Shown: positions 1-64,000 of the stretch, piece by piece
How positions within the stretch are numbered: the first letter of the stretch is position 1
Layout of the letters: the number at the start of each line of letters is the position of its first letter
Assembly: GCF_006345805.1 (NCBI RefSeq)
Contig: NC_043022.1
Location: 3,410,001-3,474,000, forward strand
DNA from: Octopus sinensis
Taxonomy: Eukaryota
DNA: 64,000 nucleotides
Direction of reading: 5' to 3'
Made by a program: the position numbers and the translations under genes
The notes under the pieces: generated by a model
The model's database searches: none
What the model was told of the DNA's origin: nothing
What the model saw: the letters and a program-made list of their open reading frames with translations, nothing else

Positions 1-22
1 CTTTCTCATTCATTATTCATTT

Positions 23-945
23 GTGATTTTATTTTTCGCCCATATATCTCCTAAGAAAATTCATAGTGAAAGTGCTAAGCGTCATGATATAACGCTAGAA
101 GATAAACTGGCTATGATAAAACACCATGAAAAAGGTGAAAAAGTGGTAGCAATTGCACAATCTTTTGGGATGAATCAGACAACTGTATTGACGAGTGTAG
201 ATAATAAGATTTTAGCACATGTCAAATCTGAAGACCCAGGGATGAAGAAGAACGCTCATCAATAAGAGGTAAAATCTTTGAAGAAATGGAAAGTCTTGTT
301 TTTCTTTGGATTGGTAGATTGAATCATCAGCGTGCTACTATTAGTCAAGAAATCATTCAAGAGGAAGCGTTGTCTTTGTTTGAGGACCTGAAGGGAAACT
401 ATCTAGATAAGAAAGATATAGAGTTCAAAGCAAGTCAAGGATGGTTTGTGAGATTTAAGGAATGAAGAAGTTATCACTCCATTAACCCTTTAGCATTCAA
501 CCCGGCCATATCCGGCCAAAATATTTAACCTGTTTTATATTGAAACTGACCAGCTCCCGCCTCTCACCTCAGCCCTACCATGTCGTTCTAAAACTAAAAT
601 AATCACATCACTGAAATCTCTAAACTACAAGATAATACAGGATTAATTCAAACCATATTAAAGAAACAAACATCACATTTGACAGAATAATCTGAACACT
701 AAAGAGTTAAGAAGCAAGATGAAAGTGCGTCAGCTGACGAACAAGCAGCAGCGGAATTTCCTGATGCATTATGGAAAATCATTGAAGAAAATGGGTTTCT
801 TCCTAAACAGATTTTTAACGTAGATGAAACTGGATTGTATTGGAAAAAATTGCCAGACCGTTCATTCATTTCTAAGGAGGAGAAAACTATTCTAGGCTAC
901 AAAGCCTCAAAACGATGTGCGACCCTTATGTTGGGAGGTAATTGT
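23..945 (+). mobile_element. Degenerate Tigger/pogo-family transposase remnant, frameshifted and split by a MITE
   Basis: Fragments translate to the N-terminal HTH (KRHDITLEDKLAMIKHHEKGEKVVAIAQSF), the CENP-B-type HTH (EFKASQGWFVRFK) and the DDE start (QIFNVDETGLYWKKLPDRSFISKEE). Stops and frameshifts are present. Confidence 0.85.
482..710. mobile_element. TTAA-flanked MITE (piggyBac-like termini) inserted in the Tigger remnant
   Basis: TTAA-CCCTTTAG ... CTAAAGAG-TTAA; related copies at about 25394-25620 and 47390-47618. Confidence 0.75.
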
Positions 946-986
946 GTGCATGTAAGCACTTATGTGTAGATGAGGATGAGGTTGGG

Positions 987-1019
<33 letters not shown>

Positions 1020-1380
1020 TATTTATATTATATAGAGGGTACTATTATTCATAGGTACCGCACGCTAGGAGGGACTCTTGCAGTCAAAACTACTAAAATA
1101 AACAAATTGTACCGAATGCAAAACTTCAAAGCAAGTCATTTAAAAACAGAATTTAGTTACATATCACCTGTGATTTCGCAATCAATGCATTCTATGCTCT
1201 TCAGTGCAACGAACTCAAGACATGTAAGGAAAAAACACAATATAGCATACCCGACAGCCAACCGTAGAATTCATCGTAGCATGTACGAATGTTTATCTTT
1301 ACATATCTATGAAAATGGCGGGCTTATTCGCAATGCATTTCGGTAACAATTTGCCTATTCGGAACAAAAATTCAGTATTT

Positions 1381-1413
<33 letters not shown>

Positions 1414-2218
1414 CGTGTGCGGGTATGTATGAGTACATACATATATGTGTATGTGTGTATACATGTTTGTGTATGTAGACGTTGTAAACGCAGGGGGTTT
1501 ATGTCTACGTATATTTTTTGTGAGAATATGGTTGTGTGTTTATTTTTGTATATTTTTTAATATATTTTTTCTTTTTTCCTTTTCCATGAATTAAAGTAAC
1601 TTCCCTTATATTTAATGGTTTCTGTTTTTTTTCATAGTGTCTGTTGCCATTAATAGCCGACGAGCATGAGTCGTAACTCTTCGTTCCAACATTTGAACCC
1701 TTGAGTACTATAATGACAATTGTTTACTATTTGCTCTAATTTATTAACATATAAAATGATCCTCTATTTCTACAAATATTGAGGTCTCATTCTTTTGTTG
1801 TCATATACTCTTTCTTTTTTTACTTGTTTCAGTCATTTGACTGCGGCCATGCTGGAGCACCGCCTTTAGTCGAGCAAATTGACCCCGGGACTTATTCTTT
1901 GTAAGCCCAGTACTTATTCTATCGGTCTCTTTTGCCGAACTGCTAAGTGACGGGGACGTAAACACACAGCATTGGTTGTCAAGCAATGCTAAGAGGACAA
2001 ACACAGACACAACAACATATACCCACACAATCATATATATATATTATATATATAAACAAATCAAATTGCGATAAAATAAAATAATTATAATCGCTGGCAT
2101 TACTAACACAAGCCATATATTTTTCATATATCAGTACATTAAGGCGAAATATGTGCTAGGAATACAGAAGCTTGATAAATTTAGTGAATTGAAGATAAAA
2201 ACATTTAAACCGGAAAAT

Positions 2219-2287
2219 TCTCAGACTGCAGTTTCTTTCTATTCAGCAAACAAGATATTTATTTGCAGGGAGAATTCTTCAGTGAGA
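2219..2287 (-). ncRNA. Minimal type I hammerhead ribozyme, unit 1
   Basis: Minus strand reads UCUCA-CUGAAGA-A-UUCU..GCAAAUAA/UUGUUUGC..AGAA-A-GAAAC-UGCA-GUC^UGAGA. Stem I is UCUCA/UGAGA, stem III is the palindrome ACUGCAGU, cleavage predicted between 2224 and 2223. Confidence 0.8.
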
Positions 2288-2606
2288 CCCTGTTTTTCTG
2301 GGATCCTAACTCACTAGAAGCATGTGCTTCTAATGAATTACTCTTCCTAACAATCATATCACTGCGCAGACTCCGAACGTCCCGACAATACTAGGGAATT
2401 CTGGTATATCGCCTGGCGCTCATAATTTATCGAGAAATATGTAAACAAATCAAATTGCGATAAAATAAAAATAATTATAATCGCTGGCATACTAACACAA
2501 GCCATATTTTTCATATATCAGTACATTAAGCGAAATATGTGCTAGGAATACAGAAGCTTGATAAATTAAGTGAAATGAAGATAAAAAACATACTAAACCG
2601 GAAAAA

Positions 2607-2677
2607 TCTCAGACTGCAGTTTCTTCTATTCAGCAAACAAGATAATTTATTTGCCCAGGGAGAATTCTTCAGTGAGA
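2607..2677 (-). ncRNA. Minimal type I hammerhead ribozyme, unit 2
   Basis: Same core; here the UUCU/AGAA base of stem II abuts GAAA directly. Cleavage predicted at 2612/2611. Confidence 0.82.
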
Positions 2678-3000
2678 CCCTGTTTTTGGGGATCCTAACT
2701 CACTAGAAGCATGTGCTTCTAATGAATTACTCTTCCTAACTAATCATATCACTGCGCAGACTCCGAACGTCCCGACAATACTAGGGAATTCTGGTATAGA
2801 TCGCCTGGCGCTCATAATTTATCGAGAAATATGTAAACAAATCAAATTGCGATAAAATAAAAATAATATAATCGCTGGCATTACTAACACAAGCCATATA
2901 TTTTTCATATATCAGTACATTAAGGCGAAATATGTGCTAGGAATACAGAAGCTTGATAAATTAAGTGAATGAAGATAAAAACATTTACTAACCGGAAAAT

Positions 3001-3070
3001 TCTCAGACTGCAGTTTCTTTCTATTCAGCAAACAAGATAATTTATTTGCCAGGAGAATTCTTCAGTGAGA
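3001..3070 (-). ncRNA. Minimal type I hammerhead ribozyme, unit 3
   Basis: Same core and stems; cleavage predicted at 3006/3005. Confidence 0.8.
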
Positions 3071-3392
3071 CCCTGTTTTTCTGGGATCCTAACTCACTAG
3101 AAGCATGTGCTTCTAATGAATTACTCTTCCTAACTAATCATATCACTGCGCAGACTCCGAACGTCGACAACAATACTAGGGAATTCTGGTATATCGCCTG
3201 GCGCTCATAATTTATCGAGAAATATGTAAACAAATCAAATTGCGATAAAATAAAAATAATTATAATCGCTGGCATACTAAACAAGCCATATATTTTTCAT
3301 ATATCAGTACATTAAGGCGAAATATGTGCTAGGATACAGAAGTTGATAAATTAAGTGAAATGAAGATAAAAACATTTACTAAACCGGAAAAT

Positions 3393-3463
3393 TCTCAGAC
3401 TGCAGTTTCTTTCTATTCAGCAAACAAGATAATTTATTTGCCCAGGAGAATTCTTCAGTGAGA
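3393..3463 (-). ncRNA. Minimal type I hammerhead ribozyme, unit 4
   Basis: Same core and stems; cleavage predicted at 3398/3397. Confidence 0.8.
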
Positions 3464-3740
3464 CCCTGTTTTTCTGGATCCTAACTCACTAGAAGCATGT
3501 GTTCTAATGAATACTCTTCCTAAATAATCATATCACGGCGCAGACTCCGAACGTATACATATATATGACAGGCTTCTTTCAGTTTCCGTCTACCAAATCC
3601 ACTCGCAAGTCATTGGTCGGCCCAGGGCTATAGCAGAAGACACTTGCCCAAGATGCCACGCAGTGGGACTGAACCCGGAATCATGTGGTTGGTTAGCAAG
3701 TTACTTACCACACACCCACTCCTGCGCCTATAAATATATA

Positions 3741-3964
3741 TTTAAGAAACACACAAAAGCCGTTAGATTCACTTCAACATTTAAATTTAATTTGCCAAAA
3801 TATTTTCATCGCTTTGAGACAGGGACTTGTTCACTGACAAAATTCCATGATGCAGCACAGAATTTTGTCAGTAAACAGGTCACGGTCGCAAAGCGATGAA
3901 AATATTTTGGCAAATTAAATTTAAATGTTGAAGTGAATCTAACGGCTTTTGTGTGTTTCTTAAA
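3741..3964. repeat. Long inverted repeat (~105-bp arms, ~15-nt loop)
   Basis: TTTAAGAAACACACAAAAGCCGTTAGATTCAC... mirrored by ...GTGAATCTAACGGCTTTTGTGTGTTTCTTAAA; the outer ~78 bp are perfectly complementary. Confidence 0.9.
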
Positions 3965-4499
3965 TGGCTTATAAACACCTTCCACGCTGCAATTGTTTTC
4001 ATTCCAGCACACGATCTCAGATCAAGTCACTCGCTATGCAAGTACATCTCTGTAATAATATATATATATATTCATCTCTTGGTATTTTAGCTAATCTTTT
4101 GTTTGAAATTTAAATTACTCACTCGGTGGTATGTTAATGAAGACAAGCAAATCTCAAAGTAAACAATTTGTCACAATCAATCCCAAACAGATAATAAATC
4201 TATCTATCTATCTATTTCCCTGTCTGTCTCTCTATACTCACACACACATATTAAACTTTAAACAGACATGAAGAGAGTAGATAGATCATTGATGAACTCT
4301 TGAGTATAAATGAAAGGACTTCAAGAAACAACAGATTGTTTGATTAACTGACTGATCTAACAACCAACTGCTTTGTTGGCTGGTTAAATACGTGACTAAT
4401 TGGCTCACGGTAAAGAAGTGAAATTGAACCATTACATGTATTTACTATTGGTGTAATGACCCTCCTAAGATAAACTTTAAACCTTCTCTCTTATTTCAG

Positions 4500-4577
4500 A
4501 ATGTATTTCTACCCCAAGGCTACCCAGAAAGTGTGAGTGAAGACTACCTAAGCTACCAGATATGGGACAGTATTCAG
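4500..4577 (+). CDS. RUSF1: RUSF1-like exon (NVFLPQGYPESVSEDYLSYQIWDSIQ)
   Basis: ttatttcag acceptor, gtaggt donor, phase 0/0. Confidence 0.9.
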
Positions 4578-7500
4578 GTAGGTTTATAATCTTTATATAT
4601 AAAACTGAAGTTGTGTGTGTGTCTGTCTACTCCGATTTAGATTCCTAACTACTCCCACATTTTGCGGTGCAGTTTAACCAAAAGCGGGTATCTTATAGTC
4701 GTGATTCATATCGAGCCCTTCTGGGTATTAGCGTGCGTCTACGATGAGTCTACAATTAAAAAAAAAAATTACAATAATTTTTCTGCATTTTTAATGCATT
4801 TTTTGCTCGGTTTATATAAGAGAAGTAACTCTCTAAAAATGCTTATATAGTTATTTCCCTTACAAACCTGAGCAACGCCGGGTGATACTGCTAGTTACTG
4901 ATAATTTTTGACATACATGCCGGATTAACCATTAAGCAAAATAAGCATGTGCTTCAAGCATCGAGAGAAGCATAGCATCACAAAAATGGTAAATGGTTTA
5001 CAGCACAAAAGAAATCACTTTAACCTTTAGTACACTTAGGTGAATTGTATTGCTTGGTCAGTTTTCTCTCCTGTAACTGAAGATACATTGTGTGTTCAAT
5101 AAAGTGTTACAAGATTTAGATTAAAAATTCTCAGAACATTCCGGACAACCTAATAGGTACCACAATTTGATGTAGGTCACATCACTATTAGAAGCAACAG
5201 GTTTACTAATAAAATTTGTGGAAATTTTGTTGACTGATAAAGTCAAATTGAAACTGGCGTCAGTTTAATATTTCTACAAAGAAGTACTTTTCTCGTATGT
5301 GGGTGGTGGAAAATTTTCAGTGGTTATTTGGAACAAAGACAGCAGTAGGAGAGGGTGATAGATGCATCTGTGCAATGTTATTTTAAAGTCTTTGTCACCT
5401 ATTTTTAGATATTAACTTTAGAAAAAAATAAATAAATGCAATACTGTGATCAGTTGCTTGTTAGCCACAATCACAATAACAGCAGACATCGGCAACAATA
5501 GCTGACTCTGAAATGCGAATAAGTAAATAGACGCTTTCATTTTCAAAAATATTTTCAGCTTTTAGTGTGTGTGTATAAAAATTATCTGGTAGTATTTAGT
5601 GGTTGACATATTCATCTTTATCACCATTTTACCCTCTCGTTACCATATTTCTGTTGAGATGCTCTGTGTTTCTTTTAATTAATTTTAAATATAACAAAGA
5701 ATTTAGTAAAATAACTTAGTTATCATTAAGCTAGTGCTAGGAACATAAATTGTGACTAAGGTTTGGTGGAAGATTTTAATTCAAAACTTTTGAAAACAAG
5801 ACATTTGTACTTCAGAGCCAGAAGTGGTTTCAAAAGGGGTTAATGACAGAAGTCCAAATACTACAGAGCCAGAGGCAGTTTCCAAGGGGTTAATGCCTTA
5901 ACCCTTTTGTTACCATATTCCTGTTGAGATGCTCTGTGTTTCTTTCAATTAATTTTAAATATAATAAAGAATTTAGTAAAATAACTTCATTAAAATAAGC
6001 TCGTGTTAGGCACATAAATTGTGACTATGGTTTGGTGGAAGATTTTAATTCAAAACTTTTGAAGACAAGACATTTGTACTTCAGAGCCAGAGGCGGTTTC
6101 AGCTGGGTTAGTATCAAAAGACTTAACATCTGTTTTCCATGCTAGCATGGGTCAGATCAGTAGTTCTCAATCACTTTTTACCTATGGACCTCTTTGATTC
6201 CTATTTTACTCAGGGGTGGGGGTCACTTGTCGTCATTTGGTGTTTTAAAAAATCCCATTATATTTTTATAATTAAATATCATCAGGAATTGTATAAAAGA
6301 TATATTGATAAATTATTTTGTGTATTGAAGAAATATAACAAGTTTATTGCTCATAAATTTTAACGTCAAAATCTTATATGGACCTGCAAGGGTCATGAGG
6401 ACCCTTGGTGGTAACAACTGGTTTAGATAGCTTCACAAGAACCATGAAGCCATAAAACTGCACAAACTTCCAATGTCTGCTCTGGTGTGGTTTCTAAAGC
6501 TGGATGCCCTTCTTCAAACTAACCATTTTATAAAGTGTATTGGATGCTTTTTTAAGTGGCACAAAAGCACTAGTAGGGTCACCAAATAACTTGCAAGACA
6601 AAGGCCCCTCAACCGAGTAGGGGTACAGTATTGAGGGAATATAAGGCGGCGAGTTGGCAGAAATGTTAGCAAGCCGGGCGAAATGCTTAGCGGTATTTCG
6701 TCTGCCGCTACGTTCTGAGTTCAAGTTCCGCCGAGGTCAACTTTGCCTTTCATCCTTTCGGGGTCGATTAAATAAGTACCAGTTATGCACTGGGGGTGAT
6801 ATAATCGACTTAATCCGTTTGTCTGTCCTTGTTTGTCCTCTCTGTGTTTAGCCCCTTGTGGGTAGTAAAGAAATAGGTATTTCGTCTGCCGTTACGTTCT
6901 GAGTTAAAATTCCGCCGAGGTCAACTTTGCCTTTCATCCTTTCGGGGTCGATTAAATAAGTACCAGTTTCACACTGGGGGCAATATAATTGACTTAATCC
7001 GTTTGTCTGTCCTGTTTGTCCTCTCTGTGTTTAGCCCCTTGTGGGTAGTAAAGAAATAGGTATTTCGTCTGCCGTTACGTTCTGAGTTAAAATTCCGCCG
7101 AGGTCAACTTTGCCTTTCATCCTTTCGGGGTCGATTAAATAAGTACCAGTTTCACACTGGGGGCAATATAATTGACTTAATCCGTTTGTCTGTCCTGTTT
7201 GTCCTCTCTGTGTTTAGCCCCTTGTGGGTAGTAAAGAAATAGGTATTTCATCCGTCTTTACGTTCTGAGTTCAAATTCCACTGAGGTCGACTTTGCCTTT
7301 CATCCTTTCGGGATCGATTAAATAAGTACCAGTTTCACACTGGGGGTGATATAATTGACTTAATCCATTTGTCTGTCCTTGTTTATCCTCTCTGTGTTTA
7401 GCCCCTTGTGGGTAGTAAAGAAATAGGTATAGTTTTGAGAGAAATAGGTTTATGCCTGAAACACTGTTATTTTGTCTGTAGAACCATTGTCCTGATTACT

Positions 7501-10500
7501 TTAGATTAAAGAACTTAGAATTCCATATTATGTTAATCCTGTGAATGACTTAAAACTGCATCCAGTAGTGGAACCCTTATGGGAGTTCCAGGGTTTTGAG
7601 GAGAGGGAAACCCTCTATTAGCCCCTATTGTTCCCAGGGTCCCAGTAATGGATGAAATAGCATGTAATCACCTGAGGAAGGCAGGGTATGCTGAAATCAT
7701 GGAATGCAGCATGTCTTATAAAAACCTTAAAAGAGAGGGTATTTTAGACTGAAACAAACTCAACTAAATTCTCAGAATTCTTTTGGTTTACCATTCTGAA
7801 TAAATGTGATTAATTTTAAAAGCGTTTTAAGATTTTTACATGAAGACTTGTATTCTTTATAATTGTTTTATATTGTTTTTTTTGTTCTTTTTAAACAATT
7901 TCTCCAGGCTTTTGCCAGCAGCATCACAGGAACATTGGCCACACAATCAGTTCTAAAAGGAATCGGTGTTGGCAATGAGCAGGCGACAGTCTTGGGAGCA
8001 ACATTAACTTGGCTACTTAAAGGTCGGATTTTTTATTCTAAAGCTTCTCCTTTTGAATAATTACCATTTGCTTTATTATTTTCATGTCTAATTAATATTT
8101 ACCTCTTCTGAGGCAGCAAGCTGGACGGGCAAACTGCTTAGCGGCGTTTCATCCATTTTTACATTCTGAGCTCAAATTTCAGTGAAGTCAACTTTGCCTT
8201 GCAACTTTTTTTTGGGGGGGGGGTCAACCTTTTGGGGTTGATAAAATAGTTACTATTTTGAGCACTGGGGTCGATCTAATCAACTTACCCTTTCTTCTGA
8301 GCTTGCTGGCCTTGTGCCAAAATTCGAAACCAATATTTTCCTCTTCTAATTATAATCAGGGTTTTAATTGACTCAGCTGGTCAAATACCAGCATTGACTG
8401 ATTGGACTAAACAATATGAATGATTAGTCATCCTTGACTGATTGTATTCTTTGATTTTTGTACTTGTCTAGTTCCAGAATCAGCATAATTTTGATTAAAG
8501 GAATGCCATCCATGACCATCCTGTCTTTTTATACCTAGAAGCATCCAGTCCACTCAGTAAAGTGGTTGGCATTAGGAAGGGCATCCAGCTTCAAAACCCT
8601 GCCAAAACCCATGCACATTTATAAATATGTACTCACACACAGAGGAAATTTTACAAGTTTCTGACCTCATCTCTGTCTTCTATAATATAATAATAATAAT
8701 GAAATTATTGTATACAGTGCTCAGGTGCACCACAGCTTGTCAGAAAGTGCGTATAAAGTATATGCAGTAATGTACAAATGTCTGGAAAGCGAACAATGTA
8801 TGAGTCAGATACATGCTTGTGTGTGTATGGAGGGGAGAAAATCAGGTGTAGTGTTGTTGAATCTCAGGAAGCATAGAGGTTTCGAAGGATGCAGTGCTCC
8901 GACAACCAACAACCGATGCCGGCAGTTTGTTCCATGCGTCAGCAACTCTTAGCCTGAAAAAATGTTTCCTGAAGTCATGGGAGCTGTGCTGTTTTCTGAC
9001 TTTGTAAACATGTCCACGGGTGTTAGACAGACGGACTCAGGAAGCATGGAAGTTTTGAAGGATGCAGGGCTCCGACAACTAACAACCGATGCCGGCAGTT
9101 TGTTCCATGCGTCAGCAACTCTTAGCCTGAAAAAATGTTTCCTGAAGTCATGGGAGCTGTGCTGTTTTCTGACTTTGTAAACATGTCCACGGGTGTTAGA
9201 CAGACGGACTCAGGAAGCATGGAAGTTTTGAAGGATGCAGTGCTCCGACAACTAACAACCGATGCCGGCAGTTTGTTCCATGCGTCAGCAACTCTTAGCC
9301 TGAAAAAATGTTTCCTGAAGTCATGGGAGCTGTGCTGTTTTCTGACTTTGTAAACATGTCCACGGGTGTTAGACAGACGGACTCAGGAAGCATGGAAGTT
9401 TTGAAGGATGCAATGCTCCGACAACTAACAACCGATGCCGGCAGTTTGTTCCATGCGTCAGCAACTCTTAGCCTGAAAAAATGTTTCCTGAAGTCATGGG
9501 AGCTGTGCTGTTTTCTGACTTTGTAAACATGTCCACGGGTGTTAGATGGGTGGAGTTTGAAAAGGTGCTCAGAGTTGTTGTTTGTACGATGGTTGATAAT
9601 TTTATGGGTGTCTGCCAAGTCAGCTGCCAGACGTCGGAGTTTCAATGTGTCCATGCCCAGGGAAGTAAGGTGTTCAGAATATGGCAAATGCCTGATGGAG
9701 GGTATTCTTTTGGTTGCACATCGCTGAACAGCTTCCAGATAAACACTGATAGACACATACACAATTACATGTAAACACACACACACACATGTATACACAG
9801 AAACACACACACACATGTATACACAGAAACACACACACACATGTATACACAGAAACACACACACACATGTATACACACACACACATACACACATGTATAC
9901 ACAGAAACACACACACACATGTATACACAGAAACACACACACACATGTATACACAGAAACACACACACACATGTATACACAGAAACACACACACACATGT
10001 ATACACAGAAACACACACACACATGTATACACAGAAAAACACACACACACACATGTATACACAGAAACCACACACACACAACATGTATACACAGAAACAC
10101 ACACCACACATGTATACACACAGAAACACACACACACACATGTATACACAGAAACACACACACACATGTATACACAGAAACACACACACACATGTATACA
10201 CAGAAACACACACACACATGTATACACAGAAACACACACACACATGTATACACAGAAACACACACACACATGTATACACAGAAACACACACACACATGTA
10301 TACACAGAAACACACACACACATGTATACACAGAAACACACACACACACATGTATACACAGAAACACACACACACATTACCCTATCAGCTCCTCTCACCC
10401 AGTCAGAATCTCTTCATTCAAATTTGTTATCTCACAGAAGGAATGAGGCTGTGCTTCTCAGTCAAAGACTCCCTTAATTTTAACACCCTAACCATTTCAT

Positions 10501-13500
10501 CAAAATAATGCCTTACCTATTTTGTCATTACTCTAATAATTATGACAAGAATTAACGAAATAAGTTAACAGTGTTTTCATTATTTTCTTTGAATCTTCAG
10601 ACTGCACCGGAATGATGGGACAAATCATTTTTGCCTGGGTCCAAGGGTAAGTGGTTTAACATTTTGTATGAGAGATTTCCTATAATGAATATTTTCCGGC
10701 ACATAAGGGACATGTCTTTTCCTAAAAAGTCTCCCCAAAAGTTCCCTTGTGCCTTATATACTGAAGGTCAGGCTTTGGGTAGACATGGTTAGTGATATTA
10801 TTACCAGTGACTGTAGGGGTCAGTGGTGGCATTTGGTAGTGTTAAGCTAAGTATTGTAACTTAGCCTACCAAAGGGCATCAGTCCAAATTTTCATGGTTC
10901 CTATACATGAAAATGTGTGAGACATTCAGCTTGGGGATCCCGGGTTAGCTGCAGTTTTTTTCCTTGCAGATTTAGGCCTGCTTGAAAATACAGTAAATAT
11001 TTTCTTACATAAGCAGTAAAAAGGGTCAGTTAAGGTGATGGAGATTAGAAGAAGTGGGAAGGGCTGTTCAGTTTGGTTGGAGACAAATTCTCTTGTGATG
11101 ATGATGGTGACTGCCTCATCTTGTCACATGATGGTCATCTCGCATTCTTAGTGAGATATCTGTACATTATTGGATGTGACAAAGGCTTGTACAACACTTT
11201 TTGCCATTCTCTTGGTCACCGTAGAAGGTTCCAGAGACAAACATTGCTGCTGCTATTTTGACTGAAAGTTAAATGCCAGAGTATCTTTCTCTCAGAAGAA
11301 CTGCCTCCCCCATGGCTTTGTCAAAAATGATGGGAGCCTCCTGTACTCTTGGGAAATCTACTTAACCCATAGGAGACCACGACAGGTTCATATATCATGC
11401 TCACATGATATTAAAGAGGGTGGAAGTAATCAGGGTAGAGTTGGTAAGAGAAATAAAGATGGTGGTGATGGAGTGTTAAACTGGGCCCTGGGGACTGAAG
11501 AACAGGAAGGCTGAGTGGATAGAGGTTGCAAAGGTGTATGGGGAAACGAGAGGTGGTTAGAGATGAGATAGGGGTAGGTAAAAAGAAAAGAAAAAAAAGC
11601 AAACCAGGGTGCCATTCAGTGGGACTGAACCCAAAACCAAGTAGTTGGGAAGCAAGCTTCTTAACTACACAGCTACTTCTATTTTTTGTGTTTTTAAAAT
11701 TGTCTTTTCTGGAGAGTATTGTAGTTCACTTGAAGCATTGTAGATTGTTTGTGAAATATAACATGTCTTCAATGGCACAACAAAGCAAAGTGGACTATAA
11801 TAACTGTTAGAAATTAACTATTCATAGTCTGATATAATAATAATATTTCGTAATATAAAAATTCCTTCTTCAGATATTGCTAGGAATTGATCTGTCAATT
11901 CCTAGAGATATCTGACCTTCAAACTTTGGGTCTCACCGAGGAAATGACTAGAGACCGAGACCTATGGAAGTATGCTGTGCGTGAGAAGACCCGGCGTGAC
12001 AAGTGAGGCCATAATCCCGTGGCCTACACCTGGGATGTAGCCAGCCCACTTATGCATTCCTTTCCTTCTAGGGACACAAAACTCCACTTGTGAAGACCTG
12101 TTGAGGCAAGTGAAAATCAAAATCGTAATCTATCAACATCAATGGAATTTGTAGCTGTGATACCAGTGCCGGTGGCACGTAAGAGAACCATCCGAACGTG
12201 GCTGTAGCCAGTGCCACCCGACTGGCCTCCGTGCCTGTGGCACGTAAAAAGCACCATCCGACTGTGGCCGTTGCCAGCTTCGTCTGGTCCCTGTGCTGGT
12301 GGCACGTAAAAAGCACCATCCGATCGTGGCCGTTTGCCAGCCTCGTCTGGCACCTGTGCCGGTGGCACGTAAAAAGCACCCACTACACTCACGGAGTGGT
12401 TGGCGTTAGGAAGGGCATCCAGCTGTAGAAACACTGCCAGATCAGACTGTAGCCTGGTGCAGCTTCCTGGCTTCCCAGACCCCAGTTGAACCATCCAACC
12501 CATGCTAGCATGGAAAGCAGACGTTAAATGATGATGATGATGATGATCTGAAGAAGGAATTTTGTTGTATTCCAAAATATTATTATTATATCAGACTATG
12601 AATAATTAATTTCTAACAGTTATTATAGTCCACTCTGCTTTGTTGTGCCATTGAAGACATGTTATATTTTCTGTGCTTTCCATTGTTTAATTAATGAGCC
12701 ATTTCTAACAACTTTATTTTGTCTTTGTAGCACCAACCTTGATTGTAATGCCAAGAGATACAGGTGAGCTCTTGCACAGTTTATTCCTTAATTAGCTTTA
12801 ACCATTCTGTGTGGGGGCCAACACGTCAAAGAATTAGATCCAACGCTTCCTCTGTATGTCATAAAAGGTGACTAAAAGAGGTTGAGGTAGGATTTGCACC
12901 CCAACCTCATAAAACCCTCGTCAGCAACGGCTACCCAAATACACCCATAGGTCGGAGGTTTGTTACCTGAGTGGGTGCAAAGGTGTTATCTGCTTGGAAT
13001 AGGGAATCATGAAGAAATGGTGAATGCAGTGACACACTGTAACAGTGCTGAAAAAGAGGTAATTTCTACTCTTCTCCTCTGGAAGCCATCTACTCGCAAT
13101 ACCAGAGGGCGCACCATCTTCTACCCTGATGTAATCTCCAGGGATACAGGCATCCAGCAACAGGACCTTTGTAATGCTGTGATGGACCGTGAAGTCTGGC
13201 GTAGCATGGTAAATTCCATTGTCTCGACCACGGTCAAACAATGATGATGATGATGTAACGGTGCATGCCCACACCACCACAATCACTAGAATTCTGACCT
13301 TGTAAAATCCTCACCAGCAACAACTACCCAAGGCTGGAGGTTTGTTGCCTGAATGGTCCAAAGATATCATATGCCAAGAATAGTAGGAAATCTCCAACAG
13401 ATGGGGGATATACCGACACACTGTTACAGCGCATGACCCCCATACATCTTCACCATTTAACATCCGTTGTCCATGCTGGCATGGGTTGGACAGGTTGACC

Positions 13501-16500
13501 AGGGCTGGCATGCTGGAAGGCTGCACCAGACCCCAGTCTGATTTGGCATGGTGTTCTACGACTGGATGCCCTTCCTAATGCCAACCACTTTACAGAGTGT
13601 GCTGGGTGCTTTTATGTGCCATTTGCGTGACACCAGGGTGTGTTTATGTGCCAGTTTGCATGACACTGGGGTGCTTTTACGTCTCAATAGCACAAGTCTA
13701 AATTTGTGTGACACTGGTATCTGCCACGACTGCAATTTTTTCTCGGCTTAATGGGTCTTCTTCTGCAGCACAACATAATGCCAAAGGTCTTGGTCATTGC
13801 CTCCATGAGACCCAACACTCGAAAGGGTGCACTTGGCATAATGGGTCCTCTCAAGGACAGCACATCGCTAAATGACTACAGCTGTTTCTCTCACAGTTAC
13901 AGACTGGTTTACATCTGGTTCCTCAATGTACAGAGAGCAGTGTGCAAAAGTCAAAACACGGAGACATGAACATACACTCACATGCACTTACGGATATACG
14001 TATATACACAAACATACACACACACGTGTGTGTACACATGCACACACAAGCAGAAACATACACACACACACACATACATATTTTTATATATCTATGTCTT
14101 TTTTTGATGGTGCTAAGAGCACTAGACTTGTGGCAGCTGAAGAAGTGCAGCAATCACTGCTTTGTTGACAAAGAAACTTAAAGCGCTGTATGTGAGTCTC
14201 ATTAACTGTTTAAAGTTTTATGTTGACCTTCTTTGCATTCTGTGATGTGGAGTTGTATGTTAATTTAGATGCAAACCATCTTCAATTCCAAGTTTTGACT
14301 GGATAATACAAACACACACACACACACACACATACGATGATAGACTTCTAGCAGTTTCTGCCTCCTAAATTCATTTCACCCACAAGGCTTTGGGTGGCCC
14401 TGGGCTATACTATAAGACATGTGCCCAAGATGCTACACATTGGGATTGAACCTGAAACCATATGGTTGGGAAGCAAACTTCTTAACCACACAGCCAGCCA
14501 TGCCCACACTTACAAATTATAGAAATCAAAATCTCTCTATTATCATATTTTTTTTTCATTTCTAGATTGCTGGCGGATATCTTAAACGATGTTGCTATAT
14601 TCCTGGACATTTTGGCATCCCTGATCCCAGCCCAGTTATTTATTTTTATGGTGTGTCTATCCAGTCTGTGTCGGGTGAGTTGATATATTTCTTACATGAG
14701 TGATATCTCTGTTACCTGTCATCATCATCATCGTCATCACTACCACAACCATCATCACCACCATCATTTTCAATGTCCAATATTGCTGGAGCACCGCCTT
14801 TAATTGAGCAACTCGACCCCGGGACTAATTCTTTTGTAAGCCCAGTACTTATTCTATTGGTCTCTCTTGCCGAACCGCTAAGTGACGGGGACATAAACAC
14901 ACCAGCATCAGTTGTCAAGCAATGCTAGGGGGACAAACACAGACACACAAACATATACACACACACATATACGATGAGCTTCTTTCAGTTTCCGTATATC
15001 AAATCCACTCACAAGGCTTTGGTCAGCCCGAGGCTATGGTAGAAGACACTTGCCCAAGGTGCCACGCAGTGGGACTGAACCCAGAACCATCTGGTTAGTA
15101 AGCAAGCTACTTACCACACAGTCACTCCTGCACCTATAATGTGTAATTATAATAATTTTTCTTTTTGATAGTGAAGCTGATGTCTATAACAATATTACAA
15201 TAACCAACAATATGTGTGCTTGTATAGTAATATTAAGATCATGAAATTAGCATTAGCTTATTTCACTCTTTCTAGCAGAATCCCTAGGAACCTCTTACAG
15301 AACCTTAGGGTTCCAGGGAACCCTGGTTGAGAAACACTGTCCTAAAGACGCGTTTTAAGAAAAGCTAAGGGGTACCTCATTCCCAGTGGTCATCCAGCCT
15401 GCTGGACACCAACCTGGAATTTCTGAAGGCCCATGCTATAGCTAAATAGTCATTAAGCCTACACTAGTTTCGTCCATCCTTTTGACAAGTCCTGTTTTTA
15501 ATCCAACTGGGTTTCTAGCAACCCTTCTCACCAGGCAAGCCTAGTGAGGTTACCAGTTTAATCACTGACAACTCAACAATGCAACACATTGTACTGGAGT
15601 CCAGGTTACCAGTAGCACTCATGAGAGACTTCACAATAATAATAATGAAATTAATTGTATACAGTGCTCAGGTGCACCACAACTTGTCAGAAAGTGCATA
15701 TAAAGTACATGCAGTAATGTAGAAATATCTGGAAAGCGAACAATATATGAGTCAGATACATGTTTGTGTGTATATGGAGGGGAGAAAATCAAGTGTAGTG
15801 TTGGTGAATCTCAGGAAGCATGGAAGTTTTGAAGGATGCAGTGTGTGTGTGACCTAACACACACACACACACAACATTAATTAACAGGAGATGGTTTCGG
15901 TATTAAATCATTATTAGATACATGGATGCAACATGTTTTGAGCCATCAATCTGGGTCTCATCAGGTACATCGATAAAGATATGTGTCAGTCTAGATTTTT
16001 AGTATTGGCTGACTTGTTGTTACATGTCCATCAAGTTCGGGAACGAATAAAAGCAAATAAATCAGCCAATACTAAAAATCTATACCGAGACATATCTGTA
16101 CTGAGATGCACCTGAAGAGACCCAAACTGATGGGTTGAAACATGTTGTACCTAATGAAGGTCTAATGCAAAATCCCTTTCCTGTTACTTAATGCCTATTT
16201 CTTAGCGCTGCCTCGACTGGCTTCTGTGCCGGTGGCACGTAAAAAGCACCAATCCGACCGTGGCCGTTGCCAGCCTTGCTTGGCACCTGTGCGGGTGGCA
16301 CGTAAAAAGCACCCACTACACTCACGGAGTGGTTGGTGTTAGGAAGGGCATCCAGCTGTAGAAACATTGCCAGATAAGACTGGAGCCTGGTGCAGCCATC
16401 TGGCTTCCCAGATCCCTGGTCGAACTGTCCAACCCATGCTAGCATGGAGAACGGATGTTAAATGATGATAATGATGATGAAGGGGCTAATCATCATCATT

Positions 16501-17359
16501 GTTCGACCGTGGTCGAGACAATGGAATTTACCATGCTACACAAGACTTCACGGTCCATCATGGCATTACGGAGGTCCTGTTGCTGGATGCCTGTATCCCT
16601 GGAGATTACATCAGGGTAGGAGAGTGTGCGCCCTCTGGTATTGCAAGTAGATGGCTTCCAGAGGAGAAGAGGATTCCAGAGGACAAACAAGGACAGACAA
16701 ACGGATTAAGTCGATTACATCGACCCCAGTGTGTAACTGGTACTTATTTAATCAACCCCGAAAGGATGAACGGCCAAGTCAACCTCGGCGGAATTTGAAC
16801 TCAGAGCATAACAGCAGACGAAATACCGCTAAGCATTTTGCCCGGCGCGCTAACGTTTCTGCCAGCTCGCCGCCTTCCTGTTACTTAATACCATTACTCT
16901 AACTGCCACTTCAGAGTCGTCATCATCATCATCGTTTAACGTCCGTTTTCCGTGCTAGCACCGGTTGGACGGTTCGACCGGGGTCTGGGAAGCCAGGGGC
17001 TGCTCCAGGCTCCAGTCTGATCTGGCAGAGTTTCTACAGCTGGATGCCTTTCCTAACACCAACCACTCCGCGAGTGTAGTGGGTGCTTTTTACGTGCCAC
17101 CTGCACAGGTGCCAGGGGGGTCCGGCATCGGCCATGATCGGTTGGAGCTTTTAACGTGCCAGTGGCACGGAAGCCAGCCAAGGCAGCTGGCAACGTTCGG
17201 ATGGTGCTTTTTATGTGCCAATTCAACGGAAGTGTACCATGACTGCAGATGACAACAGGGAGCCTAAACTGTACCGGTGCTCTACTCAGCATTTTAAACA
17301 CACTAACTGACTTATACCTATTAGTCCAAAATATGTATTATTATTATTATTATTATTAC

Positions 17360-17393
<34 letters not shown>

Positions 17394-17790
17394 GGCACTG
17401 ATCAACATCAATGGAAATTGTAGCTGTGATACCAGTGCCGGTGGCAGGTAAAAAGCACCCACTACACTCACGGAGTGGTTGGCATTAGGAAGGGCATCCA
17501 GCTGTAAAAACACTGCCAGATCATACTGGGCCTGATGAAGCCTTCCGGCTTTCCAGACCTCAATTGAACCGTCCAACCCATGCTAGCATGGAAAGCGGAT
17601 GCTAAATGATGATGATGATGATGATATAGGCACAGGCATGTCTGTGTGGTAAGAAGCCTGCTTCCCAACCACAAAGTTCCGGGTTCAGACCCACTGTGTG
17701 ACACCATGGGCAACTTTCTTTTGCTATAGTCTCGGGCCGACCAAAGCCTTGTGAGTGGGTCTGGTAGATGGAAATTCAAAGAAGCCCGTC

Positions 17791-17842
<52 letters not shown>

Positions 17843-19085
17843 TTGTGTGTCTGTGTTTGTCCCCCCCAACATCGCTTGACAACTGATGCTGATGTGTTTA
17901 TGTCCCCGTAACTTAGCAGTTTGGCAAATGAGACCGATAGAATAAATACTAGGTTTACAAAGAATAAGTCCTGGGGTCGATCTGTTTGACTAAAGGCAGT
18001 GCTCCAGCATGGCCGCAGTCAAATGACTGAAACAAGTAAAAGAATAAAAGAATATATTTATGTAGGCGCAGGAGTGGCTGTGTGGTAAGTAGCTTGTTTA
18101 CCAACCACATGGTTCCGGGTTCAGTCCCACTGCGTGGCACCTTGGGCAAGTGTCTTCTACTATAGCCTCGGGCCGACCAAAGCCTTGTGAGTGGATTTGG
18201 TAGACGGAAACTGAAAGAAGCCTGTCGTATATATATATATATATATGCATGTGTGTGTTTGTGTGTCTGTGTTTGTCCCCCTAGCATTGCTTGACAACCG
18301 ATGCTGGTGTGTTTACGTCCCCGTCACTTAGCGGTTCGGCAAAAGAGACCAATAGAATAAGTACTGGGCTTACAAAAGAATAAGTTCCGGGGTCGAGTTG
18401 CTCGATTAAAGGTAGTGCTCCAGCATGGCCACAGTCAAATGACTGAAACAAGTAAAAGAATAAAAGAATATATTTATGTTAGAAATCATTATTTGTTTGT
18501 TTTTTGTATCTTATTTTTGTTGTTGTTGTTCTCTTTCTTTTTCCAGTCAATTGTTGGTATTGCTGGGGCCTCCACACGTGCCGCCCTCTCCCAACATCAG
18601 GCTCGCAGAAATAACATGGCTGATGTATCAGTGAAAGATAGCAGCCAGGTGAGTGTTGGTTTCTTTTCTTTTTTAATTTTTAAATGCACAGGGCCCTCAC
18701 TGGGGCCGATGCCACAAAAACAACAACAAAAAAAAAGAAGCCCCCAGTACATTCTGTAAAGTGGGTGACACTAGGGAGGGCCTCTAGCTATAGAAACCAT
18801 TCCGAAGCAGACCCCGGAATGGAGCACGGTCCTTAGACTGATCAGATCCTGTCAAACCGTCGAACCCATGCCACCACGGAAAATGGACATTAAATTCACT
18901 TTTACTTGTTTCAGTCATTTTGACTGTGACCATGCTGGAGCACCACCTTTTAGTGGAAGAAATCGACTTATTCTTTGTAAGCCTGGGATTTATTCTACCA
19001 GTCTCTTATGCCAAACCGCTAAGTTACAGGGATGTAAACACACCAACATCAGTTGTCAAGTGATGGTGGAGTGACAAACACAGAC

Positions 19086-19127
<42 letters not shown>

Positions 19128-22081
19128 TATATATATATGTATATATATACATACATGTGGAGGTGCAATGGCCCAGTGTCTAGGGCAGTGGACTCGCGGT
19201 CGTAGGATCACGGTTTCGATTCCCAGACCGGGCATTGTTAGTGTTTATTGAGCGAAAACACCTAAAAGCTCCATGAGGCTCCGGCAGGGGGTGGTGATCC
19301 CTGCTGTACTCTTTCACCACTCTTTCTCTCACTCTTTCTTCTGTTGGCTTGCTTGCTTAGCCAGCGCGGTGGCATCATTTGAAGGCTAAAACAATGTGAA
19401 GCGCATTGTGACCAGCGATGTGTAGCAACATCTGATAGCCTGGTTGGTCACGGTGATATATATACATATATACGACAGGCTTCTTTCAGTTTCTGTCTAC
19501 CAAATCCACTCACAAGGCTTTGGTCGGCCCAAAGACTATTGTGGAAGACACTTGCCCAAGGTGCCACACAGTAGGACTGGACCCGGAACCACATGGTTGG
19601 GAAGCAAGCTTCTTACCACACAGCCATGCCTGCTGAAGACTTTTAAATGTTTTCCTAAAGGCATGTCTGTATGGTGAGATGTTTGCTTTCCAACCACATG
19701 GTTCCAGGTTCGGTCCTACTGCATGGCACCTTGGGCAAGTGGCTTCTGCTATAGATTTGGACTGAGCAAAGCCTTGTCAGTGGATTCAGTAGACGGAAAC
19801 TGAAAGAAGCCCATCATGTATATATCATCATCATTTAATGTCTGTTGTTCATGCTGGCATGGGTTGGACGGTTTGACTGGGCTGGCACACTGGAAGGCCA
19901 CACCAGACTCCAGTCTGATTTGGCCTGTTTTCTAAGGCTGGATGCCCTTCCTAATGCCAACCACTTTGGCAACAGAACTTTTAAATACGAAAGGCAAACA
20001 CACATGTATACACAAGCAGAAATATACACATTATTTGTGTATATAAATGGAGAAAGAGAGAGAGAGAGAGAGAGACAAAGAGGAAGAGAGAGAGAGACAA
20101 AGAAGAAGAGAGACAAAGAGGGAGAGAGAGAGACAAAGAGAGAGAGAGGCAAAGAGGGAGAGAGAGAGACAAAGAAGGGGAGAGACAAAGAGGGAGAGAG
20201 AGAGAAAGAGAGAGAGAGACAAAGAGAGAGAGAGAGACAAAGAAGAAGAGAGACAAAGAGGGAGAGAGACAAAGAGGGAGAGAGAGAGACAAAGTGAGAG
20301 AGAGAAACAAAGAGGGAGAGAGAAAGAGAGAGAGGAAAGTTAATTCAAGCAGCATCCAAAAATTCTAGTTTTTGTTTTAATATATCTTTTGCTGAGCTCT
20401 TAAGTTAGAGGGACATAAACACACCAACACCAGCTGTCGAGTGGTAGTGGTGGACAGACACAGGCACAAAGATACACACACATACATGATGGGCTTCTTT
20501 CAGTTTCCATCTACCAAATCCACTCACAAGGCTTTGGTCAGCCTGAGGCTATAATAGAAGAGACTTGCCCAAGGACTGAACCTGGACCCATGTGATTGGG
20601 AAGTGAGCTTCTTACCACACAGCCATGCCTGTGCCTATAAATACAAATGAGGTTGTCATGGCTGGAAAGCATTTGGTTATAGGCCAGCTTAATGGGGGAA
20701 AGCTGGCAGAACCGTTAGCATGCAGGGCGAAATGCGTAGCCGTATTTCGTCTGCCGTTACGTTCTGAGTTCAAATTCTGCCAAGGTCGACTTTGCCTTTC
20801 ATCCTTTCGGGGTCGATAAATTAAGTACCAGTTACACACTGGGGTCGATGTAAGCGACTTAATTCGTTTGTTTGCCCCCTCTGTGTTTGGCCCCTTGTGG
20901 GTAATAAAGAAACATATAGGCCAGCTTAATCCAGTTTGATCCGGAGCTAAACATCAACAGTATTACATGTGTAGTGATGCTACTGTGTAAGGTTCAGCGC
21001 GCATGCACAGAATGGGACTACTTCCGGGTGGCCACCGGAAGTCTTCCCCATGCGCATGTGCGGGAAACTGACCCCTAAGGCACAGACCACTCATTCACTC
21101 TCTCTGGCGCTTTCAGCCCTCGTGAACAGACGTGCATTTGGTAGTCTCTGAGAACTCTACACCGGCTTAGCGACGGACCACATCGAATCAACTTCAATCA
21201 ACCAACAAGAAGCAGTACAAAGATTCGGCTGTCGTTTCCCCTCAGAAATTCGTACACCATCACGAATAATAAACAACAATTTGCTGTCTTTCACCGATAA
21301 CCTGACTTCGTCTGTTATATCTAACTAAATTGTATGTGACGGGATCGGATCGACACCCTTTCAGTGATACCGATTCCAGATCCTGTTACACATGCTCCTA
21401 CAAAATCCCTCCCTCAACCCACCCCTTTCCCTCTCTTCCTTGGTCTAAACATTGCTTCTTTCTTTCTTTCCAGGAAACTCTTGTGAATGTAACAGCTCTC
21501 CTCTTCAACCTTATTTTAACTCCATTTGTTTCAAAATACAAAGAGTAAGTTGACGGAATGATTCTTTAACACATATTTACAATTATTACAATTACTGGCA
21601 GTATCGCCCGGCGTTGCTCGGGTTTGTAAGGGAAATAACTATATAAGCATTTTTAGAGAGTTACTTCCCTTATATAACCCGAGCAAAAATCATTAAAAAT
21701 GCGGAAAATGATGGTAAATTTTTTTAAAATCGTAGACTCATCGTAGATGCACGCTAATACCCAGAAGGGCTCGATATGAATGATGACTATAAGATACCCG
21801 CTTTTGGTTAAACTGCACCGCAAAATGTGGGAGTAGTTAGGAATCTAAACCAGAGGAGACAGAGTCTCACACACACAACTTAAATTTTATATATAAAGAT
21901 TACAATTATTACATATATAGGCGTAGGAGTGGCTTTGTGGTAAGTAGCGTCCTTACGAACCACACGGTTCTGGGTTCAGTCCCACTGCGTGACACCTTGG
22001 GCAAGTGTCTTCTACTATAGCCTCGGGCCGACCAAAGCCTTGTGAGTGGATTTGGTAGACGGAAACTGAAAGAAGCCCGTC

Positions 22082-22127
<46 letters not shown>

Positions 22128-25100
22128 TAATCCAAACAAGAAAGCACAAAAAACACAACAATGTGAGGACGTGGAACAAATATAGTATTATTGGACGCTC
22201 AGGAAAGAATGGTCTGGTTGGTCACGTGATATATATATACATGTGGAGGTGCAATGGCAGCGGACTCGCGGTCGTAGGATCACAGTTTCGATTCCCAGAC
22301 CGGGCATTGTGAGTGTTTATTGAGCGAAAACACCTAAAACTCCACGAGGCTCCGGCAGGAGCTGGTGACGATCCCTGCTGTACTCTTTTAACGTTTTGAG
22401 CGGAGCTTTTCGTCGGAAACATAGGAGAAGGAAAGATCCAGAGAAGGGAAGACAGAGGAAAAAAAATCGCCAACGGTACACACGAGGTCATGTGTATGTG
22501 TATATGTCTGTGTGTCTGTGTTTGTCCCCCCAACATTGCTTGGCAACCAATGCTGGTGTGTTTACGTCCCCGTCACTTAGCGGTTCGGCAAAAGAGACCG
22601 ATAGAATAAGTACTGGGCTTACATACGAATAAGTCCTGGGGTCGATTTGCTCGACTAAAAGGTGGTGCTCCAGCATGGCCACAGTCAAATGACTGAAACA
22701 AGTAAAGGAGTATACGTGTGTGCGTACATGTATATCTATATCCTTTTATTCTTTCAGTTGTTTCGGTCATTTTGACTGTGGCCATGCTGGAGCACTGCCT
22801 TTACTCGAACAAATCGACCCAGGACTTATTCTTTGTGAGCCTAGTACTTATTCTATCGGTCTCTTTTTGCCGAACCAATAAGTTACAGGGATGTAAACAC
22901 ACCAACATTGGTTGTCAGGTGATGGTAGGGGGACAAACACACAGATTCACACATACACATATATGAAGGGTTTCTTGCAGTTTCCGTCTACCAAATCCAC
23001 TCACAAGGCTTTGGTTGGCCCATGACAAGTAAAGGGGACTTGACCAAGGTGCCGCACAGTGGGACTGAACCTTAAACTATGTAGTTGGGAAGCAAACTTT
23101 TTACCGCACTTTTGTGTGTTTGTATTTTTATAGAAAGTTGTTTAGGAGACCCAAAAGCACAAGGTATTAATATCACTTATGCATACCTTCCCTTCTTGGG
23201 ACACAAAACCCTACTTGTGAAGACCTGTTGAGGCAAGTGAAAATCAAAATCAAAATCAAAATCAATTTACATCAATGGAAATTGTAGCTGTGATACCAGT
23301 GCCGGTGGCACATAAGAGAACCATCCGAACATGGCCGTTGCCAGCGCCACCCCAAACTGGCCTCCGTGCCAGTGGCACGTAAAAAGCACCATCCGATCGT
23401 GGCAGTTGCCAGCCTTGACTGGCCTCCGTGCCGGTGGTACATAAAAAGCACCATCCGATCGTGGCCGTTTCCAGCCTCGCCAGGCCTCCGTGCCGGTGGC
23501 ACATAAAATGCACCATCCAATTATGGCTGTTTGCCAGCCTTGCCTGGCACCTGTGCCGGTGGCACGTAAAAAGCACCATCCAATCGTGGCAGTTGCCAGC
23601 CTTGACTGGCCTCCGTGCCGGTGGTACATAAAAAGCACCATCCGATCGTGGCCGTTTCCAGCCTCGCCAGGCCTCCGTGCCGGTGGCACATAAAATGCAC
23701 CATCCAATTATGGCTGTTTGCCAGCCTTGCCTGGCACCTGTGCCGGTGGCACGTAAAAAGCACCATCCAATCGTGGCAGTGCCAGCCTTGACTGGCTCCG
23801 TGCCGGTGGTACATAAAAAGCACCATCCGATCGTGGCCGTTTCCAGCCTCGCCAGGCCTCCGTGCCGGTGGCACATAAAATGCACCATCCAATTATGGCT
23901 GTTTGCCAGCCTTGCCTGGCACCTGTGCCGGTGGCACGTAAAAAGCACCCCATCCAATCGTGGCAGTTGCCAGCCTTGACTGGCCTCCGTGCCGGTGGTA
24001 CATAAAAAGCACCATCGATCGTGGCCGTTTCCAGCCTCGCCAGGCCTCCGTGCCGGTGGCACATAAAATGCACCATCCAATTATGGCTGTTTGCCAGCCT
24101 TGCCTGGCACCTGTGCCGGTGGCACGTAAAAAGCACCATCCAATCGTGGCAGTTGCCAGCCTTGACTGGCCTCCGTGCCGGTGGTACATAAAAAGCACCA
24201 TCCGATCGTGGCCGTTTCCAGCCTCGCCAGGCCTCCGTGCCGGTGGCACATAAAATGCACCATCCAATTATGGCTGTTTGCCAGCCTTGCCTGGCACCTG
24301 TGCCGGTGGCACGTAAAAAGCACCATCCAATCGTGGCAGTGCCAGCCTTGACTGGCCTCCGTGCCGGTGGTACATAAAAAGCACCATCCGATCGTGGCCG
24401 TTTCCAGCCTCGCCAGCCTCCGTGCCGGTGGCACATAAAATGCACCATCCAATTATGGCTGTTTGCCAGCCTTGCCTGGCACCTGTGCCGGTGGCACGTA
24501 AAAAGCACCATCCAATCGTGGCAGTTGCCAGCCTTGACTGGCTCCGTGCCGGTGGTACATAAAAAGCACCATCCGATCGTGGCCGTTTCCAGCCTCGCCA
24601 GGCCTCCGTGCCGGTGGCACATAAAATGCACCATCCAATTATGGCTGTTTGCCAGCCTTGCCTGGCACCTATGCCGGTGGCACGTAAAAAGCACCATCCG
24701 ATCGTGGCCGTTTGCCAGCCTTGACTGGCCTCCGTGCCGGTGGTACATAAAAAGCACCATCCGACTGTGGCCGTTTGCCAGCCTCGCCTGGCACGTAAAA
24801 AGCACCCACTACACTCATGGAGTGGTTGGCATTAGGAAGGGCATCCAGCCGTAGAAACACTGCCAGATCAGACTGGAGCCTGGTGCAGCCTTCTGGCTTC
24901 CCAGACCCCAGTTGAACCGTCCAACCCATGCTAGCATGGAAAGCGGACGCTAAACGATGATGATGATGATGAAATATATATATATATATATTCTACTTCC
25001 ATTTCAGGTTAGTTTTCTATTTGTTCACCTTCTTCACAATGTTACATTTATACTCCAACTATTCTGCTATCAAATCTGTTACCATGGAAACCATCAACCA

Positions 25101-27390
25101 GTCCCGTTTATGCATCCTGGTGCAGGAGTATCTGCGATCATCCACGATTTTAAATGTGAAAGACGTCAACATGCAAGAACCAGTTATTTTCGGTGAGTTG
25201 TCTAAACCAAGATTAACCCTGATTTAGCAGACCCCTATAATGAAGGCGATTCTGGCCGTGACCACATTGTCCTGTCTTTTAAGGGTTTTTTCTTCTTTCT
25301 CCTTATTTACCTCCAACAAACTTATGTTTTCTTTTTTAACCCTTTTGATACCACCTGAGACCACCTCTGCTTCTATGATATAAACTTCCGGTTTTAACCC
25401 TTTAGTATTTAAACCGGCCATATCCGGCCAAAATAGCTAATCTGTTTTATGTTCAAACTGACCAGATCCAGGCCCTCACACCTACCCTACAATGTTATTC
25501 TACATTAAGTAATTACACCATCAAGATCTTGAAGATATGAGATAATGCATGATTAATTCAAATCAATGGGAATCAATAAGCATTATGTTTGATAGAATAA
25601 TCTGAACACGAAAGGGTTAAAGTAATCTAAATAAAAACTTTCTATTGAAATTTTATGAAAGGTTTTATTTGAAAAATTAGATTAATAATGACTTATCACA
25701 ATAATGGTAAAAAGACCCCCTTTGGTCATGACTGACCATGGGGTTGTACCTAGAAAGTTCCCCTCCAAGGCACAAGTCCAGGCAAGGTTGCTCATGGAAG
25801 ACCAGAAGTCACCCATGCATACCAGCCTCCCCTCCTTTCCATGCCACCAATGTTACCCAAAGGAAAGGCAAAGGGGCCAATACAGCTTGACACCTGTGAC
25901 GTCGCAACTCTTTTCTAAAGCTGAGTGAATTGCAGCAATGTGAAATAAAGTGTCTTGCTTAAGAACACAATACACAGCCTGATCCAGGAATTGAACTCAG
26001 TACCTCATGATTGTGAGCCCGACGCTCTAACCACGGAGCCATGCACCTTCATCACAATAATGGTGAAATATCAGTATCTACCATTCCTAATCAATTCAGG
26101 TGTGAGTTGTCTTGCTTGGTCTAGATAACCTAACATTGTCCAGGGAGCTTTCCCAGGACACTATTCTGCAGCAAATGGGCATTTAAACAAAACATGTATG
26201 AGGGGTTACTGAAAAGTTCCTGGCATCAAGAGTATTGTGAAAGCCCTGGTTGGAGGTCCCCAACCTTTAGGGTTCTTTTACAGCGCTTAGAAAAACTGAA
26301 GGACCTGAAGAATGTGAGAGGGGAATATCTCTCTATATATAAACAGCAGTTTGTCTGTCAGGTTGTACCCTCACCCTGACCACGGCTTTCAACTGATTCT
26401 GATGAAACTTGACACACCCATAGCCCAATATCATAATTCAAAACTAACGCAGTGAAAATTTTGAAAAGTTCCCCCAGTTCTGAAAAGAATTGATAAATTC
26501 GACATGGGGTCGAGAATCTAAGCTTTTTATATGCAACACATTTTCTGTCTAGGGGACACAACTCGACCTTTTTATCGCCCAAAGGGACAGCTAGGAACAT
26601 CGTATACACAGAAGTATTCGAGTGAAGAGAAGACATTGCAACCTACACATGCGCCTTCGTTCCCTAGAGGGAAAGGACTAGATTGGGATTAGTCGTTGCT
26701 TACTAGGGGCTCTTACATACCCGGGCAATGCTGGGCTATGCTGCTAGTGGTGAATAAAATCATAATTAACTGATCCTCCTGTATTTTATTTTACCGAAAG
26801 CCTGGAACTTTCCAGAAGCCCCTTGTCAATTATGTGTGACAAACTGATACTGTTTCTTTTGATTAGGAAGAGGAAAATAAAATCAAGTCTACCTCGGTTG
26901 ACTTGTGTAAAATTGTCTCTGCTTTCCAGGCAAGATTCTCAGCCACAACGCACCCTGCCAAATGTCTTATTACTAAAACGAGAAACATACATTGAAGAAT
27001 TTTGCATTCATCTTTGTTTTACATTTTCAGCTACTTATCGGAAGATGTCCATCCATCTAGGTTGTTCCATAAACAGAATTTATCCAGAGTAAGTCTTTTA
27101 GGAAATTCTTTCAACTGTCTCTCCTGGGATTCACTCACAAGGCAATGTCAGTGAAACCCATACAGCACATCATCGTCATTTAACACCTCATATACTCTTT
27201 TACTCTTTTACTTGTTTCAGTCATTTGACTGCGGCCATGCTGGAGCACTGCCTTTAATCGAGCAACTCGACCCCGGGACTTATTCTTTTGTAAGCCCAGT
27301 ACTTATTCTATCGGTCTGTTTTTGCCGAACCGCTAAGTGACGGGGACATAAACACACCAGCATCGGTCGTCAAGCAATGCTAGAGGACAA

Positions 27391-27430
<40 letters not shown>

Positions 27431-28078
27431 GACGGGCTTCTTTCAGTTTCCGTCTACCAAATCCACTCACAAGGCTTTGGTCGGCCCGAGGCTATAGTAG
27501 AAGACACTTACCCAAGGTGTCACGCAGTGGGACTGAACCCGGAACCGTGTGGTTGGTAGACAAGCTACTTACCACACAACCACTCCTGCGCCTCACAACC
27601 ACTCCTGCGCATATACTTTTTTGTGTGTTTATTAAGGCTACCATGGGTTTCATGTTCAGAAAATATCTTAACAATTTTTCAAGCTGAAAAATATTTTCTT
27701 AACATGAAATCAATGGAAACCTTGATACGCAAACAAAGAATCTTTATCCACCAATGCAGTGTTGAGCACTCATTGTCATTATTTGACAATTTACCTATTG
27801 CACCCAGAATGCATGTGTGTGAGTGTGTAAATGTATGTGCTTTTTTTTCAGTGTTTACAAATTGCATGGAAAAAAAAAAATAGTTACCAGGGTAGCAAAA
27901 ATTCACACAAGTATCAGGGATGTAACAGCCTACTTACAAAGGTAGAGATTCCATGTTTTGGTGAAATGATTTTGTATAACATAGATAAATAAATAAATGG
28001 CGATAAACGAAGGTGTTATTCAAATCTTTATACTTTCTACATATGTTTCGAAGAAAACATTAATGTTATTTCAGAAGG

Positions 28079-28114
<36 letters not shown>

Positions 28115-28529
28115 CATATATATATACATACTTTATTTAAAAGCAGCAGTTTACTCGGAGATTCACGTTCCCGTTCGTCGGACATGTCCGACGAACAAAG
28201 CATATTACTCTACCCCTGGTATTTGAGTACTCTTTTTTCCACCTTGTTTCACATTTATGTGTTTACTCCAGTATATATATATATATATATATATACAAGG
28301 TGCGAGGAGTAAATTATTGCCATTTATATTTTTTATTTCATTCACGCACATTGTTTGTTTTTGATTTTCTCGACTACACAGTATAGTAGGGTCAGTTGGG
28401 CACCATCTGTGAGAAAAACACCACAATGACACATTTCACTCTGCTAGAAATTTGAAAATGATATGCTGTACTGCTTGGATAGTGAATTCAACAATTAAAA
28501 ATGTGATTTTCTCTCCATATTTTTTGTTG

Positions 28530-28561
<32 letters not shown>

Positions 28562-31500
28562 CAAACAGCATGGCCACAGTCAAATGACTGAAACAAGTAA
28601 GAGAATAAAAGAATATATATATATATATAGATATAATATATATGACTGGCTTCTATCAGTTTTAATCTACTAAATCTCCTGATATGGTTTTGGTTGATCT
28701 GGAGCTAAAGTGGAAGACACTTGCCCAGGGTGCCACACAGAGTGAGTGACAGAGTAATTATGGGAGGGGTTCAGATTGTGTAGAGACAGGGTTCTGGTAG
28801 AGTAGATTGCAATTATGTTGAGAAAAAGAGTAACATATTTACTGCAAATATACAAATGAGAACTTCATGCTATTTAATATAATTCTAAAGTAATAAATAC
28901 TTTTGTTGTATCCTGGCAGTGTCATGATACCAACAGTAATAAAGCAATAAAGAAGTGAAATTGAATCAGTGTGTGTGTGTTTATTATTGCTAACATAATG
29001 ACCCTCCCAAGATACAACGAAATTTGTTTCAACTCTTGAGCTTATGTCAAGAATCTTGCAAACTAAATATGAAAACAATAAATATTTCTTTTTCAAAAAT
29101 TGATGTTCATTTCATCATTTTATATAAGCACCAAGAAATTTGAAAATAAGTTAAAAAATTTTGCTGTAATGTCTCTCTTCTTATTATATCTAATTAACAA
29201 TGCTGAAGATTCCTAAAAAGGATGAAATAGTACTATGCACGATTACCATAAATATTAAACAAAAAAAAAGAAAAAATCATATTTTTAGTCTGTTCCTTTC
29301 TGTTGAAGAGCGTAGGCTCGAAACGTAAAAGACTTTCTCACCTTTCCGAGCGTCAAACTAATACACCTGCTTGTTGTTCATACACCTGTCTTTGTCTTTT
29401 GTTTTTCTGTAAATTTCAACTGTGTGTGTGTGTGTGTGTGGTGTGTGTGTGTGTGTGTATTTCTCAGAATAATTATTTTGTGTATTTCTATTTTGCAGTG
29501 AAAGCAATTTAGCCAATCTTAAAGAGATTTATAAAGATTCTAAATATCTAGTGTTCACAGATCTTGTAGATGGTAAGTAATTCTTTGGACTAAATGGTCT
29601 CCCATAATCTAACCCCTTCTGAAAAGGAACCTACGTAAATTCATCTAAATATATCACAGCAACAGATAGGGAACTTTTTGCGGTTGATGGGGGGGCAGTA
29701 AAAATCTAAGGGATCTTCATGCACCTTAGGAGTAAGTTTTTACAATCACCAAATAATCCGTATCCAGAAAGTTTGCCTCAGGATTTTTGGCCATAGGAAA
29801 GTTCGCCGCATTGGAAAGTTTGCTACAAGTCAAAAGATGCATTGCTTCCTTTGGTATATAATTGTTTCAGCCAATAAGAAAGTGTAAGGCAATTTCTTAA
29901 CTCATTTAAAATTTCTTTATTCATTTGACAAAATTTGTGTTGCAAAAATTTTTGTGGAAATTTTAAAAGAGTTAAGAAATTGTTTTCTCCTTTCTTATTG
30001 GTTGAGACATTTATATACCAAGGGAAGAAATTCATCTTTTGTCTTGCAGCAAAATTTCCTATGTGGCAAGCTTTCCTACGGCCAAAATTCCCGAGGCAAA
30101 TTTTCCTGCAGCAAACTTTCCTAGAAGACAAATAGCGTTCACTAATGAACAGGGTGACCCAAAAGTAGGCTTACAGTTATCGCGTAGGCACTTGAAATTT
30201 CTTTTAAAATATTTTATTACATTTAAATTTCTATCTTACAAACTGAAAAGGGATCTTGACAAAATTAACTAAATTAGCATAGAATAATGGTTTCATATTT
30301 TTTAATAGTTAAGATCTAAACAGTTAATATATGAATGCAAAAGAGATAATTGAATAACTGTAAACCTACTTTTGGGCCACCCTGTGTGTGTTTGTGTGCA
30401 TTGCATGTTTTTCTTTGAATTTTATCTAAGTTCTTCTGAAGTGAGTTTAACCCTTTCATTACCAACCCGGCTGAAACTGCCTCTGGCTCTACATACAAAT
30501 GTATTGTTTTCATGAGTTTTGAATTAAAATCTTCCACCAAACCTTAGTCACAATTTATGTTCCTAACACTAGCTGAATGATAACAAAGTTATTTTACTAA
30601 ATTCTTTGTTATATTTAAAGTAATTGAAAGGAACTCAGATCATCTCAAAATAAATACAGTAACGAAAGGGTTAAGCTGATCGCTAACAAAGCAATAAGAC
30701 TTCTTGAGTGAAGTTGTGACTGGTGATGGTATCATGTAACTGATAACCATGCCGGTGGCATGTAAAAAGCACCTTTAGGGTGTTGGGCTTCACAGAGGTA
30801 ATGTGACCAATGCTGGTGGCATGTAAAATGCACTTTTTGAGTGATGGGCCTCACAGGGGCAATGACAAATGACCAAGACCTTTTAGTATTTGCCATGCTT
30901 GAGAAGAAGACCTGTTAAGCTGAGCAAAATCATAGTCTTGGCAAATACTGATGTCATGCAAATAGGCACCCTTGCTGGTGGCATGTAAAAAAATCACCTT
31001 TGAAGCATTGGGCCTCACTGATGCTGGTGGCATGTGCTTTTCAAGTGATGGGCCTTGCAGAGGCAATGACAAATGGCCGAGACCTTTGGCATTAATCCGT
31101 GCTTGAGAAGAACCCCCTTCAAATCAAGCGAAATTACAGTTGTGGCAGCTACAGGTGCCATGCAGCTGGCACCCGTGCTGGTGGCACGTAAAAGCACCCA
31201 CTTGGAGTGGTTGGCATTAGGAAGGGCATTCAGCCATAGAAACCATGACAAATCAGACTGGAGTCTAGTATAGCCCCTCAGCCCCGGTCAGATCGTCCAA
31301 CCCATGCCAGCATGAACAACAGGTGTTAAATGATGATGATGATGATGAGGATGTTGGTAAACATGTGGTTGAGTGTGTGTCCATCTCTTCATCTAAGGCA
31401 GCAGCTCTCAACCATTTCCTACCTAAAGGCCCCTCTGATTCCTATTTTATTCTACAGGACCCCATCCCCTTAACCATGTGATCATCATCATCATCATCGT

Positions 31501-31881
31501 TTAACATCCGTTTTCTGCGCTAGCATGGGTTGGACGGTTTGACCGGGGTCTGGGAAGCCAGGGGCTGCACCAGGGCCTGTCTGATCTGGCAGTGTTTCTA
31601 CAGCTGGATGCCCTTCCTAACGCCAACTACTCCGTGAGTGTAGTGGGTACCTTTTACGTTCCACTGGCACAGGTGCCAGGGGAGAAAATCCTGTTTTACT
31701 TTTGTAATTAAATATTATTAGGAACTGTATTTAAAAAAAAATCATTCAAATAATTTGGGTCTTGGAGAAGTTTAACCAATTTACTGGACATAGATTTTAA
31801 CTACAAAATCTTATAAGGAACCCCCAAGGGACACGGGGACCCTGGTTGAGGACCACTGATCTAAAGAATCTCATGTATGTA

Positions 31882-31912
<31 letters not shown>

Positions 31913-34194
31913 ACGTATGCACATATGTATGTGTATGTATGTCTGGATGTATGTTTGTATGTGTGTAGTATGTATGTGTGAGTGTGTGTATGTATGTACT
32001 TATATGTATGCATGGATGTATATATGTGTGTGTATGTACATATGTATGTGTGTGTGTATGTATGTATGTATGTGTATGAGTTTGTATATATATGTATGTG
32101 TATAAGTGTATGTATGTACATATATACGTATGCATAGATGTATATATGTGTATGTACATATGTATGAATGTATGTATGTGTATGAGTTTGTATATGTATG
32201 TATGTATGTAAGTGTGTGTATGTATATATGTGATTGTATGTATGTATGTATGTGTGTAAGTGTATGTATGTATGTACATATATACGTATGTATGGATGTA
32301 TGTATGTGTGTATGTATGTATGCATGTACGTATGTATGTATGTATGTATGTATGTATGTATGTATGTATGTATGTATGTATGTATGTATGTATGCACATA
32401 CGTATGTATGTATATCTAATATATATTCCATTGTTCCATTGCAAGGTCATATATACATCCTGCTCTGCAACGGAAGCACTGTGGAAGACCAACTGGAAGG
32501 ATGTTTCCAGGCAGAAGTAATAAACGCAGCCATCGATAACCTGATATCACCACAAATTCTTGTAAGTAATCACACAACTAAAACACTAATTACTAGTAGT
32601 AATTAATTTATTACATAATAATTATTTAAAGATTCATATATATCCTTTGTTTTTCTATTTGGTTTGCAAGATTATGGAAGTCATTTCATGTGTTGAAACA
32701 AATCTTCCCCCCCCCCAACGGCCGACACTTCCCATATAAGGAAGTACGCCTACTCTTCACTTGTTTTAGTCATTTGACTGCGGCCATGCTGGAGCACCGC
32801 CTTTAGTCGAGCAAATCGACCCCAGGACTTATTCTTCGTAAGCCCAGTACTTATTCTATCGGTCTCTTTTGCCGAACTGCTAAGTGACGGGGGACGTAAA
32901 CACACCAGCATCGGTTGTCAAGCGATGTTGGAGGGACAAACACGGACACACAAACACACACACACATATATATATACATATATACAACGGGCTTCTTTCA
33001 GTTTCCGTCTACCAAATCCACTCACAAGGTTTTGGTCAGCCCGAGGCTATAGTAGAAGACACTTGCCGAAGATGCCACGCAGTGGGACTGAACCCGGAAT
33101 CATGTGGTTCATAAGCAAGCTACTTACCACTCAGCCACTCCTATGCCTATGAATCTTTATGGGACGACAAGCAAATCCCAGCAGATCTGAGACCGAACTG
33201 ACCTTGAATAAAAAGCTGAACCCTTAAAGAGGTCACGAATGGCTAATGCACACACACACAAACTTCCCTGTAAGCAAACACACATCTACATACACTCATA
33301 CAGACAGACATACACACAGGCATAAGACAAATTCTCAGACAGGCTCAGGGCAGACCTTGAAGAGAGGCGAAATGTTATTGATGAGATTGGCAGAAACGTT
33401 AGCACGCCGGGCGAAATGCGTAGCCGTACTTCGTCTGCCGCTACGTTCTGAGTTCAAATTCCGCCGAGGTTGACTTTGCCTTTCATCCTTTCGGGGTCGA
33501 TAAATTAAGTACCAGTTATTCACTGGGGTCGATGTAATCGACTTAATCTGTTTGTCTGTCCTTGTTTGTGCCCTCTGTGTTTAGCCCCTTGTGGGTAGTA
33601 AGGAAATAGGTATTGATGAGATTGTGAATAGCAACAAAAGGGCTTTGACAAGCAAATGAACAAACTGATTGTTTAACCAACATATTAAACAATTGGTTAG
33701 TCAGTTGGTTTGGTATTTCACCAACTGACTAACAGTAAAGAAGCGTTACTGAACCCACCCATGACACAACAATATTCTCTTTTATCTTTCTCTTTTACTT
33801 GTTTCAGTCATTTGACTGCGGCCATGCTGGAGCACCGCCTTTTTAGTCGAGCAAATCGACCCCAGGACTTATTCTTTGTAAGCCTAGTACTTATCCTATC
33901 GGTCTCTTTTGCCGAACCGCTAAGTAACGGGGACGTAAACACACCAGCATTAGTTGTCAAGCAATGCTAGGGGGACAAACACAGACACACAAACATATAC
34001 ACACACACTTATATATATATATATACATATATACGACAGGCTTCTTTCAGTTTCCGTCTACCAAGTCCACTCACAAGGCATTGGTCAGCCCGGGGCTATA
34101 GCAGAAGACGCTTGCCCAAGATGCTACGCAGTGGGACTGAACGCGGAACCATGTGGTTGGTTAGCAAGCTACTTACCACACAGCCACTCCAGTG

Positions 34195-34242
<48 letters not shown>

Positions 34243-37200
34243 ATCAATATAGGGTGGCAGAAAAATTTTGTAGAATTTTTTTTGCCACCAGCGGCCCAGT
34301 GGGAAAAAATTAAATAGTCATAGACCATTTTTAAGTTCAACATCACAATCAAGGAACGGCCATAATAGGCCATTCACCCACTAGAAATAACAGCCAAAAG
34401 CTTCAACCGCAAATAACATCAATTCCGTAAACCAGGAGAAAATTAAAAGGGTAAATGTTTTTAATTTTCTCCTGGTTTACGGAATTGATGTTATTTTGCG
34501 GTTAAAGCTTTTGGCTGTTATTTCTAGTGGGTGAATGGCCTATTATGGCCGTTCCTTGATTGTGATGATATATATATATATATATAATATATATATATTA
34601 TATATATATACACATGCGCACCTTCGTTTTGGGGATCACCTTTACTTTGTTATCTTCGCTCTCCTGTGTGACCCTTCTGTCCGGCAGTTGCCATGATAGA
34701 TCGGTAGCCACTACACACATTTTTTTCTCTCCTTGTTTCTTTCTGTAGAAGAGCGTAGGCTCGAAACGTAAAAGACTTTTTCAATTCCTGAACATTATAC
34801 TAATACATCTGTTTGTTTTCTACACCACCTGTCTTCGTCTTTTGTTTTTTTCGTGAATTCTCCCCCCACTTACTCTTTTACTTGTTTTAGCCATTTGACT
34901 GTGGCCATGCTGGAGCACCGCCTTTAAAAAAGGGAAATCACGTGATCGACCAGACCATCAGATGTTGTTACACATCGCTGGTCACAATGCGTTTGCATTG
35001 TTTTAGCCTTCGAATGACGCCACCCCGCTGGCTAAGCGAGCAGGCCAACAGAAGAAAGAGTGGGAGAAAGAGTGGTGGAAGAGTACAGCAGGGATCACCA
35101 CCCCCTGCCGGAGCCTCGTTGAGCTTTTAGGTGTTTTCGCTCAATAAACACTCACAACGCCCGGTGTGGGAATCGAAACTGCGATCCTACGACCGCGAGT
35201 CTGCTGCCCTAACCACTGGGCCATTGCGCCTCCACATATATATATAAAACTGTTGTAATACTTACAACATTTAATAAAATGATGTAGTACGAAGCAATCG
35301 TACCAAATTACCGGTGTCATTCTTGTTGCTTATTTTGATTATATATATATTTATATATATATATACACACATACATCCTTCTATATGTTTATCCCTCCCA
35401 GCTGCCATTTATGTCTATTGTTTCCATTCAAATTTCTCTGTATTGACAAGTGTTTCATCTGTTTTTCATCTGTTTCGTTGTTTCTCAGGAACACAACAAG
35501 ACACTCCAGAAGTTAACTGAATCAGCCAGAGACAGTAAGTAAAATCACTCCACAGCTTCTCTCAAAACACTTCCCATTATGAATAAAAGTATTGGGGGGT
35601 CACTTGTGAGGTGTCTCATTAATGCTACTGGTGGGTGTGCCATGGAATCCAGTGCAACTTGTTGCACGATCAGGTTGCTAGCAACTAAATCAGCACCCCT
35701 ACTAGGCATGACTGGTGAGGAGTGTTGCTAGAAATTCAACTTTGTATATAAGTTACAGACCAGAGATTCAAATCGTTGCAGTTTGACTGAAATGCATGGT
35801 TTCGATAAACCACAATAATGGCAAAAATTCGGTGTCTACCATTCTCAGTGATCCAAGGTGAATTGTCTCACCTGATCTGTGAAATTCAGGTGTTCTTTAA
35901 TACTTGACATTGGGTAAGGAGCTTTCCCAGGAATGTATTAGGTAGCAAATTTTGGGAATCTGTTTGGAAAGTGTAGTGATGGTTGTTTCTGATAGGACCC
36001 CATGGTGGGGGTGTCTGAGAATTTTACCCCTATGAAGCTCTCAGGAATATTGGGTGGGTATGGATGGAAAGATGGATGGATAGATAGATAGACAGACAGA
36101 AGGTAGATATCACAGCTGTGGTACTAAGGACATATACTCTTTTTACTCTTTTACTTGTTTCAGTCATTTGACTGTGGCCATGCTGGAGCACCGCCTTTTA
36201 GTTGAGCAAATCGACCCCAGGACTTATTCTTTGTAAGCCTAGTACTTATTCTATCGGTCTCTTTTACCGAACCGCTAAGTTACGGGGACGTAAACACACC
36301 AGCATCGGTTGTCAAGCGATGTTGGGGAGACAAGCACAGACACACAAACACACACATACATATATATATAATATATATATACATACATATATACGACGAG
36401 CTTCTTTCAGTTTCCGTCTACCAAATCCACTCACAAGGCTTTGGTCAGACCGAGGCTATAGTAGAAGACACTTGCCCAAGATGCCACGCAGTGGGACTGA
36501 ACCCAGAACCATGTGGTTGGTAAGCAAGCTACTTACCACACAGCCACTCCTACGCCTATATAATTAGAACGCTTCAAGAAAGCATTGCAAAACACATAAT
36601 TCAAATCCAACAGGAGACCCAGGGGTAGACCAAGAGGGTTGGATCATATCCATAGTCTCTGCTGGTCATGCTTGGGAATCGAGCCGGGAAGTCTAATGAT
36701 GGTTGCTTCTGACAGGACCCTATGAGGGAAGTGCCTCAGGACTCTACTCCTATGACCCTCCCAGAAATTCTCTCTCTTTTTTCTTTACTCCTTTTCTTGT
36801 TTCAGTCATTTGACTGCGGCCATGCTGGAGCACCGCCTTAAATCGAGCAACTCGACCCTGGGCCTTATTCTTTGTAAGCCCAGTACTTATTCTATCGGTC
36901 TCTTTTGTCGAACTGCTAAGTGACGGGGACATAAACACACCAGCATCGGTTGTCAAGCAATGCTAGGGGGACAAACACAGGCATACAAACATACACGCAC
37001 ACACACACACACACATATATATATATACGATGGGCTTCTTTCAGTTTCCGTCTACCAAATCCACTCACAAGGCTTTGGTCGGCCCGAGGCTATAGTAGAA
37101 GACTCTTGCCCAAAGTGCCACGCAGTGGGACTGAACCCGGAACCATGTGGTTGGTAAGCAAGCTACCTACCACACAGCCAGAGTAATCAGATGGGACAAA

Positions 37201-37484
37201 ATTCAATTCTTTAATCAGTTGTTCTACAGTTCTTACCATTCTAACAGTTTCATTAATTGCAGTATTTTAATGTGGTGTTCTAAGAAGAATGTAAATGATT
37301 TGGAATTATTTCATTTCCCACAGGAAATCCCCAGGAAGTGATGAAATATTCCTTTGAATACACAAAAAAGAATTTTGAAAATTTCAAGAAATTGTTGCAG
37401 TCAAAAAATTGGATAACAGACCACCACTTATTAGGAGCTGACGAATGGCGAGTGGATTTAATGATGAATAAGAAGAAGGATTAA
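4500..37484 (+). CDS. RUSF1: RUS1/DUF647-family protein (RUSF1/C16orf58-like), 13 coding exons, 5' end not found
   Basis: Joined exons total 1194 nt with consistent phases and GT-AG ends. Motifs include VFLPQGYPESVSEDYLSYQIWDSIQAFASS, LDCNAKRYRLLADILND, TRAALSQHQARRNNMADVSVKDSSQETLVN and LLGADEWR, recognised from the vertebrate RUS1-family protein. Confidence 0.92.
4590..4894 (+). mobile_element. Non-autonomous Helitron, family 1
   Basis: A|TCTTTATATATAAAAC 5' end, subterminal hairpin CCTG-AGCAACGC-CGGG, CTAG|T 3' end; inserted between A and T. Confidence 0.85.
5628..6126. mobile_element. Two adjacent TTAA MITEs (~220 bp, second family)
   Basis: TTAACCCTTTTGTTACCATATT ... ATCAAAAG(GG)TTAA; further copies near 30447-30673, 40257-40780, 40860-42025 and 47867-48081. 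Confidence 0.7.
6158..6420. mobile_element. Possible hAT-type MITE
   Basis: CAGTAGTTCTCAA ... GGTAACAACTG imperfect termini. Confidence 0.4.
6645..7430 (+). mobile_element. tRNA-derived SINE (GGCGGCGAG.TGGCAGAA family) followed by three tandem 5'-truncated copies (~183-bp period)
   Basis: B-box-like GAGTTCAAAT; units joined at GGTAT. Single copies at about 16675-16875, 20695-20915, 33385-33612, 38130-38355, 48313-48540, 57585-57812 and 60960-61860. Confidence 0.8.
7908..8022 (+). CDS. RUSF1: RUSF1-like exon (AFASSITGTLATQSVLKGIGVGNEQATVLGATLTWLLK)
   Basis: tctccag acceptor, gtcgga donor, phase 0/1. Confidence 0.9.
8686..9745 (-). mobile_element. 3' end of a CR1/L2-clade LINE with an internal tandem expansion
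   Basis: Minus strand encodes LEAVQRCATKRIP...LKLRRLAADL...TRGHVYKVRKQHSSHDFRKHFFRLRVADAWNKLPASVV; (TTA)n tail at 8686-8700. Confidence 0.88.
8864..9546. repeat. 173-bp tandem repeat x4 inside the LINE
   Basis: Units start TCAGGAAGCAT at 8864, 9037, 9210 and 9383; junction filler CAGACGGAC. Confidence 0.92.
9775..10376. repeat. ~26-bp minisatellite (CATGTATACACAGAAACACACACACA)n
   Basis: Direct reading; it produces the spurious long ORFs here. Confidence 0.95.
10601..10646 (+). CDS. RUSF1: RUSF1-like exon (DCTGMMGQIIFAWVQG)
   Basis: tcttcag acceptor, gtaagt donor, phase 1/2. Confidence 0.88.
11925..12547 (+). mobile_element. RTE-clade LINE 3' end (ORF terminus, 3' UTR with ~62-bp repeats, (GAT)n tail)
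   Basis: LGLTEEMTRDRDLWKYAVREKTRRDK* is followed by the GGCACGTAAAAAGCACC repeats and GTTAAATGATGATGATG. UTR-only copies are common (e.g. 16195-16480, 16920-17225, 39155-40060, 59251-59555). Confidence 0.75.
12731..12763 (+). CDS. RUSF1: RUSF1-like 33-nt exon (TNLDCNAKRYR)
   Basis: ctttgtag acceptor, gtgagc donor, phase 2/2; supplies the conserved LDCNAK motif. Confidence 0.88.
12815..13256 (+). mobile_element. Short RTE-derived element, second family
   Basis: Ends ...GRTIFYPDVISRDTGIQQQDLCNAVMDREVWRSMV.. plus (TGA)n; a matching 3' end lies on the - strand at 16495-16680. Confidence 0.7.
14566..14674 (+). CDS. RUSF1: RUSF1-like exon (LLADILNDVAIFLDILASLIPAQLFIFMVCLSSLCR)
   Basis: catttctag acceptor, gtgagt donor, phase 2/0. 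Confidence 0.9.
14780..15136 (-). mobile_element. Composite tRNA-derived SINE copy
   Basis: Same family as 1806-3730. Other copies at about 17626-18470 (two, +), 22740-23110, 27195-27610, 32757-33150, 33785-34198, 36140-36560, 36785-37180, 41580-41998, 42865-43260 and 56362-56752. Confidence 0.8.
15636..15843 (-). mobile_element. CR1/L2-clade LINE 3' terminal fragment
   Basis: Matches 8686-8890. Confidence 0.8.
15924..16150. mobile_element. Inverted-repeat element with outward-facing hammerhead motifs (Penelope-like terminal repeats)
   Basis: ~90-bp arms around a ~50-bp spacer. + arm: CUGAAGA-GACCC/GGGUU-GAAACAUGUU (16112-16146). - arm: CUGAUGA-GACCC..GGCUC-AAAACAUGUU (degenerate). Confidence 0.7.
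18547..18648 (+). CDS. RUSF1: RUSF1-like exon (SIVGIAGASTRAALSQHQARRNNMADVSVKDSSQ)
   Basis: tttccag acceptor, gtgagt donor, phase 0/0. Confidence 0.92.
19157..19455 (+). mobile_element. tRNA-derived SINE (GTGGAGGCGCAATGGCCCAGTGG family)
   Basis: A box TGGCCCAGTG.. and B box GTTTCGATTCC. Copies at about 22242-22400, 34950-35237, 50283-50568, 58368-58755 and 60185-60577. Confidence 0.8.
20048..20336. repeat. GA-rich minisatellite (AGAGAGAGACAAAGAGGG-type)
   Basis: Direct reading. Confidence 0.9.
20970..21390 (+). mobile_element. Solo LTR (421 bp)
   Basis: TGTAG...GTTACA termini, 4-bp CATG duplication on both sides (20966-20969, 21391-21394), internal AATAAA near 21268. Confidence 0.72.
21474..21544 (+). 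CDS. RUSF1: RUSF1-like exon (ETLVNVTALLFNLILTPFVSKYK)
   Basis: ctttccag acceptor, gtaagt donor, phase 0/2. Confidence 0.9.
21595..21899 (-). mobile_element. Non-autonomous Helitron, family 1, second copy
   Basis: Reverse complement of 4590-4894: 5' TCTTTATATATAAAA, hairpin CCCG-AGCAACGC-CGGG, end CCAG instead of CTAG. Confidence 0.85.
23374..24790 (+). repeat. Higher-order tandem array: ~187-bp trimer of ~62-bp monomers x ~7.6, inside an RTE 3' UTR
   Basis: Monomer A starts at 23374, 23561, 23748, 23933, 24121, 24308, 24493 and 24679. Confidence 0.92.
25008..25192 (+). CDS. RUSF1: RUSF1-like exon (LVFYLFTFFTMLHLYSNYSAIKSVTMETINQSRL...EPVIF)
   Basis: catttcag acceptor, gtgagt donor, phase 2/1. 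Confidence 0.9.
26328..26747 (+). mobile_element. Non-autonomous Helitron, family 2
   Basis: A|TCTCTCTATATATAAAC start, CCCGGGCAATGCTGGG hairpin, CTAG|T end. Confidence 0.75.
27031..27088 (+). CDS. RUSF1: RUSF1-like exon (ATYRKMSIHLGCSINRIYP)
   Basis: cattttcag acceptor, gtaagt donor, phase 1/2. Confidence 0.82.
28173..28196. repeat. Perfect 24-bp palindrome GTTCGTCGGACATGTCCGACGAAC
   Basis: Direct reading. Confidence 0.95.
29296..29331 (+). ncRNA. Hammerhead-like motif with CUGUUGA core variant
   Basis: CUUU-CUGUUGA-A-GAGC(GUAG)GCUC-GAAACGUA^AAAG; A6 is replaced by U. Confidence 0.55.
29499..29572 (+). CDS. RUSF1: RUSF1-like exon (ESNLANLKEIYKDSKYLVFTDLVD)
   Basis: ttttgcag acceptor, gtaagt donor, phase 2/1. 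Confidence 0.82.
29767..30105. mobile_element. MITE with ~65-bp imperfect terminal inverted repeats built of GGAAAGTTT-like motifs
   Basis: GAAAGTTTGCCTCAGGATTTTTGGCCATAGGAAAG... versus ...CTTTCCTACGGCCAAAATTCCCGAGGCAAATTTTC. Confidence 0.55.
30150..30383. mobile_element. Tc1/mariner-type MITE
   Basis: CAGGGTGACCCAAAAGTAGGCTTACAGTT ... AACTGTAAACCTACTTTTGGGCCACCCTG. Confidence 0.75.
31875..32412. repeat. Compound (TG)/(TATG)n microsatellite
   Basis: Direct reading; ends ~35 nt before an exon acceptor. Confidence 0.95.
32446..32561 (+). CDS. RUSF1: RUSF1-like exon (GHIYILLCNGSTVEDQLEGCFQAEVINAAIDNLISPQIL)
   Basis: cattgcaag acceptor (weak pyrimidine tract), gtaagt donor, phase 1/0. Confidence 0.8.
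34341..34567. repeat. Near-perfect fold-back (108/109-bp arms, ~10-nt loop)
   Basis: CATCACAATCAAGGAACGGCC...AATTAAAA GGGTAAATGT TTTTAATT...GGCCGTTCCTTGATTGTGATG; one mismatch and one indel. Confidence 0.92.
34738..34775 (+). ncRNA. Hammerhead-like motif with CUGUAGA core variant
   Basis: UCUUU-CUGUAGA-A-GAGC(GUAG)GCUC-GAAACGUA^AAAGA; perfect 5-bp stem I; same family as 29296. Confidence 0.58.
35489..35534 (+). CDS. RUSF1: RUSF1-like exon (EHNKTLQKLTESARD)
   Basis: tttctcag acceptor, gtaagt donor, phase 0/1; bridges the neighbouring exon phases. Confidence 0.72.
37324..37484 (+). CDS. RUSF1: RUSF1-like last coding exon (...NWITDHHLLGADEWRVDLMMNKKKD*)
   Basis: ttcccacag acceptor, phase 1, conserved DEWR motif, TAA at 37482-37484. 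Confidence 0.88.
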
Positions 37485-37528
37485 TTGAATCAAATTATAT
37501 GTTTGTTTAAGAAAGCAAAAGTGACCAG

Positions 37529-37534
37529 AATAAA
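37529..37534 (+). promoter_or_regulatory. Candidate polyadenylation signal of the RUSF1-like gene
   Basis: AATAAA 45 nt after the stop codon. Confidence 0.55.
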
Positions 37535-37847
37535 TACATTTATATCTATACGTTTTTACTTGTTTCAGTTATTTGACTACAGCCATGCTGGAGCACCACT
37601 TTTAGTTGTACAAATCGGCCCCAGGACTTATTCTTTGTAAGCTTACTACTTATTCTTTCGGTCTCTTTTGCCAAACTGCTAAGTTATGGGGACGTAAACA
37701 CACCAGCATCGGTTGTCAAGCGATGGTGGGGGAACAAACACAGACACACAAATATATACACACACACACATATATATACACAGACACACATATACACACA
37801 CACATATACACACACACACACACACCACACACACACACACACACAAG

Positions 37848-38087
37848 GCTTTTTGCCGAGTGTCTTAACCATTCTGCCAGCGTACCCTCTTACTTTCACT
37901 CAAATATTATACATAATTTATGCAAATTAGTTTGTAAACTTTAATATAGTGTGGTAAGAAGGTTGTTTCCGAACCACACGGTTCCATGTTCAGTCCTACT
38001 GCATGGCACCTTGGGCAAGTGCCTCAGGCTGATCAAAGCCTTGCAAGTGGAATTAGTAGACAGAAACTGTAAGGAGCCTGTCATATA

Positions 38088-38128
<41 letters not shown>

Positions 38129-38624
38129 CTTTACTATCCACAAGGGGCTAAACACAGAGGGGACAAACAAGGATAGACAAAGGGATTAAGTCGATTACGT
38201 CGACCCCAGTGCGTAACTGGTACTTAATTTATCGACCCTGAACGGATGAAAGGCAAAGTCGACCTCGGCAGAATTTTAACTCGGAACGTAACGGCAGACG
38301 AAATACGGCTACGCATCTCGCCCGGCGTGCTAACTTTTCTGCGTGCTCGCCACCTTATATATATATTATATATATATATATATATATATGACAGGCTCCT
38401 TACAGTTTCTGTCTACTAATTCCACTTGCAAGGCTTTGATCAGCCTGAGGCACTTGCCCAAGGTGCCATGCAGTAGGACTGAACATGGAACCGTGTGGTT
38501 CGGAAACAACCTTCTTACCACACTATATTAAAGTTTACAAACTAATTTGCATAAATTACGTATAATATTTGAGTGAAAGTAAGAGGGTACGCTGGCAGAA
38601 TGGTTAAGACACTCGGCAAAAAGC
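37848..38624. repeat. Local inverted duplication (~236-bp arms) enclosing a SINE
   Basis: 37848-38083 is the reverse complement of 38389-38624 with one visible mismatch. Confidence 0.92.
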
Positions 38625-39039
38625 TTAATAGCATTTCGTCCATCTTTACATTCTGAGTTCAAATGCCACCAAGGTTGATGTTGCCTTTCATCTGTCCAGG
38701 GTTTATAAACTAAGCACCAGTTGATTACTGGGTTCAGTTTAATTGATTTTAGCCCCTTCTCTGAAATTGCTGGCCTTGTGCCAAAATTTGAAACCGATAT
38801 TTGAATGAAAATCCAGTTTTAAATAATCCTTTCTACTATAGGCACAAGGCCTGAAATTTGGGGGGAGGGGGCCAGTCGATTAGATTGACCCCAGTGTTTC
38901 ACTGGTACTTAATTTATCGACCCTGGAAGGATGAAAGACAAAGTCGGCCTCAGTGGAATTTGAACTCAGTACATAAGGACAGACGAAATACTACTAAGCA
39001 TTTCGCCCGGCATGCTAACGATTCTGCCAGCTCGCTGCC

Positions 39040-39080
<41 letters not shown>

Positions 39081-40957
39081 CCTTTCTATTATAGGCACAA
39101 GGCCTGAAATTTGGGGGGAGGGGTTAAGTCAGTTATATCGATCCCAGTACTCAATCATCATCATCATCATCATCATCATTTAGCGTCCACTTTCCATGCT
39201 GGCATGGGTTGGACGGTTCAACTGGGGTCTGGGAAGCCAGGAGGCTGCACCAGGCCCAGTCTGATATGGCAATGTTTCTACGGCTGGATGCTCTTCCTAA
39301 CGCCAACCACTCCAGGGTGCTTTTTACGTGCCACCGGCAAGGTGCCAGACGAGGCTGGTAAACGACCACAATCGGATGGTGCTTTTTACGTGCCACCGGC
39401 ACGGAGGCCAGGCGCAGCTGGCAAACGGCCACGATCGGATGGTGCTTTTTACGTAGGATGAAAGGCAAAGTTAACCTTGACGGAATTTGAACTCAGAATG
39501 TAAAGACAGACGAAATACCACTAAGCATGCTAACAATTCTGCCAGCTTGCTGCTCTAGAATATATCCGCCCAGAATATTCTATCCATTTTATGTTCAAAC
39601 TGGCCAGATCTGTCCTATCAAACCAACCCTATAAAGGAGCTGTTGAGGTAGCGAACCATGAAATCATCATCATCATCATCATCATCGTTTAACGTCCGTT
39701 CTCCATGCTAGCACGGGTTGGACGGTTCGACCAGGGATCTGGGAAGCCAGAAGGCTGCACCAGGCTCTGGTCTTATCTGGCAATGTTTCTACAGCTGGAT
39801 GCCCTACCTAACGCCAACCACTCTGTGAGTGTAGTGGGTGCTTTTTACGTACCACCTGCACTGGTGCCAGGCGAGGCTGGCATCGGCCAGTCGGATTGGT
39901 GCATTTTACGTGCCACCTGCACGGAAGCCAGTCGAGGCGGCACTGGCTTCGGCCACGAGTCGGATGGTGCTTTTTACGTGCCACCTGCACGGAAGCCAGT
40001 CGAGGCGGCGCTGGCTTCGGCCACGATTCGGATGGTGCTTTTTACGTGCCACCGACACGGTTGAAATATGGTTGAAATTCCTCAGCATGTTCATGAGTGG
40101 TAGAGATATTGGATTGGTTTCAAGGAGGTGGCCAAGTTGTTATTGGAAAGATGGTGGACCACCTTGAGCTTCTACAGAGTTAGCAGCTTGATGTGAAAAC
40201 AGAGAAGTAAAAACATCATTTAAGGTAGGTTTCATATCCATCTAACCTGTGAGTGTTTAACCCTTTTGAGATGCTCTGTGTTTCTTTCAATTAATTTCAA
40301 ATATAACAAAGAATTTAGTAAAAGAACTTCGTTATCATTAAGCTAGTGTTAGGAACATAAATTGTGACTAAGGTTTTGTGGAAGATTTTAATTCAAAACT
40401 CATGAAACCAAGAAATTTGTACTACAGAGCCAGAGGTGGTTTCAGCTGGGTTTGTATCAAAATGGTTTATTTGCAGATTTTGTTTCACATAGTTGTTTGA
40501 CTTGTTAGAAATAGCAGCCAAATCTTGTGCTAATTGAAGTTGACTGACTGTCTTTAGCCCTTTTCTTACCATATTTCTGTTGAGATGTTCTGTGTTTCTT
40601 TCAATTACTTTAAATATAACAAAGAATTTAGTAAAATAACTTCATTATCATTAAGCTAGTGTTAAGAACATAAATTGTGACTAAGGTTTGGTTGAAGATT
40701 TTAATTCAAAACTTTTGAAAACAAGACATTTGTACTACAGAGCCAGAAGTGGTTTCAGGCGGGTTGGTATGAAAATGGTTAATTTGCAGATTTTGTTTTA
40801 CTTGTTAGAAATAGCAGCCAAATCTTCTGCAAACTGAAGACACATTTGACTGACTGTCTTTAACCCTTTTGTTACCACATTTCTGTTGAGATGCTCTATT
40901 TTGTTTTCAATTCATTTTAAATAGAAACAAAGAATTTAGTAAAATAAATTAGTTATC

Positions 40958-41452
40958 CAGTTCTATATTTAAGAGACGAGGAATTATGTACATTATTTAC
41001 ATTTGATAGATATTTGTCCTCATCTTGTTTGTTGTTAACACAGTTCGGCTGATATACCCTCCACCCTTCAGGTGTCTTGGGGAAATTCTGATCCTGGGTT
41101 CACATACCTAAGGTATTTTTTAATGTTGTTATTATTATTATTCAGGTCACTGCCTAGAATCGAACTTGGAATCTTGGGGTTAGTAGCCTGCACACTTAAC
41201 CACTACGCCATATGCCCACTAGTATATGGTGTAGTGGTTAAGAGCACAAGCTACTAACCCTAAGATTCTGAGTTCAATTCCAGGCAGTGACCTGAATAAT
41301 AATAATAATAATATCAAAAAATACTTTAGGAATGAGAACCCAGGTTTGAAATTTCCCCAAAACACCTGATGAAGGCTGGAGGGTATATCAGCCGAAACGT
41401 TGTGTTAACAAGAAACAAGACAAGGACAAATATCCATCAAATGTAAATAATG
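40958..41452. mobile_element. Palindromic head-to-head element: tRNA-like Pol III head, (AAT)n, hammerhead, tail; inserted in a TTAA MITE
   Basis: Arms 40991-41213 and 41224-41452 around a 10-nt loop. A boxes TGG(C/T)GTAGTGG, B boxes GTTCGATTC and GTTCAATTC. Flanks AAATTAGTTATC and AACTTCGTTATC look like a diverged target-site duplication. Confidence 0.8.
41361..41406 (+). ncRNA. Minimal type I hammerhead ribozyme
   Basis: AACAC-CUGAUGA-A-GGCUG(GAGGGUAUAU)CAGCC-GAAACGUU^GUGUU; perfect stems I and II; palindromic AACGUU stem III. Confidence 0.78.
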
Positions 41453-43576
41453 AACTTCGTTATCATTAAGCTAGTGTTAGGAACATAAATTGTGACTAAG
41501 GTTTGGTGGAAGATTTTAATTCAGAACTTATGAAAACAAGACATTTATACTCAGAGCCAGAGCCAGTTTCAGCCGGGTTACTCTCTTTACTCTTTACTCT
41601 TTTATTTGTTTCAGTCATTTGACTTCGGCCATGCTGGAGCACCGCCTTTAGTTGAGCAAATCGACCCCGGGACTTATTCTTTGTAAGCCCAGTAGTTATT
41701 CTATCAGTCTCTTTTGCCAAACCGCTAAGTGACGGGGACGTAAACACACCAGCATCATTTGTCAAGCAATGCTAGGGGGGAAAACACAGACACACAAACA
41801 CACACAAACATACACGCACACATACACATATATATACGACAGGCTTCTTTCAGTTTCTGACTACCAAATCCACTCACAAGGCTTTGGTCGGCCCGGGGCT
41901 ATAACAGAAGACACTTGCCCAAGATGCCACGCAGTGGGACTGAACCCGGAACCATGTGGTTGGTTAGCAAGCTACTTACCACACAGCCACTCCTGCGACT
42001 ATCAGGTTGGTATCAAAAGGGGTTAATGACAGAAGTCCAAAAACTGAAATGTCTGGTTACTGATGTGAAGGCATGCACTTAGTGGTTAGAGTATTCGACT
42101 GATGATCATAAGGTTGGGAGTTCAATTCCTAGTGGTGCATTGTGGCTTTGAGTAAGACATTTTAATTTCAGATTGCTCCAGTCCACTCATCTGGCAAAAA
42201 TGAGTTGTACCAGTAATTCAAAGGGGACCAACCTTGTCTCATTCTGTGTTACTCTGAATATCCCTGAGAACCACATTGAGTGCACATGTGTCTGTGGAGT
42301 ACTCAGCCACTTGCATGGAAATTTCATGAGCAGGCTGTCTGATTGGTCAAATCAACTGGGACCCTCATCGTCATAACCATTGGGGTCCCAGTACTTGTAC
42401 TGGGACCAGTGTATTTGACTTGTCCCCTCTCCTCAAAACCTCTGGCCTTGAAGCGTTGCCCCATCGACTCAACTAGTAAAAAGTTGTACTCGTAACCCAA
42501 AGGGCCAGCCATGTCACAGTGAACCTCCCTGAGAACTATGTTAAGGGTAGTGTCCGTGGAATTGCAGGCATACACTGGGATGGTCATGGCTGGAATACCT
42601 TTAATCACAGGTCTGTTTGAAACAACAACAATAACACTGTAAACGTGGCGACCACCACTAATTAACTTACCATCTGTTAATGAGCAGAGTGAGTTGAGAA
42701 CAGAGTTTCCTGGGCCTTAATTAAGGCCTCGTCAAACACTTGTAACAGCTGAACTGGTTTATAAAGGAGGACCTCAAAGATAGCGATGTCTGTTTCAAAT
42801 AATGTCAAAGGGCTGTAAAGAAAGAGATCTGTTTATATATATATATATATATATTTTTTTTTTCTTTTACTTGTTTCAGTCATTTGACTGTGGCCATGCT
42901 GGAGCACCGCCTTTAATCGAGCAACTCGACCCCGGGACTTATTCTTTTGTAAGCCCTGTACTTATTCTATCAGTCTCTTTTGCCGAACCGCTAAGCGACA
43001 GGGACGTAAACACACCAGCATCGGTTATCAAGCAATGCTAGGGGGACAAACACAGACACACAAACATATACACACACATACATATATATATATATGACAG
43101 GCTTCTTTCAGTTTCCGTCTACCAAATCCACTCACAAGGCATTGGTCGGCCCGGTGCTATAGCAGAAGACACTTGCCCAAGATGCCACGCAGTGGGACTG
43201 AACCCAGAACCATGTGGTTGGTAAGCAAGCTACTTACCACACAGCCACTCCTGCGCCTATATATATATATATAATTTCATCATCATCATCGTTTAACATC
43301 CGCTTTCCATGCTAGCATGGGTTGTACGAATGACTGAGGACTGGCAAACCAGATGGCTGCACCAGGCTTCAATCTTGATCTGGCAGAGTTTCTACAGCTG
43401 GATGCCCTTCCTAACGGCAGGCTGTTTGATTGATCAAATCAGCTGGAACTCTCGTCATCATAACTGACAAAGGGCCACACCTAGTTACTGATTCAGAGCA
43501 ATAACAGAGTTGGTGGGGGGGGGGAAGTTGTGTAAAGTCTTTGTGTGTGTGCTTAGCTTTAGTTTGGAGCACTAAA

Positions 43577-43815
43577 TACAGGGTGTTCAAAAAGTCTCTC
43601 CGCAGTGAATTTCTTTCACCCTGCGCATCACCATGGCACTACTTCAAGAGTTTTTCAGTGAATGGATTATTTCAAAGGGACTTTGGCCTCCAAGGTCACC
43701 TAATTTAACACTGCCAGACTTTTTTTTTCTGGGGAGCAAGTAAAGGACCAGTGTAGAAGAATCGCCCGAAAACCATTAAATACTTACTGCGGAGTGACTT
43801 TGTGACCACCCTGTA
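43577..43815 (+). mobile_element. Internally deleted Tc1-like element
   Basis: TA-CAGGGTGTTCAAAAAGTCTCTCCGCAGT ... ACTGCGGAGTGACTTTGTGACCACCCTG-TA; the remnant encodes KGLWPPRSPNLTLPDFFFWG. Confidence 0.82.
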
Positions 43816-44310
43816 TATGAGGTATTATCAAAAGGGTCCTGGATTAGTTGTGTTTAATAAAAAAATGACTTATTTACCTAAGTTTTAACTTCATCTCTGT
43901 CGAAATAGTCCCCTTGCACAGCAATACACTGGACCTAGCGTCCCTGCCACTTTTGGAATCTGGCCCGGAAGTTGTTTTCTGGAAGCGAGTTGAAGACCTT
44001 CTGTGATTCATTCTGGATCTCAACAATGGTGTTTAAACAGCAACCTTTGAATTGCATTTTCATCTTGAGGAAGAGATGGGAGTCTGCAGGTGCTAAATCT
44101 CACAAAAAGTGTGGGTGCGGAAGCATTACCACGTAGTTTTTTGTGAGAAACTCACGAGTGAGGAGAGTTTGGTGACAGGGTACATTGTCGTAGTCAAGAA
44201 TCTAATTCTTCACACTCCACAGATCCGGTTGCTTTCACTCAATGTTCTTCCTCAGATGCTTCAAAATGTCGTTGATTCTCCAGGGATTTTCTCCGCATAA
44301 TATGACCGAA
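43816..44310 (-). mobile_element. Degenerate mariner transposase 3' remnant
   Basis: Minus strand translates to DLAPADSHLFLKMKMQFKG...IQNESQKVFNSLPENNFRARFQKWQGR*VQCIAVQGDYF. Confidence 0.75.
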
Positions 44311-44391
44311 ATGTGCCAATCAAAAGAAATAGGAAATTGAAAAAAAAAAAGAAGAGGAACACAAAGGAGTATCAACACATTGGTCTGGATC

Positions 44392-44397
44392 TTTATT
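44392..44397 (-). promoter_or_regulatory. Candidate minus-strand polyadenylation site
   Basis: AATAAA, then CA about 10 nt downstream, then a GU/U-rich tract (TGTGTTG..TTTGTGTTCCTCTTCTTTTTTTT). Confidence 0.45.
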
Positions 44398-47300
44398 TAC
44401 AAAATCAATAGTCATACCAAACAGGGTATAACGCACACTTCAAACACAGGCCTTCATCAACATCAGACAATCTGCCAAGAAAATTCCCATAAAAAGCTGG
44501 CAATGAGGAATTTCCGTTTCATTAAAAAAAAAAAAAAAAAAAAATTAAAAGAAAAGAAAAAAGTAATAATAATAATAATAATATTAATATTAATAATAAA
44601 ATAATAATAGATAAATAAATGTCAATATTATGAGAATATTTTTTGTATTTTTTTTAGATATTTCAAAATAGCAGCAAGGAGATCCAACAGGATTTGAAGT
44701 CATCGATGGATGGCTTACGAATCCGTTTGTTTTGTTTTTTGTTAATTGTTTTTTCTTTCTTTCTTCTCTTTGACACCAAATTGTCTTCTTCAGCGAAGTT
44801 ATTTACAAAAAAAAAAAAAAAAAAAATCTTCCTCTCCTCTTTCTTCGATACTGATTTTTGTAATCAGTTGCATAGGTATTTCTTACGAGGTAAGAAATAC
44901 CCAAATTAATCAATTAGTCTTTCACATGTCATCGCCTCGTTAATAATTTTTTTTTTTTTTCAATATTTATTTTTGAAATTTTTTTTTGTTTTGTTTCCAT
45001 AGTTACAGTTCAGATTCCCCAAAATCCTCAAAATTTAGTAAAAAGAAAAAAGGGAGAAAAAAAAAAAAAAAAAACCAAACTTTTATAATAAATAAATCTT
45101 TGAATGAAGCAGTCTCGTTTATTTCTTTTTTTTTTTTGCAATGAGTTTTGTTGTTTTTTTTTTGTTTTGTAGTAGTAGTTGTTTTTGCTTTTTTTTTTTT
45201 TTTTAAAATGTTATTTTACGCCTGTCCCCCCCTCCCGTGAAGATAATAATTTGTGGAAAGAGATTTCTTTAAGTTTGTTTTGTTTTAAATTTTGTTTGTT
45301 TGCAACACAGCCAAATCCTAGATGAACACAGAATCAGGTATAGAAATCAAAGTCATTGGAGAAAAAAAAAAATGGGAAAAAAAAAAGGGTCATTGTTATA
45401 GCAATGGTCATATGAAGAATTGTTGTTGTTGTTCATTAGAGAGAGAGCCAATCATCAGTGAACTTTGCACAGCAGCACCGTCACCATCACCACCACTACC
45501 ACCACCACCACCACCGCGGTTGAAAAAGAGCACAGAGGGTCAAACAGAGACCAGACGATGAGGACGGACGACAAAAAATGGAATGAAAGGATGGGCGCTA
45601 AGACACCTGAAAGCAGTTTGTGAAGAATTGTGCTTTGTTTATTGAGAGGCAAGAAGATGAGGATGAGGATGAAAAATGAAAACGTCCACCACCCCTCCCC
45701 CGGTTATAGGGATGCTGTGGAGCAAGGATAGCAAGGCGAAATGAAATCCGATAGGAGAGCAGGAGTAAAGAGTACAGAAGCTAAGATTTTTAATCCTTTG
45801 GCTACCAACCCTCCTGGGACTGCGCCTGGTTCTATCTAAGGAACAAACTTCCTGTTCTAAAGTGATCTAAAATTAAAACCTTCCATCAGAATTTCAGATT
45901 AATAATGACAAAACTATTTCACTAAATTCTTCATTTTTAAAAAAAAATTAATTTAAACAAATGCAGTGTCTTTCAACAGAAATATGGTAACAAAAGGGTT
46001 AAAGTGATCTAAATTAAAACCTTCAATCAAAATTTCATGCTAATTTATGTTTATCAATGACAAATTATTTTCCTAAATTCATTATTTCCAAAATCAATTG
46101 AAACAAAGGCAGTGGAATACGGCAAGAAAAGGGTTAATTTGAACTCAAAATGTTACAATTGGTTTTGATGCTTTCAGAGTTGTACTTGTCTAAAGAGTGT
46201 GTGTTGAAACTGAAGGGACTACATTGAGGAGGAGGAATCAGTTAACCTTTAGCACGCTTAGGTGCATTATGTTGCTATAGAGTTTTCTCCCCTGTAGCCG
46301 CAGTTGCAGTGTGCCGCACTGAAAGGGGAGAAAACTCATACAGTGACATGGTGCTCTTCCAGGGTGTTAAAGGTTAATAATAAAGTACTGGCTTTTAACA
46401 AACTTTCAGGCAGTTGCAGTGCAATTGTGCCAGTCGCCAGGTTGCAATGCTGTGATGAAAAATCTCAACACCTTGTAGAATAAATTTAAATTTAAATTTC
46501 AAGTGAATTTCACAGCTTTGAATGACAATGTAGATTTAATACTAAATTTTACTTTTTTTCTTTCATGTAAAAAAAAAAAAAAAATCAAATTAATGATTTC
46601 GAATTATAGCACAAGGCCAGTAATTTCAGAGGAGGGGATAAATTGATAACAATGACCCCAGTACTCAACTGGTACTTATTTTATCGACCCCTAACTTGGT
46701 GGAATTTGAACTCAGAATGCAAAGATGGACAAAATGCTGCTAAGTATTTCATCCTTTTGAATTAATGTTACGAAAGAAACAACAAAAAGTTTATACGAGG
46801 AAAGAAAAAAAATTTTAAAACTGAAGACAGTTTAGTCATAGGAGAGTATCACATTTATCTTAGAGAGAGGGAGAGAAAGATGGACAAAAAAACTTTTGGA
46901 TTACAACCGAAACTAAGACAATGGAATATAGGTAGGGATTTTGACTCCAGTTCACACTTATAATATACAGACTTTCATTACTGGGACAAATTGAACATTT
47001 AGAAAGCAGTAAAAAAAAACAAAACTGCCCAGAAACAGTTTTAATTATTAACCCTTTTAATACCAAACACACCTGAAGACTGCCCTTGGTTCTATGATAA
47101 ATAAACTTCTGGTTTTAAAATGATCTAAATTAAAATCTTCCATTTAGATTTTATGTTTTATGTTTTCCGGTTTCAGCTCTTGAGCTGTGGCCATGCTGGG
47201 GCACCGCCATTATGTTAAATGTAGACTTAATAATGAGAAAAATTACGCAACGAAATTCAATATCTTGAAAGTTACTTGAAACAAAAGCAATGCATTCCAA

Positions 47301-48877
47301 CAGAAATATCAAAAAGTTAACCCTTTTGATACTAATCTGCCAGAAACAGCCCCAGGTTCTACGATACAAACTCCTTGTTTTAAAATGCTTTAACCTTTTA
47401 GTGTTTAAACCGGCCAAATCTGGCCCAATATATTCTACATGTTTTATATTCAAACTGGCGATATCTAGCCTCTCACTCCTAACCTACAATGCCATTCTGA
47501 AAAATAAACAATCACATCATTGAAACCTCAAAGCTATAAGATAATGCATGATTAATTCAAAACAATTTGAGTGAAAAAGTATTACATTTAACAGAGTAAT
47601 CTGAACACTAAAGGGTTAAATGAAAATTTTTTTTCCTCCTTCATTCAATAATTATTAAACAATAAAAAGAGCCGAGTAAGAACTGTAAGAAAGAGAGATT
47701 AATTGTTTAGCGAATTGAATTAACAGACCAATATTTCAACGGACCATTGGTCTTTCGCAGATTCAAAATGTAAAATGAAACAGCAAACCTAGAAAGACCA
47801 AAGTTCAAAATATCAAGGGAAATGCCTGCTATTCCTTTTCAGACAAAATGCTATAAACCCTTTTGTTACTAACCCGACCAAAACCGGCTCTGGCTATGTG
47901 GTAAAATGTCTTGTCTTCATAAGTTTTGAATTAAAATCTTCCACCAAACCTTAGTCACAATTTACATTCCTAACACTAGCTTAATAATAACTAAGTTATT
48001 TTACTAAATTCTTTGTTATATTTAAAACTATTGAAAGAAACACAAAGCATCTCAAAATAAATACAGTAACGAAAGGGTTAAAATCTGGTGACATCATTTT
48101 GGCTAAAAAGGAACGCAAGATATTCCTGTTCATATTTTGAATTTCTGTGTCTCTATCTTATTTTTTCATTTCACATTTTGAATGCGAGGAAGACGGACAA
48201 TCTGTTGCAACATTTTTCAATTCGTTCAATCTCCATTTATTACAGATCACATCACATTCTTATTGTTTAATTAACTTCATAAATTATTATTATTATTATT
48301 ATCATTATTACCAAGGCGGCGAGCTGGCAGAACTGTTAGCACGCCGGGCGAAATGCTTAGGCAATATTTCATCAGCTGGTAAACGCTGAGTTCAAATTTC
48401 GCTGAGGTTGACTTTGCTTTTAATCCTTTCGGGGGTCAATAAATTAAGAACCAGTAACACATTGGTGTCGATGTAATTGATTATCCTCCTTCCCCAAATT
48501 TCAGGCCTTGTGCCTATAGTAGAAAGGATTATTATCATTATGATAATAAGAGTGAGATAAGCTTTGTATTAAACAGAGATTCATTCTGTTGTTCAATTCA
48601 ATTATCAGAGCCAGTCTCTATTACAAACCGTACCCTGCTCTTCTTATTGTATATTTATCTTCATGAAGACACACATCAATATTTATAAATTATTATTATT
48701 GAGTGAGAGAGTAATGCATGCCATCAAAGTGACGCTGGGGTAAAATATACAAAGCCCAGTACACCCATCATGACTACCCATCTGATAAGGGTACACCAGG
48801 CACATACATCACAATATGTGCACAACATGGTGATCTCATATCAAGATAAACTTTGTAGGTGGGGTCCAATTAGAATT

Positions 48878-49157
48878 TTATTCAGGTTGAGTAACCCATG
48901 CTGCTCAAAAGGTCCCTGAATGAGGGTTGTTTAAGGATGATGAATGAAACACCCATGTTTCCAGAGGTGAGTTATTCAAACCCCAAAGAACAGGAATTGG
49001 TACTGTATTTTATAAACTTATTCAGGTTGAGTAACCCATGCTGCTCAAAAGGTCCCTGAATGAGGGTTGTTTAAGGATGATGAATGAAACACCCATGTTT
49101 CCAGAGGTGAATTATTCAAACCCCAAAGAACAGGAATTGGTACTGTATTTTATAAAC
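48878..49157. repeat. 140-bp tandem duplication x2
   Basis: TTATTCAGGTTGAGTAACCCATG...TATAAAC repeated almost exactly. Confidence 0.9.
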
Positions 49158-50566
49158 CTTAGAAAGATGAAAAGACAAGGTTAACTAGGGCAGGATCTGA
49201 ACCCAGATAAATAAAGCAAATCATTTTGCCAGTGCTCTAACTACTTTCCTAGTTCAGCGCCCTTAAATAATAATCCTTTATATTATAGGCACAAGGCCTG
49301 GAATTTGGGAAAGGGGGATAGTCAATTACAACGACCCCAGTGTTTCACTGGTACTTATTGACCCTGAAAGGAATAAAAGACAAAGCTGACCTCAGCAGAA
49401 TTTGAACTCAGAACATAAAGACAGACAAAATACCACTAAGCATTTTGCCCAATGTGCTAATGATTCTGCCAGCTTGCCCACCCTGGTAATAATGATAATG
49501 ATAATAATAATAATAACAATCCTTTCTATTATAGGAACAAGGGCTGACATTTTTAGGGAAGGGGGTTAGTCGATCACATTGACCCCAGTATGTGGCTGGT
49601 ACTTATTTCATTGCCCCCAAAAGTAATAAAAGGCAAAGTAGACCTTGGTGGAATTTGAACTCAGAATGTAAAGACGGATGATAAGCCATGAAACATTTCA
49701 CCCAGCGTGCTAATGATTCTGCCAGCTTGCCAATTTAATAATGATAACAGCTTTAGGTGTAAGGCCAGCAATTTTGATGGGAGAGGTTAGTCGAGACCAT
49801 CGACCCCAGTACGTCACTGGTACTTTATTTTATCGACCTCAGAAGGATGAAAGGCAAAGTTGACCTCGGCAGGGTTTGAACTCAGAATATTAAGAGCCGG
49901 AGCAAACGCCGCAAGATGTTTTATCCACTGCTCTAACGTCTGCCAACCCCCCCAGATTAATATAATGTTTTCTCACATTGGCACATAGCCATTCATTTGG
50001 GGTTGGGCGGGCAAGTGTGGGGAGGGGTGATTGGTAGGAGATGTAACTGATTAAATTTGACCCCTAGCATTTGATTTTATCGACCCCAGAAAGATTAAAA
50101 AAAAAAATTTTTTTTAAATCAAGGTCGGTCATAGTGAAGTTTGAACTCAGAGCGCAAAGGAAGGTAACCAAAGAACTACAAATTTTTGCTTGCCTATCTA
50201 TCAGATGAACCAACTGATGACAACAGTGATGACGATGATGATGATGTGGATTTGCTGGAGATTATATATATATATATATATATCACGTGACCGATCAGAT
50301 GTTGTTACACATCGCTGGTCACAATGCGTTCGCATTGTTTTAGCCTTCGAATGACGCCACCCCGCTGGCTAAGCGAGCAGGCCAACAGAAAGAGTGGGAG
50401 AAAGAGTGGTGAAAGAGTACAGCAGGGATCACCACCCCCTGCCGGAGCCTCATGGAGCTTTTAGGTGTTTTCGCTCAATAAACACTCACAACGCCCGGTC
50501 TGGGAATCGAAACCGCGATCCTAAGACCGCGAGTCCGCTGCCCTAACCACTAGGCCATTGCGCCTC

Positions 50567-50609
<43 letters not shown>

Positions 50610-50959
50610 TTGACATGACCCCCATCATTCCTTTACCAAATGAATAGAAGTGGAGAAAAAGATTATGTGATGTGTTTGTTGCGACTGAAGTGAATTTATT
50701 TCAACCAGGAACTGAAACAGAACCATGGACTCAAATTGCTTGAAGCTTATTTACTCTGCTTGCTCTATGGTGAAGTAGCTTAATAGAGGAGTTCTTATGA
50801 TCGAGAGGGACTGCGTTCCCAGCCCAGGTATGGAGTGCATCACTTCTAAATGTCATGTAACTAGGGGCCAGTCTCAGGTGGAGGTTAGCTGCAGGGGATA
50901 GTAGACAAACGGGCGGCAGAAGGGCTCTTGTGTGTTGGCGTCAGGTGTGAAAGAACAGG

Positions 50960-51779
50960 TGTGTGAGAGAGAGAGAGAGAGAGGAGGGAGGGAGGGAGAA
51001 TGTGGGAGAGAGAGAGAGAAGCAGTGTGTAAGAGAGAGGGTGGCAGAGTGAGAGATGGAGGGAGGGAGTGTGTGTGAGAGAGAGGGAGGGAGGGAGAATG
51101 TGGGAGAGAGAGAGAGAAGCAGTGTGTAAGAGAGAGGGTGGCAGAGTGAGAGATGGAGGGAGGGAGTGTGTGTGAGAGAGAGGGAGGGAGGGAGAATGTG
51201 GGAGAGAGAGAAGCAGTGTGTAAGAGAGAGGGTGGCAGAGTGAGAGATGGAGGGAGGGAGTGTGTGTGTGAGAGAGAGGGAGGCAGAGTGAGACAGAAAG
51301 GTAGGGTAAGAGAGAGGCAGAGTGTGTGAGAGAAAGTGAGTATTGTGAGAGAGAGAGAGAGAGAAAGGTAGAAATAGAGAGAGTGAATGAGTGAGCGGGT
51401 TTGTGAGAGAAAGAGAGAGATTTTTAAGAAGAATGAATTTACTGAAAGTACGAGAAGCAGACCGAAAATAGGGAAAGAAAGTGAGTGTGTGAGAGAGAGG
51501 GGGAAGAGGGGGAGAAAAGAGGAGAGGGACAGAAAGAGGAGAGTATTAGAACAATACTGGAGAGGAGGAGGAGGTGGTGGTGGTGGTGATGATGATGATG
51601 ATATGAGAATGCAAGAATATGGGGGGGGGGTCGAATTGAAAGCATCCAGTGATGGTTGTGGTAAGAATTGGTAACTGGTAGTACCAATACTGGGAGGATG
51701 GGAATCTTGGTGGTGGTGGATGGTGGTGGTCTGTATATACATATATATATACATACATACATACATATATACATACATA

Positions 51780-51811
<32 letters not shown>

Positions 51812-52150
51812 CATATAAATACGTACATATATATACATACATATATATATACATACTATATATACATACGTACATATATATACATACGTATATACATACG
51901 TATATACATACATACATTTCCATACATATATACATACATACATATATATACATACGTATATACATACATATATATACATACGTACATATATATACATACG
52001 TATATACATACATACATATATATATACATACGTATATACATACATATATATATATATACATACGTATATACATACATATATATATGTATATATACACACA
52101 TATATACAGATACGTATATACATATATATACACACATACATACACATATA
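50960..52150. repeat. GA-rich ~97-bp repeat x3 followed by GGT/GAT and (CATA)/(TA) low-complexity tracts
   Basis: Direct reading; source of the 420-aa spurious ORF. Confidence 0.9.
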
Positions 52151-52888
52151 GTAGAAGATATGTTTTTAACCCCAGGCCAACTCTGCTCAAGTAAATCTAT
52201 GATCAGCGTTACTGTTTCATTTCTTTTCCTCCGGGGCCTCACAAAGATTGCATTTTCTCACGTGTCCATTCCTCTTGTTGAAGAAAATGAGGGAAGAAAG
52301 AGGGGGAGGAGGGTAACTGCTGTTTCTAGCAGGTTAGACAACCACACAAAGGCTACTTTGTTTTTGTTGTTGTTGTTGAGGTGATGGTTGTTAGTCCCAA
52401 GTGGGCCCTGATCAAAGCAGGCCAAAGACGAAAGGCACTCCAGCCGTGGCTTTTCCTCAGACACAGCAAACCACGAACCAACCCGTTATCTAATGTGTGT
52501 TTCAAAGATGATAGCGGTGATGAACTGAGGGAGATTTGACTGCTACTTCCAGCTGGTTGAGGCTGCCTTGTTGGCTCAGCACGTGATTACACTAGTGGAA
52601 TAGTTAGCAGTGAGAGTAATGACACAAAGACAACAGCAGCAGCCATACCAGTAATACATTGGGGGTAGAGCGTACAGCAGCAACACTACATTCGGTACAT
52701 ATGTTTTCGGGGGTCAAATAAGCCAGGTAAGAAACAATTTTAACAGTTACAGGGACACCCTTATAGCAACGTCTTCTGACGGTGAGCTGTCTGTTGTTGA
52801 TTAAATTAATAATTATCAGATCATTAAATTAATCTTTAGAGATGAAAGATAATCCTAACATTTACACCTGTGCCATGTTCTGATCAGT

Positions 52889-53450
52889 TTAACCTTTCAC
52901 CTGTCCTCTGTATCACCGGTGATACACAAAACGCACTCCCCTGGTGTCCATGCATCATACCTGATGCACTCAAATATCCCAATATCTTCTCAACCTCCTT
53001 GGGTCTTATGAAAGCAAAGCTTTATATCGCTCAGAACGTATGAAATGAGCACTAACTAAAAGAATGAATGTTTAGGAGAAACTTGTGAAAATGTTTCGGA
53101 CAGACAAAGGGTTAATTCATATTGTGGAGTTCGAGTCACTCCTCTGTTACACTCCTTAACTCATACAACGGAGTTTGAGACACTCAATATCTGTTCCTCT
53201 CCTTAACCCATCGCCTGGTTTTTCTTTTCACATGCGATACGTAGGACACATTTTTCTGGTGTCCATGCATCATGTATATGATACATTCCCAGTTTTATTT
53301 TTTTCAACCACCGAGTAAACTTGGAACTGATGAAAGGAAAGCTTGGTATTACTTGAGAATGTATGCAATAAGGGCTAACTAAAATTTTGGAAACAAGCAC
53401 GGACATTTAGGACAAACTTATGAAAATGTTTCAGACAGGCAGAAGGTTAA
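52889..53450. mobile_element. Two related TTAA MITEs (third family)
   Basis: TTAACC...AAGGGTTAA (52889-53115) and TTAACC...AAGGTTAA (53203-53450) share CTGGTGTCCATGCATCAT. Confidence 0.6.
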
Positions 53451-55084
53451 TAGTCAATCCTCATCACATACCTTTCATTCCAAGATGTGTACACAATACC
53501 AGGCTGGGTTTGATCCGGGACAACTTTTTCAAATTAGGAAGTTTTATTTTTAAAATAAGAATGAGGATCAAATTTACTAGTTCTGAAATAAAGGGTCCTG
53601 GTTATGACCCCCCGCCTACTTTAAAACTAAAACATTCCTAATTCGAATCCAGTCTAATGGTTAAATGGTTCAGAAGGTTACTTTGCAACCATGTGGCTTC
53701 AGGTTCGGTTCCATCGTGTGGCATCTTTTACTATAGCCTCAGGCTGACCAAAACCTTGCAAGTGAAAGTGGGAGACGGAAACTGTGAGGAAGCCCGTCAC
53801 GTGTATATATAGATATACATATATATATATTTATATGTTTATATGTGCATGTGCGTATTTGTTTACGTGTCTGTCTTTTTGTTGACACCGCTTGAAAAAC
53901 GATGCTCTGTGTTCGGGTCTCGTAACTTAGCAGTTCAACAAAGAGATTGATAAAATACCAGACTTGAAAAAAATTAAGTACTGGTGTCAATATGACCAAC
54001 TAAAATGCTTCAAGTTGTGCTCCAGCATGGCTGCAGTCTAATGACTTAAACAAGTAAAAGAGTGCTTTGTACACATCCAGGGGTAAGACACCTGGAGACA
54101 GGAACTGAACCAACCCAGGCAGGTGTAAGAAACCTGATTAACAAAGACCAAACCAACTCAGGCAGGTGTGATGTACACATCCAGGTGTAAGGTACTTGAT
54201 GATACTTGATCAAACTGCTCAGGTGTAGAAGGTAAGAATTAAAATTTTATCAATGTTTAAAGAGGAAGCTGATAATCCAAAATCACATGACCTTATTAAC
54301 GAGAAAATTAAAAAGACAGTGTCTGCAATAAATTTCTGGACCATATTTTTCTATTGACAAGGCTTAAGTTACCCTTTTTTTTTCGTTTTTTTTCTTCTTT
54401 TTAAAATTTTTTTTTAAAATATTTTATTTAAAGGAAAGAACTAAATTGCTGACTGAATCAAGGATCAATCCATTCTCTTTCCTGGCATTTGCATTTTATT
54501 GGTATTTATTTTACTGACCCCTGGCCCACCACACCCCCCAGAGAGATAAGAAGCAAAAAGTTCATAACAGCAGGAAGTGAATGCAAAGCTGAAATGGGGA
54601 GAAAAACCCAACATCAAGAATCATTCAGTCTGGTGGGGGGTAGCATCCCGGGGTCACATTTACCTCCCCCCCCCACTTACAAGTCTTCTTATTATTATTA
54701 ATAGTAGCAATGGTCATGATGATGATGATGATGATGATGATGACTATGAAGGTGATGATGATGATGGTGGTGATTGCAATGGACATAAAGGATGAGAATC
54801 AGAGACATTCAACACTGGACAATGACAGCTCCTTACCTACCCACCCTGCTGTCTCCCCCACCAGACGTACACACACACACACACGATAGGTGTTACATGA
54901 GGATCTGCATACTTGCCAACACGCAACACACATTTCGCAGGAGTAAAATGGGAAACCAAAATGTTTTAGAATCGAAAAGAGAGACATATTCCAGTTTTGA
55001 CAATTGAAACCCAAACTGGATGTCTTTGAGACGAGAAAGGGGCAGGGCGGAAGCAGAAGACATTCTCCGACAGACACAAGGAGT

Positions 55085-55960
55085 AGGTGTATATATATAA
55101 GGATTAGCCTATAATTGTATATGTTGGGGTTTGTACGTGCATATATACATGCACATATATATATATGTATTTATACACATATACACACACACACACACAC
55201 ATCCATATATATATATATATACACACATACATACATATGCACACACGCCCATATATACATACATATATATGCACACACACACACATATAATTACACAAAT
55301 ATACATACATGCATACAAATATACATACATACAAACATCTATATATATATACATATATCCATACATACATACATCTATATATATATACATATATCCATAC
55401 ATACATATCTATATATATATACAAATACATATAGACACATACATATATATACATACATATAGACACATACATATATATATACATATATACACCTACATGT
55501 ATATATACATATAGACACATATACATACATATATACACATATACATACAAATATATACATATAGACACATACATATATATACATATATACACATACATGT
55601 ATATATACATATAGACACATATACATACAAATATATTATATACACATATACATATATGTATATATACATACAAATATATTATATACATATACATACATAT
55701 ATACACACACACTCATATACATATATACGCGCACACATATATATATATATACATACATATATATGCATAATATACATACACACATATATACATAAACACA
55801 CATTTGTATTTACTAACATACACATTTACGTACGTGCATATGTATTTACCAACACACACACACACAAGATGGCCAAGAAATAGCTGTAAATCACACACAC
55901 CCTTATGCATATACACACACACACGTACACAGACCATCACCCCCTCCCACTGACACACAC
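55085..55960. repeat. (CATA)/(TA)/(CA) compound microsatellite
   Basis: Direct reading. Confidence 0.92.
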
Positions 55961-57388
55961 ACATCATGAACATTAAATCTACGCAAAACGGGAAGAAAAC
56001 AAACACAACTGGACCAACTGCTTTTGCAATTATTTTCACGTCCCAATCACAAAAGTCGTTTCTTCCCCCGTCAATTTAAAACGTCGACACAGCACCACCC
56101 CTGGAAAGTGTTGACAACCAACGACCGTCGCGTGTGTCAGTTTACACGACAAAGTCCTTCCGCAATCAACTTTAATGCCTCTGTCCAACCGTGGTGCATA
56201 GCTATTCTCCGTTTCAGATTACTCTGTACAAACCATACATATATCCACACACACAAACTCATACTCAATACACAGACACATACATAAACACAAACATGCA
56301 TATACACACACTTAGATATACACACATACATAGATACACACACACACATATATATATATATATACTCTTTTACTTGTTTCAGTCATTTGACTGTGGCCAT
56401 GCTGGAGCACCGCCTTTAGTCAAGCAACTCGACCCCGGGACTTATTCTTTTGTAAGCCCAGTACTTATCCTATCGGTCTCTTTGCCGAACCGCTAAGTAA
56501 CGGGGACATAAACACACCAGCATCGGTTGTCAAGCAATGCTAGGGGACAAATACAGACACGCATATATATATATATATACATATATACGACGGGCTTCTT
56601 TCAGTTTCCGTCTACCAAATCCACTCAAAAGGCTTTGGTTGGCCTGAGGCTATAGTAGAAGACACTTGCCCAAGGTGCCACGCAGTGGGACTGAACCCGG
56701 AACCATGTGGTTGGTAGACAAGCTACTTACCACACAGCCACTCCTGCGCCTATATATATATATATATATACACACACAAATATGTATGTATTATTTTTAA
56801 CTGTGGAACTCATCAGGGTAGTATACATAAACAGCATGTAAGTATAGGGTCAAAAACCCTTTTGGGGTCAAGAAAGTCAAAGGCTGTACATGGGACTTCA
56901 CCTATCCAAAAAGGGGTTTTAAGCTGATATTTACAGGTCATTGGTTACAGCTTTATCTGCTTTGAGTTCAACAGTTAAAAATGAATTATTTCACGTTCTC
57001 TCAAAGTTTCTAAATTCACATGGCATAAACAGTAGACACACAGACACTTATGTATTTTTCACTTTCTCTCTCTCTAAGATATATATTTATGATAGAGAGA
57101 GAATGCCAGATAAATAAGCACATACGTATATACATGCATGTGTGTGTGTGTGTATATATATATACACACATACAGATGGAAGATGGATAGATATATGTGT
57201 GTGTATGCAGACATGTACTCACCTAAATGTAGACACACCCGCTCACCCCCCCCCCATATACACAAAATGGTGCTGCATGCAAAGTTGGTTTGTTGGTTGG
57301 TTGGTTGGTTGGCTGGCTCTCATTCATCACAAGCAGGTACCCCACCCACCCCCTAGTTTCCGCACTCGTCCACCCTCACACTGTTTGT

Positions 57389-57547
57389 TCAGGCAACGTA
57401 CACAGAGTCAACGCTCCTCGAGAGATGAACTGGATGTGAGGGACTGCGAATCAATGGTTTCCTTGGTATCCGAGCCAAGGCCCGTGGTATCTGGCTGAAC
57501 TCAGGCCGGTCCTTAGGATCGAAACCCCAACAATCCATGAGGATATC
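57389..57547 (-). CDS. KSR: KSR-like last coding exon ([52 protein letters not shown])
   Basis: atttgcag acceptor; TGA at 57391-57389. Confidence 0.9.
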   Translation of the reverse strand, partial: DILMDCWGFDPKDRPEFSQIPRALARIPRKPLIRSPSHPVHLSRSVDSVYVA

Positions 57548-60500
57548 CTGCAAATAGATAAATGGAAGGGCCTCAAATATTTATTTCTTTATTACCCACA
57601 AGGGGCTAAACACAGAGGGGACAAACAAGGACAGACATAGGGATTAATTCGATTACATCGACCCCAGTGCGTAACTGGTACTTAATTTATCGACCCCGAA
57701 AGGATGAAAGGCAAAGTCGACCTCGGCGGAATTTGAACTCACAACGTTGCACCATTGAAATACCGCTAAGCATTTCGCCCGGCGCGCTAACGTTTCTGCC
57801 AGCTCGCCGCCTCAAATATTGATGAACAATCAGCTGTGTGTGTGTGTGTTATTGCATATAAGTTGGTGTTTGTGTATACAAGTGCAAATATATATAAAAG
57901 GCTGAATGTGGAAGCAAATTAATAATAAAAAAAGATTACAAAAAAACCAAAACAAATGTAGAACTGTAACTTGATATCAATGCAAAAGCTAAGTAAGGAT
58001 TGAACATGCAACCTTTGGCTTTGAAGCCAGATGCTCTGAAACATTGAAACAAACTTTGCAGATATTTGTCTTTGAATGTGTCATGTTTTAATGTGTGTGT
58101 GTGTGTGTGTGTGAGACAAACATACAAATTGCAGACAACTACACACACACACACATATATATACACATCACATGAACACACACACACGTGTATCACACAT
58201 GCACGCATCTTACAAGCACAAATACTTATCGCCCCCGCCACCCCCATTACACAGAAAGAGAGAATACGCTCATAAACCCCAATACCAGAGGGGGAAGAGC
58301 GAGGACCCCCCCCCCCAATGACAAACGTAGACCAATTCTGTTGTTGAAGCCAGTAATGCTTACTGCAGTGGAGGCGCAATGGCCCAGTGGTTAGGCAGCG
58401 GACTCGCGGTCATAAGATCGCGGTTTTGATTCCCAGACCGGGCGTTGTGAGTGTTTATTGAGCGAAAACACCTAAAGCTCCACGAGGCTCCGGCAGGGGA
58501 TGGTGGTGATCCCTGCTGTACTCTTTCACCACAACTTTCTCTCACTCTTTCTTCTTGTTTCTGTTGTACCTGTATTTCAAAGGGCCGGCCTTGTCACTCT
58601 CTGTGTCACGCTGAGTATCCCCGAGAACTACGTTAAGGGTACACGTGTCTGTGGAGTGCTCAGCCACTTACACGTTAATTTTACGAGCAGGCTGTTCCGT
58701 TGATTCGGATCAACCGGAACCCTCATCGTTGTAACCGACAGAGTGCTTCCATCCACATACATACATATGCACACACACACGTGTATCACACATGCACACA
58801 TCTTACAAGCACAAATACTTATCACCCCCCCCCCCCCCATTACACAGAAAGAGAGAATACGCTCATAAACCCCAATACCAAAGGGGGAGAGAGGGGGAAG
58901 AGTGAGGCCCCCCCACCCCCCATGACAAACGTAGACCAATTCTACAGTCTGAACTCACCTTGACATCCCTGGAAGTAATGATATGACACAAAGACTGTTT
59001 AATCCCTCGTCCCACCTGCCAAATAATGCTCTCTGGAGGCTGCTGTTTGAAAGGCCATTCCCCACAAAGCAGTTCGTACCAAACCGTTCTGCAAGAAAAA
59101 AAGGAATTCACGGATGAAAAACACAAGAAAAATAAAATATTTCTCAAAGCAAAGAAACAACAAATATTTCAGAAAGGAACTGAGTCGTTGCTTAACCCCA
59201 GGTCAAGTTCTGATTAAGTAGACCCCTAATCAAACAAGCGTGGGTCAGGTATCATCATCATCATCATTTAGCGTCCGCTTTCCATGCTAGCATGGGTTGG
59301 ATGGTGCAACTGGGGTCTGGGAAGCCAAAAGGCTGCACCAGGCCCAGTCTGATCTGGCAGTGTTTCTACAGCTGGATGCCCTTCCTAACGCCAACAACTC
59401 CATGAGTGTAGTGGGTGCTTTTTACGTGCCACCAGCACAGGTGCCAGGCGAGGCTGGCAAACGGCCACAGTCGGATGGTGCCTTTTACGTGCCACCGGCA
59501 CAGGGGCCAGTCGGGGCGGCGCTGGCAATGGCCCGATCGGATGGTTCGCTTATGATCCACAGGCACTATGGATTAAAAACAAGAAAAATAAAATATTTCT
59601 TAAAGCAAAGAAACAACAAATATTTCAGAAAGGAACTGAGTCGTTGTTTAACTCCAGGTCAAGTTCTGATTAAGTAGAACCCTAATCAAACAAGCGTGGG
59701 TCAGGTATGGAGCCATGTAAAAGCACCTAGCATGGTTTCTATGGCTGGATGCATCAGGAAGGGCATCCAGCTGTAGAAACCATGCCAAATCAGACTGGAG
59801 TTTGGTGCAGCCCCTCAGCTTACCAGCATGGACAATGGATTGTTAAATGATGGTGATGATAATTTATATGTGCATGTGGGTGCACACACAGGCAGGGGCA
59901 GTTTCAATTTAAGGAGCACCATGAAGGGGAGACAGCCTCTACTTACCCAAATGCGTATGTGTCGGATTTCTTAGAGAAAGGCAGTTCCGTGTTAGCTGCC
60001 TGGGTGTTCCCTGCTTGTAATGACCTCATAATCTCTGGAGATAAGTAGCACAGCCAACCGAGAGGAATTGCCAGGCAATCTCCTTTCCTGAAACAAAAAT
60101 AGGGAGAACAATTACACAACTGCAGAGACACAATTTTCTGGCCATAATAACAATAACAGCAACAACAACAACAACAATAATAATGGATGGATGGAAGCAC
60201 TCCGTCGGTTACGACGATGAGGGTTCCGGTTGATCCGATCAACGGAACAGCCTGCTCGTGAAATTAACGTGTAAGTGGCTGAGCACTCCACAGACACGTG
60301 TACCCTTAACGTAGTTCTCGGGATATTTAGCGTGACACAGAGAGTGACAAGGCCGGCCCTTTTAAAATACAGGTACAACAGAAACAGGAAGTAAGAGTGA
60401 GAGAAAGTTGTGGTGAAAGAGTACAGCAGGGATCACCACCATCCCTTGCTGGAGCCTTGTGGAGCTTTTTTAGGTGTTTTTGCTCAATAAACACTCACAA

Positions 60501-62484
60501 TGCCCGGTCTGGGAATGAAACTGCGATCCTATGACCGCGAGTCCGCTGCCCTAACCACTGGGCCATTGCACCTCCACACAACAATAATAATAATCTTTAC
60601 CACTCTAGGCATAATACCTGAAATTTTGGGGGAGGGGGGGCAGTCGATCAGATTGACTCCAGTACGCAACTGGTACTTAATTTATTGATCCTGAAAGGAT
60701 GGAAGGCAAAGTCGACATCATCATCATCATCGTTTAACGTCCGTTCTCCATGCTAGCATGGGCTGGATGGTTCGACCGGGGATCTGGGAAGCCAGAAGGC
60801 TGCACCAGGCTCCAGTCTTGATCTGGCAGTGTTTCTACAGCTGGATGCTCTTCCTAACGCCAACCACTCCGAGAGTGTAGTGGGTGCTTTTTACGTGCCA
60901 GGCGAGGCTGGCAACGGCCACGGTCGGATGGTGCTTTTTACAGAGAAGCCAGTCAAGGCGTAAGAACGTAAAAACAGACGGAATACCACTAAGTATTTCA
61001 CCTGGCATGCTAATGTTTCTGCCAGCTCGCTGCCTTAATAATAATAATAATATAATAATGGTTTCAAATTTTGCCACAAGGGCAGCAATTTTGCAGGAGG
61101 GGCTGAATCGATTACATCGACCCCAGTGTTTAACTGGTACTTATTTTACTGACCCTTGAAAGGATGAAAGGCAAAGTCGACCTCAGTGGAATTTGAACTC
61201 AGAACATAAAGACGAACAAAATACTACGAAGCATTTTGTCCAGTTTACTAATGATTCTGTCACCTTATAATAATAATAATAATAATAAACTTTTCTACTA
61301 AAGGCACAAGGTCTGAAATTTGGGGCGAAGGGATTAGTTGATTACATTGACCCCAGTGTTTCACTGGCACTTAATTTATCGACCCCAAAAGGACAAAAGG
61401 CAAAGTCGACCTCAGCAGAGTTTGAACTCAGAATGTAGTGATGGGCAAAATACTGCTAAGCATTTCGTCCAGCATGCAAACTATTCTGCCAGCTCACCAC
61501 CTATTTCTTTGGAGCAACATGAAATAAAGGATCTGGCTCAAGGACACAACACGTCGCCATGAAACGAACCCACGACCTTACAATTGTAAGCCGGAAACTG
61601 TAACCACTAAGCCATGTGCCTTCATATAATAATAATAATAAACCTTTCTACTAAAGGCAAAAGACCTGAAATTTGGTGGGAAGGGGATTAGTTGATTACA
61701 CCAACCCCAGTGTATAACTGGTACTTATTTCATTGTCCCTGAAAGGATGAAAGGCAAAGTCGACCTCGGCAGAATTTGAACTCAGAACATAGCGGCAGAT
61801 GAAAATACTGCTAAGCATTTTGCCCAACATGCCAACAATTCTGCCAGCTTGCCGTCTTCAGCATTCTAGTAATAATAATAACTTCTTGCTTTGATGTAAT
61901 GCCAGAAATCTAGGGCCAGTGGGTCAATGGATCAGTTGACTAGGTCTACCCCAGTATTTGATAGCTAGTTTATTTTATCGACCATGGAAGGCTGGAAGGC
62001 AAAGTTGCCACTCGTGGGATTTGAACATGGAATGTGAAGAACTGTAAATGTAACACATGGAATTTTTTCTGATGTTCTAATGATTCTGCCACTGAGTTTT
62101 TTTGGGTTGGTGGAAATATTGTTAGATTGACCTTAGATGCACAGATCAGTAGGTGTTTAATGAGAGAGAGAGAGAGAGAGGATGGAGGAAGAGAGAAATA
62201 GGGAAAGAGTGGGACAAAGAGAGGAAGAGAGAGGACAAAAGATAGACAGAGAGAAAGAGATAGAGACAAGAGAGAGGACAAAAGATAGACAGAGAGGTGA
62301 GAGAGGGAAGAGAGAGGGAGAGAGAGAGAGAGAAGCTGGGAGCTTACCTATTTCCATGACACCATTTAGTAAGATTGAATAAACCAAAATCAGTGATGAC
62401 AACTTTGCCGGTCTCTTCCCAAAATATATTTTTAGTCTTCAAATCTTTGTGTATGATTCCCCTTGCATGTAAGTACCCCATGCC
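57389..62484 (-). CDS. KSR: Kinase suppressor of Ras (KSR)-like kinase, last four coding exons (subdomains VI-XI)
   Basis: The 567-nt spliced frame reads [129 protein letters not shown] and IIWQVG are diagnostic for KSR rather than RAF. Confidence 0.92.
58368..58755 (+). mobile_element. Long-form tRNA-derived SINE in a KSR intron
   Basis: GTGGAGGCGCAATGG head and CCATCCA tail; a near-identical copy lies on the - strand at 60185-60577. Confidence 0.82.
58959..59088 (-). CDS. KSR: KSR-like exon ([43 protein letters not shown])
   Basis: tcttgcag acceptor, gtgagt donor, phase 2/0. Confidence 0.92.
59947..60087 (-). CDS. KSR: KSR-like exon ([26 protein letters not shown]...KKSDTYAF)
   Basis: ttgtttcag acceptor, gtaagt donor, phase 2/2. 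Confidence 0.92.
62348..62484 (-). CDS. KSR: KSR-like exon ([45 protein letters not shown])
   Basis: tttgcag acceptor, gtaagc donor, phase 0/2. Confidence 0.92.
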
Positions 62485-62544
62485 CTGCAAACAAAACAAG
62501 AAGAAAACAAGGGGGAAAATAAATAACTAAAAATAACAAACTTC

Positions 62545-63424
62545 ATACATACATACACGCTTCTCTCACACACACATACGTACACTCTCACACCCACATA
62601 CGTACACTCTCACACACACATATGCTCTCGCCCTCACACATACATAAGCTCTCTCTCTCACACACACATACGTACACTCTCACACCCACATACGTACACT
62701 CTCACACACACATACATACACTCTCTCATACACACCCATACATATGCTCTCTCTCTTTCACACACATGCTCTCTCTCTCTCACTTATACATACACTCTCA
62801 TACACACATACGCTATCTCACAAACACATACGCTCTCTCACACATACATACACTCTCTCAGACATACATACACTCTCTCACACATACATACACTCTCTCA
62901 GACATACATACGCTCTCTCACACATACATACACTCTCTCAGACATACATACGCTCTCTCACACATACATACACTCTCTCAGACATACATACGCTCTCTCA
63001 CACATACATACACTCTCTCAGACATACATACGCTCTCTCACACATACATACGCTCTCTCAGACATACATACGCTCTCTCACACATACATACACTCTCTCA
63101 GACATACATACGCTCTCTCACACATACATACACTCTCTCAGACATACATACACTCTCTCAGACATACATACACTCTCTCAGACATACATACGCTCTCTCA
63201 CACATACATACACTCTCTCAGACATACATACACTCTCTCAGACATACATACGCTCTCTCACACATACATACACTCTCTCAGACATACATACACTCTCTCA
63301 GACATACATACGCTCTCTCACACATACATACACTCTCTCAGACATACATACACTCTCTCAGACATACATACGCTCTCTCACACATACATACACTCTCTCA
63401 GACATACATACGCTCTCTCACACA
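62545..63424. repeat. Minisatellite of 20-bp monomers, often as a 40-bp dimer (CACATACATACACTCTCTCA-GACATACATACGCTCTCTCA)
   Basis: Direct reading. Confidence 0.95.
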
Positions 63425-63714
63425 TTGCTTATTTTCAGACTGACATTGTAGGGTAGGTGTAAGAGGTTGGATCCAACAATCTGAACATAAAGTAGAATAT
63501 TTCATACATATATAGCACTGAGGTATATATGTCGTTAACATTAACCCTTTAGCATTCAGATTTCTCTGTCAAATGTAATCCTTATTTATCCACAATGTTT
63601 TGAATTAATCTTGCATTATCTCTGAGCTTCCAAGATTTTGATGATGGGATTAATTTATAGAATGTTGTAGATTAGGTGTGAGAGGCCAGATAAGGCCAAT
63701 TTGAATATAATATA

Positions 63715-64000
63715 TAATAATGAAATTTTTGTATACAGTGCTCAGGTGCACCACAACTTGTCAGAAAGTGCATATAAAGCACATGCAGTAATGTACAAAT
63801 GTCTGGAAAGCGAACAGTGTATGAGTCAGATACCTGCTTGTGTGTGTATGGAGGGGAGAAAATCAGGTGTAGTGTTGGTGAATCTCAGGAAGCATGGAAG
63901 TTTTGAAGGATGCAGTGCTCCGACAACTAACAACTGATGCCGGCAGTTTGTTCCATGCTTCAGCAACTCTCAGCATGAAAAAATGTTTCCTAAAGTCATG
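63715..64000 (-). mobile_element. CR1/L2-clade LINE 3' end running off the window
   Basis: Matches 8686-8975. Confidence 0.85.

Follow-up and report, generated by a model that had tools for sequence, protein, structure and literature searches.

A tandem array of hammerhead-motif units inserted in an octopus SINE resembles non-LTR retrozymes

The window of Octopus sinensis DNA analysed here, a stretch of 64,000 nucleotides (64 kb), contains a tandem array of units that each carry one hammerhead motif, and we consider it probable (about 0.75) that this array is an inserted, hammerhead-bearing, non-coding tandem-repeat retroelement, namely a non-LTR retrozyme with a ribozyme of the minimal type found in Penelope-like elements (PLEs). 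The initial annotation had called the array retrozyme-like, and the unit size, the single type I hammerhead per unit, the low GC content, the lack of an ORF or LTR in the array, the insertion of pure tandem units and the orientation antisense to RUSF1-like exons all agree with this description, whereas the motif missed the Rfam threshold. The array appears to represent a new family within an established class, the animal retrozymes; no new class is opened, as members have already been described in animals ranging from cnidarians to amphibians, bivalve molluscs included. The odds that the hammerhead still cleaves at present are about even.

Tandem Repeats Finder (TRF) reported 94% matches and 3% indels across the array, and BLAST placed the four units at 96.5-98.5% identity to a consensus of ~392 bp, bearing out the array of four ~390-bp units that had been proposed at 2053-3553 (Table 1). 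The mean column identity in an alignment of the four units was 92%, and BLAST of the consensus against the 64-kb window found no further copy outside the array, leaving one locus only. In non-LTR retrozymes, units of about 150-450 bp follow one another head to tail, and each carries a single type I hammerhead (PMC7229834); the array shows the same head-to-tail arrangement, the same single type I motif per unit and a unit length within that range. A retrozyme family is defined, beyond this, by a high copy number in the genome, by linear and circular RNA of unit length and by self-cleavage, which for the array are predictions. Moreover, the GC content of the units is 34-35%, below the 50% that bounds retrozymes, and the longest ORF of the array is 55 aa. 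No LTR, PBS, PPT, inverted ends or coding capacity was found in the array, and an 84-codon stop-free frame of the unit consensus had no relative in a collection of 5.8 billion proteins.

Table 1. Coordinates of the array, its hammerhead motifs and the interrupted SINE (positions in the window)
Feature	Position	Strand	Details
Tandem array	2048..3554	- (ribozyme sense)	TRF: period 392, 3.9 copies
Array unit 1	3554-3163	-	
Array unit 2	3162-2769	-	
Array unit 3	2768-2381	-	
Array unit 4	2380-2053	-	Truncated at ~330 nt
Hammerhead motif, unit 1	3392..3464	-	Rfam RF00163 25.4 bits; descriptor match
Unit 1 motif, stem I	5' strand 3463-3459; 3' strand 3397-3393	-	
Unit 1 motif, core CUGAAGA	3458-3452	-	
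Unit 1 motif, helix II	3451-3410	-	
Unit 1 motif, GAAA	3409-3406	-	
Unit 1 motif, palindrome ACUGCAGU	3406-3399	-	C17 at 3398
Hammerhead motif, unit 2	3000..3071	-	C17 at 3006; Rfam 25.4 bits; descriptor match
Hammerhead motif, unit 3	2606..2678	-	C17 at 2612; Rfam 28.2 bits, best of four
Hammerhead motif, unit 4	2218..2288	-	C17 at 2224; Rfam 25.5 bits; descriptor match
Predicted unit-length cleavage products	3397-3006 (392 nt); 3005-2612 (394 nt); 2611-2224 (388 nt)	-	GAAACUGCAGUC positions
~15-bp hairpin, unit 2	3090..3123	-	
~15-bp hairpin, unit 3	2696-2729	-	
~15-bp hairpin, unit 4	2307-2340	-	
Host SINE, 5' (tRNA-related) half	3555..3745	-	Ends ...CCUGUCAUAUAUAUGUAUA at the array's upstream junction
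Host SINE, 3' half	1803..2052	-	Begins UAUAUAUAAUAUAUAUAUAUG at the array's downstream junction

As read from the sequence, the array is a discrete insertion, made of repeat units alone, inside an older SINE copy in a gene intron. BLAST of the flanks and alignment with intact copies placed it in the (TA)n core of a SINE with ~20 copies in the window, and the two flanks are the halves of one SINE copy, which indicates that the block between them was inserted as such. At the junctions the (TA)n of the SINE passes directly into repeat units, and neither Helitron-type (TC...CTRR) or inverted termini nor unique end sequences were present at the array. Retrozymes have been described to insert as discrete blocks, flanked, where this can be seen, by target-site duplications of more than 4 bp (PMC7229834); here such a duplication is unreadable because the target is itself a (TA)n tract. 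A six-frame search of the 64-kb window for a PLE ORF gave no YxDD or GIY...YIG motif, and a tRNA scan of the region found no tRNA gene. PLE endonucleases favour AT-rich or (TA)n targets (PMC8557442; PMC11167929), and the (TA)n target was therefore considered as evidence for PLE mobilisation; this evidence is weakened, since an unrelated SINE has inserted into the same (TA)n core of two other host-SINE copies, indicating that the choice of target is not PLE-specific.

On the minus strand, all four units contain UCUCA-CUGAAGA-(42-nt helix II)-GAAA-C-UGCA-GUC^UGAGA, in agreement with the string that the initial annotation had read in every unit. CUGAAGA, GAAA and GUC, which correspond to the single-stranded core of type I hammerheads (C3-U4-G5-A6-N7-G8-A9 and G12-A13-A14) and to their N-U-H cleavage site, are invariant among the units, all 11 strictly conserved core bases are kept, and three helices surround the core in each of them, with helix I open. 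The 5-bp stem I (UCUCA/UGAGA) is as previously described, and so is the palindromic stem III, in which A-U and C-G (2 bp) are capped by a UGCA tetraloop within ACUGCAGU. Helix II, unusually long at 42 nt, is composed of a 4-bp helix (UUCU/AGAA), a 5x5 internal loop and an 8-bp hairpin, GCAAAUAA/UUGUUUGC, that includes one G.U pair; the hairpin claimed for stem II is present, but the 4-bp helix and the internal loop separate it from the core. The G10.1-C11.1 pair is missing throughout, with A.A in its place in three units and a bulged A followed by U-A in unit 3, where AGAA instead of AGAAA precedes G12, so that helix II starts with a single unpaired A followed by U-A. Since this pair is missing and the Rfam threshold was missed as well, the word intact, which had been applied to the core, fits its single-stranded part alone. 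The predicted cleavage sites, each after C17, match those proposed earlier in position and spacing (388-394 nt) and lie 392, 394 and 388 nt apart.

Both searches that had been proposed for verifying the motif, with the Rfam model and with a motif descriptor, found it in the array. Hammerhead_1 (RF00163), the sole ribozyme family of Rfam to match the units, scored 25.4-28.2 bits in all four, under the curated gathering score of 34 bits. The E-values were 2.6e-4 to 2.2e-3 in a 1.8-kb search, and among the matches listed for the whole window the best reached 0.009 and two others about 0.07; outside the array the 64-kb window gave no Hammerhead_1 match. Our own descriptor matched four times in the window, always within the array, and not once in 300 dinucleotide shuffles. 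In 51 Mb of composition-matched random sequence it gave one match, without a palindromic helix III, corresponding to a chance rate of about 2e-8 per nt or roughly 1.5e-5 per unit on both strands, to be counted for one independent observation, as the four units are copies of each other. For positive controls we took hammerheads of mussel, coral and axolotl that have been validated by experiment (sequences from the supplement of PMC7229834): the mussel, coral and axolotl Ax330 hammerheads all passed the strict descriptor, and axolotl Ax353, whose helix II begins with a U.U mismatch, passed only a relaxed version (4-bp stem I, 3-bp helix II). Ax353 has the same mismatch layout at this position as the array motif. 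Variation among the units avoids the core and the helices: only one of 53 constrained hammerhead columns varied (with ambiguous gap placement), compared to 5 of the 19 hammerhead columns without constraint (P=0.004) and 35 of the 343 columns outside the hammerhead (P=0.03).

The initial annotation had further stated that elements of this kind self-cleave as dimers, which holds for amphibian retrozymes, whereas invertebrate retrozymes cleave as monomers, including a mussel element that likewise has a helix III of 2 bp and a tetraloop (PMC7229834). According to the computed energies, two adjacent motifs would preferably pair with each other, via the palindrome ACUGCAGU, and so form an 8-bp helix III. 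For an RNA with two motifs, the double-hammerhead fold was computed at -42.1 kcal/mol; without constraints the dimer reached -42.7, and two monomers folded separately reached -36.4. The hammerhead fold of a single motif was computed at -12.6 kcal/mol versus an MFE of -18.2. In a 486-nt transcript with two motifs, the helix III pairs between motifs had probabilities of 0.7-1.0; the complete active double fold lay 9 kcal/mol above the MFE, the pair probability of stem I was only 0.025, and a 9-bp helix of GAGAAUUUU with GAAGAAUUCUC competed.

The retrozyme reading would entail a read-through transcript of the minus strand, in which each hammerhead would fold and which was probably made by Pol II, since Pol III would terminate at the T4-T5 runs that every unit contains. 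Folding might be transient, as a monomer with a 2-bp helix III and UGCA tetraloop, or alternatively two adjoining motifs might pair via the palindrome into the 8-bp helix III. The promoter of the host SINE has the same orientation, but multimers are unlikely to stem from Pol III read-in at this promoter, a source that was rejected in view of the T4-T5 runs downstream of every cleavage site. When cut after GUC, the transcript would yield RNAs of 388-394 nt with 5'-OH and 2',3'-cyclic phosphate ends, which, by analogy with the mussel and axolotl retrozymes, an RtcB-type tRNA ligase could circularise. The reverse transcriptase/GIY-YIG endonuclease of a PLE may subsequently copy circles or multimers into cDNA of more than unit length, to be inserted at AT-rich nicks. 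The ends of the insertion lie off the cleavage site, which fits the copying of a circular or uncleaved multimeric template.

Among known systems, Rtz Mg353 of Mytilus galloprovincialis is a non-LTR retrozyme of non-coding, 350-390 bp tandem units with 37% GC (PMC7229834). It resembles the array in its AT-rich non-coding units (37% versus 34-35% GC) with one type I hammerhead each, in a helix III of 2 bp with a palindromic tetraloop (ACGCGCGU in the mussel, ACUGCAGU in the array) and in the lack of canonical loop 1-loop 2 contacts, and its host may belong to the same phylum. In contrast, the two have no sequence similarity beyond the core, and the mussel has a simple helix II of 4 bp (GUCU/AGAC) with G10.1-C11.1, compared to the interrupted 42-nt helix without this pair in the array. 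Furthermore, cleavage (~0.1 per min) and abundant circles are proven for the mussel element, while for the array both are predictions. The axolotl Rtz_353 (HHR_Amex2) also begins helix II with a mismatch (U.U in axolotl, A.A in the array) and likewise has a 2-bp helix III with palindromic tetraloop (PMC7229834), and its dimers cleave far better than monomers, as the energy calculations suggest for the array; however, it belongs to a vertebrate family of ~60,000 copies, with a short helix II, partial loop-loop contacts and an unrelated sequence. In architecture the motif matches the minimal hammerheads of PLEs, which combine a short helix I with a long helix II, leave one base unpaired on the 5' side of helix II and have a loop 3 that is palindromic (PMC4209133). 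The array motif likewise has a short helix I (4-5 bp in the comparison) without a defined loop 1, an expanded helix II that a single unpaired base separates from A9, and a palindrome spanning 15.2-16.2 and loop 3, and both are expected to act as dimers. On the other hand, the G10.1-C11.1 pair that the array lacks is highly conserved even in PLE minimal hammerheads (PMC4209133), and these sit in terminal repeats flanking an ORF for reverse transcriptase and endonuclease, of which the 64 kb held none. The hammerhead satellites of newt (satellite 2) and Schistosoma (Sm-alpha) are similar as short tandem repeats with a type I motif and palindromic helix III, but they differ in a canonical 4-bp helix II, conserved loops and scores above the Rfam threshold. 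RF00163 is largely built on such classical satellites. Short tandem arrays dispersed in mollusc genomes are also carried by the non-autonomous Helentron/Helitron elements of bivalves, whose satellite-like arrays lie between unique left and right ends, whereas the array consists of repeat units end to end, has no TC/CTRR termini and bears a ribozyme motif.

It is possible, though in our view doubtful, that the descent is genuine but the motif no longer cleaves at a useful rate, the locus being an inert intronic insertion. The sub-threshold Rfam score, the A.A mismatch or bulge with U-A at 10.1/11.1, the interrupted helix II and the alternative folds that beat the active one all point in this direction, as does the weak in vitro activity of PLE minimal hammerheads (PMC4209133). 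Nevertheless, variation among the four units falls in the loops, whereas none of them has a defect in the 11 core bases, the GUC site or any helix, and an axolotl retrozyme hammerhead with U.U in this position does cleave, above all in dimeric form (PMC7229834). The build of the ribozyme, that of a PLE minimal rather than a canonical retrozyme hammerhead (PMC4209133; PMC7229834 supplement), would also suit an autonomous PLE whose non-coding terminal repeat (pLTR) or tail was inserted as a tandem without the ORF, so that the array would represent no independent retrozyme family, and a 2026 preprint places vertebrate retrozymes as sisters of PLE pLTRs. We find this unlikely, given that the window has no reverse transcriptase or GIY-YIG motif and the block contains repeat units only; if retrozymes derive from PLEs, the distinction may be one of degree.

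Less likely again is an ordinary dispersed tandem repeat, for instance one borne by a transposon, with a hammerhead-like string by chance. A multi-gigabase genome is expected to hold chance matches at 25-28 bits, which is why the Rfam cut-off is set at 34, and tandem arrays occupy about 8% of the window. Against this stand the low expectation for a descriptor match per 392-bp unit, lower still with the palindrome, the absence of Helitron-type or inverted termini and of unique ends, and variation that avoids structural positions. Finally, single-base indels, many of them in homopolymers, account for two thirds of the variable columns, as in an uncorrected long-read consensus, which would be compatible with one or two true units multiplied in the assembly. 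Substitutions also distinguish the units at 12 columns, and the block has distinct junctions with both SINE halves, making such an artefact of copy number very improbable, and the motif itself would remain in any case.

A non-LTR retrozyme, if confirmed, would extend hammerhead retrozymes to a lineage without any in the searchable literature, where we found no paper joining cephalopods or octopus with retrozymes or genomic hammerheads. It would likewise provide a natural ribozyme that tolerates both the loss of G10.1-C11.1 and a large insertion in helix II, and a clean pure-multimer insertion with ends off the cleavage site, which bears on the proposal that Penelope-like reverse transcriptases copy circular or multimeric RNA. 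More tentatively, and with odds clearly below even, we speculate that an active hammerhead lacking G10.1-C11.1 and having a three-part 42-nt helix II defines a mollusc or cephalopod retrozyme lineage, in which the PLE-minimal-type ribozyme would stand directly between the terminal repeats of PLEs and free-standing retrozymes as an intermediate, and the (TA)n cores of an abundant SINE would serve as landing sites. No relatives of the unit were found in metagenome, viral or protein collections, and BLAST against the validated mussel, coral and axolotl retrozymes returned nothing significant. A metagenome scan with CTGAAGA-N30-55-GAAACTGCAGTCTGAG matched two contigs at the same single, non-tandem site without stem I, which we judged a chance match in unrelated host DNA; the same pattern matched nothing in the viral collection.

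The RUSF1-like exons, to which the hammerhead had been described as antisense, are indeed on the other strand, with the array just upstream of an internal exon; their identity to database proteins is 54-78%, the best being 76-78%, and the only named protein among the best is from a gastropod. With no close relative among these matches, they led to no orthologous locus at which an empty site could be compared. Tandem arrays with periods of 140-400 bp make up about 8% of the window according to TRF. Retrozyme RNAs of unit length are expected to be stable and to pair extensively with themselves (PMC7229834); unit-length circular folds of the array reached -87 to -91 kcal/mol with 61-62% of bases paired, only moderately better than shuffles (z about -2.0). 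A near-perfect hairpin of ~15 bp, UUCAUUAGAAGCA CA UGCUUCUAGUGAG, was revealed by the fold and by inverted self-hits of the consensus; it precedes each hammerhead by about 40 nt, and unit 1 shares its sequence in the alignment of units.

The array is probably, at roughly three chances in four, a hammerhead-bearing non-LTR retrozyme or a repeat derived from a Penelope-like element (PLE), which sits in an intronic tRNA-derived SINE and runs antisense to the host gene; the odds that its predicted hammerhead variant is catalytically competent are about even. Tandem Repeats Finder reported a single array (2048-3554; period 392, 3.9 copies, 94% matches, 3% indels), alignment resolved it into four units, and a BLAST search with the unit consensus recovered these at 96.5-98.5% identity and no further copy elsewhere in the 64-kb window, thus bearing out the initial annotation of tandem ~390-bp units. 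The GC content is 34-35% and the longest ORF has 55 codons; by definition, a non-LTR retrozyme is an AT-rich tandem repeat of ~150-450 bp without coding capacity (PMC7229834). Between units, 12 alignment columns hold substitutions and 24 hold indels, mostly single-base and many within short homopolymers, a pattern that could be true divergence or long-read consensus error.

On its minus strand, every unit carries the string UCUCA-CUGAAGA-(42 nt)-GAAA-C-UGCA-G-U-C^UGAGA, and both this string and the cleavage sites first proposed were present in 4/4 units, with C17, the nucleotide after which cleavage is predicted, at 3398, 3006, 2612 and 2224 and predicted products of 392, 394 and 388 nt. No unit has the G10.1-C11.1 pair that usually closes helix II: in three of them an A.A mismatch precedes UUCU/AGAA, and unit 3 has one A fewer, leaving an unpaired A after A9 and then U-A at the helix II base. 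A 5x5 internal loop separates the 4-bp helix from the 8-bp hairpin GCAAAUAA/UUGUUUGC; the original description, otherwise accurate, omitted both the missing pair and this loop. The lack of G10.1-C11.1 together with a long, interrupted helix II is the feature of interest to ribozyme specialists.

Rfam at default thresholds reported nothing in the window. With E-value reporting, Hammerhead_1 (RF00163) matched all four units end to end and nothing outside the array in the window, and the covariance-model search suggested in the initial annotation thus recovered each unit, but at 25.4-28.2 bits, short of the gathering score of 34; E-values were 2.6e-4 to 2.2e-3 in a 1.8-kb search and at least 0.009 across the whole window (best match 0.009, two others listed at ~0.07). 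The equally suggested descriptor search (5-bp helix I; CUGANGA; GAAA; UH cleavage site; helix II of 4 bp or more with one unpaired base per side permitted; helix III of a 15.2-16.2 pair plus a 2-6-nt loop) gave four matches in the window, every one inside the array. The same descriptor found 0 matches in 300 dinucleotide shuffles of the window and one in 51 Mb of random sequence of the array's composition, a chance rate of ~1.5e-5 for one 392-bp unit, both strands counted; no random-sequence match had a palindromic helix III. Validated mussel, coral and axolotl Ax330 retrozyme hammerheads, taken from the supplement of PMC7229834 as positive controls, satisfied the strict descriptor, and axolotl Ax353, whose helix II base mismatch is laid out as in the array, satisfied a relaxed one. 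Since the four motif copies are duplicates they count as one observation, and because a multi-gigabase genome is expected to hold isolated chance matches this strong, the case rests on motif and context together.

The 72-column motif has six variable columns, at three sites (the helix II internal loop, the hairpin loop and the A-run beside G12), with no change between units in the core, the cleavage triplet or any helix. A single constrained column varies (1/53, itself an arbitrary gap placement) compared to 5/19 unconstrained motif columns (one-sided Fisher P=0.004) and 35/343 columns outside the motif (P=0.03); coming from four related copies only, this variation sparing structural positions is suggestive only.

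In folding predictions, the hammerhead fold of a single motif (-12.6 kcal/mol) was much less stable than the minimum-free-energy structure (-18.2 kcal/mol), because the core CUG pairs with the CAG of the palindrome. For two motifs, a double hammerhead, in which an 8-bp helix III arises from the palindromes ACUGCAGU and the motifs swap stem I strands, reached -42.1 kcal/mol; the dimer folded without constraint reached -42.7 and two monomers folded apart -36.4. Across a 486-nt transcript over two neighbouring motifs, inter-motif helix III pair probabilities were 0.7-1.0, and the full double fold (-113.8 kcal/mol) was 9 kcal/mol above the minimum (-122.8) and 14 below two monomeric hammerheads (-99.4); here a 9-bp helix of GAGAAUUUU, directly past the cleavage site, with GAAGAAUUCUC wins over stem I. 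In unit-length circles 61-62% of bases were paired, and the fold stood at z ~ -2 against shuffled sequence. The modelled thermodynamics, which bear on folding rather than on activity, would favour action in multimers, with monomers resting in an inactive fold; hammerhead RNAs are known to behave in both ways (PMC4209133).

Two plus-strand exons jointly encode a RUS-family (PF04884) protein, with best database identities of 76-78%, the sole named protein among these being from a gastropod, which points to a mollusc-like taxon, not to cephalopods in particular. The array most probably lies inside an intron of this RUSF1-like gene, and the antisense orientation initially assigned to the ribozyme strand holds. 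Each side of the array is one half of a single copy of a ~430-bp tRNA-derived SINE, which may be an octopus SINE and has ~20 copies in the window; in intact copies the (TA)n/(TG)n core continues unbroken where the array splits the host copy, which makes the block a discrete insertion into an element older than itself. Repeat units fill the block from one end to the other; a unique terminal sequence, inverted ends, an LTR and a poly-A tail are all absent. Its upstream end lies 156 nt before the first cleavage site and its downstream end 171 nt beyond the last, hence the inserted copy did not come from a ribozyme-processed linear monomer. No target-site duplication is readable because the target is a microsatellite.

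Of the ~20 host-type SINE copies, three are split at the (TA)n core, making this core a repeated target of insertion: the array interrupts one, and an unrelated SINE-like element of ~300 bp, with more copies near 35.0, 50.4, 58.4 and 60.5 kb, interrupts the other two. AT-rich DNA is the preferred substrate of PLE endonucleases, with (TA)n favoured by some clades (PMC8557442, PMC11167929). Since the unrelated element also occupies the core, the mobilising enzyme cannot be told from the target.

The mussel retrozyme has 350-390-bp units and a helix III, ACGCGCGU, of the same design as in the array, and its hammerhead, without classical loop-loop contacts, cleaves as a monomer at ~0.1 per minute (PMC7229834); cleavage as dimers, initially ascribed to retrozymes at large, applies to amphibian but not to invertebrate ones. 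The axolotl Amex2 hammerhead is active, mainly as a dimer, despite a U.U mismatch at the helix II base (PMC7229834), providing a precedent for the A.A mismatch. The closest architecture is that of the 'minimal' hammerheads of PLEs, which share the short open helix I, large helix II, unpaired base after A9 and palindromic helix III, but keep G10.1-C11.1 and have low in vitro activity (PMC4209133). According to a 2026 preprint, vertebrate retrozymes come from PLE terminal repeats. All frames of the window lack a reverse-transcriptase YxDD motif and a GIY-YIG motif, so there is no autonomous partner close by. In sequence the unit resembles none of the mussel, coral and axolotl elements. Such dissimilarity is usual among species-specific retrozyme families. 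A viral scan gave no relatives, and the unit's stop-free frame had no match in the protein database. Two JGI metagenome contigs (L001 314-370, L002 663-719), with no stem I and not tandem, were rejected as chance; they share one eukaryote-looking locus matching the core-plus-helix III string, adjoined by tRNA-like SINE sequence.

Features of the window discussed in the text
Feature	Position	Strand	Remark
Array unit 1	3554-3163	-	alignment
Array unit 2	3162-2769	-	alignment
Array unit 3	2768-2381	-	alignment
Array unit 4, truncated	2380-2053	-	alignment
SINE copy split by hammerhead array	1803-2052 + 3555-3745
SINE copies split by ~300-bp SINE-like element	21910-22706; 18900-19633
~300-bp SINE-like element inside SINE cores	22095-22470; 19130-19461
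RUS-family exon	4499-4577	+	canonical AG acceptor and GT donor
RUS-family second exon	~7908-8021	+	canonical splice sites
KSR-like protein kinase exons	57392-62526	-	by eye
Tigger/pogo-like DNA-transposon transposase fragments	2-966	+	by eye; HTH and DDE-region peptides, several frames
Tandem array, 173 bp x4	8863-9546		repeats C-terminal coding tail of non-LTR reverse transcriptase
Tandem array, 183 bp x4	6692-7430		SINE-like sequence
Tandem array, 62/187-bp, 23 units	23357-24792

The three other tandem arrays of the table contained no ribozyme match. The Pol III promoter of the host SINE faces the array and has the orientation of the ribozyme. A T4 run lies six bases past each predicted cleavage site (GUC^UGAGAAUUUUCC; 3386-3392 and the equivalents in each unit, minus strand), with further T5 runs downstream; these would cause Pol III termination, and the promoter could therefore give at most one motif. 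Adjoining the 5' end of the host SINE is a 226-bp spacer-less palindrome (3740-3965; two 113-nt arms, 93% complementary), which may be a foldback or MITE-like element.
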